This document shows, in pieces, positions 1-64,000 of a stretch of 64,000 nt of DNA. Below the pieces are notes generated by a model that ran no database searches, was not told the origin of the DNA, and saw only the letters and a program-made list of their open reading frames with translations. The stretch comes from Thermoanaerobaculia bacterium (GTDB lineage: Bacteria > Acidobacteriota > Thermoanaerobaculia > Multivoradales > SZUA-115), in the NCBI GenBank assembly GCA_036274895.1, contig DASUEU010000058.1:84885-148884 (forward strand). Reading direction: 5' to 3'. The first letter of the stretch is position 1. Every line of letters begins with the position of its first letter. The position numbers were made by a program, and so were the translations under genes.

Positions 1-1527
1 CCGGGCGACCATCACGGGCGCCATCAACCGCTCGACCTCGGCGAGCAGGGCAGGCACCGAGCGGAAGGAGACCGACAGCCGCTCGAGCCGCCCGCCGGCC
101 GCCAGCACTTCGGCCACGAAGCCCTCGTAGGCCGCGAGGTCGGCATTGCGCCAGCCGTAGATCGACTGCTTGGGGTCGCCGACCAGGAAGAGCACCGGCC
201 GCTCCTCCACCGGACCCGCGAGGACGAGGGAGCGCAGCAGGTCGCATTGGGTGGCGTCGGTGTCCTGGAACTCGTCGACCAGCAACTGGGCGATCCGCCG
301 CCGCTCCCGGGCGGCCAGGGGCGGGTGGCGGGCGAGCAGGTCCCGGGCCCCGGTCAGCAGCTCCTCGTAGACCAGGATGCCCCGCTCGGTGCGCCGCCTC
401 TCGACCTCGGCGAGCAGGGGGCGGAGCACGGCGCGCGCTGCCTCGAAGAGGCGGGGAGAGAGGCGGAGCAGGCGGCGACCTCGTGAGGAGAGCTCCCCGG
501 CCGCCTCGACCATCGCACCCCGGGCCTCCCCCAGGGCCTTCTCCTCGGTTGTGCCTACGACCCCTTTCCCCCAATCGGCGAGGCGCCGCCCGTCCTCCTC
601 GTCGAGGAGGCCCGCGATGTCCGCGATCAAGCCCTCCAGGCCGTCGAGGTCTCGGGGCGGCCAGCCGGCCGCTCGATCCAGGGCCGCGATGGCCTCGACC
701 GCACAGCGCGTCGAGTGGGTGCGGGTGGAGCGAGGCGGCACGGTGGCGAGGGCGGACCCCGCGGCGGCCACGAAGCGGCGAGCGGCTTCGACCAGGCCCT
801 CGGCCCAGGCCTGGATCTCCCTCGCTGCGAAAGCGGGCCGCGACAGCTCGGCCGAGGGCAGGCCGCACGCGGCCAGCTCGGCGAGGGCCCCGGCCAGGTC
901 CGCCGGCCCGAGTCCGGCAGCGGCCAGAGCGCGGGCGGGCTCACCCTGGCGGTAGACGGTGGCGAGAGCGTCCTCCAGCACCTCGCGCACGACGGCCTCG
1001 GTCAAATCCTTCTCGGCATCCACCTGGAAGGCCGGATGGAGCCCGGCCTCGAGCGGGTAGGTGCGCAGGAGCCGGGCGCAGAAGGCGTGGATGGTCGAGA
1101 CGCTCAGCCGGTCGAGGTGGGCGAGCAAGGCCCGGGCCCGCGACTCCCCCTCGGCGGCCTCGAGCCCGAGCAGCTCCGCCTCGAAGCCCCGCACCTCCTC
1201 GCCCGCGCCGAGCTTGGCCAGGGCTGCGGCCACCCGCTCGGCCATCTCGGCGGCGGCGGCCTCGGTGAAGGTGATCGCCGTCACCCCGTCGAGCACCTTC
1301 CCCGCCACCCGGTCGTCGGTCGGGTCCCCGGTCTCGGCCAGGGCCGCGGCGGCCCCCTCCCAGCCCGGCCCCAGGCACCAGGCCAGGATGCGGGCCACCA
1401 GGGTGGCCGTCTTGCCCGTGCCGGCCCCGGCCTCGAGCACCAGGGGCCGCGACAGCTCCCTCTGCGCCGTGCGGCGCGCCGCGCGGTCGGCTTCGGCGAG
1501 GAAGAGCGCTCCCGGGGCCACGCTCAT
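1..1527 (-). CDS. UvrD/AddA-like superfamily I DNA helicase, N-terminal part (gene runs off window start)
   Basis: The minus-strand reading from the ATG at 1527 gives ..LVLEAGAGTGKTATLVARILAWCLGPGWE.., a Walker A motif typical of UvrD/AddA helicases. There is no stop before position 1, so the six-frame track (complete ORFs only) does not list it. Its start codon overlaps the stop of the upstream nuclease gene as ATGA. Confidence 0.7.
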   Translation of the reverse strand, partial: MSVAPGALFLAEADRAARRTAQRELSRPLVLEAGAGTGKTATLVARILAWCLGPGWEGAAAALAETGDPTDDRVAGKVLDGVTAITFTEAAAAEMAERVAAALAKLGAGEEVRGFEAELLGLEAAEGESRARALLAHLDRLSVSTIHAFCARLLRTYPLEAGLHPAFQVDAEKDLTEAVVREVLEDALATVYRQGEPARALAAAGLGPADLAGALAELAACGLPSAELSRPAFAAREIQAWAEGLVEAARRFVAAAGSALATVPPRSTRTHSTRCAVEAIAALDRAAGWPPRDLDGLEGLIADIAGLLDEEDGRRLADWGKGVVGTTEEKALGEARGAMVEAAGELSSRGRRLLRLSPRLFEAARAVLRPLLAEVERRRTERGILVYEELLTGARDLLARHPPLAARERRRIAQLLVDEFQDTDATQCDLLRSLVLAGPVEERPVLFLVGDPKQSIYGWRNADLAAYEGFVAEVLAAGGRLERLSVSFRSVPALLAEVERLMAPVMVAR

Positions 1528-4500
1528 TCGCCCCCTCCTTCCTCGACACGGCCGAGCCAGAACAGGGCGCGGGCCGCGGCCGGCCCGGGGCCCTCGGTCT
1601 CCCCCGCCGCCTCGGCCCAGCGGGTGAAGCGCCGGCGGGCGCCAGAGTCCTCCTGGAGGCAGGCCTCCTTGACCGTGCAGGAGCGGCACCGGGGCCCCTG
1701 CTTCTCTAGGGCCGGGTCGAGCAGGCGGGGTACCCGGCTGCCCCGGGCCAGGGCCGCCACCACGGTGCCAGCCGACTTGGTGAAGGCGGGCCGGAGGGCC
1801 TCGAGCTCGTCCGGCTGGAGGCGCAGCAGGCGCTCTTCCGGCTGCCAATTCAGCTCCGGCCGGCCGAGGAAGAGATAGCCCCCACCGGGGCCATCGGACA
1901 GGGCCGAGGCGTAGGCCACGCCCTGGAGCCAGCGCCCTTGCGCCACCAGGACGGGCAGGCGTTTGCGGCTGTTGGCGGAGGCGGGTGGGTCGCTCCCCCG
2001 CTCGTCGAGGAACGGTCGACCCGCCTTGAGATCGAGCAAGGTCGGCTCCCCGGCCAGGGGCAGCAGCAGATCGGCGCGGAAGCCCACCCGCAGGCCCTCG
2101 GCGCCGGTCATGGCCTCCCCCCGCAGCTCCGCGCCCATCACAGCGGGCTGGGGCCCGAGGCCCTCGCGCAGCACGTTCCAGAACACCGCGGCCCGCTCGG
2201 CCAGGGCCGGTGTGAGCAGGGGCACCCCGTCCTCCCGGGCCACCCGCTCTGCCTCCCGCTCCAGCTCGGCGGCGATCTCGCCGGCCGGCGGCAGGGGCAC
2301 GCTCACCGGCGATCGGACCAGGGCCTCGGCGAGCTCGACCTCCACGGCCCCTCCCGCCCGCGCCACCAGCCGGGCCAGCAGAGCGTGCACCACCATGCCC
2401 ACCAGGCGCGGCGACAGCTCGGGCAGGCCGGAGCGCGGATCCGGCAAGGCGCCCAGGCGCAGCTCGCGGCCGAGGAAGCTCTGCCAGGGGCAGGCGGCGA
2501 CGGCCTCGATGGCGGTGACGGGAAGCACCTCCGGCAGGCTCCCCCTGCCGAGCAGCCCGAACCAGGGCCCCAACCGCCGAGCCCGTTCCCGGCCCTCGGG
2601 GCTGCCGAGGTCGGGGTCGAGCTCGTCGAGCACCGCCCGCCGCAGCCGCGGCGGCTCCCGCCGGCCGGCGAGGGCGAGAGCGGGAGGCAGGGCCGAGTCC
2701 CAGGCCCGGCGGTCGCCGGCCAGGCCGGCGCCGATCAACCACTCGAGGGCCGGCCAATCGCCGTCGCCCGAGGGATGCCGAAGGGTGCCAGCCGAGTTGG
2801 GTACGGCCCCCGACCAGCGCAGGCGATCGACGAACGGCGAGGCGGGCAACGGCTGGCCGGCCTCGTCCGCGACCGCCCAGGAGACCTCGACGGCCGGCGC
2901 CGAGCCGAGCAATTGGCCGAAGAGGTAGCTCTCTTCCTCCACCCCCAGCCCCTTGACCGGCAGGTCGGGCAGCAGCAGGGTGAGGGCCCGGCGCAGGTCG
3001 TCCGGCAGGAAGGGATCCTCCCGCACGGATCTGGGGAATGAACCGGCCTGCGCCCCGAGCAGGAAGAGGTGTTCGAACACCCGCCCCCTCGCCTCGGTCA
3101 CCGAGAGCAGCTGGACCCCGCTCCCGGCCCCTCCCAGGGACGGAGCATCCAGGCGCTCCTCGGCCCGCTCGGCGAGCAGGAAGAGCTCCTCGGGGGCCAA
3201 CGGCAGCTCACCCGGCAGCTCGGCCTCCAGGACCGCCAGCACCTGCCACGGTCGAGCCGGCGGGGACTCGGGGAGCCAGCCGAGGGCCTCCACGAGGAAG
3301 GTCCGGGCGTGGCGGAGGTGGGCCGACAGGGGGCGGGGCCCCCCCTCCCGTCCCGGCCAGCCGTCCAGGGCCGTCGCCGCCCGCTTCGCTCGCGCCAGCG
3401 CCGCGCGAAGCTCCGGCCCGGGCAGCCCCCGGCGCTGGCGCCCCGACCCTGCACCCTCCTCGTCCTCTCCTTCCTCGATGCTCGCCGCGATCGGCAGGGG
3501 CACTTGACCTGCGACCAGCACCGAGCCGGGATCCAGCCTCGAGAGGTCGGCCAGGCGCGAGGCCCCGAGGATGCGCAGGGCCAGGCGCAGCTCGGTGCTG
3601 CGGCCCTCCCCGGCCGCCTCCAGCCAGCGGTCGACGGGCGTCGCGGTGCCGGAGCGCAGCAGCTCGAGGAAGGCCGCCATGCGACGCTCCGGCCCGCCCG
3701 GCGAGGCGGCAGTGCCGGGAGCCGAGAACGGCACGCCGAGCCGGCCAAACGCCTCCGCCAAGGCCAATCGGTGCGAACCGACGTCCCGAGCCACCAGGGC
3801 GATGCGCTCGGGGACGGCGCCGGCATCGAGCAAGGCCCGGGCCGCCACCACGGCCCGGCGGGCCTCCGCTCCGGGCGTGGCGCAGGGGTGGAGCGACACG
3901 GCCGCGGCCTCCCCGTCCGGCTCGAGGGCGAGCTCGCTGGCCGGGCGGCCGGTGAGGCGCAGGGCCAGCCGGTCGGCGAAGGCGAGGCCGCCGGCTCGGG
4001 GGCCGGGCAAGTCGAGTAAGACCTCGGCCCGGCGGGCCACGACCAAGGTCTCGAGCAGGTCGAGAGCGAGGCCGGTGGCGTCCGCCCAGCCGTGGAGGAG
4101 AATGGCGCGGGCCGGCAGCAGCTCCGGGCGTGAGCGCAGCAGGGAAGCTGCGCGGGCGTAAGCCTCGCCGGTGCGGCCGAGCCCCAGGGCCGCGAGCTCC
4201 TCGCCGGTGTCGGCGGCCACTCGCAGCAGGGCGCGAGCCCGCTCGAGAGTGGGCTGCGGAAACGCCCCGGAGAGGGCCGCCACCCGCTCCAGGCAGGCTT
4301 CGAGATGGGCGCGTTCGAAGCCGGCGTCGAGCAGGTCCCGCACCGTGCCGGCGAGGGCGCCGTAGCCGTCGGCGAAGCCCCCGAGGGCCGCGGCCAGGGC
4401 TCGCTCGGCGCGGGCGCGGCGGCGCACCAGCACTTCGAAGACCAGGCCTCCCGTGGGCATCGGCTCCCCGGCCTCGAGCAGGGCACGACGGGCGAGGGCC

Positions 4501-4760
4501 CACAGGGTCTCGATCGCCACCCCGGCGAAGGCCCGGCCGCGGCGGGAGAGCCACGCCGCCCCGAGGTGCCCGGCGAGGCTGGTGGAAGGCACCACCACCA
4601 GCACCGCCCGGCCCAGCTCGGCGGGATTGGACTTCGCTTCGGCAGCGAGCTCGTCCAGGCGCTCGAGCAGGCGGGCCTCCACCTGGCGGGGACCTCGACC
4701 CACCGTCCACGCCGCTGCCCGCGGGCCTCTCGAGGTCGCGTCGTCGCTGTCCACTGTCAT
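1524..4760 (-). CDS. AddB-like helicase-nuclease subunit (PD-(D/E)XK nuclease with C-terminal Cys cluster)
   Basis: 1078-aa ORF with a C-terminal ..CRSCTVKEAC.. cysteine cluster like the AddB Fe-S/nuclease domain. It is directly followed by a UvrD-type helicase gene and is translationally coupled to it by an ATGA overlap at 1524-1527. Confidence 0.6.
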   Translation of the reverse strand: MTVDSDDATSRGPRAAAWTVGRGPRQVEARLLERLDELAAEAKSNPAELGRAVLVVVPSTSLAGHLGAAWLSRRGRAFAGVAIETLWALARRALLEAGEPMPTGGLVFEVLVRRRARAERALAAALGGFADGYGALAGTVRDLLDAGFERAHLEACLERVAALSGAFPQPTLERARALLRVAADTGEELAALGLGRTGEAYARAASLLRSRPELLPARAILLHGWADATGLALDLLETLVVARRAEVLLDLPGPRAGGLAFADRLALRLTGRPASELALEPDGEAAAVSLHPCATPGAEARRAVVAARALLDAGAVPERIALVARDVGSHRLALAEAFGRLGVPFSAPGTAASPGGPERRMAAFLELLRSGTATPVDRWLEAAGEGRSTELRLALRILGASRLADLSRLDPGSVLVAGQVPLPIAASIEEGEDEEGAGSGRQRRGLPGPELRAALARAKRAATALDGWPGREGGPRPLSAHLRHARTFLVEALGWLPESPPARPWQVLAVLEAELPGELPLAPEELFLLAERAEERLDAPSLGGAGSGVQLLSVTEARGRVFEHLFLLGAQAGSFPRSVREDPFLPDDLRRALTLLLPDLPVKGLGVEEESYLFGQLLGSAPAVEVSWAVADEAGQPLPASPFVDRLRWSGAVPNSAGTLRHPSGDGDWPALEWLIGAGLAGDRRAWDSALPPALALAGRREPPRLRRAVLDELDPDLGSPEGRERARRLGPWFGLLGRGSLPEVLPVTAIEAVAACPWQSFLGRELRLGALPDPRSGLPELSPRLVGMVVHALLARLVARAGGAVEVELAEALVRSPVSVPLPPAGEIAAELEREAERVAREDGVPLLTPALAERAAVFWNVLREGLGPQPAVMGAELRGEAMTGAEGLRVGFRADLLLPLAGEPTLLDLKAGRPFLDERGSDPPASANSRKRLPVLVAQGRWLQGVAYASALSDGPGGGYLFLGRPELNWQPEERLLRLQPDELEALRPAFTKSAGTVVAALARGSRVPRLLDPALEKQGPRCRSCTVKEACLQEDSGARRRFTRWAEAAGETEGPGPAAARALFWLGRVEEGGGE
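1764..1780. repeat. dispersed motif copy (inside nuclease gene)
   Basis: ggtgccagccgacttgg. Confidence 0.7.
2784..2800. repeat. dispersed motif copy (inside nuclease gene)
   Basis: ggtgccagccgagttgg. Confidence 0.7.
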
Positions 4761-4774
4761 ACTCTGCGCCCGCC

Positions 4775-5987
4775 GATGAGCACCCAGGCCCCGTCCTCTC
4801 CCGGCCGCGCCGCCCTCTTCGCGGTCTACGCCACGGTCTTCCTCGACCTGCTCGGCTTCGGGATCCTGCTGCCGGCGCTACCCTACTATGCCGAGCGCCT
4901 GGGGGCCTCGGGCACCGGCGTGGCGTTGCTTTTCGCGTCCTACTCTTTGGCCCAACTGGTCGGGGCCAACCTGCTCGGCCGGCTCTCCGACGCCCGCGGC
5001 CGGCGCCCCGTGCTGCTGCTCTCGCTGGTGGGCTCCGCCCTGGGGATGACCGCCTCGGGCCTCGCCCAGAGCCTGCTCACCCTGTGCGCCGCACGGGCCC
5101 TGGCCGGCCTCTCAGGGGGCAGCATCGGCACCGCCCAGGCGTTCATCGCCGACACCACCACGCCGGAGCAGCGCCCGGCTCGCATGGGTGGGCTCGGGGC
5201 CTCGATCGGCCTCGGCTTCGTCGCCGGCCCGGCCCTGGGCGCCCTGCTGCTCGGCCGCGGCCTGGGCTTCGCCGGCGCCGCCTTCACCGCCGCCGCTCTG
5301 GCCCTGGCCAACCTGGTGTTCACCTTCCTGGTGCTGCCGGAGTCGCGCCGGCCCGGCGCGGCGCCCACCGCCTCGCGGGGCCTGGCCGCCTGGCGCACGG
5401 CGGTCAGTCGGCCGGTCCTGCGGCCGGTGCTCGCCGCGTCGTTCCTGGTGCTCGCCGCCTTCGTCGCCATGGAGACCACCTTCGCCCTCTGGACCGAGGA
5501 GCGCTTCGGCTTCCGGGAGCGGGAGTTCGGCCTGGTGCTGACCCTCGCCGGAGCGGTGATGGTGATCGTCCAGGGCGCTCTGGTGGGCCCGATCAGCCGG
5601 CGTTTCGGGGTGCGCCGGGTGGCGGCTGCCGGCGGCGCCCTCCTCGGCCTGGCCCTGGCGGCGATGCCCTGGGCCCCGGGCAAGGCCTGGCTGCTGGCCA
5701 ACGTGGTCGTGATGGCCCTGGGCCTGGGCCTGGCCCTGCCGAGCCTCTCCTCCCTGCTCTCCCAGCTCTCGCCCGCCGAGGACCAGGGCACCGTGCTCGG
5801 CGCGGGCCAGTCCCTCCAGGCCCTGGCCCGGGCCACCGGCCCGCTCGCCGCCGGCCTCCTCTTCGACCTCGGCCCCGCCCTGCCCTACCTCTGGGCGGGG
5901 GGGTTGGGGCTGCTGGCGGCTTGGGTGGTGGGGAGAGGGAGCTACAGCACCGTGCCGGTCAACACCGCCCGGGCCACGGAGAAGTAG
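4775..5987 (+). CDS. MFS transporter (Tet/drug:H+ antiporter-like)
   Basis: Starts MSTQAPSS... at ATG 4775, inside the longer ORF 4305..5987. It has 12 predicted TM segments and the MFS signature GRLSDARGRRPVLL. Confidence 0.8.
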
Positions 5988-7279
5988 AACAGCAGCCCGA
6001 AGACGTCGACCAGGGTGGCGACGAAGGGGGCGGAGGCGCTGGCGGGGTCGAGGCCGAGGCGTTTGAGGAGGAGGGGCAGCATGGCCCCGGAGAGGGTGCC
6101 CCACAGCACCACGCCCAGCAGGGCTGTGCCGATGGTCAGGGCGTAGAGCAGGTAGTGCTCGCCGTAGGTGCCGAAGGCCTGCTCCCAGATCACGATGCGG
6201 CCGATGCCGATCGCCGCCAGGATCAGCCCCAGGGCCAGGCCCGAGGCCAGCTCGCGGCGGGCGATGCGGTACCAGTCGCGCAGCCTCACTTCGCCCAGGG
6301 CCATGGCCCGGATCACCAGGGTCGAGGCCTGGGAGCCGGAGTTGCCACCGGAGGAGATGATGAGGGGCACGAAGAGGGCGAGCACCACGGCCTTGCTGAT
6401 CTCGTCCGCGAAGCGGCCCATCGCCGAGGCGGTGATCAGCTCGCCGCAGAAGAGCAGGGCGAGCCAGCCGGCCCGCTTCTTGACCATCTCGCCGAGGCCG
6501 GTCTCGAGGTAGGGAGCGTCGAGGGCCTCGAGGCCGCCCAGCTTGTGGATGTCCTCGGTGGCTTCCTCCTCGACCACGTCGACGATGTCGTCGACGGTGA
6601 CGATGCCCTTCATCCGCCCCTCGGCATCCACCACCGGGATCGCCGTCAGGTCCTCCTCGGCGAAGACCCGGGCCACCTGCTCCTGGTCCATGTCCTCGGG
6701 GACGGTGACCACCTCGCGCTGCATCACCTCGTGCACCGGCCGGGCACCCGGAGCGGCGAAGAGGTCCCGGAAGGAGACCACGCCCAGCAGCCTCTGCTCC
6801 GAGTCGAGGACGTAGACGTAGTAGAGGGTCTCGAGCCGCCCTCGCGCCTGGAGCCGCAGGTAGCTGATCGCCTCGTCCACGGACATGTCGGGCCGCAGGC
6901 GGGCGAAGCGGGGGCTCATCAGGCCGCCGGCTTCGTCCTCGGCGTACGCCAGAAGAGCGCGCACGTCGCGCCGGGTGGGCTCGTCCAGCAAGCTCAGCAG
7001 CTCGGGACGCTCCTCGGGCTCGAGCTCCTGGAGCACGTCGGCGGCGTCGTCCGGGGCCAGCAGGCGCAGCCAGACCCGCTGCTCGGTCGGGCGAAGCTCG
7101 ACGAGGAGGGCTGCCTGGCCGTGGGAGGGGAGGCTCTGGAAGAAGTCGTCCGCCTCGGTCGGATCGAGCAGACGGAAGCCCTCGACCTGCTCGGGAGGCG
7201 CCAAGGCCGGCCAGGCCTCGTGCAGCTCCTCGGCGGTCAGCCGGGTGGTGGGGACGAGCGTTTCCACGGCGCGGAGCAT
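5942..7279 (-). CDS. mgtE: Magnesium transporter MgtE
   Basis: 445 aa with an MgtE N-domain, tandem CBS domains and the C-terminal MgtE TM domain (..ISSGGNSGSQ..). Confidence 0.85.
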   Translation of the reverse strand: MLRAVETLVPTTRLTAEELHEAWPALAPPEQVEGFRLLDPTEADDFFQSLPSHGQAALLVELRPTEQRVWLRLLAPDDAADVLQELEPEERPELLSLLDEPTRRDVRALLAYAEDEAGGLMSPRFARLRPDMSVDEAISYLRLQARGRLETLYYVYVLDSEQRLLGVVSFRDLFAAPGARPVHEVMQREVVTVPEDMDQEQVARVFAEEDLTAIPVVDAEGRMKGIVTVDDIVDVVEEEATEDIHKLGGLEALDAPYLETGLGEMVKKRAGWLALLFCGELITASAMGRFADEISKAVVLALFVPLIISSGGNSGSQASTLVIRAMALGEVRLRDWYRIARRELASGLALGLILAAIGIGRIVIWEQAFGTYGEHYLLYALTIGTALLGVVLWGTLSGAMLPLLLKRLGLDPASASAPFVATLVDVFGLLFYFSVARAVLTGTVL

Positions 7280-7344
7280 AACCGCAACGGGCCGCCTCCG
7301 AGCCCGTCGTGACGGCGTCGTTACGGCCTCGCCGTAGCCGGAGT

Positions 7345-8484
7345 CTAGCGGCCGAAACGGCGCTGGCGCTGGTGGTAGGAGCGCAGGGCCCGCAGCAGGT
7401 CGATCTTGCGGAAGGCGGGCCAGTTGGTGTCGCAGAAGTAGAACTCGGAGTAGGCGCTCTGCCAGAGCAGGAAGCCCGAGAGGCGCACCTCACCGCTGGT
7501 GCGCAGGATGAGGTCCGGCTCGGGCAGCCCCGAGGTGTAGAGGTGGGGCTCGATGGTCCGGTCGTCGAAGCCGGCGATCACCTCGTCGAGCTCCTTGCCC
7601 TGGCGCTTCGACTCGGTGAGGAAGCTGCGGAAGGCGTCGGTGATCTCTTCGCGCCCGCCGTAGGCCATGGCGATGTTGAGCTGGAAGCGCTCGTAAGCGG
7701 CGGTGACGCTCTCTGCCCTCTCGATCGCCGCCTGCAAGCTGTCCGGCAGCAGCTCGAGCTTGCCCAGGTAGCGCACCCGCACCTCGTTGGTGTGCACGTC
7801 GGAGTGTCCGGCGAGGCGCAGGGTCTCGCGCTCGAAGAGCTGGAGCAGGGCCTCCACCTCGGAGGTGTCCCGGGAGAGGTTGTCGAGGGAGAAGCTCCAC
7901 ACCGTGACCACCGGGATGTCGAGCTCGTAGCACCAGGAGAGGACTTCCCGCAGCTTCTCGGCCCCCCGCTCGTGGCCGAAATGCGAGCCGCCCAGCCCGC
8001 TCTCCCGGGCGAAGCGACGGTTGCCGTCCATGATGATGCCGATGTGCCGGGGCAGCCGCCAGGTCGGGACCTCCTCCATCAGGCGCTTCTCGTAGAGGAG
8101 GTAGAAGGGCCGCTTGATGAAGCCCTTGAGCGTCTGCCAGACGAAGGAGAGGCGGCGCGGGCGTGCTTTGGGCGCGGGAATCGAGAGAGGTGCGGTCAGG
8201 GGTTCACCCTCGGGTGCCGAAATGCCGTGGAGGCATGATGTTACACCAAACGGCGAGCTGGGGCGGGGCGCCCCCCTCCGGCTGGCTTCCGTCCGTGGCC
8301 GAGCCTCGCCGCTTCGCTCTCGCCCGGGTGGTCCAGCGGTGCTGGAAGAGGAACTTCCTGCTCGCGCTCGAAGCCGCCGGGGCGAGCGAGGATGAGGCGG
8401 GCGGGATCGCGGCGGCGATGAGCCTGGGGGAGGCGGGTTGGAGAAGGCTGGGGGGTGGTGAGGTGAGTGCTCACTAACGTTCAT
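7345..8484 (-). CDS. cis-isoprenyl (Z-prenyl) diphosphate synthase, UppS family, Rv1086-like; true start uncertain
   Basis: The C-terminal 263 aa align along their full length with the UppS fold: HIGIIMDGNRRFA, YGGREEI, LILRTSGEVRLSGFLLWQSAYSEFYF, RRFGR. From memory it is closest to Mycobacterium Rv1086 short-chain Z-FPP synthase (PFYLLYEKRL.. matches PLYRLYELRL..). The 120-aa Pro/Arg-rich N-terminal stretch of the ORF looks non-coding, but no ATG/GTG/TTG exists in frame near the homology boundary. Confidence 0.75.
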   Translation of the reverse strand: MNVSEHSPHHPPAFSNPPPPGSSPPRSRPPHPRSPRRLRARAGSSSSSTAGPPGRERSGEARPRTEASRRGAPRPSSPFGVTSCLHGISAPEGEPLTAPLSIPAPKARPRRLSFVWQTLKGFIKRPFYLLYEKRLMEEVPTWRLPRHIGIIMDGNRRFARESGLGGSHFGHERGAEKLREVLSWCYELDIPVVTVWSFSLDNLSRDTSEVEALLQLFERETLRLAGHSDVHTNEVRVRYLGKLELLPDSLQAAIERAESVTAAYERFQLNIAMAYGGREEITDAFRSFLTESKRQGKELDEVIAGFDDRTIEPHLYTSGLPEPDLILRTSGEVRLSGFLLWQSAYSEFYFCDTNWPAFRKIDLLRALRSYHQRQRRFGR

Positions 8485-8602
8485 CGCCTGAGCGGCGCCG
8501 CCAAAGGCGGTGACCGCCTCCAGGCGCCGGGTTCTGCGTGGAGGTCACGCGCTCCAGGCTCTTCGCGTAGTCGATTCCTGGTGCGAAGCCCGTCGAAGCC
8601 CG

Positions 8603-9154
8603 TCATCGCGCCGCTCTTGCGATCATACGCAGAAACTGCTGAAAGACGAAGTACAGGGCAACCCCTGTGAGTACCCATAGCACCAGCGTAGCGAGCATGA
8701 TCGATGCGCTTCGGTAGTGGAGCCAGGTCCCGGCGCCGATCAGAGGAGCCTGCAGGAACAGAGCGCGCAGTATCCTGACCCTGCCTCTCCGGCGAAGTAG
8801 GCGATCGCGCTGTCCCTCACATCCAAGGAGCCTCTCTTCGGCCGAGTGGAAGAGAGCTCCGACCGCAGGAGCAGCGCTGCGCTGGTGGAAGCGGGTCCAG
8901 TTCCGCCCGTTGTACCATTTCAGGTAAGGAAGTGACGCCAGATAGCACAGATGATCGACCACGGTTCCGAGTGAGTAGCAAGCAACGAGAAGGACGAAGA
9001 GCAAGGATGGTCCCAGGTTGTCCGGGAGTCGAGTTATCCAGTCGATGAGAGACTCCGGGGAGCTGCCGCTCACGGCCAACCCAAAGAGGCTGATCCAGAG
9101 GGCGGCGAGGCAGCCAACGACGAGGTACTCCGCGATGAGTGTCGTCCAACTCAT
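8603..9154 (-). CDS. hypothetical 4-TM membrane protein (low-GC island gene C)
   Basis: 183 aa with four hydrophobic helices and ordinary codon/amino-acid composition in a ~52% GC segment. I recognise no family. Confidence 0.5.
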   Translation of the reverse strand: MSWTTLIAEYLVVGCLAALWISLFGLAVSGSSPESLIDWITRLPDNLGPSLLFVLLVACYSLGTVVDHLCYLASLPYLKWYNGRNWTRFHQRSAAPAVGALFHSAEERLLGCEGQRDRLLRRRGRVRILRALFLQAPLIGAGTWLHYRSASIMLATLVLWVLTGVALYFVFQQFLRMIARAAR

Positions 9155-9274
9155 GACTCACCTATGGTTCGCTACTAACCGCCCTTTGCCGTCGCCGAAC
9201 GTTCATCGCCTCACCGCCGCGCACCAGCGCGGGCAGTGCAGGCAGTGGTTGGGCAACTCTAGATGACGTCAGGT

Positions 9275-10405
9275 TCACTGACTTGCCCCAATCTCTTTGA
9301 GTTTAGAAGCCATATCAAGAACCTCTTGCACCGCAGTCTTAGGTGCCTCGCCGAACGGTTGAGGCGAGACTGAGACTGTCTTTACGACCTCCCTTCTCAG
9401 AAGAGCACTTGCCTCTTGGTCAGAAGCAATGAGTTGCAGCGACTCAGCCTTCTGAGCAAGGACAGCAGCCTGGTGGCTGTGGTATTTGTAGACAGAAAAG
9501 AAAATCTGAACAAGCAGGAGAGTAAGCACAGCGATGGTAGCGCGGATCGCAATATCAGGCCAGCTTGTTTGTGACTGGGTCTGAATCGTCTTTAACAACT
9601 GCTCATAGCTCTGGCTATGGCTATAGTTTTGACGAATCTCGCTGAGGAGTTCCGGTGCGCGCTTCTGGAAGAACTCTCGGGCTTCGCTTGAGACAGCTTC
9701 CTTCTCAAGACGCTCCATTACGGTGGCCAGTCGAAGCACCTTGTACCTCTCGGCCTCTACGTCACGGAGGCGCTCGACATGACTACTCATCCAGAGTCCT
9801 ACAGAGGCGCCCCCGCCGATGAAGACAAGAACAAACATCGCGGCCATACTGATTCGGCTCGTTCGCTCGGCTGCAAGGCTTCTGGCGTAAAGCCTTCGAG
9901 TTACCAGACCTAGAGCCTTCTGCGATGTCTCTGGCTCTAGTGCAGATGGCAGAGACACAGAGGCATCGCTATCCTCAAGGCCTTGGTCCCGGTGCGAGTT
10001 TGGAGCCGACTGAATGTCAATGCCTGACGAGTGTTCAGCACGGGCTACCCGAGAGAGGAGCACCGAGAGTACTCCGATTAGAGATATTCGCACCCCCGCG
10101 GTAATCGCTTCGGCGACGCCGGCCGGCACACTCAATATGTATTGTGAGAATGAAGCTACAATTAATTCCTGGGCAAAAAAAAGGAGAAAAAAAGAATGAG
10201 GCAATACTTCCCATGGCCCAGATAGTTTACCAAGGCGGACAACATGGCGTGCTATCTGCGCCATCAGAAGTGCGGAGACAAGCCCCAAGAGAAACCACGC
10301 GTCGATACGATTGCCAGATAAGAAGCGGACATAACTAGTCGTAACCCCGACGACAGCTGCCAAGGCGACAAGCCAGGTGCTCGAGCTGGGTTGCACGATT
10401 GCCAT
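9275..10405 (-). CDS. hypothetical multi-pass membrane protein with central coiled-coil (low-GC island gene B)
   Basis: Likely starts MAIVQPSS at ATG 10405, preceded by a GAAGGGGGAAG RBS. The listed ORF extends to 10540 through an inverted repeat. It has four N-terminal TM helices, a fifth TM, an Arg/Glu-rich coiled-coil, a further TM and a C-terminal tail. Confidence 0.55.
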   Translation of the reverse strand: MAIVQPSSSTWLVALAAVVGVTTSYVRFLSGNRIDAWFLLGLVSALLMAQIARHVVRLGKLSGPWEVLPHSFFLLFFAQELIVASFSQYILSVPAGVAEAITAGVRISLIGVLSVLLSRVARAEHSSGIDIQSAPNSHRDQGLEDSDASVSLPSALEPETSQKALGLVTRRLYARSLAAERTSRISMAAMFVLVFIGGGASVGLWMSSHVERLRDVEAERYKVLRLATVMERLEKEAVSSEAREFFQKRAPELLSEIRQNYSHSQSYEQLLKTIQTQSQTSWPDIAIRATIAVLTLLLVQIFFSVYKYHSHQAAVLAQKAESLQLIASDQEASALLRREVVKTVSVSPQPFGEAPKTAVQEVLDMASKLKEIGASQ

Positions 10406-10472
10406 CTTCCCCCTTCCAATATCTAGCCTCTCAGAGTGTTGAGCTCTGTCGCCCAACGTTTGAGCTGAGGCG

Positions 10473-10559
10473 CCCGCAACGGCAGGCCGCCTTGGCCGGG
10501 CAGCCGAGAATGGCCGAAGGCTGAGCGGCTGCCCGGCCAAGGCGGCCTGCCGTTGCGGG
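10473..10559. repeat. perfect 34-bp inverted repeat (19-nt loop)
   Basis: cccgcaacggcaggccgccttggccgggcagccg at 10473-10506 is exactly the reverse complement of 10526-10559. Confidence 0.9.
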
Positions 10560-10591
10560 TCGCATCGAGCGAAGGGTTAGGCATCGCCGGG

Positions 10592-11596
10592 CTACGCGAG
10601 CTTGGACTGAAGAAAGCGAACGAGTGCTATCGCGCCGTCGATGCCTTGCTCGACCTGTGGGGCCTCGACGTCCTTCTGCGCGATGTTTCCGTGAACCAGA
10701 TCGTTGCGAATGCCACGTAAGCGATCAACTGCATCGATCGCAGCTTGAACCCTGCGGAGGTCGGTCTTGCCGAGAGAGAGCGGAAGGACGATGTTTAGGA
10801 GGTTGTTGAACGTAAGTTCATCACGAAGGCGCTTGATCTTGTTGTTGCTGAAGCCGCTCTCCTTGAGGGCTTTGAGCCCGTATGCTCGAAGCAGCGTCTC
10901 GGAGATGATAGACGCCTCGATGGCGGCTGCACGTAGCTCCCGCCAGCCAGCTTTCCCTCGGATTCTGTAGAGCTCAAGAAGCTCGCCTTCAGGAAAGGTC
11001 CCATTGTCAGCGGCGCGCTGCATGTCGCGCCAGCGTACGGGAGTGACTAGTTGCGCGGCGGTGTACAGCGGGTTGCGGCCGCGTGGTTTGGTTAGCTTCG
11101 GCTGAAATGGGGTGAACGTCGTTCCGTCAACGCTCCACTCAACTTGACCGCGAGACAGTCTGCCGCCGGTAAAGAAGTTGGTCATCGACTCGGGACCCAT
11201 CCGCATCAGGTAGCGCACCTTCCCAGCTGAGTACAAGAGGGCCTCGAACTTGGTGTGCGCTTCTACGTAGGCATCGTAAATGGCTTCGGCGGCAGTAGCA
11301 CTAGCCGTGCCTTTGCGCGAGAGACTTTGGACGAGATCCGGGGGCGCTGGGGCGTAGTGAAGTTCGATTCGACCACTTGGGAAGAGGATCACGTCTCGCT
11401 TCCAAGGATGCTTCTCTTCCTCCAAGTAGACGAGCACCTTGGCGCGCGTCAGCTGCATGGACAGCGGGGTATCGTGATCCTGCTTCCGCCACTTTGATGC
11501 GCCAAAGCTCGGGAAGTCGATCGGCCTGCGGATGATGAGCTGCGACATACAGTGGATGCGATGCCTAACCAGTAAGCGTCTTTCCGAAGTCCGCAC
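10592..11596 (-). CDS. hypothetical protein with C-terminal HEPN-like R-x4-H motif (low-GC island gene A)
   Basis: The ~110-aa alpha-helical C-terminus contains ..DRLRGIRNDLVHGN.. (RNxxxH) at 10691-10708. The alternative ATG start at 11548 would give 318 aa. The N-terminal 200 aa match no family I recognise. Confidence 0.5.
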   Translation of the reverse strand: MRTSERRLLVRHRIHCMSQLIIRRPIDFPSFGASKWRKQDHDTPLSMQLTRAKVLVYLEEEKHPWKRDVILFPSGRIELHYAPAPPDLVQSLSRKGTASATAAEAIYDAYVEAHTKFEALLYSAGKVRYLMRMGPESMTNFFTGGRLSRGQVEWSVDGTTFTPFQPKLTKPRGRNPLYTAAQLVTPVRWRDMQRAADNGTFPEGELLELYRIRGKAGWRELRAAAIEASIISETLLRAYGLKALKESGFSNNKIKRLRDELTFNNLLNIVLPLSLGKTDLRRVQAAIDAVDRLRGIRNDLVHGNIAQKDVEAPQVEQGIDGAIALVRFLQSKLA

Positions 11597-11972
11597 GTGG
11601 TTGGGTATGGCAGATCGCCCCGGGGGCCATCGAGGGCTCCCCGGAGACGCGCGGATTTCGGAAAGACGTGCGTTGGACGAAGCCGCGGGCCGCTGGCGCA
11701 GGTCTATGGAGTTTGAATCGAGCGCTGGTGAAGCGGCGCAGGGAGGGGGTCCTGGTCTGAGCCTCGCTCGCCGGGGCGCGGGTGCCGCGCCAGCGGGCGT
11801 GCCGAGCCTCCGGGATCTGATTCCTGCTGCTTAGCAGTTGCACGGTGGAGCGATTTTAGCACTGCGCACCTCCGGGCGCAGAGAGGCTTCCTGGGGCCCG
11901 AGCTGTGGGCCGAGCGAGGAGGGTTGGGATCATGGGGCAGCAGCTCCGGCGCCGGGCGGAGGGCGGGCGCGA

Positions 11973-12113
11973 GCCACCGCCGGTGACGACCGTGCGCTCG
12001 TGGGGATGAAAGGTCAGGGTCTGGCTCCAGGTGTAGAGGGCGGAGAGCAAACCGATTTCCGCACCGAGGTGCTTGGGGTCGGCGGCGCCGAGGGCGTCCA
12101 GGAACTTGAACAA
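11973..12113 (-). pseudogene. IS91-family (Y2 HUH) transposase remnant
   Basis: The fragment ..LLSALYTWSQTLTFHPHERTVVTGGG.. matches the conserved IS91 Tnp block (..LHTWGQNL.LHPHLHCLVTGG..) with the HUH histidines degraded. It is only ~47 aa and the surrounding frames are broken. Confidence 0.4.
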
Positions 12114-12191
12114 GTACGGCCCAGGTCACCGGGCCTTCTCAGCCAGCCGGTCGAGGACGTCGACCCGCCTCCAAGATAAGCTTCGACGCTC

Positions 12192-13673
12192 ATGCTCCGG
12201 ATCCAGCTCCCCCGTGGCGGCCGGGCCGTCGGCCTGGTCCTGGGCGTCCTCGCTTACCTCGCGATCTTGTTCTTCGCGACGCCGCTCCGGGCGGATCCGG
12301 AGTGGGGTGCCCGGCCGGCCTTGGCCGCCGCAGCAGCAGCGCTCATGGCCATCTGGTGGCTCAGCGAGGCGATCCCGATCTACTGGACGGCGGCGTTGCC
12401 GCTGCTGCTTTTCCCCGCCTCCGGCGTGTTCGGCCGCGGCTTCTTCGGCGACCTCGCCCGCACGGTCGACGCCTACGTCGACCCCTACCTCTTCCTCTTC
12501 GCCGGCGGCATGGCCATCGCCGGCGCCATGCAGCAGTGGAACCTCCATCGCCGCATCGCGCTCTCCGTGATGAAGGCCATCGGCACCGAGCCGGCGCGCC
12601 TGCTGGCCGGCCTGCTCGCGGCCACGGCCTTCATCTCGCTGTGGATCTCCAACACCGCCACGGCCGCCATGATGCTGCCCATCGGCCTGGCCCTGATCGC
12701 CCAGATCGAGCGTTCGACCGGCGGCCGGCGCCTCCAGCATTACGGCGCCGCCCTGATGCTCGCCATCGCCTACGGCGCCAACGTCGGCGGCATCGGTACC
12801 AAGATCGGCACGGTGCCCAACGCCCAGTTCGCCGGCTTTCTCGAGCGGCGGGGCACGCCGATCTCCTTTCTCGAGTTCATGGCCGTGGGCCTGCCCTTCG
12901 TGCTGATGTTCCTGCCCGTGGTCTGGCTCGCCCTCTGGCGCATCGGCCGCAAGGAGGACTTCGGCGCCGCGGTGGGTGCCGGGGTGATCGCCGACGAGCT
13001 CGCCCGCCTGGGGCCGGTGCGGCGTGCCGAGAAGCTGATCCTCGGCGTCTTCGCCGCCACCGCCCTGGTGTGGATCTTCGGCAAGGGCCTGGGGGCGACG
13101 CTCGCCCGCGCCTGGCCGGGGGCCGGCATCACCTCCGCCCACGTCGAGGGAGGGGTGGCGGTGCTCGCCGCCCTCGTCCTGTTGCTCTTGCGGGCGGAGC
13201 GGCAGCCGGTGCTCGCCCTCGCCTCGCTCAAGGCCGTGCCGTGGGAGACCCTGCTGCTGCTCGGCGGCGGCTTCGCCCTGGCGGCCGGGGTGCAGGACAG
13301 TGGCCTCTCAGCCTTCATGAGCCGGGGGCTCACCGGCATCCGCGACCTGCCCCCCGGGCTCCAGGTGGCCATCGCCGCCCTCGCCGCCGTGGGCATCTCG
13401 GCGGTGGCGAGCAACACCTCGACCATCGCCGTGCTGCTGGTGGTGCTCGCCGAGGCCGTGTCACCGGAAGCCCTCTCGACCGTCCTCTTCACGGCCACCA
13501 TCGCCGCCTCTTGCGACTTCGCCCTGCCCGCCGGCACTCCGCCCAACGCCATCGTCTTCGGCAGCGGCTACGTCACCATCCCGCGCATGGCCAAGACCGG
13601 CGTGCTGCTCGATCTCGCCGCCGCCCTGCTGGCCGCGGCCTGGTGCTGGCTGGTGGTCGACCTGGTGCTCTGA
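12192..13673 (+). CDS. DASS/SLC13 family anion:Na+ symporter
   Basis: 493-aa polytopic protein with the SNTATAAMMLPI (SNT) motif of divalent-anion:sodium symporters. Confidence 0.8.
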   Translation: MLRIQLPRGGRAVGLVLGVLAYLAILFFATPLRADPEWGARPALAAAAAALMAIWWLSEAIPIYWTAALPLLLFPASGVFGRGFFGDLARTVDAYVDPYLFLFAGGMAIAGAMQQWNLHRRIALSVMKAIGTEPARLLAGLLAATAFISLWISNTATAAMMLPIGLALIAQIERSTGGRRLQHYGAALMLAIAYGANVGGIGTKIGTVPNAQFAGFLERRGTPISFLEFMAVGLPFVLMFLPVVWLALWRIGRKEDFGAAVGAGVIADELARLGPVRRAEKLILGVFAATALVWIFGKGLGATLARAWPGAGITSAHVEGGVAVLAALVLLLLRAERQPVLALASLKAVPWETLLLLGGGFALAAGVQDSGLSAFMSRGLTGIRDLPPGLQVAIAALAAVGISAVASNTSTIAVLLVVLAEAVSPEALSTVLFTATIAASCDFALPAGTPPNAIVFGSGYVTIPRMAKTGVLLDLAAALLAAAWCWLVVDLVL

Positions 13674-13682
13674 GCGCCGCCT

Positions 13683-16133
13683 CTACTCCGAGCGTAGGGT
13701 CTCGCTCGGTGCCACCCGCGCCGCCGTGCGCGCCGGCAGGAAGTTGGCGACCAGGGCCACCGCGGTGATCAGCGTCGGGATGAAGACGAAGGTCAGGGGG
13801 TCCATGGCGTCGATGCCGAACAGGAACTGGCGCAGCAGCTGGGAGGCGGCCAGCGCCAGCAGGATGCCGATGCCCAGACCGAGACCGACCGTGCGCATGC
13901 CTTCCCCGACCACCAGCCGCACCACGTCGCGGGTTTCGGCGCCCACGGCCATACGGATTCCCACCTCGCGCCGGCGCCGAGCCACCGAGTAGGCCACCAC
14001 GCCGTAGATCCCCACCGCCGCGAGCAGGATGCCGAGCAGGCCCAGGAGGCCGAGGATCAGGGCTCCCATCCGCGCCGGGAAGAGCATGAAGGCGAGGTGC
14101 TCGGAGAGGGTCTTGAGCTCGAAGATCGGCACCTCGCGGTCGATCTCTTCGACCGTGCGGCGGATCGGGCCCAGGAACGAGCTGGCGTCCCCGGCCACAG
14201 CGACCACAACCCCGGCCATGGCGTTCCAGTCCTGGTCGTGGGCCCGGTAGACGAAGGGCCGCGGGGACTCGCCGAGCGTGCGGTACTTGCCATCAGCCGC
14301 GACCCCGATCACCTCGTGCCAGGGCTCATCCTCGCCGAAGCGAACCCTCTTGCCCAGGGCCGAGATCCCCGGGAAGTGCTGCTGGGCGGCGGTCTGGTTC
14401 AGGATCACCACCCGCGGCGCCTCGGCCGAGTCGCCGGGGCCGAAGTCACGGCCGGCCACCAGCTCGATGCCCAGGGTGCGGAAGTAGCCGCTGCCCACTT
14501 CGACCGTGTCGATCGCCGGGGCCTGGTCCCAGTCCTCGATCACCTCGCCCTCGGCCGCCATCGAGTTGACGTGGACGTTGGCGCCCAGGGGCAGATGCCC
14601 GACGATCGCCGCCGAGCGCACGCCGGGCAGGGCCGAGAGGCGCTCGACGACCTGCCGGTAGTAGACCCGGCCCTGCTCCTCCGACAGCCGGTTGCCGATG
14701 CCCGGGGCGAGCTGGACCATCACGCCGTCGCGCAGAGAGAAGCCCGGGTCCACCTTCTGGAAGCTGCCGAGGCTGCGCAGGAAGAGGCCGCCGCCGATCA
14801 GCACCAGGGTCGAGACCGCCACCTGCCCGACCACCAGCATGTTGCGCAGGGTGAAGCGCCGCCGGCCCGAGGCCAGGCCGCCCTCCCCTCCCTTGAGGGA
14901 GGTGACCAGGTCGGCGCGCGAGGCAGAGCGCGCCGGGGCGAGGCCGCAGGCGAGGCCGGTGACCACGGCCACCACCAAGGTGAAGAGCAGCACCCGGCCG
15001 TCGAGGGAGACGTCCAGCACCAGCGGGATGGGCAGATCGGGGGTGGCCCGCACCAGCAGCTGAGCCAGCAGCAGGGCCACGCCCAGCCCGGCGACGCCGC
15101 CCATGGCCGCGAGCAGGAAGCTCTCGGCCAGAAGCTGGCGGATCAGCCGGAAGCGCCCCGAGCCCAGGGCGAGGCGCAGGGCGATCTCTCGGCCGCGGTC
15201 CGAGGCCCGGGCCAGCAGCAGGTTGGCGATGTTCGAGCAAGCGATCAGCAGCACCAGGCCGACGACCGTCATCAGCAGGGCAGCCACGGCCTTGAGCGGC
15301 TTGTCGAGGCCGGGGTTCAAGGCCACGTCCTCGGCAGGGACCACCCTGACCTTGCGGCCTTCGTTGGTGTCCGGGTAGGCGGCGGCCAGCCGCGCGGCAA
15401 TGGCTCCCAGCTCGGCCTCGGCCATCTGGGGGGAGATTCCGGGCTTCAAGCGCCCGCGCAGGAACAAAGAGCGGGCGCCCCGCTGCTCGAGCCGCGGGCG
15501 CTCGGCGACGCGATCGCTCATCGCGAGCGGGATGAAGTAGTCGACGGCGACCACCGAGAAGGTGCCCTTGAAGCCCTCGGGAGCCACGCCGATGACGGTG
15601 AAGGGCTGACCGTTCAGGGTGAGGCTCTGGCCGACCACTCCCGGATCGCCGCCGAAGCGGCGCCGCCACAGGCTCTCACCGAGGATCACCACCGCCGCCG
15701 CGGTGCCGGCCTCGTCTTCGGAGGAGAGGAAGCTGCGCCCGAGCTGGGGCTTGCCCCCCCAGAGGTCGAAGTAGTTGGCCGAGACCTCCTCACCGAAGAG
15801 CAGCTCGGAGCGCTCCCCCGCGGGAGAGGAGGCGATGCCCATCTGCTGGGCGGCGATCTGTTCGAAGCTGGTGGCCGAGCGGCGTATGTCGAGGTAGTCG
15901 GGCACCGAGAAGGTGGCGTAGGCGAAGCCGCTGCTGTCCGAGAAGTAGATCTGCGCCAGGCGCTCGTCATCCTGCCCGGAGGCCCCGCGCCAGAGCACCG
16001 CGTCGATCACCGAGAACAGGGCCGTGTTGGCCCCGATGCCAAGGGCCAGGGAAAGCACCGCCAGCCCGTTGAGCCACGGCCGGCGCGCAAGCTCACGGCC
16101 GGCGAAGCGGAAGTCCCTCAACAGTCCATTCAT
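13683..16133 (-). CDS. ABC transporter permease, duplicated FtsX/MacB-like (ADOP family)
   Basis: 816 aa with an N-terminus MNGLLRDFRFAGRELARRPWLNGLAVLSLALGIGANTALFSV typical of acidobacterial duplicated orphan permeases, and two FtsX-like 4-TM modules. Confidence 0.8.
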   Translation of the reverse strand: MNGLLRDFRFAGRELARRPWLNGLAVLSLALGIGANTALFSVIDAVLWRGASGQDDERLAQIYFSDSSGFAYATFSVPDYLDIRRSATSFEQIAAQQMGIASSPAGERSELLFGEEVSANYFDLWGGKPQLGRSFLSSEDEAGTAAAVVILGESLWRRRFGGDPGVVGQSLTLNGQPFTVIGVAPEGFKGTFSVVAVDYFIPLAMSDRVAERPRLEQRGARSLFLRGRLKPGISPQMAEAELGAIAARLAAAYPDTNEGRKVRVVPAEDVALNPGLDKPLKAVAALLMTVVGLVLLIACSNIANLLLARASDRGREIALRLALGSGRFRLIRQLLAESFLLAAMGGVAGLGVALLLAQLLVRATPDLPIPLVLDVSLDGRVLLFTLVVAVVTGLACGLAPARSASRADLVTSLKGGEGGLASGRRRFTLRNMLVVGQVAVSTLVLIGGGLFLRSLGSFQKVDPGFSLRDGVMVQLAPGIGNRLSEEQGRVYYRQVVERLSALPGVRSAAIVGHLPLGANVHVNSMAAEGEVIEDWDQAPAIDTVEVGSGYFRTLGIELVAGRDFGPGDSAEAPRVVILNQTAAQQHFPGISALGKRVRFGEDEPWHEVIGVAADGKYRTLGESPRPFVYRAHDQDWNAMAGVVVAVAGDASSFLGPIRRTVEEIDREVPIFELKTLSEHLAFMLFPARMGALILGLLGLLGILLAAVGIYGVVAYSVARRRREVGIRMAVGAETRDVVRLVVGEGMRTVGLGLGIGILLALAASQLLRQFLFGIDAMDPLTFVFIPTLITAVALVANFLPARTAARVAPSETLRSE

Positions 16134-16228
16134 GGTCAGCTCCTCTCGGGGAGATCAACGACGCCAACGCGGTTCGGTTACAGCGCGGTTCCGCGGTTTT
16201 CCGTCTACGTCGTAGAGGAGGAGTCGAC

Positions 16229-17383
16229 GTGATCGCAGACTCGAGACGGAAGGACGAATCGTTCCTGGACCAGTTGGTGCGCCAGCGCTGGCTGACTCCC
16301 TGGCAAGCTGAGGTTCTCGCCGTGGCGCAGGTGGACTCGGTGGAGACGTTGTGGGCCGTGCTGGTGACCTTCCCATCCCTCGGACGGATCCCGGGATTCG
16401 ACCTCCCGGGCCTGACCAACCGTCTGGCCAGAGGCTTCGGAGCTGAGATCGGCATCCTCGCCGAATCGCCCGGTGCCCCCGGCGTTGCCCTACCAGCCTT
16501 CGCCTTCGGGTGCGAGTACCCAGGGCAAGACGAGCCGGCTGCTCCCGGCTGGGAGGTTCCACTGCCCGCTCACGGGGGGCTCAGGAGCCTGGCCCTCCAA
16601 TCTACCGGGGCGGAATCTCTGCAAGATGCCATCGACGTCCGCTGCGGGCCGTGGCCGGTGCGGGACCAGGGTGAGCGCGGCGCCTGCATCGCCTTTGCGA
16701 CGGTCGCCTGCCGAGAGCAGCTGGAATGCCGGCGGGCTCTCGCGCTACCAGACCTCTCCGAGCAGTACTTCTACTGGGCTCTGAAGGCCCGGAGCGCTGA
16801 TCCGTGGCCGGAGAGCGAAGGCAGTCTCCTGCGGTTCGCGCAGCGAGCCCTCGCATCGGAGGGTGTGTGCACCGAGCGGCTGTGGCCCTACAACCCGGCG
16901 AGGGTCCCGGGCAACGTCCCTCAGGCCGGTGTCGGTGGCCCCACACCCGCTGCCCGCGCAGATGCACCGCTTTATGCCGTCGCTTCAAGGGCCTTCTGCG
17001 GCGGGACGTCCGTCGGCAATGCCACCCGGCTCTACGGCTGGCTGAAGGATCGGCAGCGCGCCGTCGCCATCTCGCTCCCGGTCTTCTCGAACCCGCGCAA
17101 GCCGAGATCCAACAACTGGGGAAGCCTGGCCGGATGGCGACACGGGCGCGTCCTCGACCCTCCCCCAACAGCCACATCCATCGGAGGGCACACCGTCTGC
17201 GTCACCGGCTTCCGCCCCGATCGCCGCGAACCGCTGGGCGGCTACTTTGTGATCCGCAACAGCTGGGGTCCTCGCTGGGGAAAGCGCCTGCCAAACCCCG
17301 AGCACGCCGGCCCAGAGCCCGGCTATGGGCAGGTCTCGGCGACCTACGTGGAGCGCTTCCTGTGGGAGATGCTGCAGCTGTGA
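16229..17383 (+). CDS. papain-like cysteine peptidase (C1 family) with N-terminal extension
   Basis: Catalytic signatures are present: Q..GERGACIAFA (Gln/Cys), GGHTVCVTGF (His) and IRNSWGPRWG (Asn/Trp). Confidence 0.7.
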   Translation: MIADSRRKDESFLDQLVRQRWLTPWQAEVLAVAQVDSVETLWAVLVTFPSLGRIPGFDLPGLTNRLARGFGAEIGILAESPGAPGVALPAFAFGCEYPGQDEPAAPGWEVPLPAHGGLRSLALQSTGAESLQDAIDVRCGPWPVRDQGERGACIAFATVACREQLECRRALALPDLSEQYFYWALKARSADPWPESEGSLLRFAQRALASEGVCTERLWPYNPARVPGNVPQAGVGGPTPAARADAPLYAVASRAFCGGTSVGNATRLYGWLKDRQRAVAISLPVFSNPRKPRSNNWGSLAGWRHGRVLDPPPTATSIGGHTVCVTGFRPDRREPLGGYFVIRNSWGPRWGKRLPNPEHAGPEPGYGQVSATYVERFLWEMLQL

Positions 17384-17425
17384 GCAGTGGCTGTCACCGG
17401 TCCCGGAGAGTTATACTGCCCTCCC

Positions 17426-17776
17426 ATGAACGTCCGGTATCTGCGCTCAGCAGTCGGCCTGGCTCTCGACCGCGGTGACTTTGGCGTGGCAGTAGCGGGT
17501 GAGGTTCTCGAACTGCCGCGGGAGCTCGCGCTGGCAGCTGAGCGCCTGGGTGTGTACACCCCCGAGGATCTTCTGGCCATGATCGGCACTTTCCCCGAAG
17601 CCATCGCGCATGAGCTCGGTTGGCAGCCCGAGGAGGTGGAGACGGCATTTTCCGGGCTCCGTGCCACCCTCCGGGGGCATCTGCCGCAGGACGTTCTCGA
17701 GCCTGAAGAGCATGAGACGCCGCCGACCGGAGCCCTCTGTCCCTGGGAGGTCCCTGCCCTCCCCGCCCGCCGCTGA
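17426..17776 (+). CDS. small hypothetical protein sharing a motif with the N-terminus of the upstream protease
   Basis: MNVRYLRS.. starts at 17426, inside ORF 17387..17776. It contains TPEDLLAMIGTFPEAIAHEL, which resembles SVETLWAVLVTFPSLGRI in the protease N-terminus. Confidence 0.4.
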   Translation: MNVRYLRSAVGLALDRGDFGVAVAGEVLELPRELALAAERLGVYTPEDLLAMIGTFPEAIAHELGWQPEEVETAFSGLRATLRGHLPQDVLEPEEHETPPTGALCPWEVPALPARR

Positions 17777-17840
17777 GCTGTTGGTCCGGAGCCGGACGGC
17801 CGGCTCGCGCCGGGTTCTTTCGTTGTAATCTCCCGCCGCC

Positions 17841-19397
17841 ATGAAGACCCTCAAGAGCTACGTTTGCGGCCAATGGTTCGAAGCCTCCTCGGGCTTCAGC
17901 TCCCTCTTCGACCCCGCCACCGAGCAGGAGATCGCCCGCGCTTCGACCGCCGGTGTCGACTTCGGCGCCGTTCTCGCCCACGCCCGGGAGCAGGGCCTGC
18001 CGGCCCTCCAGGCGATGACCTTCCGCGAGCGGGCCGAGTTGGTCAAGGGCCTCTCCAAGGTGATCCGCGACCACCGCGACGAGCTGCTCGACCTCTCCCG
18101 CCAGAACACCGGCACCACCATCCCGGACGGCGCCTTCGACGTCGACGGCGCCTCGGGCACTCTGGCCTTCTACGCCGCCCTGGGCAAGGGCCTGGGGGAC
18201 TCGCCCTTCGTCATCGACGGCGAGAGCACCCAGCAGTCCCGCTCGGGCGAGGTGGTGGGCCAGCACGTCTTCGTGCCCCGCCGGGGCGTGGCCGTGCACG
18301 TCAACGCCTTCAACTTCCCGCTCTGGGGCTTCGCCGAGAAGGCGGCTTGCAGCCTGCTCGCCGGCATGCCGGTCGTCACCAAGCCGGCGACCGCCACGGC
18401 CCTTGTCACCGAGCGCTGCATCGAGCTGATCGTCGCGGCGGGCATCCTTCCAACCGGTGCCCTCCAGCTGCTGACCGGCAACACCGGCGACCTGCTCGAC
18501 CGCCTCGGCCCCTTCGACGTGCTCGCCTTCACCGGCTCGGCGGACACCGCTCGCGGCTTGAAGGCCCGGGGGCGCATCCTCGAGGCCTGCACCCGGGTCA
18601 ACGTCGAGGCGGACAGCCTCAACGCTGCCGTGCTCGGTCCCGACGTGGCTCCCGGCTCGGCGACCTTCGACCTCTTCGTGCGCGACGTGGTGCGTGAGAT
18701 GACCCAGAAGACGGGGCAGAAGTGCACGGCGGTGCGCCGCATCCTGGCGCCGGCGGTGCAGCTGGGCGCGGTGCGGGAAGCCCTGGCCGAAAGCCTGGGC
18801 CGGGTCGTCACCGGCAACGCCGCCGACCCCGCCGTGACCATGGGTCCGCTCGCAACCGCTTCCCAGCTCGCCGACAGCCTCTCCGGGCTCGCCGAGCTCG
18901 CGGCCGAGGCCAGGATGGTGGTGGGGCAGGCGGCCCGCGCGGACGGCGTGGGCAGCCCGGCGGGCAAGGGCTGGTTCCTGGCGCCGGTGCTGCTCGAGGC
19001 CGCGGACGCCCGCAGCTCCCCGGCAGTGCACCGCCGCGAGGTCTTCGCGCCGGTCGCCACCCTGCTACCCTACGACGGCTCTGCCGCCGAGGCCGCGGCC
19101 CTGGTGACCCTGGCCGAAGGCACACTGGTGACCTCGGTCTACACCGACGACGGCGGCTGGTTGGCCCCCTTCGCAGCCGTGGCCGGCGCCGCCACCGGCC
19201 GGATCTACATCGGCTGCGAGGCGGCGGCCGCCGAGGCGCCGGGCTCGGGCGCGGCCTTCCCCCAGAACCTCCACGGCGGCCCGGGACGGGCCGGCGGCGG
19301 CGAGGAGCTGGGCGGACTGCGCGGCCTGGCCCTCTACCTCCAGCGCGTGGCCCTGCAAGGCGGTAAGGGCTTGATCTCGGCCCTGACGGCGGCCTAG
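17841..19397 (+). CDS. paaN: PaaN/PaaZ-type aldehyde dehydrogenase (oxepin-CoA ring-opening ALDH domain only)
   Basis: Starts MKTLKSYVCGQW. The blocks GVAVHVNAFNFPLWGFAEK, MPVVTKPATATAL and HGGPGRAGGGEELGGLR align closely with the E. coli PaaZ N-domain. There is no MaoC hydratase domain. Confidence 0.8.
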   Translation: MKTLKSYVCGQWFEASSGFSSLFDPATEQEIARASTAGVDFGAVLAHAREQGLPALQAMTFRERAELVKGLSKVIRDHRDELLDLSRQNTGTTIPDGAFDVDGASGTLAFYAALGKGLGDSPFVIDGESTQQSRSGEVVGQHVFVPRRGVAVHVNAFNFPLWGFAEKAACSLLAGMPVVTKPATATALVTERCIELIVAAGILPTGALQLLTGNTGDLLDRLGPFDVLAFTGSADTARGLKARGRILEACTRVNVEADSLNAAVLGPDVAPGSATFDLFVRDVVREMTQKTGQKCTAVRRILAPAVQLGAVREALAESLGRVVTGNAADPAVTMGPLATASQLADSLSGLAELAAEARMVVGQAARADGVGSPAGKGWFLAPVLLEAADARSSPAVHRREVFAPVATLLPYDGSAAEAAALVTLAEGTLVTSVYTDDGGWLAPFAAVAGAATGRIYIGCEAAAAEAPGSGAAFPQNLHGGPGRAGGGEELGGLRGLALYLQRVALQGGKGLISALTAA

Positions 19398-19562
19398 GGA
19401 CGCGGTCACCGCGCCCCATCGCCCGCAGGGCCGACACGCTGTCCGCCCCTCCCGCCGCCCCCTTGGACGTGGCGCCGTGGCGCTTCGTATGCTATGTCGT
19501 CATTTATGGCACATCGGCATGCGTAGGTCCTGCCGGGACCGCGCACCCCCAAGGAGGAACCC

Positions 19563-21581
19563 ATGCACCGCCCTTCCCGTGCTCCACGCCTCGGTTCCCT
19601 GATCTTCCTCGCCTCCCTCGCCGTTTCCGTCCTCCTCCCACCCCTCCCCGCCCTCGGCCAGCTCGTCCCCTCCGGCCTCAACCGCCGGGCCTCCGAGGGC
19701 ACCGTCTCCGAGCTGGCCTTCGCCGCCGCCGCCGATGAGGACAGCTCCCTCTGGCTGGTCTGGCAGGAGGCCACGGGCACGGTATCCGGCGGGCCGGTGC
19801 GGGTGCGCCATCTGCGCTCCTCGGGCCTTCCCTTCGGCCCGTCACAGGTGGTGGCACAGCCGGGCGAGCCCGTGGAGGTCGCCGCCGCCCTCGATCCCGA
19901 AGCGGGGTTCCTCACGCTCTGGACCGAGCGCACCAGCAACAACAACGTCAACCTCCGGGCCCTGCGCCAAGGAACCTCGGCCTCCTACGTGGTCAACGGC
20001 AGCGGCAACCGCCTGCGCACCAGGCCCTCGATCTCTTGCCGCCGCGACCTCGGTTGCGTCGCCGTCTGGCTCGAGTACAACGCGACCGCGAGTCCCTTCG
20101 CCGGGCACATCTGGGCGCGGCGCCTCGACGCCTTCGCTCAGCCGGTGGGTCAGGCCTTCCGCGTCACCGACACTCCCGAACCGTTCTTCGCCGCGCCCAG
20201 CGTCGACCTCGCCTCTGATGGCCGCTCGGTGGTCTCCTGGCCCGCCGGTCGGCTCGTCCCCGGTGGCTATCCGGGCACCTTCGTGGTCATCCAGAGCCCT
20301 CGGGCACGCACCTTCTCCGCCTCCGGCACGCCGCTCGGGCCGGCGGCCAGCCTGGACGACCTCGAGACCTTCGGCGACGTCGCCGTCGACGCGCGCTGGG
20401 ACGAGGACGGCCAGATCGTGGCGGTGTGGAACCAACCGTTCAGCCACTCCAACCGGGAGTTCGGCGTCTTTGCCCGGGCGTTGGACGCCTTCGCGGGCTT
20501 CCGCTCCAACGTCGTCCGCCTGGCCCGCGGCGTGGCCTATGCGCCCAGCCTGCGCTTCCTGCCCCTCGCCGGGCGCTTCGTGGCCGGCTGGCAAGACGCC
20601 CCCGCCAGCAACAACCTCGCCGGCCTGGCCCAAGCCTTGACCCTGCTGATCGACGCCAACGCCAGCCCCGCGGGCACTCCCATCCCCGCCACCCAGTCCG
20701 CCGAGGCGCTGCCGTTTCAGCTCCGACTCGCTGCCGGCGAGCGGGACACGGCCTGGGCGGTGTGGCCGGAGCGGGGCTCCGGCGGCACGCCCGGTCCTCT
20801 CGTCGTGCAGCGGGTCTTCGCTTCGGGCTCCCCCTGCATCGGCTTCCCGCCGATCCCCTGCGCCGTGATGCGGGGGGACGAGCGCTTCGTCGCCTGGATC
20901 AACTACCGCGACCCCCGCGGCGTGCAGTTCCTCGCGCCGCCCGTACCCTTGACCGCCGACACCACCGGCTTCACCTTCACCTCGGCCGAGGTGCCGGAGA
21001 TCGTCGCCAAGGTCCTCGACGGCCGGGACTTGAACGAGCGCTTCTGGGTCTTCTACGCCTCGCTGACCGACCAGGAGTTCTCGCTGGTGATCCTCGATCG
21101 GGCCACCGACAACACTCGCGCCTACTACAACCGCCAGGGTCGGCTGGCCAGCTCCGCCGATACCGGCGCCTTCGCCGATCCACCCGGCGGAGCTCCCGCC
21201 CCGCCGGCCCTCGAGGGCCTGGTCGGGCCCCGAGCCCTGGCCACTGCGTGCCCGGGCACCGCCACCTCGCTCTGCCTGCTCGACAGTCAGTATTTCGTCG
21301 AAGTGGACTGGGAAGACTTCCAAGGTGCCACCGGCCAGGGCCAGACGGTGCCCGCGACCTCGATCGGCGGCTACTTCACCTTCTTCGATCCGGCCAACAT
21401 CGAGCTGGCGGTCAAGCTGATCGACGGCCGGGCCGTCAACGGCCACTTCTGGGTCTTCTATGCCTCGCTGACCAGCGTGCCGTTCACCCTGCGGATCAAG
21501 GACGCGGGAGGCAACGTGGTGGCCGAGTACACCAATCCGTCTGGCAACATGGCGAGCGTGGCCGACGTTGAGGCCTTCTGA
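19563..21581 (+). CDS. secreted repeat protein, tandem paralog 1, with duplicated conserved C-terminal ~100-aa domain
   Basis: Signal peptide and an AAGGAGGA RBS. An internal and a terminal copy of the domain ..FTF..P.N.E.AVK(L/V)(I/L)DG..(V/L)N..FW(V/T)FY.SLT...F.L.I.D.. are present. The C-terminal 56 aa are identical to the downstream paralog. Confidence 0.7.
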   Translation: MHRPSRAPRLGSLIFLASLAVSVLLPPLPALGQLVPSGLNRRASEGTVSELAFAAAADEDSSLWLVWQEATGTVSGGPVRVRHLRSSGLPFGPSQVVAQPGEPVEVAAALDPEAGFLTLWTERTSNNNVNLRALRQGTSASYVVNGSGNRLRTRPSISCRRDLGCVAVWLEYNATASPFAGHIWARRLDAFAQPVGQAFRVTDTPEPFFAAPSVDLASDGRSVVSWPAGRLVPGGYPGTFVVIQSPRARTFSASGTPLGPAASLDDLETFGDVAVDARWDEDGQIVAVWNQPFSHSNREFGVFARALDAFAGFRSNVVRLARGVAYAPSLRFLPLAGRFVAGWQDAPASNNLAGLAQALTLLIDANASPAGTPIPATQSAEALPFQLRLAAGERDTAWAVWPERGSGGTPGPLVVQRVFASGSPCIGFPPIPCAVMRGDERFVAWINYRDPRGVQFLAPPVPLTADTTGFTFTSAEVPEIVAKVLDGRDLNERFWVFYASLTDQEFSLVILDRATDNTRAYYNRQGRLASSADTGAFADPPGGAPAPPALEGLVGPRALATACPGTATSLCLLDSQYFVEVDWEDFQGATGQGQTVPATSIGGYFTFFDPANIELAVKLIDGRAVNGHFWVFYASLTSVPFTLRIKDAGGNVVAEYTNPSGNMASVADVEAF

Positions 21582-21605
21582 ACCTCCCGTCTTGGAGACC
21601 CTGCC

Positions 21606-23594
21606 ATGAAGCAGCGACAACGCCGACTCGCCGCCTTCACGCTCCGGCTTTTCCTGCTCGTCCTCGGCTCGGCCGGCGTCGTGGCCGCCCAAGAGCTGAT
21701 ACCCATCGGGGTCAACGTCCCGGTTCCGGGGCAAGCCTCCGCGGCCTCGCTCGACGGCGAGGCCGTGCTGTTCGTCGGGCAAGTGCAAGTCCAGGCCTCG
21801 CCACCCCTCCACGAGTTGACGGGCCGCCTGTTCACCGCGGCGGGAGCCCCGGCTGGGGGAGAGGTCGTCCTGGTCTCCGGCCCGGCAGCCTTCAGCCACA
21901 CCCTCGCCACCGCTTCTGACGGCAGCTTCCTGTTGATCTGGGGCGAGAGTACCCCTTTGGGGGGCCTGCTCCACCTCTTCAGCCGATCCTATGGCCCCGG
22001 CCTCGTCCCTCTCGGAGCGGTCCGGGATCTCGGCATCGAGGCGATCGCCGGCCTGCGAGGTGAATCGCCGGCCCTGGCCTGCGGCGCCGACCAGTGCGTG
22101 CTGGCCTGGTGCGGCTTCGCTGGCGGCGTCCTCGAGGCGCGCTACCAGCGCCTCGCCCCGGACGGCACACCCCAGGGAAGCACCCACCTGGCCGGTGTGC
22201 TGCACTCCAGCTTCAATGGACCGGTGTCCGTCGCCCTCGCCGACGACGGCAGCCTGGCCGTGGCCTGGACCGAGGTCACCACGGGTCCTTTCGCCACCAC
22301 CTTCGGCGCGCCCTTCCTGGCTCTCTTCGACCCGGCGGACGACCTGCGCTCGACACAGGCTCTGGAGCCGTCCCGACTGCTCAGCCCAAGGTCCATCGGC
22401 CTGGCCTGGGCTCCGGCCGGTGAGGTCCTGGTGGCCCTCGACGAGAACGTCGGGCACCCCCTCCTGCCGGTCTCCAGGGTCAAGGTGCAGCGTTTCGACG
22501 GCCAAGGCATGCCCCTCGCGCCGGCGACGGTGGTCGACGACGGCAGCGGCTTCGAGCCCGCTCTACTGTGGTCCCCCGACCTCGAGCGCTTCGTGCTCGC
22601 CTGGTGGTCCGCACCTTGCTGCTCCCCCCAGGGTCGGACCGCCGTGGTGACCCGCCTGCTCGACGCCACGGGCACGCCCACGGGCGTACCGCTGGAGGTC
22701 AGCCGCAACGTCAACCGAGAACCCTCCTTCCAGGTCAGCCGGCCGATGCTGGTGGACCTGGGCGGGGGCGAGATCTTCGCCGCTTGGCAAGTGGACGCGG
22801 CTCCGGGCGGCCCCTTCTTCGCCCAGCGGCTTTCGGCGACCTCGCCCTGTCTCGGCTTTCCCCCTACGCCCTGCATCTCCGCCGGACCGGACGACCGCTT
22901 CCTTCTCTTCGTCAACGTTCGCACCCCAGGCGGTGGGCAAATCCTGGCGCCGTCGTCCCGTCTGACGCCGGACAGCGTGGCCTTTACCTTCACCTCTCCC
23001 GACGTCCCCGAGGTCTTCGCCAAGATGATCGACGGCACGGGCTTGAACGACCAGTTCTGGACCTTCTACGGCTCGCTGACCGACCAGGAGTTCTCCCTCG
23101 TGGTGATCGACCGGGCCGCCCGGCTGACGCGGGGGTATCACAACCCGCCGGGACGGCTGGCCAGCTTCGGCGACACCTCGGCCTTCCCGGCCATGGCTCC
23201 GCCGCCGAGCGGGGAGCTGCTGCCGCTCGCCCTCGCGCCACCAGCGGCGGCCGCGGCCCCCTGTCCGCCGGTCGCCGGCCTGCTCTGCCTCCTCGACGGC
23301 CAGTTCTACGTCGAGGTGGAGTGGACCGACTTCCAGGGCGGCAGCGGCGACGGCCAACCGGTTCCGGCCACGGCGAACGGCGGCTACTTCACCTTCTTCT
23401 CGCCGGACAACGTCGAGATCGCGGTCAAGCTCCTCGACGGCCGCGCCGTCAACGGCCATTTCTGGGTCTTCTACGCCTCTCTGACCAGCGTGCCGTTCAC
23501 CCTGCGGATCAAGGATGCGGGAGGCAACGTCGTCGCCGAGTACACCAACCCCTCCGGCAACATGGCGAGCGTCGCTGATGTCGAGGCGTTCTGA
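21606..23594 (+). CDS. secreted repeat protein, tandem paralog 2
   Basis: Signal peptide. It has the same two-copy domain architecture as paralog 1. The last 170 nt are ~88% identical to paralog 1, and the differences are synonymous. Confidence 0.7.
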   Translation: MKQRQRRLAAFTLRLFLLVLGSAGVVAAQELIPIGVNVPVPGQASAASLDGEAVLFVGQVQVQASPPLHELTGRLFTAAGAPAGGEVVLVSGPAAFSHTLATASDGSFLLIWGESTPLGGLLHLFSRSYGPGLVPLGAVRDLGIEAIAGLRGESPALACGADQCVLAWCGFAGGVLEARYQRLAPDGTPQGSTHLAGVLHSSFNGPVSVALADDGSLAVAWTEVTTGPFATTFGAPFLALFDPADDLRSTQALEPSRLLSPRSIGLAWAPAGEVLVALDENVGHPLLPVSRVKVQRFDGQGMPLAPATVVDDGSGFEPALLWSPDLERFVLAWWSAPCCSPQGRTAVVTRLLDATGTPTGVPLEVSRNVNREPSFQVSRPMLVDLGGGEIFAAWQVDAAPGGPFFAQRLSATSPCLGFPPTPCISAGPDDRFLLFVNVRTPGGGQILAPSSRLTPDSVAFTFTSPDVPEVFAKMIDGTGLNDQFWTFYGSLTDQEFSLVVIDRAARLTRGYHNPPGRLASFGDTSAFPAMAPPPSGELLPLALAPPAAAAAPCPPVAGLLCLLDGQFYVEVEWTDFQGGSGDGQPVPATANGGYFTFFSPDNVEIAVKLLDGRAVNGHFWVFYASLTSVPFTLRIKDAGGNVVAEYTNPSGNMASVADVEAF

Positions 23595-23638
23595 CAGAGC
23601 TTCTGCTAGTCTCTGCGTCGAGGATCATCCGTCGCTCC

Positions 23639-25252
23639 ATGTTTCAAGCTTCGCTCGACCTCGGAACGCGAGAGGACTCAGTGGAGGCCGAGACGCAGGT
23701 AGCTGATCTCGAGGGCCGCCAGCTCGCTCTGCTCAACGAGATCGCTCGCATCGCCAGCGAAGATATCGAGCTGCAGCCGATGCTCCAGCGCATCACCGAC
23801 GCCCTCGCCGTGAGGTTCGGCTGGGAGCTGGTGGCGCTCATCCGCATCGACGGCGAACGCAGCGAGTTCGTCTGCGAAGCCTTGACCACCACGCTCGAGA
23901 CCCAGGTGCGACCCGGCTACCGCCGCGCTCTGGGCAGCGGCGTGGTGGGCCGGGTGGCCTCGACCGGTCAAGCGATCCTGCTCGACGACGTGCGCGAGGC
24001 CGACTTCTACGTCGACACCCTGCCCGATTGCCGTTCCGAGCTCTGCCTGCCGATCAAGCACCGTGGCGAGGTGGTGGCCCTGCTCAACCTGGAGAGCCCA
24101 CGCCTCGCCGCTTTCGCCGGCCAGCTCCCCATGCTCGAGACGGTGGCGGAGCAGGTAGCCGGAGTGATCGCCAGCGCCCGCCTCTATGAGGAGGCCCGGC
24201 GCCGCACCCGGGACCTCGAGATCCTCTCCGAGGTCTACCGCCGCGCCCTCGAGGGCTCGGAGCTGACTCGCACCCTCGATGCCATCGCGCGGGAGATCCG
24301 CAACCGCCTGGGCTTCGACTTCGTTTCGATCGGGGTGCTCTCCGAGGACGGCTCCAGCCTCGACCTCCAGGGCTGGGCGGCGAAGACCTCCCTGCCGCTG
24401 GCCCACGGTTATCTGTGGCCCGTGGACAAGGGGATCCTGGGGCGCGCCCTTCGGGACCGCAAGCCCCAGCTCGTCTTCGACGTCGACCGCGACCCCGACT
24501 ACGTGCCCTTCGTGCAGGGCGTCAAGGGCGAGTTGGCGGTGCCCATCCTGTTTCGTGACAACGCAGTGGGCTCGCTCAACGTCGAGACCGCCCGGCCCGA
24601 GGAGCTGTCGCAGGACAACGTGCGGCTGCTGGCGATGCTCGCCGACCAGATCGCCGGCGCCCTCCACCTGGCCCTGGTCAACCGCCGCCTGGAGGAGGCC
24701 AACCAGCGCTTGGTGCAAACCAACGAAGCCCTCTCGCACCTCTCCCTGATGGACGCTTTGACCGGGGTGAGCAACCGGCGCCATTTCGAGCAGGCCCTCG
24801 ACCTCGAGTGGCGGCGGGCCTACCGCGAGCGTCGCCCGCTGGCCCTCGCGATGGTCGACATCGACCACTTCAAGGCCTTCAACGACGCCTACGGACACCA
24901 GGCGGGCGACGACTCCCTGCGCCGGGTCGCTCAGGTGCTGAGCAACACCATCCAGCGCGCCGGCGACCTGGTCTCGCGCTACGGCGGCGAGGAGTTCGCC
25001 GTCATCCTCCCCGGCCTCGATGCCGGGGTGGCCGCCAACCTCTGCGAGCAGCTGCGCGCCCGGGTCGAGCAGCTCGGCATCCCCCACGGCTCGAGCACCA
25101 CCGCCCCGCAGCTGACCATCAGCGCCGGCGTGGCCGGGCTGGTGCCCCAGCCCGGCCAGTCCTCACGCAACCTGGTCGCCAAGGCCGACAACGCCCTCTA
25201 CCTGGCCAAGAGCTATGGCCGCAACCGCGTGGTGAGGGCGCCCGACGACTAG
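23639..25252 (+). CDS. GAF-GAF-GGDEF diguanylate cyclase
   Basis: The C-terminal GGDEF domain contains RYGGEEF and is preceded by two GAF-like regions. Confidence 0.85.
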   Translation: MFQASLDLGTREDSVEAETQVADLEGRQLALLNEIARIASEDIELQPMLQRITDALAVRFGWELVALIRIDGERSEFVCEALTTTLETQVRPGYRRALGSGVVGRVASTGQAILLDDVREADFYVDTLPDCRSELCLPIKHRGEVVALLNLESPRLAAFAGQLPMLETVAEQVAGVIASARLYEEARRRTRDLEILSEVYRRALEGSELTRTLDAIAREIRNRLGFDFVSIGVLSEDGSSLDLQGWAAKTSLPLAHGYLWPVDKGILGRALRDRKPQLVFDVDRDPDYVPFVQGVKGELAVPILFRDNAVGSLNVETARPEELSQDNVRLLAMLADQIAGALHLALVNRRLEEANQRLVQTNEALSHLSLMDALTGVSNRRHFEQALDLEWRRAYRERRPLALAMVDIDHFKAFNDAYGHQAGDDSLRRVAQVLSNTIQRAGDLVSRYGGEEFAVILPGLDAGVAANLCEQLRARVEQLGIPHGSSTTAPQLTISAGVAGLVPQPGQSSRNLVAKADNALYLAKSYGRNRVVRAPDD

Positions 25253-25989
25253 GCGGTGCGCTGGATGCGCGCGGCACGGCTGCTGCCCACCGCCAGCCAG
25301 GAGCCGGAGAGGATCACGATCGTCACCAGGAAGATGATGTAGGCCAGGATCTCGGGGGAGAGCCCAGAGGCCTTGGGCACCGCCAGCGTGGGGTCGTGCT
25401 TCATGGTCGCTGCCACCATGCCGGTGTAGTGCATGCCGCACACCGCGATGCCCATAACCAGGGCGCTGGCGATCATGTGCCACATCTTGACGGCGTGAAA
25501 GACCAGCCAGAGGGCGGCGATCGAGGCCACCACGGCGATGGCCACCGAGATCGAGACCAGGGCCGTGTCGTAGGTCAGGGTCCCCTGCATGCGCATCGCC
25601 GCCATGCCGGTGTAGTGCATGCTGGCGACGCCCGCACCCATCACCGTGCCACCCAGCACCAGACGGCCCGGCTGCTTCGGGCCCTGGCCCACCACGTAGA
25701 GACCGAAGCCCGTCACCAGCACGGCGACGATCAGGGAAGCGAGGGTGAGGGGAATGTCGTACTCGACCGGCATCCCCATCTTGTACGCCAGCATGCCGAT
25801 GAAGTGCATCGACCAGATGGCGCCCCCGCCCATCGCCAGGGCACCGGCGACCAAGGAGCGCCACTTCTCGCTTCCCATCGCTCCGGCCTCCTGGCGCAAC
25901 AGCCGCAACGCCGTGAACGCTCCGAGCACCGAAGTGACGTAGGAGAGAGCGACCAGCAGATAGTCGTAGTGGGCTTCGACGTGTTCCAT
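25249..25989 (-). CDS. MHYT-domain membrane sensor protein
   Basis: Three MHYT-type motifs (MHFIGM, MHYTGM twice) sit in 6-7 TM helices. The gene converges on the GGDEF gene with a 4-nt overlap. Confidence 0.8.
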   Translation of the reverse strand: MEHVEAHYDYLLVALSYVTSVLGAFTALRLLRQEAGAMGSEKWRSLVAGALAMGGGAIWSMHFIGMLAYKMGMPVEYDIPLTLASLIVAVLVTGFGLYVVGQGPKQPGRLVLGGTVMGAGVASMHYTGMAAMRMQGTLTYDTALVSISVAIAVVASIAALWLVFHAVKMWHMIASALVMGIAVCGMHYTGMVAATMKHDPTLAVPKASGLSPEILAYIIFLVTIVILSGSWLAVGSSRAARIQRTA

Positions 25990-26020
25990 GTACCCTCCTC
26001 GGCCGATCGGCCGATGTCCA

Positions 26021-26506
26021 TCAGCTTGCAGATGCCGAGCGATCGCCGGCGGCGCTCGGCAACCTCTCGAGACAGATCAGCAGATAGCTCCGGAATCCCC
26101 GCCAAAGGATGGGGATCACGAAGGTCTTCAAGTGACGCGGAAAGGAGATCTTGTCCGGCCTGCCCCACAGCACCACCGGCACCGAGATCAGGAACTCCGC
26201 ACCGAAGTATTGCCGGGCGTTGCCGGCGATGGTGTTGGCGACCTCGCCCACCAAATCGGCCAGGCTCTCGAAGCTGGTGTCGTGCTCACCGAGCACTCGC
26301 AGCAGCTCGGACAGCTGGTCGGCGCTGGAAGTGAAGTACACCGCGCCTCGATGGCGGCCGGAGATACCGATCACCCCGGTGAAGTCCAGGGTGACCGACT
26401 CCTCGCCCCGCAGGTAAGGCGTCTCGACCTCGGCGGCCTGGCGCGAAACGCGCTCGAAGTAACGGATCACTCCGTCGATGAAGACCTTGATTTCTTCGTC
26501 GGTCAT
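26021..26506 (-). CDS. CheX/CheC-like chemotaxis phosphatase
   Basis: The DLVGEVANTIAGNA motif is characteristic of CheX. The gene overlaps the upstream CheY gene by 4 nt. Confidence 0.65.
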   Translation of the reverse strand: MTDEEIKVFIDGVIRYFERVSRQAAEVETPYLRGEESVTLDFTGVIGISGRHRGAVYFTSSADQLSELLRVLGEHDTSFESLADLVGEVANTIAGNARQYFGAEFLISVPVVLWGRPDKISFPRHLKTFVIPILWRGFRSYLLICLERLPSAAGDRSASAS

Positions 26507-26868
26507 GGTGTCGATCCCAGCAGGTTGTCGAGCGCCTTGTTGATGTCCTCGACCGAGAACGGCTTGGTGACGTATTCGTTGGCTCCGCGCTCCACCGCCT
26601 CGATGGCCGTGGCGGCATCGCCCAGGGCCGAGATCACCATCAGATGGGTGTCGGGCTTGATCGCCATCATCTCGGTGATGCAGGTCAGGCCGTCCATCTC
26701 CGGCATGGTGATGTCCATGGTGACGAAGTCAGGCAGGTGCTGGCGAAACAGCTCCAGGGCCTCCCGGCCGTTCGCCGCTTGATAGATCTTGTGGATCCGA
26801 TCCGAGATGATGTGGCGCTCGATGGTCCGGCGAACAATGCTCGAGTCATCAACGATCAACAGCTTCAC
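26503..26868 (-). CDS. CheY-like single-domain response regulator
   Basis: 121-aa receiver domain with MKLLIVDDS.., ..DITMPEMDG.. and ..KPF... The spacing matches the phospho-acceptor Asp and Lys. Confidence 0.85.
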   Translation of the reverse strand: MKLLIVDDSSIVRRTIERHIISDRIHKIYQAANGREALELFRQHLPDFVTMDITMPEMDGLTCITEMMAIKPDTHLMVISALGDAATAIEAVERGANEYVTKPFSVEDINKALDNLLGSTP

Positions 26869-26888
26869 TCTGGTCTCCTCACTCGGCC

Positions 26889-29606
26889 TCAGCCCGCCAC
26901 CGGCAGGACGATGTGGAACTCACAGAACTGACCCGGCCGGTGCCGCATCTGGATCTTGCCGCCCAGCTCGGTCAGTGACTCCTTCACCGTGTTGAGACCG
27001 TAGCCCCGACCGGCGTCGCCGGTAGCCTGGCTCATGGTGGTGAATCCTGGATGGAAGACCATCTCCTCTAGCGCGCCGGGCCTCCAGCGGTTCTGCGCGC
27101 GATCGACGAGACGATCGAAAAGCTCGGGATCCGTCTTGGCCATCTCACGGACGCGCTCGGCGACGCGCTGGTAGTCGAGGCCACGTCCGTCGTCGCGCAG
27201 CATCACCTCGAGATGGCCGTTGTGCCGTTGCAGGCTCACCTCGATTATGCCGCTCCGGGGCTTGCCCGCCGCCGCCCGGTCGAGGGGCGGCTCGATGCCG
27301 TGCGCGATCGAGTTGCGCACCAGCTGGGCGAGCACGTCCTGCAGCGGCTTGCGCAACCGCATCGGCACGTCCAGCGGGTCGGTGGCGCGGAAGACCAGGG
27401 CGGCCTCTTTGCCGGCCCTTTCCGCCAGGTCGCCAACGAAGCGCTCGAGCTGGGCCTTGAGCGCTCCCGCCCCCTCCTCGCCGCCGGTGGCGGCGAAGGT
27501 GTGCTGGATCGCCGCGAAGCGCTCGATCACCTCGCGGATCTCGGTGAGGCTCTCCGACAGCCGCGACAGCTCGAGCACCACCGGCACGAAGTCGTTGCCG
27601 TCGAGGCTCCGGCGGGCGCGCAGGTCGGAGAGCTTGTCCTCGAAGCGGTGGGCAGCCGCGGCGTAGTAGTCGATGCGCAGCAGCGCGGCCGTGCCCTTGA
27701 TGCCGTGGACGCGCCGGTAGATCTGATCGATGAGCCGCTGGTAGAAGGCGTTGCGCTCGCCCGCCGAGAGGTTGTCGGCCTTTGCTTCCTTGAGCAGCTC
27801 GTTGATCTGCGCGAGCTCGCCCTGGGCGCCTTCGACGAACTCGCGCAGGAGCTGGGGATCGACGTGCATCACCGAGAGCAGCAGCTCGGCCTGGCGCTCG
27901 AGGCGCTCCTGGGATTGCTTGAGCTGCACGGCGAGCTGGATGCGAGCGGTGACGTCGGTCACCGTCACCATCGCCGAGACGATGGCACCGCCCTCACGAA
28001 TTCGGTCGAAGGTGAAGGACAGGTACTTGTGCCGCAGGGCCCCGCCGCCGGCGGCGAAAGCCGTCTCGACCTCTCGCAGCGGGTTGATCTTGGCGATCAC
28101 CGAGTCGTTCTTGCTCGGGTTGAACAGCAGGCGGAGGAAGCGTTCCGTCAGCTCGAAGGTCCTCTCGGGCAGGCTGGTTCGCAGCAGATCCGGCAGCCGC
28201 TTGCCCGTCAGGTCCGCCCTGCCGAGGATGCCTTCCAGAGCCGCGGAGTACTTCGGCCCGAGGCGCAGCTCTGGATCGAGAAGGAAGAGACCCTCGCGCA
28301 CGGTGCCCATGATGGTGTCGGTCACCGTGAGGTTGTGCTCCAGCTGGGCGTTGGCCTGCTCGAGGCTCTCGGTCTTGGCGCGCATCTGCCCGACCATCGA
28401 GTTGAACGAGTCGGCCAGCTCGCCGATCTCGTCCCGGCCGGGCACCTCGACGGCGAGCCCGAGGTCACCTTCGCGCACCAGGTTGGACGCCTCGGCCAGC
28501 GTGGTCACGGGACGGATCCAGGCGCGCGACAGGAACAGGTAGAGGGGCAGGAGCACTGCCACCAGGATGCCCGAGAGCAGGGTCACCAGGGAGCGCGAGA
28601 GCTGCGCGGCGGCCCGCTCGAGGCTCGAGCGGGACGACACCAGGGCGAGCCTCCAGGTCGAGCCCGGCACCGGGAAGAGGAAAGCTTCGGACTCCTCACC
28701 GGTGACGAAGTCGCGAGCGACGGACACGGTCTCGAGCGCCGGCTCGCTGCCAGCGGCGGCAAGCCGGCCAAGGCTCTCGGCGATCGGCCGGAAGTCCGCC
28801 TGACGGGTGGCCAGTTGGCCGGCCGAGGCGATGGCCCCGGCGGCTGCGGGCTGCTTCGGCGCCGCGCTCTTTGCCGGCTCCGAAGAGAGGAAGCGTCCCT
28901 GACCATCGACCAGGAAGGCGTAGCCGCCGGCCGCCTCCTGCCAGCCCTCGGCCAGGGCGGCGAGGGCGGAGAGGCGCAGGTCGACGGTGGCGATCCCCAG
29001 CACGGCGTCCGAGCGATAGGCTGCCACGGCGCCGGTCACTACGGGCTCGCCGCCGTCGGGGCGACGGTGCGCGTCGCTCCACACCACACTGCCGGGAGGC
29101 AGCTGCCGCAGCCGCTCCAGGAGCTCGGCGTCCGGCCCGGCATCGGCGGGAACGGGCAGGGGCTGGTAGCGTGCGGCCACCACCCCGGGGTCGCCGGCCG
29201 ACCGGAACAGCGCAGAGAGAACGGCGTCCGCCCCGGCATCCTGGGCCAAGTCCGGGGCGGTCGCGGCGATCGAGCGAGCCACGGCCGCAGCCTCGGCGGT
29301 GCGCCGGCGCACCTGCTCAACGGCCTGGTTGCCCGCCCCCACCACCTTGAGGCGGGACTCGGCCACCACCAGGCTCTTGCCGTAAGTGTTCATGACCAGC
29401 ACGATGCCGAGCAGAATCAGGCCGAAGAGCAAGGCCAGGGCCAGGACACCCTGACCGGCGAGGCCGAAGCCGAGGCGGCGGGAGCGCCCCGCCGACCGGC
29501 CGAGGCCGCTGCCTTCGGTGGACACCGAGGGCACGGGCGTTGCTTGAAGTTCCGAGGGTTGTGATTCCACGAAGAGTCCTCCTTCCCCCACCAAAGCTAG
29601 AAACAC
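26889..29606 (-). CDS. CheA-like histidine kinase fused to an N-terminal TM sensor and HAMP domain
   Basis: GTG start with a TM segment and periplasmic region. It carries a HAMP domain (..DEIGELADSFNSM..), an HPt domain (RRVHGIKGTAALLRI) and an HATPase domain (..GRGYGLN..). Confidence 0.8.
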   Translation of the reverse strand: MFLALVGEGGLFVESQPSELQATPVPSVSTEGSGLGRSAGRSRRLGFGLAGQGVLALALLFGLILLGIVLVMNTYGKSLVVAESRLKVVGAGNQAVEQVRRRTAEAAAVARSIAATAPDLAQDAGADAVLSALFRSAGDPGVVAARYQPLPVPADAGPDAELLERLRQLPPGSVVWSDAHRRPDGGEPVVTGAVAAYRSDAVLGIATVDLRLSALAALAEGWQEAAGGYAFLVDGQGRFLSSEPAKSAAPKQPAAAGAIASAGQLATRQADFRPIAESLGRLAAAGSEPALETVSVARDFVTGEESEAFLFPVPGSTWRLALVSSRSSLERAAAQLSRSLVTLLSGILVAVLLPLYLFLSRAWIRPVTTLAEASNLVREGDLGLAVEVPGRDEIGELADSFNSMVGQMRAKTESLEQANAQLEHNLTVTDTIMGTVREGLFLLDPELRLGPKYSAALEGILGRADLTGKRLPDLLRTSLPERTFELTERFLRLLFNPSKNDSVIAKINPLREVETAFAAGGGALRHKYLSFTFDRIREGGAIVSAMVTVTDVTARIQLAVQLKQSQERLERQAELLLSVMHVDPQLLREFVEGAQGELAQINELLKEAKADNLSAGERNAFYQRLIDQIYRRVHGIKGTAALLRIDYYAAAAHRFEDKLSDLRARRSLDGNDFVPVVLELSRLSESLTEIREVIERFAAIQHTFAATGGEEGAGALKAQLERFVGDLAERAGKEAALVFRATDPLDVPMRLRKPLQDVLAQLVRNSIAHGIEPPLDRAAAGKPRSGIIEVSLQRHNGHLEVMLRDDGRGLDYQRVAERVREMAKTDPELFDRLVDRAQNRWRPGALEEMVFHPGFTTMSQATGDAGRGYGLNTVKESLTELGGKIQMRHRPGQFCEFHIVLPVAG

Positions 29607-29731
29607 AGCGTCCGCGGCACGACGAGTCTTCGCGCTCGCTCAACTGTCGGATCATATTTTCTGAAAGACCTTACGGCCAGCATTACGTGCCCGGCCCATC
29701 GACGCCGGCACTTCAAGTAGACTTTGTCCCA
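29607..29731. promoter_or_regulatory. AT-richer divergent promoter region between the CheA-like and kinase operons
   Basis: The local GC drop (..tcggatcatattttctgaaagaccttacgg..) lies between divergently transcribed genes. Confidence 0.3.
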
Positions 29732-31408
29732 GTGACCGCAACGCTCGGCAAGCTCAGTCGCTTCGACCTTCTAGAGCAGATCGCCGCCAGCCCCTTCGCG
29801 CTGGTCTACCGCGCGCGTGACCCGGAGACCGCCTCTTGGGTGGCGGTCAAAGTCTGCGTGGTGGCCGATCAGGCTCTGCGCAAGCGCTTCCTCTCAGCGG
29901 CGGAGCGCGCCGCCACTCTCTCGCATCCCCACATCGCCCGCATCCTCGAGTTCGGCTCGGGGGGCGGCCGGCCCTACCTGGTCGAGGAGTTCCTGAGCGG
30001 CCCGGACCTGCGGCAGCTGGTGCCCAACCTGCGGGCCTCCCCCGGCGCCCGCGAGCTGGCGATCCTGGTGCAGATCGCTCGCGCTCTGCAGTACGCCCAT
30101 CGCCAGGGCGTGGCACACCAGGACCTCAAGCCCGCCACCGTCCACCTGGAGGCACACGACGAGGTCAAGCTGGTGGACTTCGGCATCGCCCGGCTGGCGA
30201 CGGCGGTGATCTCGCTTTACGCTCCGGAGCAGCCCCCCGCCACCTCCGGCTATCTGGCCCCGGAGCAGGCCCTCGGGCTGCCGGCCGATGAGCGCACGGA
30301 CCTGTTCTGCTTCGGTGCCCTGGCCTGGGAGCTGCTGGCCAGACGCTCTCCCTTCGCCGGCGCGACCACGGCCGAGCTGGCCAGGGAGACCCTGCAAGCG
30401 GCCGAGGTGGCGCCGCTGTCCACCCTCTGGCCGGCTTGTCCGGCCGAGCTGGAGGCCCTGGTCGCCCGCTGCCTGGCCAAGAGCCCCGGCGAGCGCTACG
30501 CGGGCTTCGACGACCTGCTCCTCGACCTGATACCGATCCTCGAGGCCGTGCGGATCCCGGGCTGGCTCGCCCAGCGCAGCCTCGAGGACTCCGATACCGA
30601 GGCCCTGAATCCCGTGTCGTCCCTCGACGACACGGTGGCGATCCCCCTGGCGCAGATCGCCGCCCTGACCAGCGGCGATCCCGGCGAGGCGACCCTGGCC
30701 GACCGCCTCGCCACGGCGGTGCTGCCCTCTCCCGCGCCGCCGTCGCCCCTGACCGGCGTGACCATGCCCCTGCCGACCGAGGAGCTGCCGGCGAGCGCAA
30801 GAGCGCAGGCCGCGCCAGTCGATCCTGCGCCCACCGCCCAGGCGGCAGCTGCCGTCGCGCCATCCCGTCCGATGGCACCGCCTCCGGAGCCCACGCGTCC
30901 GGAGATGGTGCGCCCGGCCCTGGCGGCGCGAGGGGCGCCAGCGGGGGCGCCGGGGCCCGCACCCACGCGGTCCCGCAAGGGGCTGAAGCTGGCCCTGGCG
31001 TCAGCCGCCGCCCTGGCCGTGATGCTCTTGGGCGTGCTGGCGGTAATCCAGGCCCGAGACCAGGCGCCGCCGACCCTGCCCGCCCCGGCAACGCCGCCCG
31101 TTCCGGCCGCCACGCCGGCGCGGGTGGTGCCGACCTACCCGGCACGCTTCGACGCCGCGCCGTGGGCCGAGCTGATCTCTCTGACCGACGCCGGCGGCAA
31201 GGCCCTGGCCCTGCCCGCCGAGCGCCACACGCCGGTCGCCCTGTTCCTGCCCGCGGGCCGCTACACCGGCCTGCTGCGCCATCCTGGATCCGCCACCCCC
31301 CTGCCCTGCCAGCTCGAGGTCAAGGCCCTGGGGCCCAACGAGTGCCAGGTGGAAGCCCGGCGGGTGGACGTGGACGAGTACTTCCAGCGTGCCGGGTGGT
31401 GGCGATGA
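29732..31408 (+). CDS. Hanks-type Ser/Thr protein kinase with TM segment and extracytoplasmic C-terminal domain
   Basis: In-frame GTG at 29732 (VTATLGKLSRFDLLEQ..). The kinase motifs VAVK, HQDLKPATV and DFGIA are present, followed by a Pro/Ala-rich linker, a TM helix and a C-terminal domain. Confidence 0.8.
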   Translation: MTATLGKLSRFDLLEQIAASPFALVYRARDPETASWVAVKVCVVADQALRKRFLSAAERAATLSHPHIARILEFGSGGGRPYLVEEFLSGPDLRQLVPNLRASPGARELAILVQIARALQYAHRQGVAHQDLKPATVHLEAHDEVKLVDFGIARLATAVISLYAPEQPPATSGYLAPEQALGLPADERTDLFCFGALAWELLARRSPFAGATTAELARETLQAAEVAPLSTLWPACPAELEALVARCLAKSPGERYAGFDDLLLDLIPILEAVRIPGWLAQRSLEDSDTEALNPVSSLDDTVAIPLAQIAALTSGDPGEATLADRLATAVLPSPAPPSPLTGVTMPLPTEELPASARAQAAPVDPAPTAQAAAAVAPSRPMAPPPEPTRPEMVRPALAARGAPAGAPGPAPTRSRKGLKLALASAAALAVMLLGVLAVIQARDQAPPTLPAPATPPVPAATPARVVPTYPARFDAAPWAELISLTDAGGKALALPAERHTPVALFLPAGRYTGLLRHPGSATPLPCQLEVKALGPNECQVEARRVDVDEYFQRAGWWR

Positions 31409-32634
31409 ACGGCGCACGCCGCCTGCTCGCGGCGGGGCTCCTCGCCCTGATCGCCGCCACGCCGGCGCGGGCGGACTTCCTCGACCGCTACAAGCAGGGG
31501 CTCGAGGCGATCGAGAAGAAGGCCTGGGGCGACGCGGCCACGGCCTTGCGGGCGGCCATCGCCGAACGCCCCGAGGAGAACGACCGGCTGCCCAAGAAGC
31601 TCTATTTCAAGCGCTATCTGCCCCACTTCTACCTGGGCGTCGCCCTCGCCGAGCTGGGTGACTGTGACGGCGCCCTCGCCGCCTGGCGCGAGTCCGAGCG
31701 CCAGGGCGTGGTGCAGCGCTTCGAGGAGCACAAACGGCTGAAGGAAGGGCGCAACCGCTGCGGCGAGCGGCTCTCGGCCGCGGCCGCCCTCGAAGACGCC
31801 CTGGCGGTGTCGCGTGAGGCCGTGCGCAAGGCCACCGAGGCCCGCAACGAAGCCATGGCCGCCCTCTCGGCCCTGCCCGCCGGCGGCAACGAGGCCAACT
31901 CGGCCTCCTTCGCGAGCAGCGAGCAGGAGGCCAACCGCAGCCTGGAGTCGGCACGGGAGCGGCTGGCGACGGCCCGCGAGAAGAGCGACCTCGAGGCCGC
32001 CCGCGAGTCGGCCGAGCAGGCCGACCGCGCCACGCGCCTCTACCACGACCTCACCGCCGAGGTCCGGCGTGCCGGCGAGACCGCCCAGGCTGAGCGTGCC
32101 GCAGCAGCGGGAGAGCTGGGTACCCTGCTCGCCAATGCCCAGCGGGCGCTCGACTCGATGCCGCTCGCCGCCCCTTTCCCGCCGGAGGTGGGCCGTCGCC
32201 GCGACGAGGTGGCCGCCCTGATCACCGAGGGCAAGCGCCTCGGGCCGAGCGCCAGTCCGGCGACAGTGACTGATTGGAAGGGGCGCCTCGACGCCGGCCT
32301 GGGCCGGCTACGCAAGGCTCTGGTGCCGCCCCCGGCCGAGCTCCAGGAGGCCGCCCGGCTGCTCTTCGCCGCCGATTACGAGGGGGCCGTCGCCCGGCTC
32401 GCCCTGGTCGCCTACACCGACCGCCGGACCCAGGCTCACGCCCTGCTGCTGCGCTCGGCAGCCCGCTACCTGCTCTACCTCGAAGGGGGGGCCAAGGACG
32501 CCGCCCTGCTGGTGGGAGCTCGGGCCGATCTCGCCGCCAGCCGCGACGCCGACGCCGGCGTGAAGCTCGCCCGTGACCTCTTCTCCCCCCGCTTCGTGGC
32601 GTTCTACGACCAGGAGACCGGCCAGGGCCGATGA
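31405..32634 (+). CDS. secreted Ala/Glu-rich coiled-coil protein, translationally coupled to the kinase
   Basis: Starts MNGARRLLAAGLLALIAATPARA (signal peptide) at ATG 31405, overlapping the kinase TGA as ATGA. The listed ORF 30436..32634 is coding only from here. Confidence 0.6.
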   Translation: MNGARRLLAAGLLALIAATPARADFLDRYKQGLEAIEKKAWGDAATALRAAIAERPEENDRLPKKLYFKRYLPHFYLGVALAELGDCDGALAAWRESERQGVVQRFEEHKRLKEGRNRCGERLSAAAALEDALAVSREAVRKATEARNEAMAALSALPAGGNEANSASFASSEQEANRSLESARERLATAREKSDLEAARESAEQADRATRLYHDLTAEVRRAGETAQAERAAAAGELGTLLANAQRALDSMPLAAPFPPEVGRRRDEVAALITEGKRLGPSASPATVTDWKGRLDAGLGRLRKALVPPPAELQEAARLLFAADYEGAVARLALVAYTDRRTQAHALLLRSAARYLLYLEGGAKDAALLVGARADLAASRDADAGVKLARDLFSPRFVAFYDQETGQGR

Positions 32635-34319
32635 TCGACCGGCGGACCTTCCTGGCCCTGGCCTCCCTGCTCGGCGCCGGCCCCGCCGCCGTCGCCCGCG
32701 CAGTCGAGGCGAGCGGCGAGGAGGACTTCCTGGTTCGCCTGGCCGCCGCGGCCGAGGGTCTCCTCGACCTGCCGATGACCGCCGAGGAGCGGCGCCTGAT
32801 GGCCGACGGGCTCGGCGAGCAGTTGGCGGCCTACCGGGAGCTGCGCCAGGTGCCCATCCCCGACCCGGTGAGCCCGGCCCTGACCTTCGACCCCCGGCCC
32901 GGCGGGGACTGGCGCCCCGGACCGACCCGCTCCCCCGCCGCCCGCCCCACGGCCGAGGCCCTGCGGCCGCCGGCCACCGCCGACGGTTGGGCCTTCCGCT
33001 CGGCCGCCGAGCTGGGGCGCTCGGTCGCCCGCCGCGAGGTCAGCTCGCTCGAGCTCACCCGGCTCTATCTCGAGCGGCTCGAGCGCCACGACCCGAAGCT
33101 GCTGTGCGTCATCACGCTGCTCGCCGAGCGCGCCCTGGCCGAGGCCGAGGCCGCCGATCGCGCCCTGGCGCGGGGCGAGAGCCGGGGGCCCCTCCACGGC
33201 GTGCCTTGGGGTGCCAAGGACCTGCTCGCCACCCGGGGCTCCCCGACCACCTGGGGGGCCGCGCCCTACCGGAACCAGAGCTTCGACCAGGACGCCTCGG
33301 TGGTCACCCGCCTGGGAGAGGCCGGGGCTCCCCTGCTGGCCAAGCTGACCCTGGGCGAGCTCGCCTGGGGCGACCTGTGGTTCGGTGGCAAGACGCGCAA
33401 TCCCTGGAACCTCGAGGAGGGCTCGAGCGGCTCCTCCGCCGGCTCCGCCTCGGCCGTTGCGGCCGGGCTCGTGGGCTTCGCCCTGGGCTCGGAGACCTGG
33501 GGCTCGATCGTCTCCCCCTGCGACCGCTGTGGCGTCTCCGGCCTGCGCCCGACCTTCGGCCGGATCAGCCGCCACGGCGCCATGGCCCTGTCCTGGTCGA
33601 TGGACAAGCTGGGGCCGATCGCTCGCACCGTCGAGGACCTGGCCCTGGTCTTCGCCGCGACCTACGGCCCGGACGATCGAGATCCCTGGAGCCTGGACGG
33701 CCCCGGCTTTTCCTGGCCGGTGAGGCTCGAGCCCCGCCGGCTCAGGGTCGGCGTGCTGGCTGCGGACTTCGAGCGCAAGAGCGAGGACGACGCCGACGCC
33801 GAGCGGCAGGCCCTCGAGAAGGCGGCGCTCGCTGCAGTGGCCGGCCTGGGGGTGGACCTGATCCCGGTCGAGCTGCCGAGGATCCCGGTCGAGCCCCTGT
33901 CGATCATCCTCTCGGCCGAAGCCGCCGCGGCCTTCGACGAGCTGACCAGGAGCGGCCGGGACGACCTGCTCAGCCGCCAGGGCACGGCCTCCTGGCAGAA
34001 CGTCTTCCGCCACTCCCGCTTCATCCCGGCCGTCGAGTACCTCCAGGCCAACCGGGTGCGCCGCCTCTTGATCGCCGAGATGGCGAGGCTCTTCGAGCGG
34101 GTCGACGCCTACCTCGCCCCACCCTTCGCCGGCCCCAACCTGCTGCTGACCAACCTCTCCGGCCATCCCCAGGCGGTGGTGCCCTGCGGCTTCCGCGAGA
34201 ACGGCACGCCGGTGTCGATCACCTTCGTCGGCAACCTCTTCGCCGAGGCCGACCTCCTGGCCCTGGCCCGGGCCTACCAGGAAGCCACCGGCCACCACCT
34301 GCGCCATCCGGCGCTGTGA
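32631..34319 (+). CDS. amidase-signature family amidase with Tat signal peptide
   Basis: Has an MIDRRTFLALASLLGAG twin-arginine leader and the amidase signature GGSSGSSAGSASAVAAGL. Its start overlaps the upstream stop as ATGA. Confidence 0.8.
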   Translation: MIDRRTFLALASLLGAGPAAVARAVEASGEEDFLVRLAAAAEGLLDLPMTAEERRLMADGLGEQLAAYRELRQVPIPDPVSPALTFDPRPGGDWRPGPTRSPAARPTAEALRPPATADGWAFRSAAELGRSVARREVSSLELTRLYLERLERHDPKLLCVITLLAERALAEAEAADRALARGESRGPLHGVPWGAKDLLATRGSPTTWGAAPYRNQSFDQDASVVTRLGEAGAPLLAKLTLGELAWGDLWFGGKTRNPWNLEEGSSGSSAGSASAVAAGLVGFALGSETWGSIVSPCDRCGVSGLRPTFGRISRHGAMALSWSMDKLGPIARTVEDLALVFAATYGPDDRDPWSLDGPGFSWPVRLEPRRLRVGVLAADFERKSEDDADAERQALEKAALAAVAGLGVDLIPVELPRIPVEPLSIILSAEAAAAFDELTRSGRDDLLSRQGTASWQNVFRHSRFIPAVEYLQANRVRRLLIAEMARLFERVDAYLAPPFAGPNLLLTNLSGHPQAVVPCGFRENGTPVSITFVGNLFAEADLLALARAYQEATGHHLRHPAL

Positions 34320-34346
34320 GCCACCCGCCGGAAGGTGCCGCCGGAA

Positions 34347-34399
34347 GGTGCCAGCCGAGTAGGTACGGCGATGCCGCACCAAGGTGCCAGCCGACTTGG
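34347..34399. repeat. tandem pair of the dispersed motif GGTGCCAGCCGAsTTGG
   Basis: ggtgccagccgagtagg (34347-34363) and ggtgccagccgacttgg (34383-34399) lie between convergent gene ends. Confidence 0.8.
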
Positions 34400-34440
34400 G
34401 CAAGATGTCCGGCGCCGAGCCCTGGGAGTCGCCCGGGCGC

Positions 34441-35214
34441 CTACCGCTCAGCCCAGAACAGGATCCGCTGGAAGGGGTAGAAGTACGGGCGTTGACCCCC
34501 GAGCACCGACATCAGCTCTCGCCGGTACTCCTCGAGATAGGCATCCCACAGCTCGCCAGGCAGGCGACTCTGGTAGTCGGTGAGCAGGGTGCCCTTCACC
34601 CACTCCACCACCTCCTCGGCTCCGGCCAGCAGGTGCCCGTAGACCTCGAGGCGCACGCGTTGGCGGCCGGCTCCTGCGTCGTGGAGCACCTGGGCGTAGC
34701 GCTCCGGGGCGAGCACCGGCGAGGCGCGCTGGTAGCCACCCAGGGCCGCTGAGAAGGGTTCACGGCCGGCGATTTCGTGGGCCAGGGTGTGGGAGGGATG
34801 GCCATGGTTCGCCGGCACCTGGACGGCGAGCTGCCCATCGGGGGCCAGGTGGGCGAAGAGCCTTGGAATCAGGGACTCGTGATCCGGAAGCCAGTGGAGG
34901 GCAGCGTTCGAGAACACGAGGTCGTAAGACTCGGCCGGAGCGAAGCCGGCAATATCGCCTTCGGCGAACGACAGCCCCGGCTCGACGAATCCCTCGCTCT
35001 CGGCGAGCATCGAGCTCGAACGGTCGATGCCCAGGGTGGAGACGGCGCCGAGCCGCCGGTGGAGCTCGCGGGTCAGCTCTCCCGTGCCGCAGCCGAGGTC
35101 AACGATCCTCATCGTGGGCCGGGCCTCGACCATCGCGAGCAGGTCCCGAAACGGCTGGGCCCTCTCCTCGCGGAAGCGGTCGTACTGCATCGGGCTCCAG
35201 GAGTCCTGGCTCAT
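34441..35214 (-). CDS. tam: trans-aconitate 2-methyltransferase
   Basis: MQYDRF.., VDLGCGTGELT and LVFSNAALHWLPDH align with E. coli Tam. The start may be ATG 35190. Confidence 0.8.
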   Translation of the reverse strand: MSQDSWSPMQYDRFREERAQPFRDLLAMVEARPTMRIVDLGCGTGELTRELHRRLGAVSTLGIDRSSSMLAESEGFVEPGLSFAEGDIAGFAPAESYDLVFSNAALHWLPDHESLIPRLFAHLAPDGQLAVQVPANHGHPSHTLAHEIAGREPFSAALGGYQRASPVLAPERYAQVLHDAGAGRQRVRLEVYGHLLAGAEEVVEWVKGTLLTDYQSRLPGELWDAYLEEYRRELMSVLGGQRPYFYPFQRILFWAER

Positions 35215-35232
35215 GGCCGTCTCTCACTCCCC

Positions 35233-35271
35233 AAGAACGAAAACGGGCGAGAGCCCGAAAGCCCTCGCCCG
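35233..35271 (-). terminator. rho-independent terminator downstream of secreted paralog gene
   Basis: The minus strand reads cgggcgag..ctcgcccg hairpin then gttttcgttc. Confidence 0.45.
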
Positions 35272-35293
35272 CAAGGATCCGCTCGAGTGAAGC

Positions 35294-36562
35294 TCAGTTG
35301 CCGATGGTCGTGTCGACGACCGCCGGATCGGTCACGTTGCTCAGCTGGAAGGCGTCGAAGCCAACGCTGAAGCGGCCGCTGGCATCCATGATCGCCGTCA
35401 CCCAGTTCTGCATCTCGGGCTCGAACGGCACCTGGCTGCCCACCACGGTGGAGTTCAGGTTGAGGTACAGCCAGCCGAAGTCGAACGGCACCGGGAAGTC
35501 CGCGCCACCCACGGCCACGCGGTTCGCCTCCCACGGGAAGGGGATCAGCGACGTGCCCGGGATCGGCGGCGAGAAGGGGCTGGAAACCGGGATGTCCGGG
35601 TTCTCCTGCTCGTCGAAGATCACGATCTGGTTCTGGCTGAGCGGGAACGGGCTCGGGGCCACCAGAGCGCAGCTGAAGGGAGCGATGCCCCGCTTCGAGT
35701 CGCGCCACACCACCAGGTCGGTGCCGCCGTCGAAGGCGCCGCCGTTCAAGAACCGGACGAAGAACAGGTTGTCCAGACCCTCGCGGTTGTCGTCACCGGC
35801 GGTGAACTTGCGGTAGAAGGTGTAGTTGCCCGCGCCGAGCTGCGCGTCGGCCTCGATGTGCACCATCGTCTCGCCCTGGGCGAAGTTCTCGGCCGAGTTG
35901 ACGTAGAAGTAGTCGCCCAGCATGACGTTCTGGTTGGTGGCGTCGCCCTGGCCGCCGCTGATGAAGTAACCGACGTCGCCGGGGAAGCGCAGCGAGCAGT
36001 TGTTCACCGTGTCGACGGTGATGTAGCCACGGGCGACGTTGTCGCCGTGGTCCACGCCCGAGCACAGGCCACCGAAGACCACCGGCGAGGCCTGGCCGGT
36101 GTGGGCCGCCCGGATGTGGTCGAGCAGCACGGCCGGCAGCGGCGGCAGCGGGAGCTGGCCGGTGCAGCTGGCGAAGTTGATGTCCTGGGAGAAGTCACCC
36201 TGGGGGCTGATGGTGTCCGCCGGGTCCTGACCGTCCGACGCGGTCCGCGGCACCGTACCGCTGCTGAACAGGTCGCGCAGGTTGAAGGACTGCACGTCGT
36301 AGCCGGTCAAGTAGACGTTGAAGTCCAGGGTCGGCACCGAGAGGTCGGTCCACAGGGTCACGTGGGCCAGGATCGCGGTGGCGGAGGAGTTGTTGATCGA
36401 GAAGAGGGTGGTGACGCCGTTGGGGTCGTCGAGGTCGACCTCGAAGTACGGCAGCAGCAGGGTCGCCGCCGGCACGTCGTCGATGGTGCCGATCTCGGCG
36501 CGGATCTGCCCGGCCCCGGCCACCAGGCCGACGAGCGCGAGGGCAAGCGCGATACGCTTCAT
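35294..36562 (-). CDS. secreted hypothetical protein, tandem paralog A
   Basis: Signal peptide MKRIALALALVGLVAGAGQIRA. 422 aa, ~90% identical to the neighbouring gene. Confidence 0.7.
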   Translation of the reverse strand: MKRIALALALVGLVAGAGQIRAEIGTIDDVPAATLLLPYFEVDLDDPNGVTTLFSINNSSATAILAHVTLWTDLSVPTLDFNVYLTGYDVQSFNLRDLFSSGTVPRTASDGQDPADTISPQGDFSQDINFASCTGQLPLPPLPAVLLDHIRAAHTGQASPVVFGGLCSGVDHGDNVARGYITVDTVNNCSLRFPGDVGYFISGGQGDATNQNVMLGDYFYVNSAENFAQGETMVHIEADAQLGAGNYTFYRKFTAGDDNREGLDNLFFVRFLNGGAFDGGTDLVVWRDSKRGIAPFSCALVAPSPFPLSQNQIVIFDEQENPDIPVSSPFSPPIPGTSLIPFPWEANRVAVGGADFPVPFDFGWLYLNLNSTVVGSQVPFEPEMQNWVTAIMDASGRFSVGFDAFQLSNVTDPAVVDTTIGN

Positions 36563-36730
36563 GGTTCCTCCTGGTTTGAGATGTCAGTCGCACCCCTAAG
36601 TGGGGCGCAGGACACGTTGCCGGTGATCCGATCAGCCCCCACCTCAGGAGCTGCTTCAAGACTCAACGGGCTTTGACGGCGGTATCTTACACAGGACGGC
36701 CACCGACCTCAACCCGGTTTCTCGCCCCAA

Positions 36731-36766
36731 ACGAAAAAAGGGCGAGGGCCGCAGCGGCCCTCGCCC
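36731..36766 (-). terminator. rho-independent terminator downstream of secreted paralog gene
   Basis: The minus strand reads gggcgagggcc-gctgc-ggccctcgccc followed by TTTTTTCGTTT. Confidence 0.6.
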
Positions 36767-36789
36767 TCTTGGCGTCCCTCGGGAATGGC

Positions 36790-38064
36790 TTAGAAGCCGC
36801 CGCCGATCAAGATGTCGTTGACACCCGGCGCCGTGACGTTGCTCAGCTGGAAGGCGTCGAAGCCCACGCTGAAGCGGCCGTTGGCGTCCATGATCGCCGT
36901 CACCCAGTTCTGCATCTCAGGCTCGAACGGCACCTGGCTGCCCGCCACGGTGGAGTTCAGGTTGAGGTACAGCCAGCCGAAGTCGAACGGCACCGGGAAG
37001 TCCGCGCCGCCCACGGCCACGCGGTTGGCCTCCCAGGGGAAGGGGATCAGGGAGGTGCCGGGGATCGCCGGCGAGAAGGGCGACTGCACCGGGATGTCCG
37101 GGTTCTCCTGCTCGTCGAAGATCACGATCTGGTCCTGGCCGAGCTGGAACGGGCTCGGGAAGGGCAGGGCGCAGCTGAAGGGAGCGATGCTGCGCTTGGA
37201 GTCGCGCCACACCACCAGGTCAGTGCCACCGTCGAAGGCGCCGCCGTTCAAGAACCGGACGAAGAACAGGTTGTCCAGACCCTCGCGGTTGTCGTCACCG
37301 GCGGTGAACTTGCGGTAGAAGGTGTAGTTGTTCACATTCAGGGTGGAGTCGGCCTCGATGTGCACCATCGTCTCGCCCTGGGCGAAGTTCTGGGCCGAGT
37401 TGACGTAGAAGTAGTCGCCCAGCAGCACGTTCTGGTTGGTGGCAATGCCGAGGCCGCCGCCGACGAAGTAGCCGACGTCGCCGGGGAACTGCAGGGTGCA
37501 CTGGTTCACCGTGTCGACGGTGACGTAGCCGCGGGCGATGTTGTCGCCATGGTCGACGCCCGAGCACAGGCCACCGAAGACGATCGGCGAGCCCTGGCCG
37601 GTGTGGGCCGCCCGGATGTGGTCGAGAAGGGTCGCCGGCAGGTTCGGCAACGGGAGCTGGCCGCTGCAGCTGGCGAAGTTGATGTCCTGGGAGAAGTCAC
37701 CCTTGGGGCTGATGGTGTCGCCCGGATCCTGGCCTGCCGAAGCCGTCCGCGGCACCGAGCCGGTGGTGAACAGGTCGCGGAGGTTGAAGGACTGCACGTC
37801 GTACCCGGTCAGGTAGACGTTGAAGTCCAGGGTCGGCACCGAGAGGTCGGTCCACAGGGTGACGTGGGCCAGCACCGCGGTGGCGGAGGCGTTGTTGATC
37901 GAGAAGAGAGTGGTGACGCCGTTGGGGTCGTCGAGATCGACCTCGAAGTACGGCAGCAGCAGGGTCGCCGCCGGCACGTCGTCGATGGTGCCGATCTCGG
38001 CGCGGACCTGCCCGGCACCGGCCACCAGGCCGAGCAGGGCGAGAACGAGAACGATGCGCTTCAT
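36790..38064 (-). CDS. secreted hypothetical protein, tandem paralog B
   Basis: Signal peptide MKRIVLVLALLGLVAGAGQVRA. 424 aa, collinear with paralog A. Confidence 0.7.
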   Translation of the reverse strand: MKRIVLVLALLGLVAGAGQVRAEIGTIDDVPAATLLLPYFEVDLDDPNGVTTLFSINNASATAVLAHVTLWTDLSVPTLDFNVYLTGYDVQSFNLRDLFTTGSVPRTASAGQDPGDTISPKGDFSQDINFASCSGQLPLPNLPATLLDHIRAAHTGQGSPIVFGGLCSGVDHGDNIARGYVTVDTVNQCTLQFPGDVGYFVGGGLGIATNQNVLLGDYFYVNSAQNFAQGETMVHIEADSTLNVNNYTFYRKFTAGDDNREGLDNLFFVRFLNGGAFDGGTDLVVWRDSKRSIAPFSCALPFPSPFQLGQDQIVIFDEQENPDIPVQSPFSPAIPGTSLIPFPWEANRVAVGGADFPVPFDFGWLYLNLNSTVAGSQVPFEPEMQNWVTAIMDANGRFSVGFDAFQLSNVTAPGVNDILIGGGF

Positions 38065-38252
38065 GGATCCTCCTGGTTAGAGAGCGCGGAGCGTCCCTTC
38101 CAGGGGACGCGAGCCAGCAACCGCCGCAAGTGAGCAGCGGTCACGAGCGCGGGATTGTACACAGCGCGGGAGCCGACCACAAGGGGTTTGGAGCGAGGAA
38201 GGGCCGCCGAGGCGGGTAGCCCCGGCGGCGGGGGGAAGGGGGAGGAGGCGGG

Positions 38253-41237
38253 CTAGCGGAAGCTGACGCGCGCCCCGAGGCGGAAGACCCGGGGGCTCAC
38301 GACCTCGCGGACAAAGTCGCCGACCCCGGCACCGACCTCTGTCTCGCGCTGGAGCACCTCGTTGTTGTTGAGCAGGTTGAAGCCGTCGAGTGAGAGGGCC
38401 AGGGCCCACTCACCGAGCTGGAGCTCCTTCTCGACGCGGGCGTTCACCACGTACACGTCCTCGGCGCGGTAGCGCTCGACGTCGTCAACCACCAGGACGT
38501 TGCGCCCTCCGAGGCCGTCACCCAGGTCGACCTCGAGGTTGTAGGGCAGGGGGTAGCCCTCACGGCCGCTGACGTTGGCCGCCAGGTTGAAGCCCCAGGG
38601 CTGGTCGGGCGCGACCTGATAGAGGCCGGCGACGTTGAACGACCAATCGCTGTTGATGAAGACGTTGCCGAACTGGCCGGAAGTGTTGCCCGCTCCGAGC
38701 AGGACCGCGCCGCCGTCCTCGAATCTGCCGGGCAGCAGGCGGGTGGGATCCTCCAGCTCGGAGTCGGCCACGTCCCAGGTCCAGTCGCTATAGGTGACGT
38801 GGGCCCGCAGCATCCAGCCCTGGGCCAGGCGCTTGTGGGCGGTCAGGCTGTAGCCGGCGTAGTCCTGCTCGCGGTCGCTGTTGTTGAGGTACAGGCCGCC
38901 GTTGAACGAGCGGCCCGGCTTCAGGGTGTAGACCGGCGCGCTGTAGGGAGTGCCATCCGGCAGGGTGCCCGTGAGCACCGTGCCGACCTCGTAGTCCGCG
39001 GCGGTATGCGGCCGGCCAATCGAGCCCAAGGGAGAGCCTTCGTCGATGATCAGGCGGTCGAGGTCGAGCACGCCCGAGTAGCGGCGGAAGGTCGCCGACA
39101 GCCCGACCATGAGCTCCGGACGCAGGGAGTGCTCCACGGCGAGAACCACCTCGTTGGTGATCGGCGCCTCGAGGTTCGGGTCCGTGGCGTTGATGGTGCG
39201 CAGTCCCCCCAGCTGGGGATCGATGCCGGCATAGCCGATGAAGGCCCCGACCTCGTCGGGAGTGATCGCCAGGTCGCCGTTGTCGCCCCAGGCGAAGAAG
39301 CCGTACTGGTAGTTGGCCGGGTTGGTGTTCGAGACCGTCCCGGAGGCGAGCTGATCGGCGAATCGCGAATAGGAGGCGCGCAGCAGGGTCTTGCGCTGCT
39401 CACCCAGGGCATAGGTCAGGCCCAGGCGGGGGGAAAGGTCGTCCCACTCGAAGCCAGGGTCGCCACCGGCGAAGGCGCCGCCACTCGGCACCACGTTGCC
39501 GGCCTCGTCGCGGATGGGCACCGGCGCGGCGGGGATCGTCGAGGGGTTGTTGTGGCCCTGCTGGAGGTCCCAGCGCAGCCCGAGGTTGGCCACCAGGCTA
39601 CCCAGGGTCAAGGTGTCCTGCACATAGGCGGTGCTGTACTCGACCTCGTCCGAGACGTTGCGGTCGGTGCGGGTGAAGCCGACATAGCAGTTGGGGTTGC
39701 CGTCGCAGAAGAAGTCCGGCAGGCCCTGGTCGGCGCGGCCGACGATCTGCAGGCCCGGCCAGGTCGAGAAAGACTCCACAGTGGCCTTGCGGTACCCGAC
39801 GCCGAATCGCAGCTCGTGGCTGCTCGCGCCGACCTGAAAGAAGTAGTTGCCATCGACCTTGGCTTGCTCCTGCGGGCGATCGGTCGAGACGCCGAGGAAG
39901 CTGTTCTGCCAGACCCGGTCCGGCTGGCGGACCACGTTCGGGAAGGAGGGGTCACCGAACCCGCCGCCCACCGGCTCGAGGGCGAAGCCACCGCCCACGT
40001 AGGAGGCCATGCCGGTCAAGAAGAAGCTCGCGCCGAAGATCTGGGTATCCTCGAGCTTGTAGATGTCGGTGGGGCCGCTCTGGTTCCAGGTCGTCGGGGC
40101 GGGGCGCAGGGGGCTGGCGTTGCGCCCGCTCTTGATCTTGTCGCCGTAGTGATAGAAGGCGGTGAGCGAGTTGCTGTCCGAAAGCTGCGCGTTGACCTTC
40201 GCCGCCCAGCTCTCGAGCTTGGTGGTGTCGTGGGACCCTGGGCCAGTCGAGCCCCGCACGCCGGCCAAGGTCAGCAGGTCAATGTCCTGCACACCGTAGG
40301 AACCCCAGGCCCAGACGCGGTCCTTGACCACCGGTCCACCGGCCTCGACACCATAGTCGAGGATCTCGACGATGGCGTTGCCCTGCTCGAAGCGCTCCTG
40401 GCCGGGACCGAGATCCGAGGCGTCGAAGTCGAGGTCCGACTGCCACGAGTCGTCGGTCACCAGGTAACGACCGGATCCCCGCAGCTCGTTGGTACCGCGC
40501 TTGATCACCATGTTCATCGCGACACCGGCGGTGCCCAGCGAAACGTCACTGCCGCCGGTCGAGACCTGCATCTCCTCGAAAGAATCGAAGTTGTAGTACG
40601 AGGGGGAAGAGCCGATGGCTCCCATGTCGGTGATGGTGACGCCGTCCACCAGCCACACCGAGTTGTCGTCGCTCGTGCCCGGGCTGATGTAGGTCGCCTG
40701 CTGGCCGCTCTGGTTGCCACCGACGTTGATGCCATTCGTCAAAACCGCCGGTGTCATCGCCAGCAGCGCCCAGGGATCTCGCGCCGTGGGGATTTGCTCG
40801 AGCTCGACCTGCGAGAAGGTCGGGCCCACGTTGATCTTGCGTTCGTCGACAACCGGGCTGGCCTCGGCGATGACCTCGATCACCGCTTCGAGGCTGGGGC
40901 GGAGCTGGAAATCGAGAGAGGTGTTCCTGCCGGTGGTGATGGTGACGTTCGGGTTCTCGACGGTGGCGAAGCCCGCGAGCTCGACGTTGACCGTCCAGAC
41001 CCCCGGCGCGAGGCCGAGGAAGCGGAACTCCCCGAGATCGTTGCTGTTCTGCGTCTGCGTGGCGCCCAGGCCGGAGAGGGTGATGGTCGCGCCGGGCAAG
41101 GGCTCGCCGGTTTCGGTCATGACCTTGCCGTAGAGATTGCCGCTCTGGACCTGTGCCCAACCGGGAACGGCTCCGAACAGAGCGATGGCGACCGTCGCGA
41201 GAGTGAAACGGCTCCAGCGGAAAAGATTTCCTTTCAT
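38253..41237 (-). CDS. TonB-dependent receptor-like outer-membrane protein with N-terminal CarboxypepD_reg domain
   Basis: Real start MKGNLFRWSRFTLATVAIALFGAVPGWAQ at ATG 41237 with a GAGGAGGA RBS. A CarboxypepD_reg domain (GKVMTETGEPLPGATITL) is followed by plug and barrel regions ending in a terminal F. Confidence 0.8.
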   Translation of the reverse strand: MKGNLFRWSRFTLATVAIALFGAVPGWAQVQSGNLYGKVMTETGEPLPGATITLSGLGATQTQNSNDLGEFRFLGLAPGVWTVNVELAGFATVENPNVTITTGRNTSLDFQLRPSLEAVIEVIAEASPVVDERKINVGPTFSQVELEQIPTARDPWALLAMTPAVLTNGINVGGNQSGQQATYISPGTSDDNSVWLVDGVTITDMGAIGSSPSYYNFDSFEEMQVSTGGSDVSLGTAGVAMNMVIKRGTNELRGSGRYLVTDDSWQSDLDFDASDLGPGQERFEQGNAIVEILDYGVEAGGPVVKDRVWAWGSYGVQDIDLLTLAGVRGSTGPGSHDTTKLESWAAKVNAQLSDSNSLTAFYHYGDKIKSGRNASPLRPAPTTWNQSGPTDIYKLEDTQIFGASFFLTGMASYVGGGFALEPVGGGFGDPSFPNVVRQPDRVWQNSFLGVSTDRPQEQAKVDGNYFFQVGASSHELRFGVGYRKATVESFSTWPGLQIVGRADQGLPDFFCDGNPNCYVGFTRTDRNVSDEVEYSTAYVQDTLTLGSLVANLGLRWDLQQGHNNPSTIPAAPVPIRDEAGNVVPSGGAFAGGDPGFEWDDLSPRLGLTYALGEQRKTLLRASYSRFADQLASGTVSNTNPANYQYGFFAWGDNGDLAITPDEVGAFIGYAGIDPQLGGLRTINATDPNLEAPITNEVVLAVEHSLRPELMVGLSATFRRYSGVLDLDRLIIDEGSPLGSIGRPHTAADYEVGTVLTGTLPDGTPYSAPVYTLKPGRSFNGGLYLNNSDREQDYAGYSLTAHKRLAQGWMLRAHVTYSDWTWDVADSELEDPTRLLPGRFEDGGAVLLGAGNTSGQFGNVFINSDWSFNVAGLYQVAPDQPWGFNLAANVSGREGYPLPYNLEVDLGDGLGGRNVLVVDDVERYRAEDVYVVNARVEKELQLGEWALALSLDGFNLLNNNEVLQRETEVGAGVGDFVREVVSPRVFRLGARVSFR

Positions 41238-41626
41238 GCGTCCTCCTCGGCGAACTTCGGGGTTCGCCTGCTCCGCAAGGTCACTTGCGGTGTTCGTGAG
41301 GTCCGCGGCGCCGCGGCTGCGAGTCTTCGTCGGCTCTCGGCGCTGCCCCCGATGGGCCGGCCGGTGAGACGTTCTCGACACGAGACACTCAGAGCAACGA
41401 CTGTGCCAGTGTTTTAGAAACATTTTCCTGAACGAGTGATTCAAACCTCTGGAGCCGAGGCCGAGGGGCTCAATGCCGCTCGGTGGGGCCATCGTCGCCA
41501 GCCGGCGTAGACCAGTCCGGGGAGAGGGTGGGATGAGATCCAGAGACTTGAATCGCGGGGCGGCTCGTCGCTGGGCTCCGGTGGCCGTCGACGTCCAAGC
41601 GGGCGGACGGCGCCGATCCAATTCCC

Positions 41627-42055
41627 GTGGCGGCCCCGTCCCTGCTTGACACCAATTCGGCTGGCACCTACAATTGCACCATGACGCAAACGTGCAATCT
41701 GGGCGATCGACACGCCTGCTGCGCCCAGGTGGGTGCCCTGCTCCGGCCGGAGCTGTTCCGGGCCCTCGCCGACCCGACCCGCCTGGCGGTGCTGCTCCGG
41801 CTCGTTGAGCTCGGCCGGCCGGCCACCGTGTCCGAGATCGCCTGCTGCTGCCCGATCGACCTTTCCGTGGTCTCTCGCCATCTGGCGGCCCTCAAGGCCG
41901 CGGGAATCACTACCTCCAAGAAGGAAGGCAAGGAGGTGCGCTACCGCGTGCTCTATGCCTCGCTGGCCGCAACCCTGCGCGAGCTGGCAGCGACGATCCT
42001 CGCCTGCTGCCCGTCGCAAGAGGACCCGGAACCCAACCCAGGAGAAACTCCATGA
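41627..42055 (+). CDS. arsR: ArsR/SmtB-family metalloregulator
   Basis: Winged-helix block ELFRALADPTRLAVLLRL with Cys pairs. The start is either GTG 41627 or ATG 41681. Its stop overlaps the arsM start as ATGA. Confidence 0.8.
   Translation: MAAPSLLDTNSAGTYNCTMTQTCNLGDRHACCAQVGALLRPELFRALADPTRLAVLLRLVELGRPATVSEIACCCPIDLSVVSRHLAALKAAGITTSKKEGKEVRYRVLYASLAATLRELAATILACCPSQEDPEPNPGETP
41652..41668. repeat. dispersed motif copy (arsR 5' region)
   Basis: ccaattcggctggcacc. Confidence 0.7.
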
Positions 42056-42888
42056 GTCGTCCCGAAGAGGTCCGTTCCACTGTCACGGCTTCCTACACCC
42101 GAGCCGTCCTCCAACTCGGTACCGGCTGCTGTGGCGGAGGCGCCAAGGGCGTCGCCGCCCGAGTTGCCGGCTACCAGAGCGAAGAGCTCGCCGCGCTGCC
42201 CGCCGACGCGGTCGCCAACTCCTTCGGCTGCGGCAATCCCGTGGCCTTCGCCGGTGTCCAGGAGGGCCAAGTCGTGCTCGACCTCGGCTCCGGCGCCGGC
42301 ATCGACCTCCTCCTCGCAGCCCGCAAGGTCGGGCCGACCGGCAAGGTCATCGGCGTCGACATGACCGAGGCCATGATCGAGCGGGCCCGGGCCAACGCCG
42401 CGGCGGCCGGACTCTCCAACGTGGAGGTACGCCGCGGGATCATCGAAGAGCTGCCAGTCGAATCTTCTTCGGTCGACTGGGTGATCTCGAACTGTGTGAT
42501 CAACCTCTCCCCCGAGAAGGACCGCGTCTTCGCCGAGATCGCCCGCGTGCTCAAGCCGGGCGGGCGAGTGCTGGTGTCGGACATCGTGGCGGAGGACCTC
42601 CCCGCCGCCGTGCGTGAGAACCCCGACCTCCACTGCCAGTGCGTGGCGGGGGCGATCTCTGAAGCCGAGTACCTGGCAGCACTCGAACAGGCTGGCTTCA
42701 CCGAGGCCAGTGTCGAGGATCGCCTGTTCTACGACCCCGAGCAGCTCCAGGCCCTGGTCGAGTCCGAGCTGGCCGGGCAGGCAGCTTCCTGCTGCGGCAG
42801 CTCCCTCGCCGACCTCTCGGCCGACCTCGTCGCCTCCTTCGCCGGCAAGGTGTGGAGCGCGCGGGTATCCGCCACCAAGCCGGTCTGA
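42052..42888 (+). CDS. arsM: arsenite S-adenosylmethionine methyltransferase
   Basis: SAM-MTase motif VLDLGSGAG. ArsM cysteine pairs (GCCGGG, FGCGNP, CQC, SCCG) and VISNCVINL are present. Confidence 0.85.
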   Translation: MSRPEEVRSTVTASYTRAVLQLGTGCCGGGAKGVAARVAGYQSEELAALPADAVANSFGCGNPVAFAGVQEGQVVLDLGSGAGIDLLLAARKVGPTGKVIGVDMTEAMIERARANAAAAGLSNVEVRRGIIEELPVESSSVDWVISNCVINLSPEKDRVFAEIARVLKPGGRVLVSDIVAEDLPAAVRENPDLHCQCVAGAISEAEYLAALEQAGFTEASVEDRLFYDPEQLQALVESELAGQAASCCGSSLADLSADLVASFAGKVWSARVSATKPV

Positions 42889-44321
42889 GCACCCTCCCCC
42901 ACCTCGGCGCCCGGTCCAACCCCCGGCGCCGAGCCCTCCTCCTCGGAGGTGCCAGCCGCTTTGGGAACGGGCGGCTCGACAGAGTTGCCCGAAGCCTCGA
43001 CGAGAGGCCCCGGCTCGCCCTTGTGCTCTGCTCGGCCAGGCGCTTCGGTGGCCGCCAGGACGAACGAGTTGTTCTCGACGACCACCTCGGCAGCCCCGTC
43101 CGCGACCACCCGCCCCCCTTCGAAGCGGTTCCTGGACACCACGAAACGAGGGAGACGAAGCCCCGGCCCGCGGACCTTCCAGCGGATCTCCTCGCCGCTG
43201 CTCAACCGATTGCCGACCACTGTGACCCGGCCCCCGAAAGCTGGGTCCAGCCCCCCTCGCAGGCGCAACGCCAGGAACGTTCCACCGCCCTTGGAGAAGT
43301 TGTCTTCGATCGCCACGTCGCCGTTCCAGCCGAGATTGACGGTCGCGACCGCTGCGTTGTGGAGATCCTCGAAGCGATTGGCGACAACATGCGTCCCCCG
43401 GTTCTTCGCCGAGAAGGTCACCGCACCATCGCTGTGCCCCGCTTCTCGGTGCCTCCTCCCCAGCGCGCTGAAGCTGTTGCCCTCGATCAGCACACCAGTG
43501 GTCGCCGAGAGATGGACTCCCGCCCCGGCCCCACCATGAAACTGGTTGCCGGTGAGCTGGACGTCATTGGCTGAGAAGAGCTGTACAGCGTCGCCCCAGG
43601 AATCGACGAAGCGACATCCTGTCACCGCCAACCTGCGCCCCATCAAGAGGAGGGACTCTCCCCGCTGCCAGGCCACGTATTGGTGATTCCCCCGGTAGTT
43701 CCCATCGAAGATCAGCCCCTCGACCCTGAACCCGTCGACCGGCGCCCAGGCACGCACCAGGGAGGCGATCGTGACCACCCGATCGCCCGCTCGGTAACCT
43801 CGGCCGAGCTGTGCGCCCAGGATCAGCCGGCGGCCGCTGTCGACGCTGAGCACCCGCAACCGCCGGTGCGGACCTTCGCCGTCGGCCATGGCCAGACCCG
43901 CGACCGGCGTCACGTAGAAGCCGGGCCGGAACGCTGAAGCATCTTCGAGCTCGACGGCGGTGGCCCCCGCCGCCACGTCGTTCAGCAAGCGAGCCACCAC
44001 GCTGTCCATCCTCAGGAGGGTGGCTCCCCGGCCGACCCAGCGTTGACCTGGCAGGGGTCGGAGCTCGCTGCACAGCCGGTAAACCCGATCCGGCTCGAAA
44101 AGCACCACTCCCCCCACTCCCGCGGCCGCGACCACGGCCTGGAGGCGCCCCTCCTCGCAGCCGGTGTCCTGACCAGCGCCAAACCGAAAACCCGATACCT
44201 CAACAGTCCGCGGCAGCAGGGGGTGCGGCAAGCCACGGGAAGGCGCTGCAGCAAGCAGCGATGTGAGGCCGGCGGCGAGCCAGAGCAGGGATCGCTTGCC
44301 AGGGCGGGTGTTCTCCCTCAT
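42729..44321 (-). CDS. secreted right-handed beta-helix (pectate-lyase-like) repeat protein
   Basis: Signal peptide followed by repeated GN-rich beta-helix turns (NDVQLTGNQFHGG.., IEGNSF.., IEDNFS..). The 3' 160 nt overlap the arsM 3' end convergently, and the low-complexity C-tail may be non-functional. Confidence 0.6.
   Translation of the reverse strand: MRENTRPGKRSLLWLAAGLTSLLAAAPSRGLPHPLLPRTVEVSGFRFGAGQDTGCEEGRLQAVVAAAGVGGVVLFEPDRVYRLCSELRPLPGQRWVGRGATLLRMDSVVARLLNDVAAGATAVELEDASAFRPGFYVTPVAGLAMADGEGPHRRLRVLSVDSGRRLILGAQLGRGYRAGDRVVTIASLVRAWAPVDGFRVEGLIFDGNYRGNHQYVAWQRGESLLLMGRRLAVTGCRFVDSWGDAVQLFSANDVQLTGNQFHGGAGAGVHLSATTGVLIEGNSFSALGRRHREAGHSDGAVTFSAKNRGTHVVANRFEDLHNAAVATVNLGWNGDVAIEDNFSKGGGTFLALRLRGGLDPAFGGRVTVVGNRLSSGEEIRWKVRGPGLRLPRFVVSRNRFEGGRVVADGAAEVVVENNSFVLAATEAPGRAEHKGEPGPLVEASGNSVEPPVPKAAGTSEEEGSAPGVGPGAEVGEGAQTGLVADTRALHTLPAKEATRSAERSARELPQQEAACPASSDSTRAWSCSGS
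42948..42964. repeat. dispersed motif copy (3' tail of beta-helix ORF)
   Basis: ggtgccagccgctttgg. Confidence 0.6.
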
Positions 44322-44356
44322 CGAGCAGGCAGCCTATCTCGACAAGAGCAGGCCAG

Positions 44357-44373
44357 GGTGCCAGCCGCCTTGG
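44357..44373. repeat. dispersed motif copy (between beta-helix and RAYT gene starts)
   Basis: ggtgccagccgccttgg. Confidence 0.6.
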
Positions 44374-44431
44374 GAGAAGGGAGCTCGACCCGCCTCTTCG
44401 GGGCGCTGCCGCTGTTTTCCGTCTAGTACAA

Positions 44432-45352
44432 GTGATGGCTCGTCCGCTGCGCTACACCGTCCCCGGATCCCTCATGGAGGTCACCATGCGAACCCTCCAA
44501 GGCAGGTTCCTGCTCAGACCCTCCACCCGGTTGAACCAGATCATCGCGGGCTGCCTGGGGCGAGCCCAAAAGCGCCATGGCATGGCGATACACGGCTGCG
44601 TCTTCCTCTCGAACCACTTCCATCTCTTGCTCAGTCCTTCGGATGCCCACCAACTCGCCCGTTTCATGAACCACTTCGCTTCGAAGCTCGCTCGGGAGGT
44701 GGCCAGGCTCTACGGCTGGCGGGAGCACGTGTGGGGACGCCGCTACCAGGCCATCCCGGTCAGCGACGAGGAGCCGGCTCAAGTAGGGCGCCTGCGCTAT
44801 CTCCTCGCGCACGGCTGCAAGGAGTCACTTGTCGAGCGCCCCGAGGACTGGCCGGGGGTGAACTGCGCTCGGGCTCTGGCAACGGGAGAGACCCTCTGCG
44901 GTGTCTGGCAGGACCGCTCGGCGGAGGCTGTCGCCCGCCACGAGGGTCGAGAGATCGATCCGTCGCGTTTCGCCGTGGCGGAAGAAGTGCGCCTCTCAGC
45001 CCTGCCCTGCTGGGCCCCCCTGTCGCCGGCTGAGTACCGGCAGCGCGTTCAGCAGCTACTGGAGGAGATCACGCACCACTACGCAGCCGAGCGAGCTCGC
45101 CAGGGCATCCGCTGCCTTGGCGCCCGGTGGGTGCTGCGCCAACACCCCCACTCTCGACCCAAGATCCTGCCGAGACGGCACGCACCGAGGATCCACGCGT
45201 TCACCTCCGAGGCCAGGAGGGCCTTTCAAGAGGCCTATCGAGCCTTCGTCCACACCTTTCGACTTGCTGCGCGGCGACTGCGGGCAGGTGACCTGGCCGT
45301 CCGGTTCCCGCCGTGGAGCTTTCCCCCACCTCTGCCCCTGCCCACCGGCTGA
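44432..45352 (+). CDS. IS200/IS605-like Y1 HUH transposase (RAYT-like)
   Basis: N-terminus MARPLRYTVPG.. and HUH motif FLSNHFHLLLSP. The Tyr motif HVWGRRYQAIPV resembles the RAYT WQRGYY block. Confidence 0.6.
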   Translation: MMARPLRYTVPGSLMEVTMRTLQGRFLLRPSTRLNQIIAGCLGRAQKRHGMAIHGCVFLSNHFHLLLSPSDAHQLARFMNHFASKLAREVARLYGWREHVWGRRYQAIPVSDEEPAQVGRLRYLLAHGCKESLVERPEDWPGVNCARALATGETLCGVWQDRSAEAVARHEGREIDPSRFAVAEEVRLSALPCWAPLSPAEYRQRVQQLLEEITHHYAAERARQGIRCLGARWVLRQHPHSRPKILPRRHAPRIHAFTSEARRAFQEAYRAFVHTFRLAARRLRAGDLAVRFPPWSFPPPLPLPTG

Positions 45353-45448
45353 CTTGGAGGCGCCACGCGGATCGCAGCTGGGGCGGCAAGGTGCTCCGTC
45401 ACGGTCGACGATGCTACGCTCCGGCGCACCAACGCCTCGAGAGTCGCC

Positions 45449-46159
45449 ATGTACCGACACATCGACTCATCCAAGGTCCAGGGCACCCTGGGCCAGCTGG
45501 GACGACGAATCTCTGAGCGCTTTCCCAACTCGGGGCTGTCCAAGGTCTGCGCCGAGATCGAGCTGGTGGCCCGCGAGACCGAGGAGCACTGCAGCTGGAT
45601 CGCCCGCCCTCAGTGGTCCATCCGTGCCGCCGTCGGCGCAGTGATCCTGATCGCCGCGCTGGGCCTGGCGAGCGTCTTCGTGCGTCTCCAGGTCCGGGTC
45701 GAGAGCCTGGACGTGAGCAATATCCTCCAGGGAGCCGAGGCTGCCACGAACGAGTTGGTGCTCCTCGGCCTCGCCGCGGTCTTTCTCGCCGGAGTCGAGA
45801 GTAGGGTCAAGCGAAAGCGAGCCCTGCAAGGGCTCCACCAGCTACGCGCTCTGGCGCACGTGGTCGATATGCACCAGCTGACGAAAGACCCGGAGAGCTC
45901 CGTGTTCCCCGGCCGCAGCACGCCATCCTCTCCCCAACGCAACCTCTCCCCCTTCGAGATGGTGCGCTACCTCGACTATGCGAGCGAGATGCTGGCCCTG
46001 ATCGGCAAAGTCGCCGCGGTCTACGCTCAGCACTTCGACGACCCAGCGGTCCTCGCCGCGGTCAACGACATCGAGGACCTGACCACCAACCTCTCGCAGA
46101 AGATCTGGCAGAAGGTGACGATCGTCGAGAGCTTGCGCGATCGCGCGGGGTCCCACTAA
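45449..46159 (+). CDS. hypothetical 2-TM membrane protein
   Basis: 236-aa ORF with ATG start and two hydrophobic helices. I recognise no family. Confidence 0.45.
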   Translation: MYRHIDSSKVQGTLGQLGRRISERFPNSGLSKVCAEIELVARETEEHCSWIARPQWSIRAAVGAVILIAALGLASVFVRLQVRVESLDVSNILQGAEAATNELVLLGLAAVFLAGVESRVKRKRALQGLHQLRALAHVVDMHQLTKDPESSVFPGRSTPSSPQRNLSPFEMVRYLDYASEMLALIGKVAAVYAQHFDDPAVLAAVNDIEDLTTNLSQKIWQKVTIVESLRDRAGSH

Positions 46160-46203
46160 GCGGTCGTCGCCCAGGACGCGAGGTCTCCCAACTCGGCGGT
46201 CAC

Positions 46204-46264
46204 CCAAGTCGGCTGGCACCTTTGGATTGGGGTTCCCCTGGGGTTCCCCAAGTCGGCTGGCACC
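46204..46264. repeat. tandem pair of the dispersed motif (reverse orientation)
   Basis: ccaagtcggctggcacc at 46204-46220 and 46248-46264, separated by ttggattggggttcccctggggttcc. Confidence 0.8.
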
Positions 46265-46276
46265 TCTTGTGGGGCG

Positions 46277-47692
46277 TCAGGCCGCTTGCCAGCAGGTGTG
46301 GAAGGCCAGATTCATCGGCTTCGGTGCCGTCAGCCGCGCCAGCGGCGCCGCCCCGGGCTCGGCGAAGGCGTCGAGCAGCAGAAAAGTCGTGGTCATCGTC
46401 GCCACGTCCAGCTCCGGCACCAGCACCACGCCCGTGCTCCCCAGCCCCGCCACGAAGGCAGGCTCTGCCGCTAGGTAGCGGCCGGGCGCCGGGGCGTACA
46501 TCTCGGTCAGCCGCCCCTCCTGCCAGTCGCCTCTCACCAGCCGGTCGAGGAACTTCCTCCCGTTCCGGCCCGTGTGCGCCACGCTCAGCATCCAGAACCA
46601 GCGGTAGCCTTTCCCGGCCAGGTGGGGGTCGATCGCCGCGAAGTCCGCCGCCTGAGCGAAGGGCAGCTCCCGGCGTGAGAGCAGCCGCCCCGCCCTCGGG
46701 TCGACCACCAATCGCACCGGCCTGCCCGGCTCGACGTCGACGAACAGATCCGGCAAGGGCTGGTAGTCGGGATAGACCGGCTCCGAGAGCTCCAGCAGAT
46801 CGACCACCAGGTTCTCTCCCTGCTCGAAGGCGTTGATGTGGTGCAGGCAGTAGCCCTGCCCCACCGGCACCACACTCGCCAGGTCGCCGCTCTCACGGTC
46901 GAAGATCCACAGCCGGCTGCCCCGCTCGGGATGCCAGCCGAGGGCCTCCTGGACCGACGCGCCCCGCTCGAGGAAGGCCTTCATGTCGAGCAAGTAGGGC
47001 GCCACGTGGACGGCTGCCCAGCGGGGCGAGAGGCTGAAGTCGTGGACCGAAGCGGGCAGGTCGAGGGCGTGTCGCCGGCGGTAGATCAGTTGGCCGTCCG
47101 CACTGAAGCGGTAGAGGGTCAAGGTGGGCTCGGTGGTGGCGAAGGAGATCCCGAAGTTGACCATCTCGCCGTTGTCGGGATCGAAGTTCGGGTGTGCTGA
47201 GAAAGGCGAGATGTGGTTCAGCCGGCGCTCGAAGGTGTGCTCGCCGAGGGTCTCGAGGGACGTCGGGTCGAGCTCCCAGGGCAGGCCCTGCTCGCCAAAG
47301 GCCAGGAGCTTGCCGGCAAAGGGATAGACGCTGACGTTCACCGGCGTCGCCAAGGCCACGTTGCGCACCAGCCGGTCGCCTTCGAAGGAGGTGCCGAAGG
47401 TACGGTAGAGAAAGCGCCCGGCCGCCTCCTCCTCGACCTGCTTCGGGCTGGCCAGCCAGCGGGTGGTGAGCTGCGCCCCTGCTGCCGAGATGCACAACCG
47501 GAAGACCATGCCATCGCCGTCCAGCCAGTGGCGGTAGCGCATCTCGCCGCGACGGAAACGGGCCGGGCCGATGCCGAGATAGGAGCCCGAGAGCCAGTCC
47601 GGCAGACGGCCCTCCACGGCCACCTCACCCTGCTGCTCCTCCGGGATGAGCTCGAACGCCTTTTCGAGGCCGGGCGCGAAGTCCGCGCTCAT
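46277..47692 (-). CDS. carotenoid cleavage oxygenase / RPE65 family dioxygenase
   Basis: Starts MSADFAPG at ATG 47692, overlapping the upstream stop as ATGA. It has the CCD blocks RYRHWLDGDGMVF, AHPNFDPDNGEMVNFG and GYCLHHINAFE (Fe-ligand His). Confidence 0.8.
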   Translation of the reverse strand: MSADFAPGLEKAFELIPEEQQGEVAVEGRLPDWLSGSYLGIGPARFRRGEMRYRHWLDGDGMVFRLCISAAGAQLTTRWLASPKQVEEEAAGRFLYRTFGTSFEGDRLVRNVALATPVNVSVYPFAGKLLAFGEQGLPWELDPTSLETLGEHTFERRLNHISPFSAHPNFDPDNGEMVNFGISFATTEPTLTLYRFSADGQLIYRRRHALDLPASVHDFSLSPRWAAVHVAPYLLDMKAFLERGASVQEALGWHPERGSRLWIFDRESGDLASVVPVGQGYCLHHINAFEQGENLVVDLLELSEPVYPDYQPLPDLFVDVEPGRPVRLVVDPRAGRLLSRRELPFAQAADFAAIDPHLAGKGYRWFWMLSVAHTGRNGRKFLDRLVRGDWQEGRLTEMYAPAPGRYLAAEPAFVAGLGSTGVVLVPELDVATMTTTFLLLDAFAEPGAAPLARLTAPKPMNLAFHTCWQAA

Positions 47693-49458
47693 ACGGTCAC
47701 CAGCTCCTCCGCGGCGGCAGGCACCGCCTTGCGCGGCCGGGCCGCCCGGAAACGCTCCATCGGGCAGGTGGCGAAGCTCCACTCGTGGCGACCCGCCGGC
47801 CGGCCGGCGGCCGCCCAGCGCTGGCGGATGGCTTCCGGATCGAAGGGGTAGTCGGCCAGGTCGATGGCCGCCACGAAGCCCGGGTGGTGCAGGGCCTCGG
47901 CGTCGCCCACCACCACCGAGCTCAAGTAAGCCAGGATGTACCGGCAGAGTTCCTCCAGGTTGGCCAGCTGCTCGCCCAGCACCTCTTTGCCCTCGTCAAC
48001 CGAGATGCCGACCTTGTAGAAGGTCTTCTCAGCCCGGGCGAGGGGAGCCAGCTCGAAGAAGTCGAGGAAGATCGGTTCGGCCGGCGTCTCCAGGTGGTCC
48101 TTGGCCCAGCGCGCGTAGGCGGAGGTGAAGCGCATCACCGTGCGGTTCAACGGGCCGAGCCGATTGAACCGGTTGAAGAAGTTAAGCAGGAAGCGGCGAT
48201 CCGTGAAAAAACCGTTGATGAACGGGAAGGTCAGGAAGGCGAAGTAGACGGTGAGCTCCCAGGTGTACTTGAGCGAATACGCCTCCTGGTCGCCGAGCAC
48301 GTTGTAGCTGTCGGCGTAGCTCGGCACGTAGGCCTCGTAGATCGCCCGCATCAAGGAGTCGTAAGCGCGAACCTTCTCCGCGAGCAGCTCCGGATCGCGG
48401 GTGGCGATGGCGTCGACGATGACCGTGGTGTAGATCGAGATGAGGTCGCCGCCCGGGCTGTAGAGGGGGTCGGAGAACCGTCCCGCCATGCCGGCCAGGG
48501 CCCAGCGTTGCGCCGAAATGGTCTGCGCGCAGTCGTAGCCGTAGTCGGGGATGCCACCGAAGTCCAGCACTTTCCGCTGGGGCAGGTCGCGCGCGAAGAG
48601 GGGAAACTCCTTGCAGATCCAATCGATCAGCTTCTGCGCCGAGGACACCGTTCGATGATCGATCACCTCGCGGTCGAACACCAGCCCGATGGAGGTTATG
48701 CCCTGGAGCGGGATGACCCACACCCAGAAGCCCTCACCACAGAAGTGATTGGTGGCGAGCCAGAAGGGCAAATGGCCGAGGGCGGAGCGCGACGGATGCC
48801 GCAGCATCTCGGTGCGGGACAGCCCGGTCAGCTTCTCGATGTTGAGCAATCCTTCGACCCAAAGGAAGACCGAGCCGTGACGGATGTTGCCCGGTCGACC
48901 CAGCCCGAGCTTCCTCGCCAGGATGCGAGCACGCCCGCTGCAGTCCACCACCCACCGGGCCGTCACCTCCCGCGCGCCATCGGGGCTGTCGAAGCGCACG
49001 GTGTGGGGGCCTTCTTGAGCCAGCTCGACGTCGACGTTGACCGACTGCCCTCGGAAGGTGAAGCGCGAATCGGCGAGATTGCGGGCGAACAGCTCAGCCT
49101 CGATCTTGTTGCGGTCCAGTTGGTAGCTCGCAATGTTGGACAAGGGCCGTGGGTAGGACTGTCCGACGTGCTCGAAGGCATCGTTGGGCAGCCCCGCCGA
49201 CTTCCAGTAGAAGCGGAGGTTGTACTTCATGAAATGCTCGCGGAGCAGGTATTCCTCGAGATCCAGGACCTTCGAGAAGTAGTAGCCGGAGACCTGGACC
49301 GTGGCTTCCCCCACCTTCTGGTTAGGGGCCGGCAGCTCGGCTCTCTTGTCGAGGAGGAGGACGGATTCTTCCGTCTCGATCAGGAGCTGGCGGGCGAGGG
49401 ACTGGCCGGCGAGACCCCCGCCGAGGATCACGACGTCGACGTGCTCTCGGGTCGGCAT
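47689..49458 (-). CDS. flavin-dependent halogenase (tryptophan-halogenase family)
   Basis: FAD site VVILGGGLAGQ and the halogenase-specific WxWxIP motif (GFWVWVIPL). A GGAGG RBS precedes ATG 49458. Confidence 0.8.
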   Translation of the reverse strand: MPTREHVDVVILGGGLAGQSLARQLLIETEESVLLLDKRAELPAPNQKVGEATVQVSGYYFSKVLDLEEYLLREHFMKYNLRFYWKSAGLPNDAFEHVGQSYPRPLSNIASYQLDRNKIEAELFARNLADSRFTFRGQSVNVDVELAQEGPHTVRFDSPDGAREVTARWVVDCSGRARILARKLGLGRPGNIRHGSVFLWVEGLLNIEKLTGLSRTEMLRHPSRSALGHLPFWLATNHFCGEGFWVWVIPLQGITSIGLVFDREVIDHRTVSSAQKLIDWICKEFPLFARDLPQRKVLDFGGIPDYGYDCAQTISAQRWALAGMAGRFSDPLYSPGGDLISIYTTVIVDAIATRDPELLAEKVRAYDSLMRAIYEAYVPSYADSYNVLGDQEAYSLKYTWELTVYFAFLTFPFINGFFTDRRFLLNFFNRFNRLGPLNRTVMRFTSAYARWAKDHLETPAEPIFLDFFELAPLARAEKTFYKVGISVDEGKEVLGEQLANLEELCRYILAYLSSVVVGDAEALHHPGFVAAIDLADYPFDPEAIRQRWAAAGRPAGRHEWSFATCPMERFRAARPRKAVPAAAEELVTV

Positions 49459-49483
49459 GACAGCAACCTCCTGGACGTTGGCC

Positions 49484-50728
49484 TCACGCCGCGTCGCTGC
49501 GCGTGAGAATCAGAGCCGCCGCGTGGCCGTCGAGGCCGAGCGCGGTGGCGAGCACCGTCCGCGCGTTGACGGCCCGGGGCCGGTTCGAAAGGGAGAGCGC
49601 GAGGCCCGGCTCCGGTTCGCCGAGACCGCCGATGCCGGGAAGTCGGCCGGAGGACAGGATCTCCAGCAGGGCAAGGGCCTGGAACCCGCCCGAGGCTCCG
49701 AATGCCTCGCCGAGGGCTCCCTTGATGGCCGTGGCGGGCACCGCCTCGGCCGCTTCCTCCAGGGACGAGGCGAGGCCCAGGGCCTCGGCGAGGTCCAGCT
49801 CCAGACTGCCCGACCCGCCGGTGACCACGGCCCCCAGGTCCCCGGGCCCGAGGCCCGCATCGGCGAACGCCGCTCGCACCGCCCGGCCCAGGGCCGAGGC
49901 GGCGCTCCACGGGTCCTGGCCCATCGATGGATCGAAGGCGGAAGCGTGGCCCACCACCTCCCCAAAGAGGCTGGCACCTCTGGCGCGGGCCCCTTCGAGC
50001 TCTTCGAGCAGCACCAGCGCGGCCCCCTCGCCGAGGGCGAACCCTCGCCGCCCGGCCCCGAACGGCACCGGTGAGCTCCCGGCCGCGGCCAGCAGGCCGG
50101 CACGACCGTAGGTCAGCCCGGCCTCCGGCGACAGCTCCTCCGCCCCCCCGGCCAGCAGCGCTTCGGCGTGCCCACCGCGGATCAGATCCGTGGCGTGACC
50201 GATCGCCGCCAACCCCGCCGTGGCCCCCCCGGCCATCGTCGAGTTGAGTCCCACCAGACCGTGCCAGATGGCTGTCTGCCCAGCCGGGGCGTTGATCACG
50301 CTGTTGGCGAAATCCAGGGGCTTGACGTAGTTCGGGCCGGCGGTCAGCCCGCGGCGATCGAACTCGGCGATGGTCTTGAGGCTGCCGAACTGGGTGCCCA
50401 GAACCAGCCCCACCGGCTGCGTCCGGCTCTCGACCTGGGCCAGACCCGCCTCGGCGAGAGCCAGTCCGGCAGCTGCCGCGGCCAGCCGCGAGGTCCGGTC
50501 GAGGGGCCGGACGTTGCGGTCGCCGAAGTAGGTCTCCGGCGCGAAGCCCCAGACCTCGCCGGCGACCACCGCGGCACAGCCGTTCCAGGTCGCCAGCGCC
50601 GACGGCCCGAGGCCCGACCGGCCCTCCTCGAGCGCAGCGGCGAAGGCCCCCGGCGTGTCCCCGAGGGGTGAGACGAGGCCCCGTGCGGTGACCACGACGC
50701 GGCGGCGGGAAGCGTTCAGGGCCGCCAC
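49484..50728 (-). CDS. ketosynthase-like chain-length-factor (KS beta, no active-site Cys)
   Basis: KS fold (..RRVVVTARGLVSPLGD..) with AGG at the position aligned to the catalytic TACAAG Cys. A GTG start overlaps the KS alpha 3' end. The listed ORF extends further in the same frame. Confidence 0.65.
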   Translation of the reverse strand: MAALNASRRRVVVTARGLVSPLGDTPGAFAAALEEGRSGLGPSALATWNGCAAVVAGEVWGFAPETYFGDRNVRPLDRTSRLAAAAAGLALAEAGLAQVESRTQPVGLVLGTQFGSLKTIAEFDRRGLTAGPNYVKPLDFANSVINAPAGQTAIWHGLVGLNSTMAGGATAGLAAIGHATDLIRGGHAEALLAGGAEELSPEAGLTYGRAGLLAAAGSSPVPFGAGRRGFALGEGAALVLLEELEGARARGASLFGEVVGHASAFDPSMGQDPWSAASALGRAVRAAFADAGLGPGDLGAVVTGGSGSLELDLAEALGLASSLEEAAEAVPATAIKGALGEAFGASGGFQALALLEILSSGRLPGIGGLGEPEPGLALSLSNRPRAVNARTVLATALGLDGHAAALILTRSDAA

Positions 50729-51936
50729 TTGATCATCACCGTCGAAGCGTTGTTGCCGCCGAAGGCGTAGGCATTGTTCATCGCCACCGCCACCGGCATC
50801 TCCCGCGCCTCGTTGGGCACACAGTCGACGTCGCACTCGGGATCCGGCTCCTCGAAGTGGATGGTCGGCGGCACTCGGTCCTCGGCCACGGCCAGAGCAC
50901 ACACCGCCGCTTCGATCGCCGACGCCGCGCCCATGGTGTGGCCGAGCATCGACTTGATCGAGGACATCGGCACCCGCGGCGATCGTTCGCCGAACACCCG
51001 CTTGACGGCGATCGACTCCAGCCGGTCGTTGGTCGGCGTGCCGGTGCCGTGGGCGCTGACGTAGGAGACGTCCTCCGGCGCCAGGCCCGCCATACGTAGG
51101 GCCCGCTCCATCGCCCGCGCCGCCCCCTCGCCTTCCGGATGGGCGGCGGTCATGTGGTGGGCGTCGCAGGAGAGGCCGTAGCCCGCCACCTCGGCGATGG
51201 GCTCGACGCCGCGGGCGAGGGCTCGATCGAGGGGCTCGAGGACCAGCACCGCCGCCCCCTCGCCGGGGATCATGCCCTGACGGTTCTTGTCGAAGGGCCG
51301 GCAGACATCCGGAGCGATCGCCCCCAGACGGGCGAAGCCGGTGTAGGTGATGCGCGAGAAGCAATCCGCACCGCCCGCCAGCATCAGCTCCGCCCGGTCG
51401 TTGACCAGTGCGTCGTAGGCGTAGGCGAGAGCGTAGTTGCCGGCCGCACAGGCGGTGGGGATCATGGCGTTGACGCCGGCGAAGCCCACCTCCGCGGCGA
51501 CGTGCGCGGCGATGAGGTGGCAGGGGTACCGGCGCACGAAGCCGTGGCCGGCCTGGGCGAGATCCTCCGCCACCAGGGCATCGTCGAGCCGCTCCACCTC
51601 CTGAGGCTCACCGGAGGTGGTACCCATCGCCACACCGGCCCGCGCCGGATCCAGTGCTTCCGGATCGAGCCCGGCATCCGAGAGGGCCAGTCGCGCGGCG
51701 GCAGCGCCGAGCTGCGAGGCACGACCGATCTGCGCCGGGACGAGGCGCTTCAGATGATCGTCGGGGCGGAAGCCCTTGATCTCGCCCCCCTGGTGCACGG
51801 GGTGGCGCGATGTGTCGAAGGACTCGACCGTCGAGGTGCCACGCCGGCCGGCGAGCAGGGCCTGCCATGCCGCCCGGCGGCCGATGCCCACCGAGGTCAC
51901 CATGCCGATGCCGGTGACCACGATTCGACGGCTCAT
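50716..51936 (-). CDS. beta-ketoacyl-ACP synthase (KS alpha)
   Basis: Carries the Cys-His-His triad: IPTACAAGNY, SAHGTGT and SMLGHTMGAAS. Confidence 0.85.
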   Translation of the reverse strand: MSRRIVVTGIGMVTSVGIGRRAAWQALLAGRRGTSTVESFDTSRHPVHQGGEIKGFRPDDHLKRLVPAQIGRASQLGAAAARLALSDAGLDPEALDPARAGVAMGTTSGEPQEVERLDDALVAEDLAQAGHGFVRRYPCHLIAAHVAAEVGFAGVNAMIPTACAAGNYALAYAYDALVNDRAELMLAGGADCFSRITYTGFARLGAIAPDVCRPFDKNRQGMIPGEGAAVLVLEPLDRALARGVEPIAEVAGYGLSCDAHHMTAAHPEGEGAARAMERALRMAGLAPEDVSYVSAHGTGTPTNDRLESIAVKRVFGERSPRVPMSSIKSMLGHTMGAASAIEAAVCALAVAEDRVPPTIHFEEPDPECDVDCVPNEAREMPVAVAMNNAYAFGGNNASTVMIKWRP

Positions 51937-52211
51937 GCCAGAGCTGCCTCGGGCTGGGGCTGGGCGAGCTCGCTCAGCCGCTCGAGCACCAGCGCCACGG
52001 TTTCTTCCACGTTCGAAAGGGAGCGCATACGCTCCTCTGGCAGGTTGAGCTTGAAGGCGTAATCGACGTCTACGCCGATCTCGAGGAGCGAAAGGGAGTC
52101 GAGGTTGAGATCGTCGATGTATGAGTCAGTGTCACCGATCTTGGCGGGATCGAGGTTGGTGACGTTGGCGATGATCTCTTTGATCTTGGTGCGGATTGAC
52201 TCGACTTCCAT
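51933..52211 (-). CDS. acyl carrier protein
   Basis: 92 aa with phosphopantetheine site DLNLDSLSLLEI. An AGGAGAG RBS precedes the start, and its stop is coupled to the KS start as ATGA. Confidence 0.8.
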   Translation of the reverse strand: MEVESIRTKIKEIIANVTNLDPAKIGDTDSYIDDLNLDSLSLLEIGVDVDYAFKLNLPEERMRSLSNVEETVALVLERLSELAQPQPEAALA

Positions 52212-52467
52212 GGGTTCTCTCCTCTGACTTTGCGTCCATGATAACCGACTGGCGAATCACGGACGTTGCCCGGCGTGCAACTCGGCATAGCTCGCGAAAA
52301 ATCGTTCTTTTCGCGCTTCGACGATCAATGCGACCACAGAATGATCAGATTTCTTGTCCGCTCTCGGACCAGCTCGCGTGTCACGACCTCGACAGCGCCA
52401 GCGATCGAGATAGGTTTCTCCCAGGAAGATTCGTTACAGCGAGGAAAAAGGGGACATCGGAGCTCGA
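52212..52467. promoter_or_regulatory. AT-richer intergenic region upstream of the ACP-KS-CLF-halogenase-CCD operon
   Basis: 256-bp lower-GC spacer (..cgaaaaatcgttcttttcgcgc..) directly 5' of the ACP gene. Confidence 0.3.
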
Positions 52468-55400
52468 TCAAGGCCATCCGAGCCCCTCGAGCTCGGCCGC
52501 CGGGCGGCCTTCGACGCCGAGATCGACCACCAGGGTGGCGTCGTCCGAGGAGAGCTCGACCTCGCGCAGGCAAGCCCGATCCCGGCGTGGATCGGCAAAG
52601 ATGACTCGATAGCGGCCCGGGGCCAGCCCGGCGAAAGCGAAGCGCCCCTCCGGATCGGTCTGACCCACGACCATCGAGCCGTTCGCCCCCAACGCGCCGA
52701 CGGTGGCTTCCACGAACGGGACGCCGTTCGACAGCAGCAGGCCGGCCAGACGCAGACCTTCGGCGAGCACCAGCTCGAGCTCGACGAGACGCTGCCCGGC
52801 CCCGATCTCGACCGTCGCCTCGGTCCCCTGGTTGGTGGCGGCGCTGACCACCGAGACCCGCCAGGTGCCCGGGGCAAGCCCCTTCATCTCGAAGCCTCCC
52901 CGGGCGTCGAGCCTGGCCCAGGCCGTCTGACCGTTTTCGTCGGCGGCCGTCACCTGCACGCCCGCCATCTGCGCGGCTTCGAGGCCCACCACTCGTCCCG
53001 CGAGCGTCGCACCTCGCGCCAGGACCACCTCGAAGTCCGCGATCGGCCGCTCGCCGACTTCCAGCGGCAGGCCTTCGCTGGGAACCAGGAAACCCTGGGT
53101 CTGGACCATCAGCCGATAGGTGCCGGGTGGCACGGACGGCATGCGGAACTGGCCGTCCGGGGCCGACATGGTGTGGAGGGCGGCACCGGAACCCTCCGGC
53201 TGGGCGAGCAGCAGCAAGGCCCCCCCCACGCCCGCACCCTCCTCGTCCACGACCCGACCTGCGACCGACACGCCCCGGCGCAGCACGAAGTCTCGCTGCT
53301 GGGTGCCGGGCCGGATGTCGACCTCGTGGGTCTCGGCGACGAAGCCTTCGGCCGCGACCCTGACCGAGATCTGCCCCACCGCGAGGCCGGCCAAGCGGTA
53401 GCGGCCCGAGGCATCCGTGGCGCCGCCTGCGGTCCCCAGCATGGTCACGGTCTCGGACTTCGTCTGGGCGAAGATCGCGGCCCGGGGATGGGGGCGGCCC
53501 TCCTCGTCGACCACCGTGCCCTCGAGCATGGCCCCTGGCTGCAGGCGCAGGACGATGCCGGCCCGGCGCTCGCGGGGACCCAGCTCCAGTCCGGCGAGGG
53601 CAGCGGGCAAGTAGTCGTCCGCGGTGGCCGCCAGCTCATAGCTGCCGGGCTCGATCCCCGAGAGGACGAACTCGCCATTGCTTTCGGTGGGCTCGGCCGC
53701 GAGGATCGGGATGCGAAAGCGCGGACTCGCCTCCCCGGCGCCGGGCCCGGCGGGGAGCAGGTGCACCGTGGCGCCCTCGACCGGTGCCCCGGCCCCGTCC
53801 ACCACCTGCCCCGAAACCTGCGCTCCCGGGTCCAACACCAGCCGCAGGGGCCGCTCGGGCGGGACTTCCACGCCCGCCGCCCGGGTGACCCGGTAGCCGG
53901 TCTTGCGGGCCGTCAGGTCGACCGTGCCTCCAGCCGGGAGCCCGCCGATCTCGAAGCGCCCGTCGGCACCGGTCGAGGCGAAAAAGGAGGCCTCCTCTCC
54001 CGGGGACACACCGAGCACCGGAGCGGAACCGGAGGCGAGCTTGGGCGTGGCCTGGAGGTCGACGCCGGCGACCGGCTCGCCGTCGCGGTCGACGACCTTG
54101 CCTTCCAGCCGGGCTCCGGGGTGAAGGGTGATCACCCCGAGATCGGCTACCCCCGCCTCGCTCGCGACCGGCTGCCGCCGGATCTGCCCGGGAGCGAAGC
54201 CGGGCGCCTCGGCCCTGAGATCGACCAGGTCGCCGGCCAGGCCTACCAGCTGGTAGGCCCCCGACTCGTCCGTGGTGGCTCGGGTCTCTGGCTTCGCCGG
54301 CTCCGGGGAGACCCAAGCGAGATCGTCCTCGAGGTGCAGCGAGGCGTAGACGGTCGCACCCACCACCGGGCGGCCCTCGCGGTCCTCCACCCGGCCGTGG
54401 CCCTCGACCCGGGAGCGCAGCACGATGCGCAGCCCCGTGTGGCTGCCGCCGGCGTCGAGGCCGGCCAGACGGATCGGCTCGGCCCAGAAGCCTTCGACCT
54501 CCACCCCCACGGCATATCGGCCTCGGGGATCCAGGCCTACGAGCGCGAAGCGACCGTCCGGCCCGCTGCGACCCAGTGCCATGGCATCTCGGGCGTCGAC
54601 TCGCAGGCCGCCCCAGCCGGCCAGGACCAGCACGTCGGGCACCGCGACGCCCTCCCCGTCGACCACCACCCCCTCGATCCTCACCGCCGGTCGCAGCAGG
54701 AGAGAGACTTCGGAGCCGTCCTGCCGGCTCGGCCGTTCCTGATCTGGATGGAAGCCGGCCGCCGCGGCCGCCAGGGAAGCCGCGGCGCCCTCGGGCCGCA
54801 CCGCCAGACGGAAGCGGCCGCCCCGACCGGAGACGGCATGGGACCCGTGTTGTCCCGGCGCCCACACCACCGCCCCTGCCACCCCCTCGAGGTCGGGCAG
54901 AGACCTCACCCGGCCCTCCCTCACCACCAGGGCCGGCAAGGTCACCGGCTCGGGCCTCGGCTCGGCCTCGGTCTCGAGCGGCGGCAGAGTCAAGGCCAGC
55001 TCTTCGCCGTCCGGCCCCACCAGTAGCCGCTCGAGGGGCCGGCCGGCCTGGCCGCGCAGCACCAGCAGGCCGTCCGGTCCGGTGGGCCCGGCCACAGGCA
55101 GGTCGGCGAGGAGGGCGAGGACTCCCGCCAGGGGCCGACCCCGGGGGTCGCGAGCCACCACGGGCCTCTCCCGCCCGGGCTCGAGAGTCAGCGCCACCTT
55201 CTCGCAGGACGGCGGCAGGCTCTCAAGCAGGGGAGCCTTGCCCGGTGCCTCCACCGCCACGCTCACCGCCACCCCCGCCGCGCACGGCAGAGCGAGGCGC
55301 CCGGCCTCGTCGCTGGCGAGGAAAACGGGGGCGAGCAGGGTCTTGAGCCTCTGCGAAGGGCCCAGGTGCCGGAAGTCGGCCGCGCTCTCCCCCAAGGTGC

Positions 55401-55881
55401 CAGCCGAGTTGGGGGCCGCCTCGAAAGTGGCGAGGATCCGCGCTCCGGCCAGGGGCTCGCCCCTCTCGTCGCGCACGGTCAGCGTCCTCCTCCCGGCCCG
55501 CGGCAGCGAGAAGGGAGCCAGCTCCCGCTCTTCCACCAAGGGCGTCAGGAAGAGGGCGAGGCCCAGGTGGTCGGGGGCCCCCACCGTCAGCCGCCACAGG
55601 CCCGGCTCGGGAGCCAGGATCTCGAAGCGGCCGTCGCGGCCGGCCCGCGAGCGGGCCACCGGCTCGGCCACGATCGGCAACACCGGCGCCAGCTCCACCG
55701 AAGCTCCGGCGAGCCCTTGGCCGTCCGGCCCGGTAACGACGCCGGAAACGGGGATCGGCTCGGCCAAGACCGCGAGGGGGAAGAAGGAGAGGACAAGTAG
55801 CTGGGCGAGGACGGTGCGGGCGAGGCGGCGGTGGCAGGACACACGATCCCCCTTCCTTCGAGAGCGAGAGAATACGCCCAT
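52468..55881 (-). CDS. giant secreted protein of tandem CarboxypepD_reg/prealbumin-like domains
   Basis: 1137 aa with a signal peptide and ~10 repeats of the G.VVD..G.P..GA.V pattern. Confidence 0.65.
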   Translation of the reverse strand: MGVFSRSRRKGDRVSCHRRLARTVLAQLLVLSFFPLAVLAEPIPVSGVVTGPDGQGLAGASVELAPVLPIVAEPVARSRAGRDGRFEILAPEPGLWRLTVGAPDHLGLALFLTPLVEERELAPFSLPRAGRRTLTVRDERGEPLAGARILATFEAAPNSAGTLGESAADFRHLGPSQRLKTLLAPVFLASDEAGRLALPCAAGVAVSVAVEAPGKAPLLESLPPSCEKVALTLEPGRERPVVARDPRGRPLAGVLALLADLPVAGPTGPDGLLVLRGQAGRPLERLLVGPDGEELALTLPPLETEAEPRPEPVTLPALVVREGRVRSLPDLEGVAGAVVWAPGQHGSHAVSGRGGRFRLAVRPEGAAASLAAAAAGFHPDQERPSRQDGSEVSLLLRPAVRIEGVVVDGEGVAVPDVLVLAGWGGLRVDARDAMALGRSGPDGRFALVGLDPRGRYAVGVEVEGFWAEPIRLAGLDAGGSHTGLRIVLRSRVEGHGRVEDREGRPVVGATVYASLHLEDDLAWVSPEPAKPETRATTDESGAYQLVGLAGDLVDLRAEAPGFAPGQIRRQPVASEAGVADLGVITLHPGARLEGKVVDRDGEPVAGVDLQATPKLASGSAPVLGVSPGEEASFFASTGADGRFEIGGLPAGGTVDLTARKTGYRVTRAAGVEVPPERPLRLVLDPGAQVSGQVVDGAGAPVEGATVHLLPAGPGAGEASPRFRIPILAAEPTESNGEFVLSGIEPGSYELAATADDYLPAALAGLELGPRERRAGIVLRLQPGAMLEGTVVDEEGRPHPRAAIFAQTKSETVTMLGTAGGATDASGRYRLAGLAVGQISVRVAAEGFVAETHEVDIRPGTQQRDFVLRRGVSVAGRVVDEEGAGVGGALLLLAQPEGSGAALHTMSAPDGQFRMPSVPPGTYRLMVQTQGFLVPSEGLPLEVGERPIADFEVVLARGATLAGRVVGLEAAQMAGVQVTAADENGQTAWARLDARGGFEMKGLAPGTWRVSVVSAATNQGTEATVEIGAGQRLVELELVLAEGLRLAGLLLSNGVPFVEATVGALGANGSMVVGQTDPEGRFAFAGLAPGRYRVIFADPRRDRACLREVELSSDDATLVVDLGVEGRPAAELEGLGWP
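55394..55410. repeat. dispersed motif copy (inside giant CarboxypepD_reg gene)
   Basis: ggtgccagccgagttgg. Confidence 0.7.
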
Positions 55882-55980
55882 CGATACGGATGAGAGATTT
55901 CTCCCCTTCCCCTCCGGCCTCCCCCTCTCCCGGACGGCTGTGCCGGCGGGCCGGGAGAGGGGGAACGAGGGGGTGAGGGC

Positions 55981-57570
55981 CTACCTCTCGTCCGGCGGCG
56001 GCGGGGCCGCCGGGGTCTGGACGTCGGTCCAGACGTCCGGGTCATTGCGCGTGCCGACCAGGTTGCGGTCGTCGGCCCACTGGATCACGGCGCCGTCGGC
56101 CGTCACCACCGACTGGTCGTAGTCGCCGTGGTAGCAGGTGGCGAGGTTGGGATCGAGGCGGATCGGGCTGTTGACGTCGGTGATGCGCACGTTCGGCCCC
56201 CAGGTCAGGCCGCCGTCGTTCGAGGTGCGCTTGAAGTAATCGACGCGGACGTTCTGGGCGTGGTTGCGCCGGTCGTACCAGGCAGTGACGATGGTCGTGC
56301 CATTCGACTGGATGGTGGGGAAGAACTGGTCCTCGGCGTTGACGTCGTTGAGCTTGAATTCCGCGCTCCAGGTCGAGCCGCTGTTGGTCGAGCGCTTGTA
56401 GTAGACGTTGACCACGTCGCCGTTGTTGAAGGCGTTCGGGTCGCGGCTGTAGACCACGTGGAGGGTGCCGGCGCTGTCCACCGTGATCTGCGGCGAGGCC
56501 AGGTAGCGAATGTTGCCCTTCAAGGCCGGCCGGCCGCAGGAGTTGGTGGCGGCGCTCTGCCGCGGGCTGACGGCATTGACCAGCGGGCTGGTGACCGCCG
56601 CGTAGGTCAGGCCGCCGTTGGTCGAGCGGGCGACCTCGACGGTGATGTTGCCGCTCGGGAAGCTGGCGTAGCGCAGCCAGGCCACGAACACGTCGCCATT
56701 CGGCGCCACCGCCGGCCAGGCACCCTGCACCAGGCCCGCGGCGCTGATGTTGGTGGCCGCCGACCAGGTCAGGCCGCCGTCCACCGAACGCGAGCCGCGG
56801 ATCGGCGTACCGGCCACGCCGAAGTCGGTCCACACCAGGTAGAGGTTGCCGTAGTTGGGGCTGGCCGGGTTGTTGTCGACCGCCAGCAGCTCCTTGTCGT
56901 CACTGCCGGTCGAGGGGGTCGAGATCTGGGTGAAGGTCTGGCAGTCGTCCGTCGAGCGCCACACCGCCAAGCCGCCCCCCGCGTCCAGGGTGGCCAGGTA
57001 GAAGTTGGCGTCCACCTGCCGCCAGACCACGCTGGGGTCGCCGAAGGAGTTGCCGCCCACGGCGCCGCGGTCGTTCCAGGAGACGCCGCCGGTGGTCGAG
57101 CGCGAGAAGCCGGTGAAGCCGCCGCCGCCGGTTGACCCGAAGAACTCCCACGAGTCGTTGAACGAGGAGCAATAGGTGCCGGTGTTGGGGTTGTAGGCGA
57201 TCGACGTCTCGCTCTGGGTGGTCGAGGTGCCGGTCTCCCCCGCCGAGTTGTTGACCTGCACGTCCACCGCCTCGATGGTGGCGAAGTCCGGATCGCCCTG
57301 CTTCTCGAGGGCCGGCACGTAGCGCTTGGCCAGCTCGGCCTCGCGCCCGCAGGACCACGCCAGGTTGAAGTACAGCCCGTCCATCCGCCCCACGGCCTCC
57401 TTGCTGTCGAGCAGGCGGCAGGACTCGGCCGGCGCCTGCCGGATGATCGTGCGCGGGGACGGGCGCGGCGCGGCGGCGGGCTCCTGGGCGAGCAGCGCAC
57501 TCGCCAGCGGACCTGCGGCGAGGGCGGCCAGGGCGAGGACAAGGGTGGAAGTCGGCTTCTTGCGCAGCAT
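55981..57570 (-). CDS. BNR/Asp-box repeat beta-propeller protein (sialidase-like)
   Basis: Starts MLRKKPTSTLVLALAALAAG at ATG 57570 with a GGAGG RBS. Repeated SxDxGxTW boxes are present (SVDGGLTWS, STNGGLTYA, STNSGSTWS, TSNDGGLTWG). Confidence 0.7.
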   Translation of the reverse strand: MLRKKPTSTLVLALAALAAGPLASALLAQEPAAAPRPSPRTIIRQAPAESCRLLDSKEAVGRMDGLYFNLAWSCGREAELAKRYVPALEKQGDPDFATIEAVDVQVNNSAGETGTSTTQSETSIAYNPNTGTYCSSFNDSWEFFGSTGGGGFTGFSRSTTGGVSWNDRGAVGGNSFGDPSVVWRQVDANFYLATLDAGGGLAVWRSTDDCQTFTQISTPSTGSDDKELLAVDNNPASPNYGNLYLVWTDFGVAGTPIRGSRSVDGGLTWSAATNISAAGLVQGAWPAVAPNGDVFVAWLRYASFPSGNITVEVARSTNGGLTYAAVTSPLVNAVSPRQSAATNSCGRPALKGNIRYLASPQITVDSAGTLHVVYSRDPNAFNNGDVVNVYYKRSTNSGSTWSAEFKLNDVNAEDQFFPTIQSNGTTIVTAWYDRRNHAQNVRVDYFKRTSNDGGLTWGPNVRITDVNSPIRLDPNLATCYHGDYDQSVVTADGAVIQWADDRNLVGTRNDPDVWTDVQTPAAPPPPDER

Positions 57571-57760
57571 TCCTACCTCCTTCGACAGATGCCGCCGGGT
57601 GGCGGCGGCGGTTCGACGAACCCTCGGCAGTCGAGGGGATCTCTCTTGGATAGCGAAAGCAACCCCCGCAAGAGATAGGAATAGCCAACTCACAACGTCA
57701 CGATCTGCAGAATGATCGCTAGACACAGAGTGCAGCCGTGGTCCCGAAATGGGGCAGCCG

Positions 57761-60700
57761 TTACGGCGCGGCGCGTGGCAGTTGGGAGAGGTCCAGCTCC
57801 AACGTCTGGTCAGCGTCGAGCGTGAGCACCTGCTCGTAGGCCGCGGCCATCCGCTCGCCCAAGGTGCTGAGGACCATTCGATACCGCCCCGGCTTGAGCC
57901 CCCGCAAAGCGAAGCGACCCTTCTCGTCGGTCATCGTGCTCGCGCGTCCTGCCTCGCCCTCGAGCGCGAGGTGCATCCGCTCGACGGGCGCCGTCCCCCA
58001 CAGCAGCTGGCCGGACAGCGACAGCCCCGGCGCGAGAGGCAGCGTCACCGACGCCTCGAGCGCCCCTTCGGCGAGCTCGACGGCGGCGGACCCGCTCAAG
58101 TTCTGGGCGCCCGGCACCGCCTGCACCTGGTACGAACCGGGAGCCAGGCCCTCGAGCCGGAAGCGGCCTCGAGCGTCGACGGCGGCCGAGGCCCGAGGGC
58201 CCTTCCCATCGAAAGCGGCGACCCGCAGCCCGACCGTTTCCGCGGGCTCGACACCGGTGACGGCCCCGACGATCGCCCCACCCCGGTCGAGCACCAGCTC
58301 CAGATCCTCCACCGCCTGGCCTCCCACCTCGACTGAGGTGGGGCCGGCCGGAGCCCGATAGCCCTCGCGCTGCGCCGCGATCACGTAGCGCCCCGGCGGC
58401 ACGCCGCCGATGCTGAACGAGCCCTCCCGGCCGCTCTGGATCATGGCCAGGAATGGCCCGCCGGCTTGCTCCTCCAACACCACGTTGGCACGGGGCACGG
58501 GGACCCCCTCGGCGTCGATCACCCGGCCTCGCACGGTCGCGCCCCGCCGCAGGGTAAAGTCGAGCCGGCCGCCGGTTTCGGTGACCTCCACCGACTTCTC
58601 GACCGACAGCCACCCCTCGGCGCCGGCGGCCAGCTGCTGATGGCCCGGAGCGATCCCCTCCAACCGATAGCGCCCCGCGCCGTCGACCCCCGTGCCACCA
58701 TCGCGGATCAGCTCTCCGGACAGCTCGCGGACCTGGCTGACCCACGCCCCCAGGACCGGCTGGCCGGCCTCGTCCAGCACCTGCCCCTCGAGCACGGCTC
58801 CTTTCGAGAGCACCAGGTCGAAGCCCTCGACCTTCGAACCGGCTGGCACCTCGATCGTGCGCGGGGAGGCCGGCAGGTAGCTGCGCGCGCTCGCCGCAAC
58901 GCGGTATGGACCCCCGGCCAGCTTCTTGACCTCGAACCGGCCCTCCTCGTCGGTGCGAGCCCGTGCCGCTCGCCACGGCCTCGACCGCCGCAGCTCCGGC
59001 GGCAGGGGCGAGACCGGATCGACCTCGACCTCTGCTCCAGCGATCGGCTCGCCGCCCGCCGCGACGACCCGGCCCAGCAGCCGTGCCGCCGGTTCCAGAA
59101 CCACTTCGAGAGGCGAGTCTGGAAGGGGCACTTCGACGTCCTCGGTGGTGGCGCTCAGGTAGTCATCGTGCTCGACCCATACCGAGATCCGCGCCCCGCT
59201 CGGCAGCTCCCCGAAACGGAAGCGACCCTCCTCGTCCGTGAAGCGGGGTAGTAAGGCCCGGATTGGCCGAGGCGTGCCTTGCGTGAGCCCGGGCAACCCT
59301 CGGCTCAGCCGGTAGCCGACCCTCGCCCCGGCGACGGGCAAGCCCGAGCGGTCTACGACCCGACCTGAGACGACGGCCTCCGGGCCCAGGCGCAGGGTAC
59401 CGAGGTCCAGGGGACCTCGGCCGGCATCGACCTCGCGATCCGCCTCGATGGCGGGGGCGAAGCCCTCAGCCCGGGCGATCACCTCGAGCCGCTGCGCCGG
59501 GGGCAGGGCCTCGACGCGGAAGCGGCCTTCCTCTGCGGAAACCACGGGCGCTCCTGGCTCAGTGCCCATCCGCAGCTCGCGCTCTTCGGCGCCGGACGGC
59601 CTGGCCGTCACGTAGACCTCCGCTCCGGCCACCGGTCGGCCTTCGGGATCCACAACCAGGCCGAAGCCGGCGCGTTGGGCGGTGAGCACCAGCCGTAGCC
59701 CGGTGACGGGCTCGCCGCTCTCGAGGCCCTCGACCACCAACGGCTTGCCCACGAACCCTGGAGCCGAGGCCGAAAGCAGCGGCCAGAAGCCAGGAGGCAC
59801 TCCCCTGATGTGGAATCGGCCGTCGGCGGTGGAGATGGCTCGGTGGGCCGTGAGCCGGCCCTCGGGGCCCAGGGTCACGATGGCTCCACGAACGGGCGCA
59901 CCTTTCTCGTCCACGACCTCCCCTGCAAGGGAAGCGGCCGGGCGGAGAGCCAGGATCAGCTCGCCCTCGGTCATCGGGGAAGCGGGCAGCACCCCCGGCG
60001 CGAATCCGGGCGCTGCCGCGCGCAGCTGCACCGATCCCACCGGGGCGCTCAGGCGGAAGCCTCCCCGCCGATCGCTGAGCACGTAGCCGGCGAGGATGCC
60101 TGCCCCCTCGAGCCAGACCACGGCCCCGGGCAGCGGTTCGTAGGGCTCGGCGACCATCACCCGGCCGGTGACCTCGGGGACGGGCTCGAGCGTCACTCGC
60201 CACGGAGTCGGGGGCGCCGGCGAAGGGCCGACCTCGGCGCGCCAGCCGTCTGGGGCCTGGAGTGAAAGGGCTGCCGCTCGGGCGGGGTCGAAGCGCAGGG
60301 CGAGCCGGCCGTCCCTGTCACTCGGTCCGGCGACCTTCACCCCCTCGAGCCGCGCCTCGACTCCCTCGACGGGTCGGCCTCGCGGCCCCACCAGCTCGAC
60401 GGTGCGCTCGACGCCGCCGGTCACGGTCCAGGAAGCGGCGTCGCAGCCGTCCGGAAGATCCTCCGCCCGCGGCGCGAGGCCGTCGGCAGCCACCACCAGG
60501 CGCCACCTCACCGCTTCCGCACAAGGCAGCTCGATCGAGCCGTCGCTGCCAGTTGTGCCGGAGATCTCGGCCGGCCTGGCCTCGCCGCGGGCTCGAGGCC
60601 AGGGAGAGCCGGGTCTGGGCTGGACTTCGGCGACCGGTTGGGCCAACCACCGGGCGCCGGAGAGGGCGCGGCCGGCTGCGTCCCGCAGCGTCAGGGGTCG

Positions 60701-61036
60701 CAGCCTCGCTCGCGGCAGCTCGAGGGGCGCGAGGAGGGTCTCCTCGACCAGAGGCACCAAGCGCAGCTCGACGGGAAGGTGCCCTCCGGCCCCGGCCACC
60801 AGCCGCCACAGGCCGGAGCCGGGGGCTTCGAGCTGGAAGCGGCCCTCACGGTCGGTGGTCGCCCGGGCCGCCGGCGCAGGCCGGCCCGCCTCGATCGCCG
60901 CGAGCGTCACCGTAGCCCCGGCCAGGGGCTCACCATCCGGCGCTACCACGGTGCCGGAGACGGAGATGGGTTGAGCGGACAGTGCGCCCGAGAGGAAGAG
61001 GAGGGCCAAGAACGACCGGCTGGCGATACCCGTCAT
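57761..61036 (-). CDS. giant secreted protein of tandem CarboxypepD_reg/prealbumin-like domains (paralog)
   Basis: 1091 aa with a signal peptide [23 protein letters not shown]. It has the same repeat architecture as 52468..55881. Confidence 0.65.
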
Positions 61037-61125
61037 GACGGCAGCCCCATTTGCGCTCCTCCTCGAATCTTGATCGAAGAGTGTACGAACCAGGTGACCG
61101 TTCGTCCAGCCCGGGGCTCGCCCGA

Positions 61126-62016
61126 CTACAAGATCTTCTTCCCCAAAGCCGACAGTACCAGCTCCACGGCCACGTTGGCGGTCAGGTTGCTCTGGTCGAG
61201 GATCGGGTTGATCTCCACCACGTCCATCGAGCAGAGCTTGCCGGAGTCCGCCAGGATCTCCATCAGCACGTGGGCCTCGCGGTAGGAGAGGCCGCCGGCG
61301 ACCGGGGTGCCGACGCCGGGTGCTTCGGTGGGGTCGAGCACGTCCATGTCCAGGCTGACGTGCAGGCGCGAGACGTGGGCGAGCTTGGACAGGGCCTCGT
61401 GGGCCACCTCGCCGATGCCCCGCTCGTCGACGTCCCTCATGGTGTAGGCGGTGACGCCGGCCTCGCGGATCAGCAGCCGTTCAGGGGGATCGAGGTCCCG
61501 CACGCCGAGGATCACCACGTCTCGGTCCGCCACCTTGGCCCCGGGCCGGCCGATGTCCACCAGCTCCTGGACGCCGCGGCCGGTCAGGGCCGCGAGCGGC
61601 ATGCCGTGGAGGTTGCCGGAGGGCGAGGTCTCGGCAGTGTTGAAGTCGCCGTGGGCGTCCACCCACAGCACCCCGACCGGACCCCGGCTGGCCGCGGCCG
61701 CCACCGTGCCCATGGCGATCGAGTGGTCACCGCCCAGGAAGACCGGCAGGCCCCCGTCATCGAGGCTGCGGCAGCCGAAGCGATAGATCGCCTCACAGGC
61801 CTCCACCACCGCCGGCAGGTAGGCCAGACCGCCTTCGGGAGGCAGGGTGTCGCGCAGGGCGACGGGCACGTCGCCGAAGTCCTTGACGGTGAGACCCATG
61901 GCCTTGAGGCGCTGGTTCAGCCCGGCGTAGCGCACCGCCGCCGGGCCCATGTCCACACCGCGCCGGGACTGGCCGAGGTCCAGCGGCACCCCGATCGTGC
62001 AAACCGTTTTTTCCAC
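61126..62016 (-). CDS. arginase/agmatinase-family ureohydrolase
   Basis: Mn-binding motifs [15 protein letters not shown] and SLDMDVLDP. Confidence 0.8.
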
Positions 62017-62067
62017 GCATTCCCCCGGAGCAAGGCTGTCGTTGTCGAGCCGGCAGTCTAGCAGGGC

Positions 62068-63201
62068 CTATCCCGTGCGCTCGATCAGCAGCAGGGTCAC
62101 GTCATCCTCGATCGAGCGTGCCCCGCGGTGGCGGTCGAGCTCGGCCAGCAGCCCGTCGAGCACCGCCGCGACCGGCAGCGACCGGCTGGCCTCGAAGACC
62201 TCCGCCACCCGCTCGAGGCCCAGCTCGGCGTCGGCGCCGTCGCGGGTCTCGAAGAGGCCGTCCGAGTAGAGCAGGATCCGCTCCCCGGGGGTCAGCTGGA
62301 CCTCCCGCGCCGGCCGCTCGAGGCCGGCCAAGGCCCGGCAGACGAAGGTGCCGGTGGAGCCCAGGCGCTGGACCCCGCCGTCCGAGCGCAGCCACAAGGC
62401 CGGCGGGTGGCCGGCGTTGACGTAGCGGACGCGGCCATCGGCTTCGAGCCGGGCGAAGACCAGGGTGACGAAGCGGGGGCCGCCCAAAAAGTCCGCCCCG
62501 GCGGCCAGCTCGGCCACCACCTCGGCCGGGTCCGGGTCCCGCCGGCGCGCGGCGTCCAAGGCGGAGCGCACCATGCCGGCCACCATCGCCGCCGAGACGC
62601 CGTGGCCGACCACGTCCGAGAGGCTGCAGAGCACCGAGCCCCGCAGGTCGACCAGAGCCTGGTAGAGGTCCCCCCCGAGCGCGTCACAGGGCCGGAAGCG
62701 CCCCTCGAGCCGCCAGCCGAAGGCGGCCAGGGGCTTCCTGGGCAGGAGGCTGCCCTGGAAGCGCCGCGCCTGCTCGAGGTCCGAGCGGGCCTGGCGCTCG
62801 AACTCCTCGTTGGCCCGGCGCGCAGCCTTGAGGCGCAGGCAGCGCTCCACCAGGGCGCGCAGCACCCGCCGCTCGAAGGGCTTGTAGAGGAAGTAGAAGG
62901 CGTTCTCCTCGAGGGCCCGGTAGAGGCTCTCGTCGCTCGCCCCCACCGAGCCGGTCATCAGGATCACGTCGGTGGCGGGCGACAGGCGCTGGATGTCGCG
63001 GGAGAGGCAGTAGCCGTCCCCGTCCGGGAGCTGAACGTCGACCAGGGCGACCTCGAAGGCGGAGCGCCCCAGCTGCGCCAGGGCCTCGGCCACGGTGCCC
63101 ACCCCGGCCACCGTGTAGAGGGGGGCGAGCACCCGTTCGAGGGCCCGGCGTAGGGTGGCATCGTCCTCCACCACCAGGATCGCGGCCGGCTCCGCGCTCA
63201 A
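62068..63201 (-). CDS. response regulator with PP2C-type (SpoIIE/RsbU-like) phosphatase output
   Basis: N-terminal REC domain (ILVVEDD..DVQLPDGDG..KPF) plus a PPM domain (GDLY.., SDVVGHG, YSDGL). Confidence 0.8.
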   Translation of the reverse strand: MSAEPAAILVVEDDATLRRALERVLAPLYTVAGVGTVAEALAQLGRSAFEVALVDVQLPDGDGYCLSRDIQRLSPATDVILMTGSVGASDESLYRALEENAFYFLYKPFERRVLRALVERCLRLKAARRANEEFERQARSDLEQARRFQGSLLPRKPLAAFGWRLEGRFRPCDALGGDLYQALVDLRGSVLCSLSDVVGHGVSAAMVAGMVRSALDAARRRDPDPAEVVAELAAGADFLGGPRFVTLVFARLEADGRVRYVNAGHPPALWLRSDGGVQRLGSTGTFVCRALAGLERPAREVQLTPGERILLYSDGLFETRDGADAELGLERVAEVFEASRSLPVAAVLDGLLAELDRHRGARSIEDDVTLLLIERTG

Positions 63202-64000
63202 GCGCTCTCCCCGCTGGCGCCGACCGGACCCGCCAGAGGCAGGCGGACCTCGGCCACGGTGCCCCGGCCCGGCGCGCTGTCGAGGTGGAGGGAACCACCG
63301 AGGTGCCAGGCCAGGGAACGGCAGATCGACAGCCCCAGCCCGCGACCTCCCGGCTTGGTCGAGAAGAACGGCTCCTGCACCTTGGCCAGCACCTCGGGGG
63401 CGATGCCCGGCCCGTCGTCGGCCACCAGCAGGGCGACGCCGTAGCCGTCGATCGGCGCCGTGGCCAGCGAGATCCGCCCCGGCCGGCTCTCGAAGGACTC
63501 GATGGCGTTGGTCACCAGGTTCCAGAGGATGCGCTCGAGATGGCTGCGGGAGGAGCGCACCACCGGCACCGTCTCGGCCAGGGCCAGCTCGAGGGCGATC
63601 GGCCGGGCTCCCACCTGGGCCTCGAGCAGGGGCAGCACCTCGGAGACCAGCTGGTTGACGTCGACCGGCCCCGCTCCCACCCGCCGCGAGGCCATGCGCA
63701 GCATGTTGGAGAAGATCCGCCGGGCCAGGGTGGCCTTGTCGAGGACGCCGGCGAGGTCCTCGGCCAGGCGGGTGGGCTCGGCGACGCCGGCCTGCACCTC
63801 CTCGCGCGCCTGCTCGGCCAGGAGGACGATCGAGGCCAGGGCGCCGTTGACGTCGTGGGCCACGGCGTGGGCGAGGGTGACCAGGCCGGCCTTGAGCTCG
63901 GCCTCGACGGCGCGGTCCTCGAGCCCGAGGTTCACCCGCACGTTGCGCAGGGCCACCTCGACGGCGGGCAGGAAGCGGGCCACCACCGAGGCGTCCCGGG
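63198..64000 (-). CDS. sensor histidine kinase, C-terminal part (N-terminus beyond window)
   Basis: HisKA H-box (LAHAVAHDVNGAL) and HATPase (DDGPGI, GGRGLGL). The reading frame remains open to the window edge, and it overlaps the downstream regulator by 4 nt. Confidence 0.7.
   Translation of the reverse strand, partial: RDASVVARFLPAVEVALRNVRVNLGLEDRAVEAELKAGLVTLAHAVAHDVNGALASIVLLAEQAREEVQAGVAEPTRLAEDLAGVLDKATLARRIFSNMLRMASRRVGAGPVDVNQLVSEVLPLLEAQVGARPIALELALAETVPVVRSSRSHLERILWNLVTNAIESFESRPGRISLATAPIDGYGVALLVADDGPGIAPEVLAKVQEPFFSTKPGGRGLGLSICRSLAWHLGGSLHLDSAPGRGTVAEVRLPLAGPVGASGESA

Follow-up and report, generated by a model that had tools for sequence, protein, structure and literature searches.

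A compact ketosynthase-halogenase-oxygenase operon in a Thermoanaerobaculia genome and its proposed place in an uncharacterised system conserved mainly in Acidobacteriota

Five translationally coupled genes on the minus strand of a Thermoanaerobaculia contig (46277-52211 of the 64,000-nt stretch analysed, hereafter the window) encode an acyl carrier protein (ACP), a ketosynthase (KS), a partner resembling a chain-length factor (CLF) but with a dead catalytic triad, a flavin-dependent halogenase, and an oxygenase of the RPE65/CCD family. We propose, with a probability of about 0.45, that this operon is a compact form of a conserved and uncharacterised system, present mainly in Acidobacteriota, and that the cassette makes an unsaturated acyl chain, short or medium in length, which would undergo halogenation and oxidative cleavage. 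What was read directly from the DNA and its relatives is the anatomy of the genes, their catalytic motifs and family membership, and the conservation of the gene set across species.

Anatomy and boundaries of the operon

Every gene assignment was backed by Pfam and NCBIfam, and the sequence-only reading of five co-directional, coupled genes behind an AT-richer leader of 256 nt proved accurate in its coordinates. The first gene (51933-52211, minus strand) encodes a dedicated ACP of 92 aa with Ser39 in a DSL motif (Pfam PP-binding, E = 1.7e-7). The PDB matches of the ACP include AcpM, the ACP chain 9s5i_E, and 7auf, whose name in the deposition is 'Similar to acyl carrier protein' and which we take to be amxACP. 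The ACP stop overlaps the KS start through ATGA, the CLF begins with GTG at 50728 and overlaps the KS stop by 13 nt, a 25-nt spacer containing GGAGG separates the CLF from the halogenase, and a second ATGA is common to the end of the halogenase and the start of the CCD gene. Upstream of the ACP gene, the untranslated leader (52212-52467, minus strand) had a GC content of 55%, compared to 69% in the operon, and is presumed to be the promoter region. Scans of the leader revealed neither a sigma-70 consensus match nor a terminator-like site, and Rfam gave no credible match, its single chance match lying far below threshold elsewhere in the scanned stretch. The spacer that follows the CCD stop (46160-46276, minus strand) contains two perfect copies of a REP-like 19-mer (46203-46221 and 46247-46265), out of 11 copies in the window versus 0.02 expected, and is the 3' boundary of the operon.

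The absence of AT, KR and DH, first noted for the operon, extended to every sizeable ORF scanned across the 64 kb, where ER, TE, cyclase and flavin reductase were also absent. A tblastn search of the window with partner genes from related loci found no homologue, and no carotenoid pathway was encoded near the CCD gene.

A ketosynthase pair of the anammox heterodimer clade

The KS (50716-51936, minus strand, 406 aa) is active by its triad, as the Cys-His-His residues noted earlier were located at Cys163, His296 and His333. Its best PDB match was 9s5h_B (E = 3e-145, 488 bits, 53.8% identity), followed by Iga11 (321 bits), FabFs (about 300 bits) and, lower, the actinorhodin KS (238 bits). In neighbour-joining trees, which were built without support values, the KS grouped with the anammox amxFabF2 and acidobacterial KSs, sister to canonical FabF. 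Its 403 bits against the NCBIfam fabF equivalog were under the cut-off of 493.75. The partner (49484-50728, minus strand, 414 aa) has Ala, Gly and Glu in place of Cys, His and His. The catalytic Cys was thus lost as the first reading had it, but the exact residue aligned to it is the Ala within M-A-G-G-A-T-A-G rather than AGG. The best PDB match of the partner was 9s5h_C (E = 1.5e-61, 212 bits, 32% identity). The change of the second His to Glu was present in 17 of the 18 clade members scored, with Asp in the remaining one, and the tunnel residues equivalent to F135/V139 of amxFabFmut were kept in the window partner (DFANSVIN). Judged from these sequences, the KS/CLF pair belongs to the amxFabF2/amxFabFmut heterodimer clade; it is not housekeeping FabF, and it is not an aromatic type II PKS of the classical kind either. 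The idea of a dedicated rather than housekeeping operon stood, in that the pair fell outside canonical FabF and the five-gene arrangement recurred in relatives.

The anammox 'ladderane' Cluster I corresponds to Kuenenia kuste3603-3608, and in Brocadia fulgida it comprises amxACP, amxFabZ, amxFabF2, amxFabFmut, a phytoene-desaturase homologue and a B12 radical-SAM enzyme (bioRxiv 10.64898/2026.05.19.726425, PMC4790861). The anammox heterodimer decarboxylated malonyl-ACP in vitro to give acetoacetyl-ACP and no longer products, and preferred C6-C8 probes in a non-physiological crosslinking assay reported as a preprint (bioRxiv 10.64898/2026.05.19.726425). We infer that PDB 9s5h is this same heterodimer, because a 91%-identical low-GC locus has the Cluster I gene order, the partner has Val where the Cys would be, and another PDB entry (9s5i) includes an ACP chain. 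In the window operon, as in Cluster I, a dedicated ACP precedes an active KS, and the KS precedes its dead-triad partner. The KSs form one clade and the partners another, and the second His-to-Glu change and the F135/V139 tunnel residues are common to both systems. The next gene in common is a CrtI-like desaturase, found in extended acidobacterial relatives, which matched the Cluster I desaturase at 261 bits versus 85 bits for CrtI; an ACP-KS-CLF-desaturase core is therefore common to the extended clusters and Cluster I. Unlike Cluster I, the window has no amxFabZ, B12 radical-SAM enzyme or desaturase, whereas its halogenase and CCD are both missing from the anammox-type locus L088. The hosts also differ, an acidobacterium here versus an anammox planctomycete.

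A second comparison was with the polyene systems of ishigamide (Iga11/Iga12, PDB 6kxd-f) and aryl polyenes (ApeO/ApeC), which also have a KS, a dead partner without Gln, and a discrete ACP. The window KS is clearly nearer to amxFabF2 than to Iga11, and the operon lacks the KR, DH, aryl starter-unit enzymes, second ACP, thioesterase and LolA/MMPL export genes of those systems, so that the aryl-polyene logic suggested at first does not apply. To our knowledge, a CCD does not occur in Iga/Ape polyene clusters. It is scarcely tenable that the operon belongs to a known kind, be it an aromatic type II PKS of the classical sort, a system for ordinary fatty acids, or the ladderane pathway. In favour of these, KS/CLF/ACP look on the surface like a minimal PKS, the KS clears the cut-off of one NCBIfam subfamily ('beta-ketoacyl-ACP synthase II', 395 versus 387 bits), and the pair is nearest to the anammox pair. 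However, the earlier label of minimal type II PKS fails in its classical aromatic sense, given a partner with Ala instead of Gln, the lack of a cyclase or aromatase, and the low score to the actinorhodin KS. Fatty-acid synthesis is contradicted by the dead triad of the partner, the separation of the clade from canonical FabF and the absence of a fabD-fabG-acpP context, and ladderane biosynthesis by the two missing anammox enzymes (B12 radical-SAM and amxFabZ) and a Thermoanaerobaculia MAG as host.

The halogenase-CCD pair across related loci

The halogenase (47689-49458, minus strand, 589 aa) contains GGGLAG (13-18), Lys78 in MKYNLRF, FWVWVIP (244-250) and FSDPLYSPGG (328-337), which confirmed the WxWxIP motif noted before and added the catalytic Lys. 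The NCBI label of this protein is 'lycopene cyclase family protein'. Its AF2 model had a pLDDT of 92, and the top 45 Foldseek matches in the PDB were all flavin-dependent halogenases (CtcP, PltM, ChlB4, CmlS, PltA, RadH, FasV, CndH, MalA, Mpy16 and Bmp2 among them) except 3nix, an uncharacterised flavoprotein. With the non-tryptophan type (CtcP, PltM, PltA, ChlB4, CmlS, CndH, RadH, FasV) it has in common GxGxxG, the catalytic Lys, WxWxIP, FxDPxxSxG and the fold (Foldseek E = 1e-22 to 1e-17), but only 17-21% identity and about 40 bits by sequence. The window halogenase differs further in its C-terminal domain, which is helical, conserved and about 200 aa long and aligns poorly to known ones (TM about 0.55 on the query), and members of its uncharacterised clade, unlike those enzymes, nearly always have a CCD gene coupled to theirs. 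Homologues in Acidobacteriota and Planctomycetota were 55-60% identical. The most similar structurally characterised halogenases use phenols and pyrroles, not alkenes.

The CCD (46277-47692, minus strand, 471 aa) matched Pfam RPE65 over its full length (E = 9e-88). Its four iron-binding His residues (167, 217, 284 and 465) were at least 97% conserved over 71 halogenase-linked homologues. The best PDB match was Synechocystis apocarotenoid-15,15'-oxygenase (ACO; E = 5e-42), which cleaves linear polyenes, and the top NCBIfam matches were lignostilbene dioxygenases at 119 and 106 bits, far under cut-offs of 650-800 bits. The scores did not split cleanly between carotenoid-type and stilbene-type enzymes. 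The window CCD resembles ACO and the bacterial CCD/lignostilbene dioxygenases in its full-length RPE65 domain, four His and conserved second-shell Glu, but it lies far under every NCBIfam equivalog cut-off and in a separate halogenase-linked clade of 50-60% mutual identity.

The halogenase-CCD duo recurred in about 80 uncultured species, all known from MAGs and mostly soil Acidobacteriota. Of the 79 assessable loci, 63 had the CCD gene as the next gene downstream of the halogenase and 71 had it within 6 kb; when the look-up began with a CCD homologue, the halogenase lay immediately upstream in 3 of 3 cases. Three contexts were distinguished. The minimal five-gene cassette occurred in at least 10 loci with several unrelated flanks. 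Extended clusters carried, between the CLF and the halogenase, an HMG-CoA-reductase-like gene, the CrtI-like desaturase and a PlsC/DAGAT-type acyltransferase, the last directly upstream of the halogenase. In a third context (about 35 of the 85 loci), the duo was found with patatin, ABC1/UbiB-like kinases, a FeeM-like N-acyl synthase, DinB, redoxins and unknown proteins, but no KS/ACP; hybrid loci such as L028 and L078 combined all modules. Comparison of these loci indicates that the invariant core is the halogenase-CCD pair and that KS/CLF/ACP is one of several alternative partners, which reverses the earlier view of halogenase and CCD as tailoring added to a PKS. A literature search found no paper describing the duo or its combination with KS/CLF/ACP.

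A catabolic or detoxifying role toward exogenous aromatic alkenes (lignin-derived stilbenes, isoeugenol-type phenylpropenes, plant or fungal phenolics) was considered, with the halogenase acting on the phenol ring, the CCD serving as a lignostilbene-type dioxygenase, and KS/CLF/ACP being functionally unrelated neighbours. The NCBIfam matches of the CCD, the phenol substrates of the nearest structural relatives of the halogenase and the soil origin of most carriers point that way. We regard this role as very unlikely, since the lignostilbene scores fell so far short while the PDB search ranked ACO higher, the five genes form a translationally coupled set whose arrangement recurs in unrelated contexts, and no vanillin dehydrogenase, ring-cleavage or other aromatic-catabolism genes were found in any of the loci surveyed.

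A possible pathway and its relation to lipid metabolism

For the proposed unsaturated, halogenated and cleaved chain, we infer from the above how long and how unsaturated it is, whether halogenation precedes cleavage, and what product results. Host FabD would load malonate onto the dedicated ACP, and the heterodimer of KS and dead partner would decarboxylate and condense malonyl-ACP, by analogy with its anammox homologue in vitro, while the tunnel of the partner would limit the chain to a short or medium length. Housekeeping FabG and FabZ, aided in relatives by the cluster-encoded CrtI-like desaturase, may then process the beta-keto groups to an unsaturated, probably conjugated, chain. Because KR and DH were encoded in neither the operon nor the extended clusters, which also lacked a thioesterase, polyene formation would rely on borrowed enzymes. 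With FADH2 from an in-trans reductase, the halogenase could chlorinate or brominate an electron-rich alkene or enol through a Lys78 chloramine, and the CCD with O2 would cleave a C=C to aldehyde or ketone fragments. Since the operon has no thioesterase, this cleavage may also free the product. The halogenase was about 55% identical in patatin-type loci, which have no ACP, so its substrate is probably free or lipid-bound instead of ACP-bound, and a release step would then be missing from the minimal operon.

The earlier suggestion of enzymes encoded elsewhere fits the HMG-CoA-reductase-like gene, desaturase and acyltransferase of related loci. The first of these (thioester to alcohol) and the PlsC-type acyltransferase suggest a chain handled as a lipid ester, and the extended forms unite two polyene-type enzymes, desaturase and CCD, in one operon with KS/CLF. 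Xanthomonadin and flexirubin are halogenated aryl polyenes, and halogenated polyene pigments that are lipid-esterified by acyltransferases are a precedent for this mix of genes.

Without a KR, the KS/CLF might instead stop at acetoacetyl-ACP or a short poly-beta-keto-ACP, whose activated methylene would be chlorinated, as proposed for CmlS, to give a small chlorinated ketone, acid or pyrone; the CCD would have an enol or pyrone C=C as its substrate, or else an unrelated role. This accords with the lack of KR/DH in operon and window, with acetoacetyl-ACP as the longest anammox product in vitro, and with CmlS, which was the top NCBIfam match of the halogenase and appeared in both its sequence and fold match lists. 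We nevertheless find it distinctly improbable, as the CmlS match is a weak one (48 bits, with the cut-off at 900), we know of no CCD that cleaves an enol or pyrone, and the desaturase and thioester reductase of relatives make no sense for a C4 diketide. Moreover, the CCD is the most constant partner of the halogenase, which requires a central place in the pathway for the CCD substrate.

A possible, though on balance unlikely, explanation is lipid remodelling or turnover. The halogenase-CCD pair would act on pre-existing carotenoids, vinyl-ether or unsaturated membrane lipids, or neutral-lipid esters, and the halogenated or aldehydic fragments would serve as signals or toxins or simply reflect turnover, with KS/CLF/ACP only supplying one special acyl chain to the lipid pool. 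The patatin (lipid acyl hydrolase) contexts without KS/ACP, the hybrid loci, the acyltransferase adjoining the halogenase, and equal conservation of the halogenase with or without ACP argue for it, as does the 70-80% identity of the KS across the phylum, more typical of core lipid genes. On the other hand, the five genes of the window are self-contained and translationally coupled, no patatin, acyltransferase or ABC1 homologue was found within the 64 kb, and the cassette moves as a unit among unrelated flanks. We know of no halogenated acidobacterial lipid, and a literature search found none. If lipid remodelling is nevertheless the true function, the system would belong more with membrane-lipid metabolism, as anammox Cluster I does, than with secondary metabolism.

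Organization of the operon and its surroundings

The five genes of the operon were arranged head to tail on the minus strand and encoded an ACP (51933-52211, 92 aa), a KS (50716-51936, 406 aa), a KS-like partner in the place of a CLF (49484-50728, 414 aa, GTG start), a flavin-dependent halogenase (47689-49458, 589 aa), and an RPE65/CCD oxygenase (46277-47692, 471 aa). All five assignments agreed with Pfam and NCBIfam. The ACP/KS and halogenase/CCD junctions shared the overlap ATGA, the GTG start of the partner overlapped the KS stop by 13 nt, and the halogenase was preceded by a 25-nt spacer with GGAGG. The 256-nt leader had a GC content of 55%, compared to 69% for the operon and ~70% for the window. 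The ORF calls, junctions, GC values, and domain matches thus bore out the sequence-only reading of a tightly coupled minus-strand operon behind an AT-richer leader. For the window KS and CCD, NCBI proteins with 100% identity came from a Thermoanaerobaculia (Acidobacteriota) MAG, and HEX4954915.1 (the 589-aa halogenase record) and HEX4954917.1 were the 100%-identical NCBI proteins for this operon. Neither a promoter/terminator scan nor an Rfam scan, both covering the operon and its leader, was informative. In Pfam scans of the sizeable ORFs across the 64 kb, no acyltransferase, ketoreductase, dehydratase, enoyl reductase, thioesterase, or cyclase was found, so that the absence of AT, KR, and DH claimed for the operon extended to these ORFs. 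The same scans found no flavin reductase in the window; a reductase supplied in trans is common for flavin-dependent halogenases.

The genes flanking the operon were unrelated to it and included a BNR protein, an IS200/Y1-type transposase-like gene, a beta-helix protein, and a TonB-type outer-membrane protein, while the rest of the window encoded transporters, kinases, an aldehyde dehydrogenase, and others. Directly upstream on the minus strand, two proteins of ~1,100 aa, each with 9-10 carboxypeptidase-regulatory-like domains, were placed around the BNR-repeat protein (52468-55881, 55981-57726, and 57761-61036). Such giant proteins also stood beside the cassette in two homologous loci from other genomes, L001 and L005, and not at the other loci with the five-gene form. 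A REP-like 19-mer, AGGTGCCAGCCGACTTGGG, occurred in 11 copies in the window (≤3 mismatches) against 0.02 expected. Two perfect copies lay on the minus strand directly after the CCD stop (46203-46221 and 46247-46265), with further copies at 34346, 34382, 41651, 42947, 44356, 55395, 1763, 2783, and 49961. The IS200/Y1-transposase-like gene, possibly RAYT-like, was near REP copies (44432-45352), and its homologues also flanked the five-gene cassettes of L001, L005, L041, and L047. In L001, which belongs to a 90%-related genome, HxlR and DinB genes were located between the CCD and the next gene (8355-9386), whereas the window had only a 117-nt REP-containing spacer at the equivalent place (46160-46276), pointing to a recent indel at the 3' end of the operon. 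At ~9000-11600 of the window, GC content fell to 56-57% against ~70%, and the two minus-strand ORFs there (9275-10540 and 10592-11596) had no Pfam match; this stretch may be a horizontally acquired island.

The KS pair and its anammox relatives

All functional statements that follow were inferred from sequence. The KS carried the Cys-His-His triad previously claimed for it (Cys163/His296/His333). Its partner did lack the catalytic Cys, as had been proposed, with one detail to correct: the Ala within MAGGATAG aligned to that Cys, with Gly and Glu at the two His positions. The best solved relative of the KS by far was chain B of PDB entry 9s5h (E = 3e-145, 488 bits, 53.8% identity), compared to 321 bits for Iga11 (the polyene-forming ishigamide KS), ~300 bits for FabFs, and 238 bits for the actinorhodin KS. 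Chain C of this entry was in turn the top PDB match of the partner (E = 1.5e-61, 32% identity), above FabFs. The triad positions read Ala/Gly/Glu in the window partner and Val/Asn/Glu in 9s5h chain C, and the second His position of the dead partners was Glu in 17 of the 18 scored and Asp in the remaining one. Neighbour-joining trees without support values combined the window proteins and their homologues from Acidobacteriota with the anammox pair, with a low-GC lineage as the third group, and with 12 canonical FabFs whose contexts were of the fabD-fabG-acpP type. In these, the active KSs (window, amxFabF2, the anammox-type locus L088, and acidobacterial) formed one clade sister to canonical FabF and the dead partners a second, which placed the pair outside canonical FabF, as the sequence-only reading would have it. 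The tunnel residues F135 and V139 of amxFabFmut, both of which were mutated in a 2026 preprint (bioRxiv 10.64898/2026.05.19.726425), were conserved in the window partner and in all acidobacterial partners.

These data were set against the known classes of KS. With TIGR03150 (the fabF equivalog), the KS scored 403 bits, under the cut-off of 493.75, while it passed the looser 'KAS II' subfamily cut-off (395 vs 387), and it had no fabD or fabG neighbours. A housekeeping FabF of FAS II was therefore rejected for the missed cut-off, the lack of a fabD-fabG context, the separate clades, the Glu/Asp pattern of the dead triads, and the conserved tunnel residues. A classical aromatic type II PKS was likewise rejected, since the partner had Ala and not Gln at the Cys position, the actinorhodin KS and CLF ranked below FabFs, and Pfam scans of the sizeable ORFs in the window found no cyclase or aromatase; the earlier description of a minimal type II PKS does not hold in the classical aromatic sense. 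Aryl-polyene logic, also suggested earlier, fared no better. Only the KS, the CLF, and one ACP of an aryl-polyene cluster were present, and in Pfam scans of the window the KR, the two DHs, the tandem ACPs, the aryl-starter activating enzyme, the thioesterase, and the LolA/MMPL export genes were all absent. Judged from these sequence features, the window KS/CLF is a member of the amxFabF-type heterodimer family.

We infer that 9s5h and 9s5i represent the amxFabF2/amxFabFmut heterodimer of Brocadia fulgida, the former without ACP and the latter with it, because Val occupies the Cys position of chain C, as the preprint reports (bioRxiv 10.64898/2026.05.19.726425), because 9s5i has an ACP chain, and because the 91%-identical metagenome locus L088 (40% GC) has the order of the anammox ladderane Cluster I, namely ACP, FabZ, KS, dead KS, and a phytoene-desaturase homologue. 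The link goes no further than this, since the preprint prints no PDB codes and no paper was found under 9S5H. The anammox heterodimer was reported to be active only as a pair, to decarboxylate malonyl-ACP and make acetoacetyl-ACP, and to prefer C6-C8 over C16 in a crosslinking assay, with heterodimer formation and malonyl-ACP decarboxylation shown for the anammox proteins only (bioRxiv 10.64898/2026.05.19.726425). The anammox desaturase homologue does not desaturate phytoene (PMC4790861), and genome-mining papers have already noted, without explanation, 'ladderane' calls outside anammox bacteria (PMC7298704, PMC8692599).

Membership of the window operon in Cluster I was rejected, in that FabZ, the desaturase, and the B12 radical-SAM enzyme were all absent from it. 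At the scale of the 64-kb window, tblastn found no desaturase homologue, and Pfam scans of the sizeable ORFs found neither a FabZ-type dehydratase nor a radical-SAM domain. The window thus differed from L088, which has both FabZ and the desaturase, and also from those acidobacterial relatives that have an extended operon, to which the desaturase was confined. The CrtI-like desaturase of these extended operons matched the anammox Cluster I desaturase at 261 bits and 33% identity, versus 85 bits for genuine CrtI, so that an ACP-KS-CLF-desaturase core is common to Acidobacteriota and anammox bacteria. Classical aromatic PKS, plain FAS, and ladderane synthesis therefore all fail on their defining features, and we rated the cassette as type II-style biosynthetic with an undescribed core logic.

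The third, low-GC lineage of amxFabF-type clusters (L092 5734-13328, also L090, L093, and L095) had the order CLF, FabG-like ketoreductase, ACP, KS, PP-loop ATPase-like protein, NAD-binding protein, and CrtI-like oxidase, with neither halogenase nor CCD. The KS/CLF core therefore serves with different partners in three lineages or more.

The halogenase, the CCD, and their linkage across genomes

The halogenase contained GGGLAG (13-18), Lys78, FWVWVIP (244-250), and FSDPLYSPGG (328-337). The WxWxIP motif expected from the sequence-only reading was thus present, and the alignment it called for placed Lys78 at the lysine of CndH in PIKRGG, which we take to be the catalytic Lys of that enzyme. Among 64 halogenase homologues, W245, W247, I249, P250, and K78 were invariant, and the defining motifs were invariant or nearly so. 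The sequence was remote from all solved halogenases (best E = 6.5e-10). With an AlphaFold (AF2) model (pLDDT 92.2), the Foldseek PDB ranks 1-45 were flavin-dependent halogenases except for 3nix, an uncharacterised flavoprotein/dehydrogenase, and all came ahead of monooxygenases. The matches included CtcP, PltM, ChlB4, CmlS, PltA, RadH, FasV, CndH, MalA, Mpy16, and Bmp2. The TM-score was only ~0.55 because a conserved helical C-terminal domain of ~200 aa aligned poorly. Sequence and model together indicate a bona fide member of the flavin-dependent halogenase superfamily, in a separate clade. Chlorination of a beta-dicarbonyl in the manner of CmlS, itself among the fold matches, is improbable, and less likely than the remodelling of existing lipids considered below.

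The CCD matched Pfam RPE65 over its full length (E = 9e-88, 296 bits, profile positions 6-468 of 469). The four iron ligands His167/217/284/465 and the second-shell residues Glu134/290/410 were at least 97% conserved among 71 CCD homologues, and the His ligands aligned to the His motifs of Synechocystis apocarotenoid-15,15'-oxygenase (ACO), which was also the closest solved relative (E = 5e-42, 148 bits). It is a bona fide member of the carotenoid cleavage oxygenase (RPE65) superfamily, again in a separate clade. The top NCBIfam matches were lignostilbene dioxygenases at 119 bits, with all scores far under the equivalog cut-offs, so the substrate may be of the carotenoid/apocarotenoid or the stilbenoid type. 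A catabolic role on aromatic alkenes is very improbable, ranking well behind lipid remodelling.

We further scanned one genome per species and obtained 164 halogenase relatives, the best 80 loci of which were retained. All of these 80 were MAGs from uncultured carriers, mostly Acidobacteriota (Thermoanaerobaculia, Pyrinomonadaceae/Blastocatellia, Vicinamibacterales, Holophagales, and Sulfotelmatobacter-like) with a few from Gemmataceae, Pirellulaceae, Poribacteria, Latescibacterota, and Zixibacteria. ORFs were called in 85 loci and clustered by all-against-all BLASTP, and antisense shadow ORFs were removed; seven apparently conserved ORF clusters (c1, c3, c17, c18, c20, c27, and c47) proved to be such shadows of real genes and were dropped. 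Since long alternative-frame ORFs in high-GC DNA mimic CCDs, adjacency was counted with trimmed queries only. Of the 79 loci that could be assessed, 63 had a CCD of the same clade as the next gene downstream of the halogenase, in the same orientation, and 71 had one no more than 6 kb away. In the reverse direction, look-ups from CCD homologues found the halogenase directly upstream in 3/3. Adjacency in both directions makes the halogenase-CCD pair the invariant core. The halogenase clade and the CCD clade are genetically linked to each other, and our literature search found no description of this linkage or of the five-gene combination.

The pair occurred in four settings, the counts of which depend on our own ORF clustering. 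The minimal cassette (ACP-KS-CLF-halogenase-CCD) was found in the window, L001, L005, L016, L022, L032, L041, L047, L059, L065, and L168, and probably also in L067, L068, and L073, with flanks that were unrelated between loci, so that the operon structure did recur in relatives. The extended operon (~18 loci) began with ACP, KS, and CLF and ended with the halogenase and the CCD; in between came an HMG-CoA-reductase-like protein, the CrtI-like desaturase, a variable set of FG-GAP/ASPIC proteins, an acyltransferase of the PlsC/DAGAT type, and at some loci a redoxin. A patatin-type cluster without KS or ACP (~35 loci) combined the pair with ABC1/UbiB-like kinases, patatin, and DinB, and also with a cation/proton exchanger, a FeeM-like acyl synthase, and an FAD-Rieske protein. 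Four ORF families of this type had no Pfam or NCBIfam match and had homologues in ~35 loci: c21 (~1,146 aa; L004 13923-17363), c5 (~425 aa, up to seven tandem paralogues; L033 1724-3001), c12 (~438 aa; L075 8582-9898), and c32 (~243 aa; L034 1543-2271). The bare pair was seen in a few loci, and the hybrid loci L028 and L078 joined extended-operon and patatin-type modules. None of these extra genes was present in the window. A neighbour-joining tree of the halogenases did not cleanly separate the architecture types and gave no verdict on a single versus repeated origin of the minimal form.

Two further associations were observed. In the minimal cassette of L168, an alpha/beta-hydrolase gene (9518-10354) overlapped the CCD stop by 4 nt and could encode a release enzyme that the window operon lacks. 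In the Pyrinomonadaceae-type loci L085 (3250-4845) and L087 (3502-5202), a vanadium-haloperoxidase-like gene (DUF6851 + PAP2 + VCPO_2nd) was located just upstream of an ACP-KS-CLF-HMGR-desaturase cluster, accompanied by a redoxin and by a two-component pair of the HisKA_3/GerE type. The KS/CLF system would then be linked to a second halogenating enzyme, unrelated to the first; the gene was not seen at other loci, where upstream flanks were mostly too short to judge.

A possible pathway and its significance

In the model that we favour, at a probability of roughly 0.45, a KS-made unsaturated chain would be halogenated and then cleaved by the CCD. The ACP would be loaded by FabD of the host, the KS/CLF heterodimer would start and extend the chain, with the tunnel of the partner limiting its length, and beta-processing would be borrowed from FAS II. 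The chain would be unsaturated and probably conjugated, either through the lack of full enoyl reduction or, in relatives, through the CrtI-like desaturase. The halogenase would chlorinate or brominate an electron-rich alkene or enol, and the CCD would cut a double bond to carbonyl fragments. That two enzymes of polyene type, a CrtI-like desaturase and an ACO-like CCD, share an operon with a KS pair of fatty-acid type favours a polyketide-derived over an isoprenoid polyene, as does the affinity of the KS to Iga11. From the reductase and the acyltransferase of relatives, a lipid stage as an alcohol or an ester seems likely. However, the phenol and pyrrole substrates of solved halogenases of the same fold count against this model in its simple form, as does the equal conservation of the halogenase in loci without ACP. 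The latter indicates that the substrate is probably free or lipid-bound, which leaves the minimal operon without an obvious release step. The halogenase and CCD might instead remodel or degrade existing lipids or polyenes, with the KS module merely feeding the pool; this fits the ACP-less loci, and we consider it the main rival and somewhat unlikely.

A wider reading, held tentatively as possible and with less confidence than the favoured model, takes the pair and the amxFabF-type KS/CLF/ACP as an undescribed Acidobacteriota pathway to halogenated, oxidatively cleaved polyene-type lipids or aldehydes. Given the orthology of the ACP-KS-CLF-desaturase core with anammox Cluster I, the early Cluster I steps would not be ladderane-specific; both lineages would share a short conjugated-polyenoyl intermediate, followed by radical-SAM cyclisation in anammox bacteria or by halogenation and cleavage in Acidobacteriota.

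Public annotation hides this system. HEX4954915.1 is named 'lycopene cyclase family protein' at NCBI, and many JGI homologues are annotated '2-polyprenyl-6-methoxyphenol hydroxylase-like', so the whole family would escape a keyword search for halogenases. Among the 1.84 billion representatives of one library, the tight family comprised a few 50%-identity clusters, within a wider set of ~580-aa relatives at 30-38% identity. Automated tools would probably label the locus 'ladderane'; an amxFabF2/amxFabFmut-type KS-CLF is the kind that antiSMASH labels 'ladderane-type'.

An operonic flavin-dependent halogenase and alkene-cleaving oxygenase recur in ~80 species-level genomes (the best 80 of 164), nearly all of uncultured Acidobacteriota, a phylum that is dominant in soil but chemically almost unknown. 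The system may point to an unrecognised class of lipids that carry halogen, or of volatile aldehydes, and the organohalogens of soil may have a biological source here. The interest of the operon lies in this wide spread in a poorly known phylum and in its bearing on the unresolved first steps of ladderane synthesis. The window KS/CLF is the closest non-anammox relative of the heterodimer proposed to start that synthesis, and the shared core contradicts the uniqueness of the gene set to ladderane producers. The five-gene cassette is heterologously expressible and offers a route to learning what such heterodimers make. If the wider reading is true, it would provide a tractable non-anammox model for the first steps of ladderane biosynthesis.
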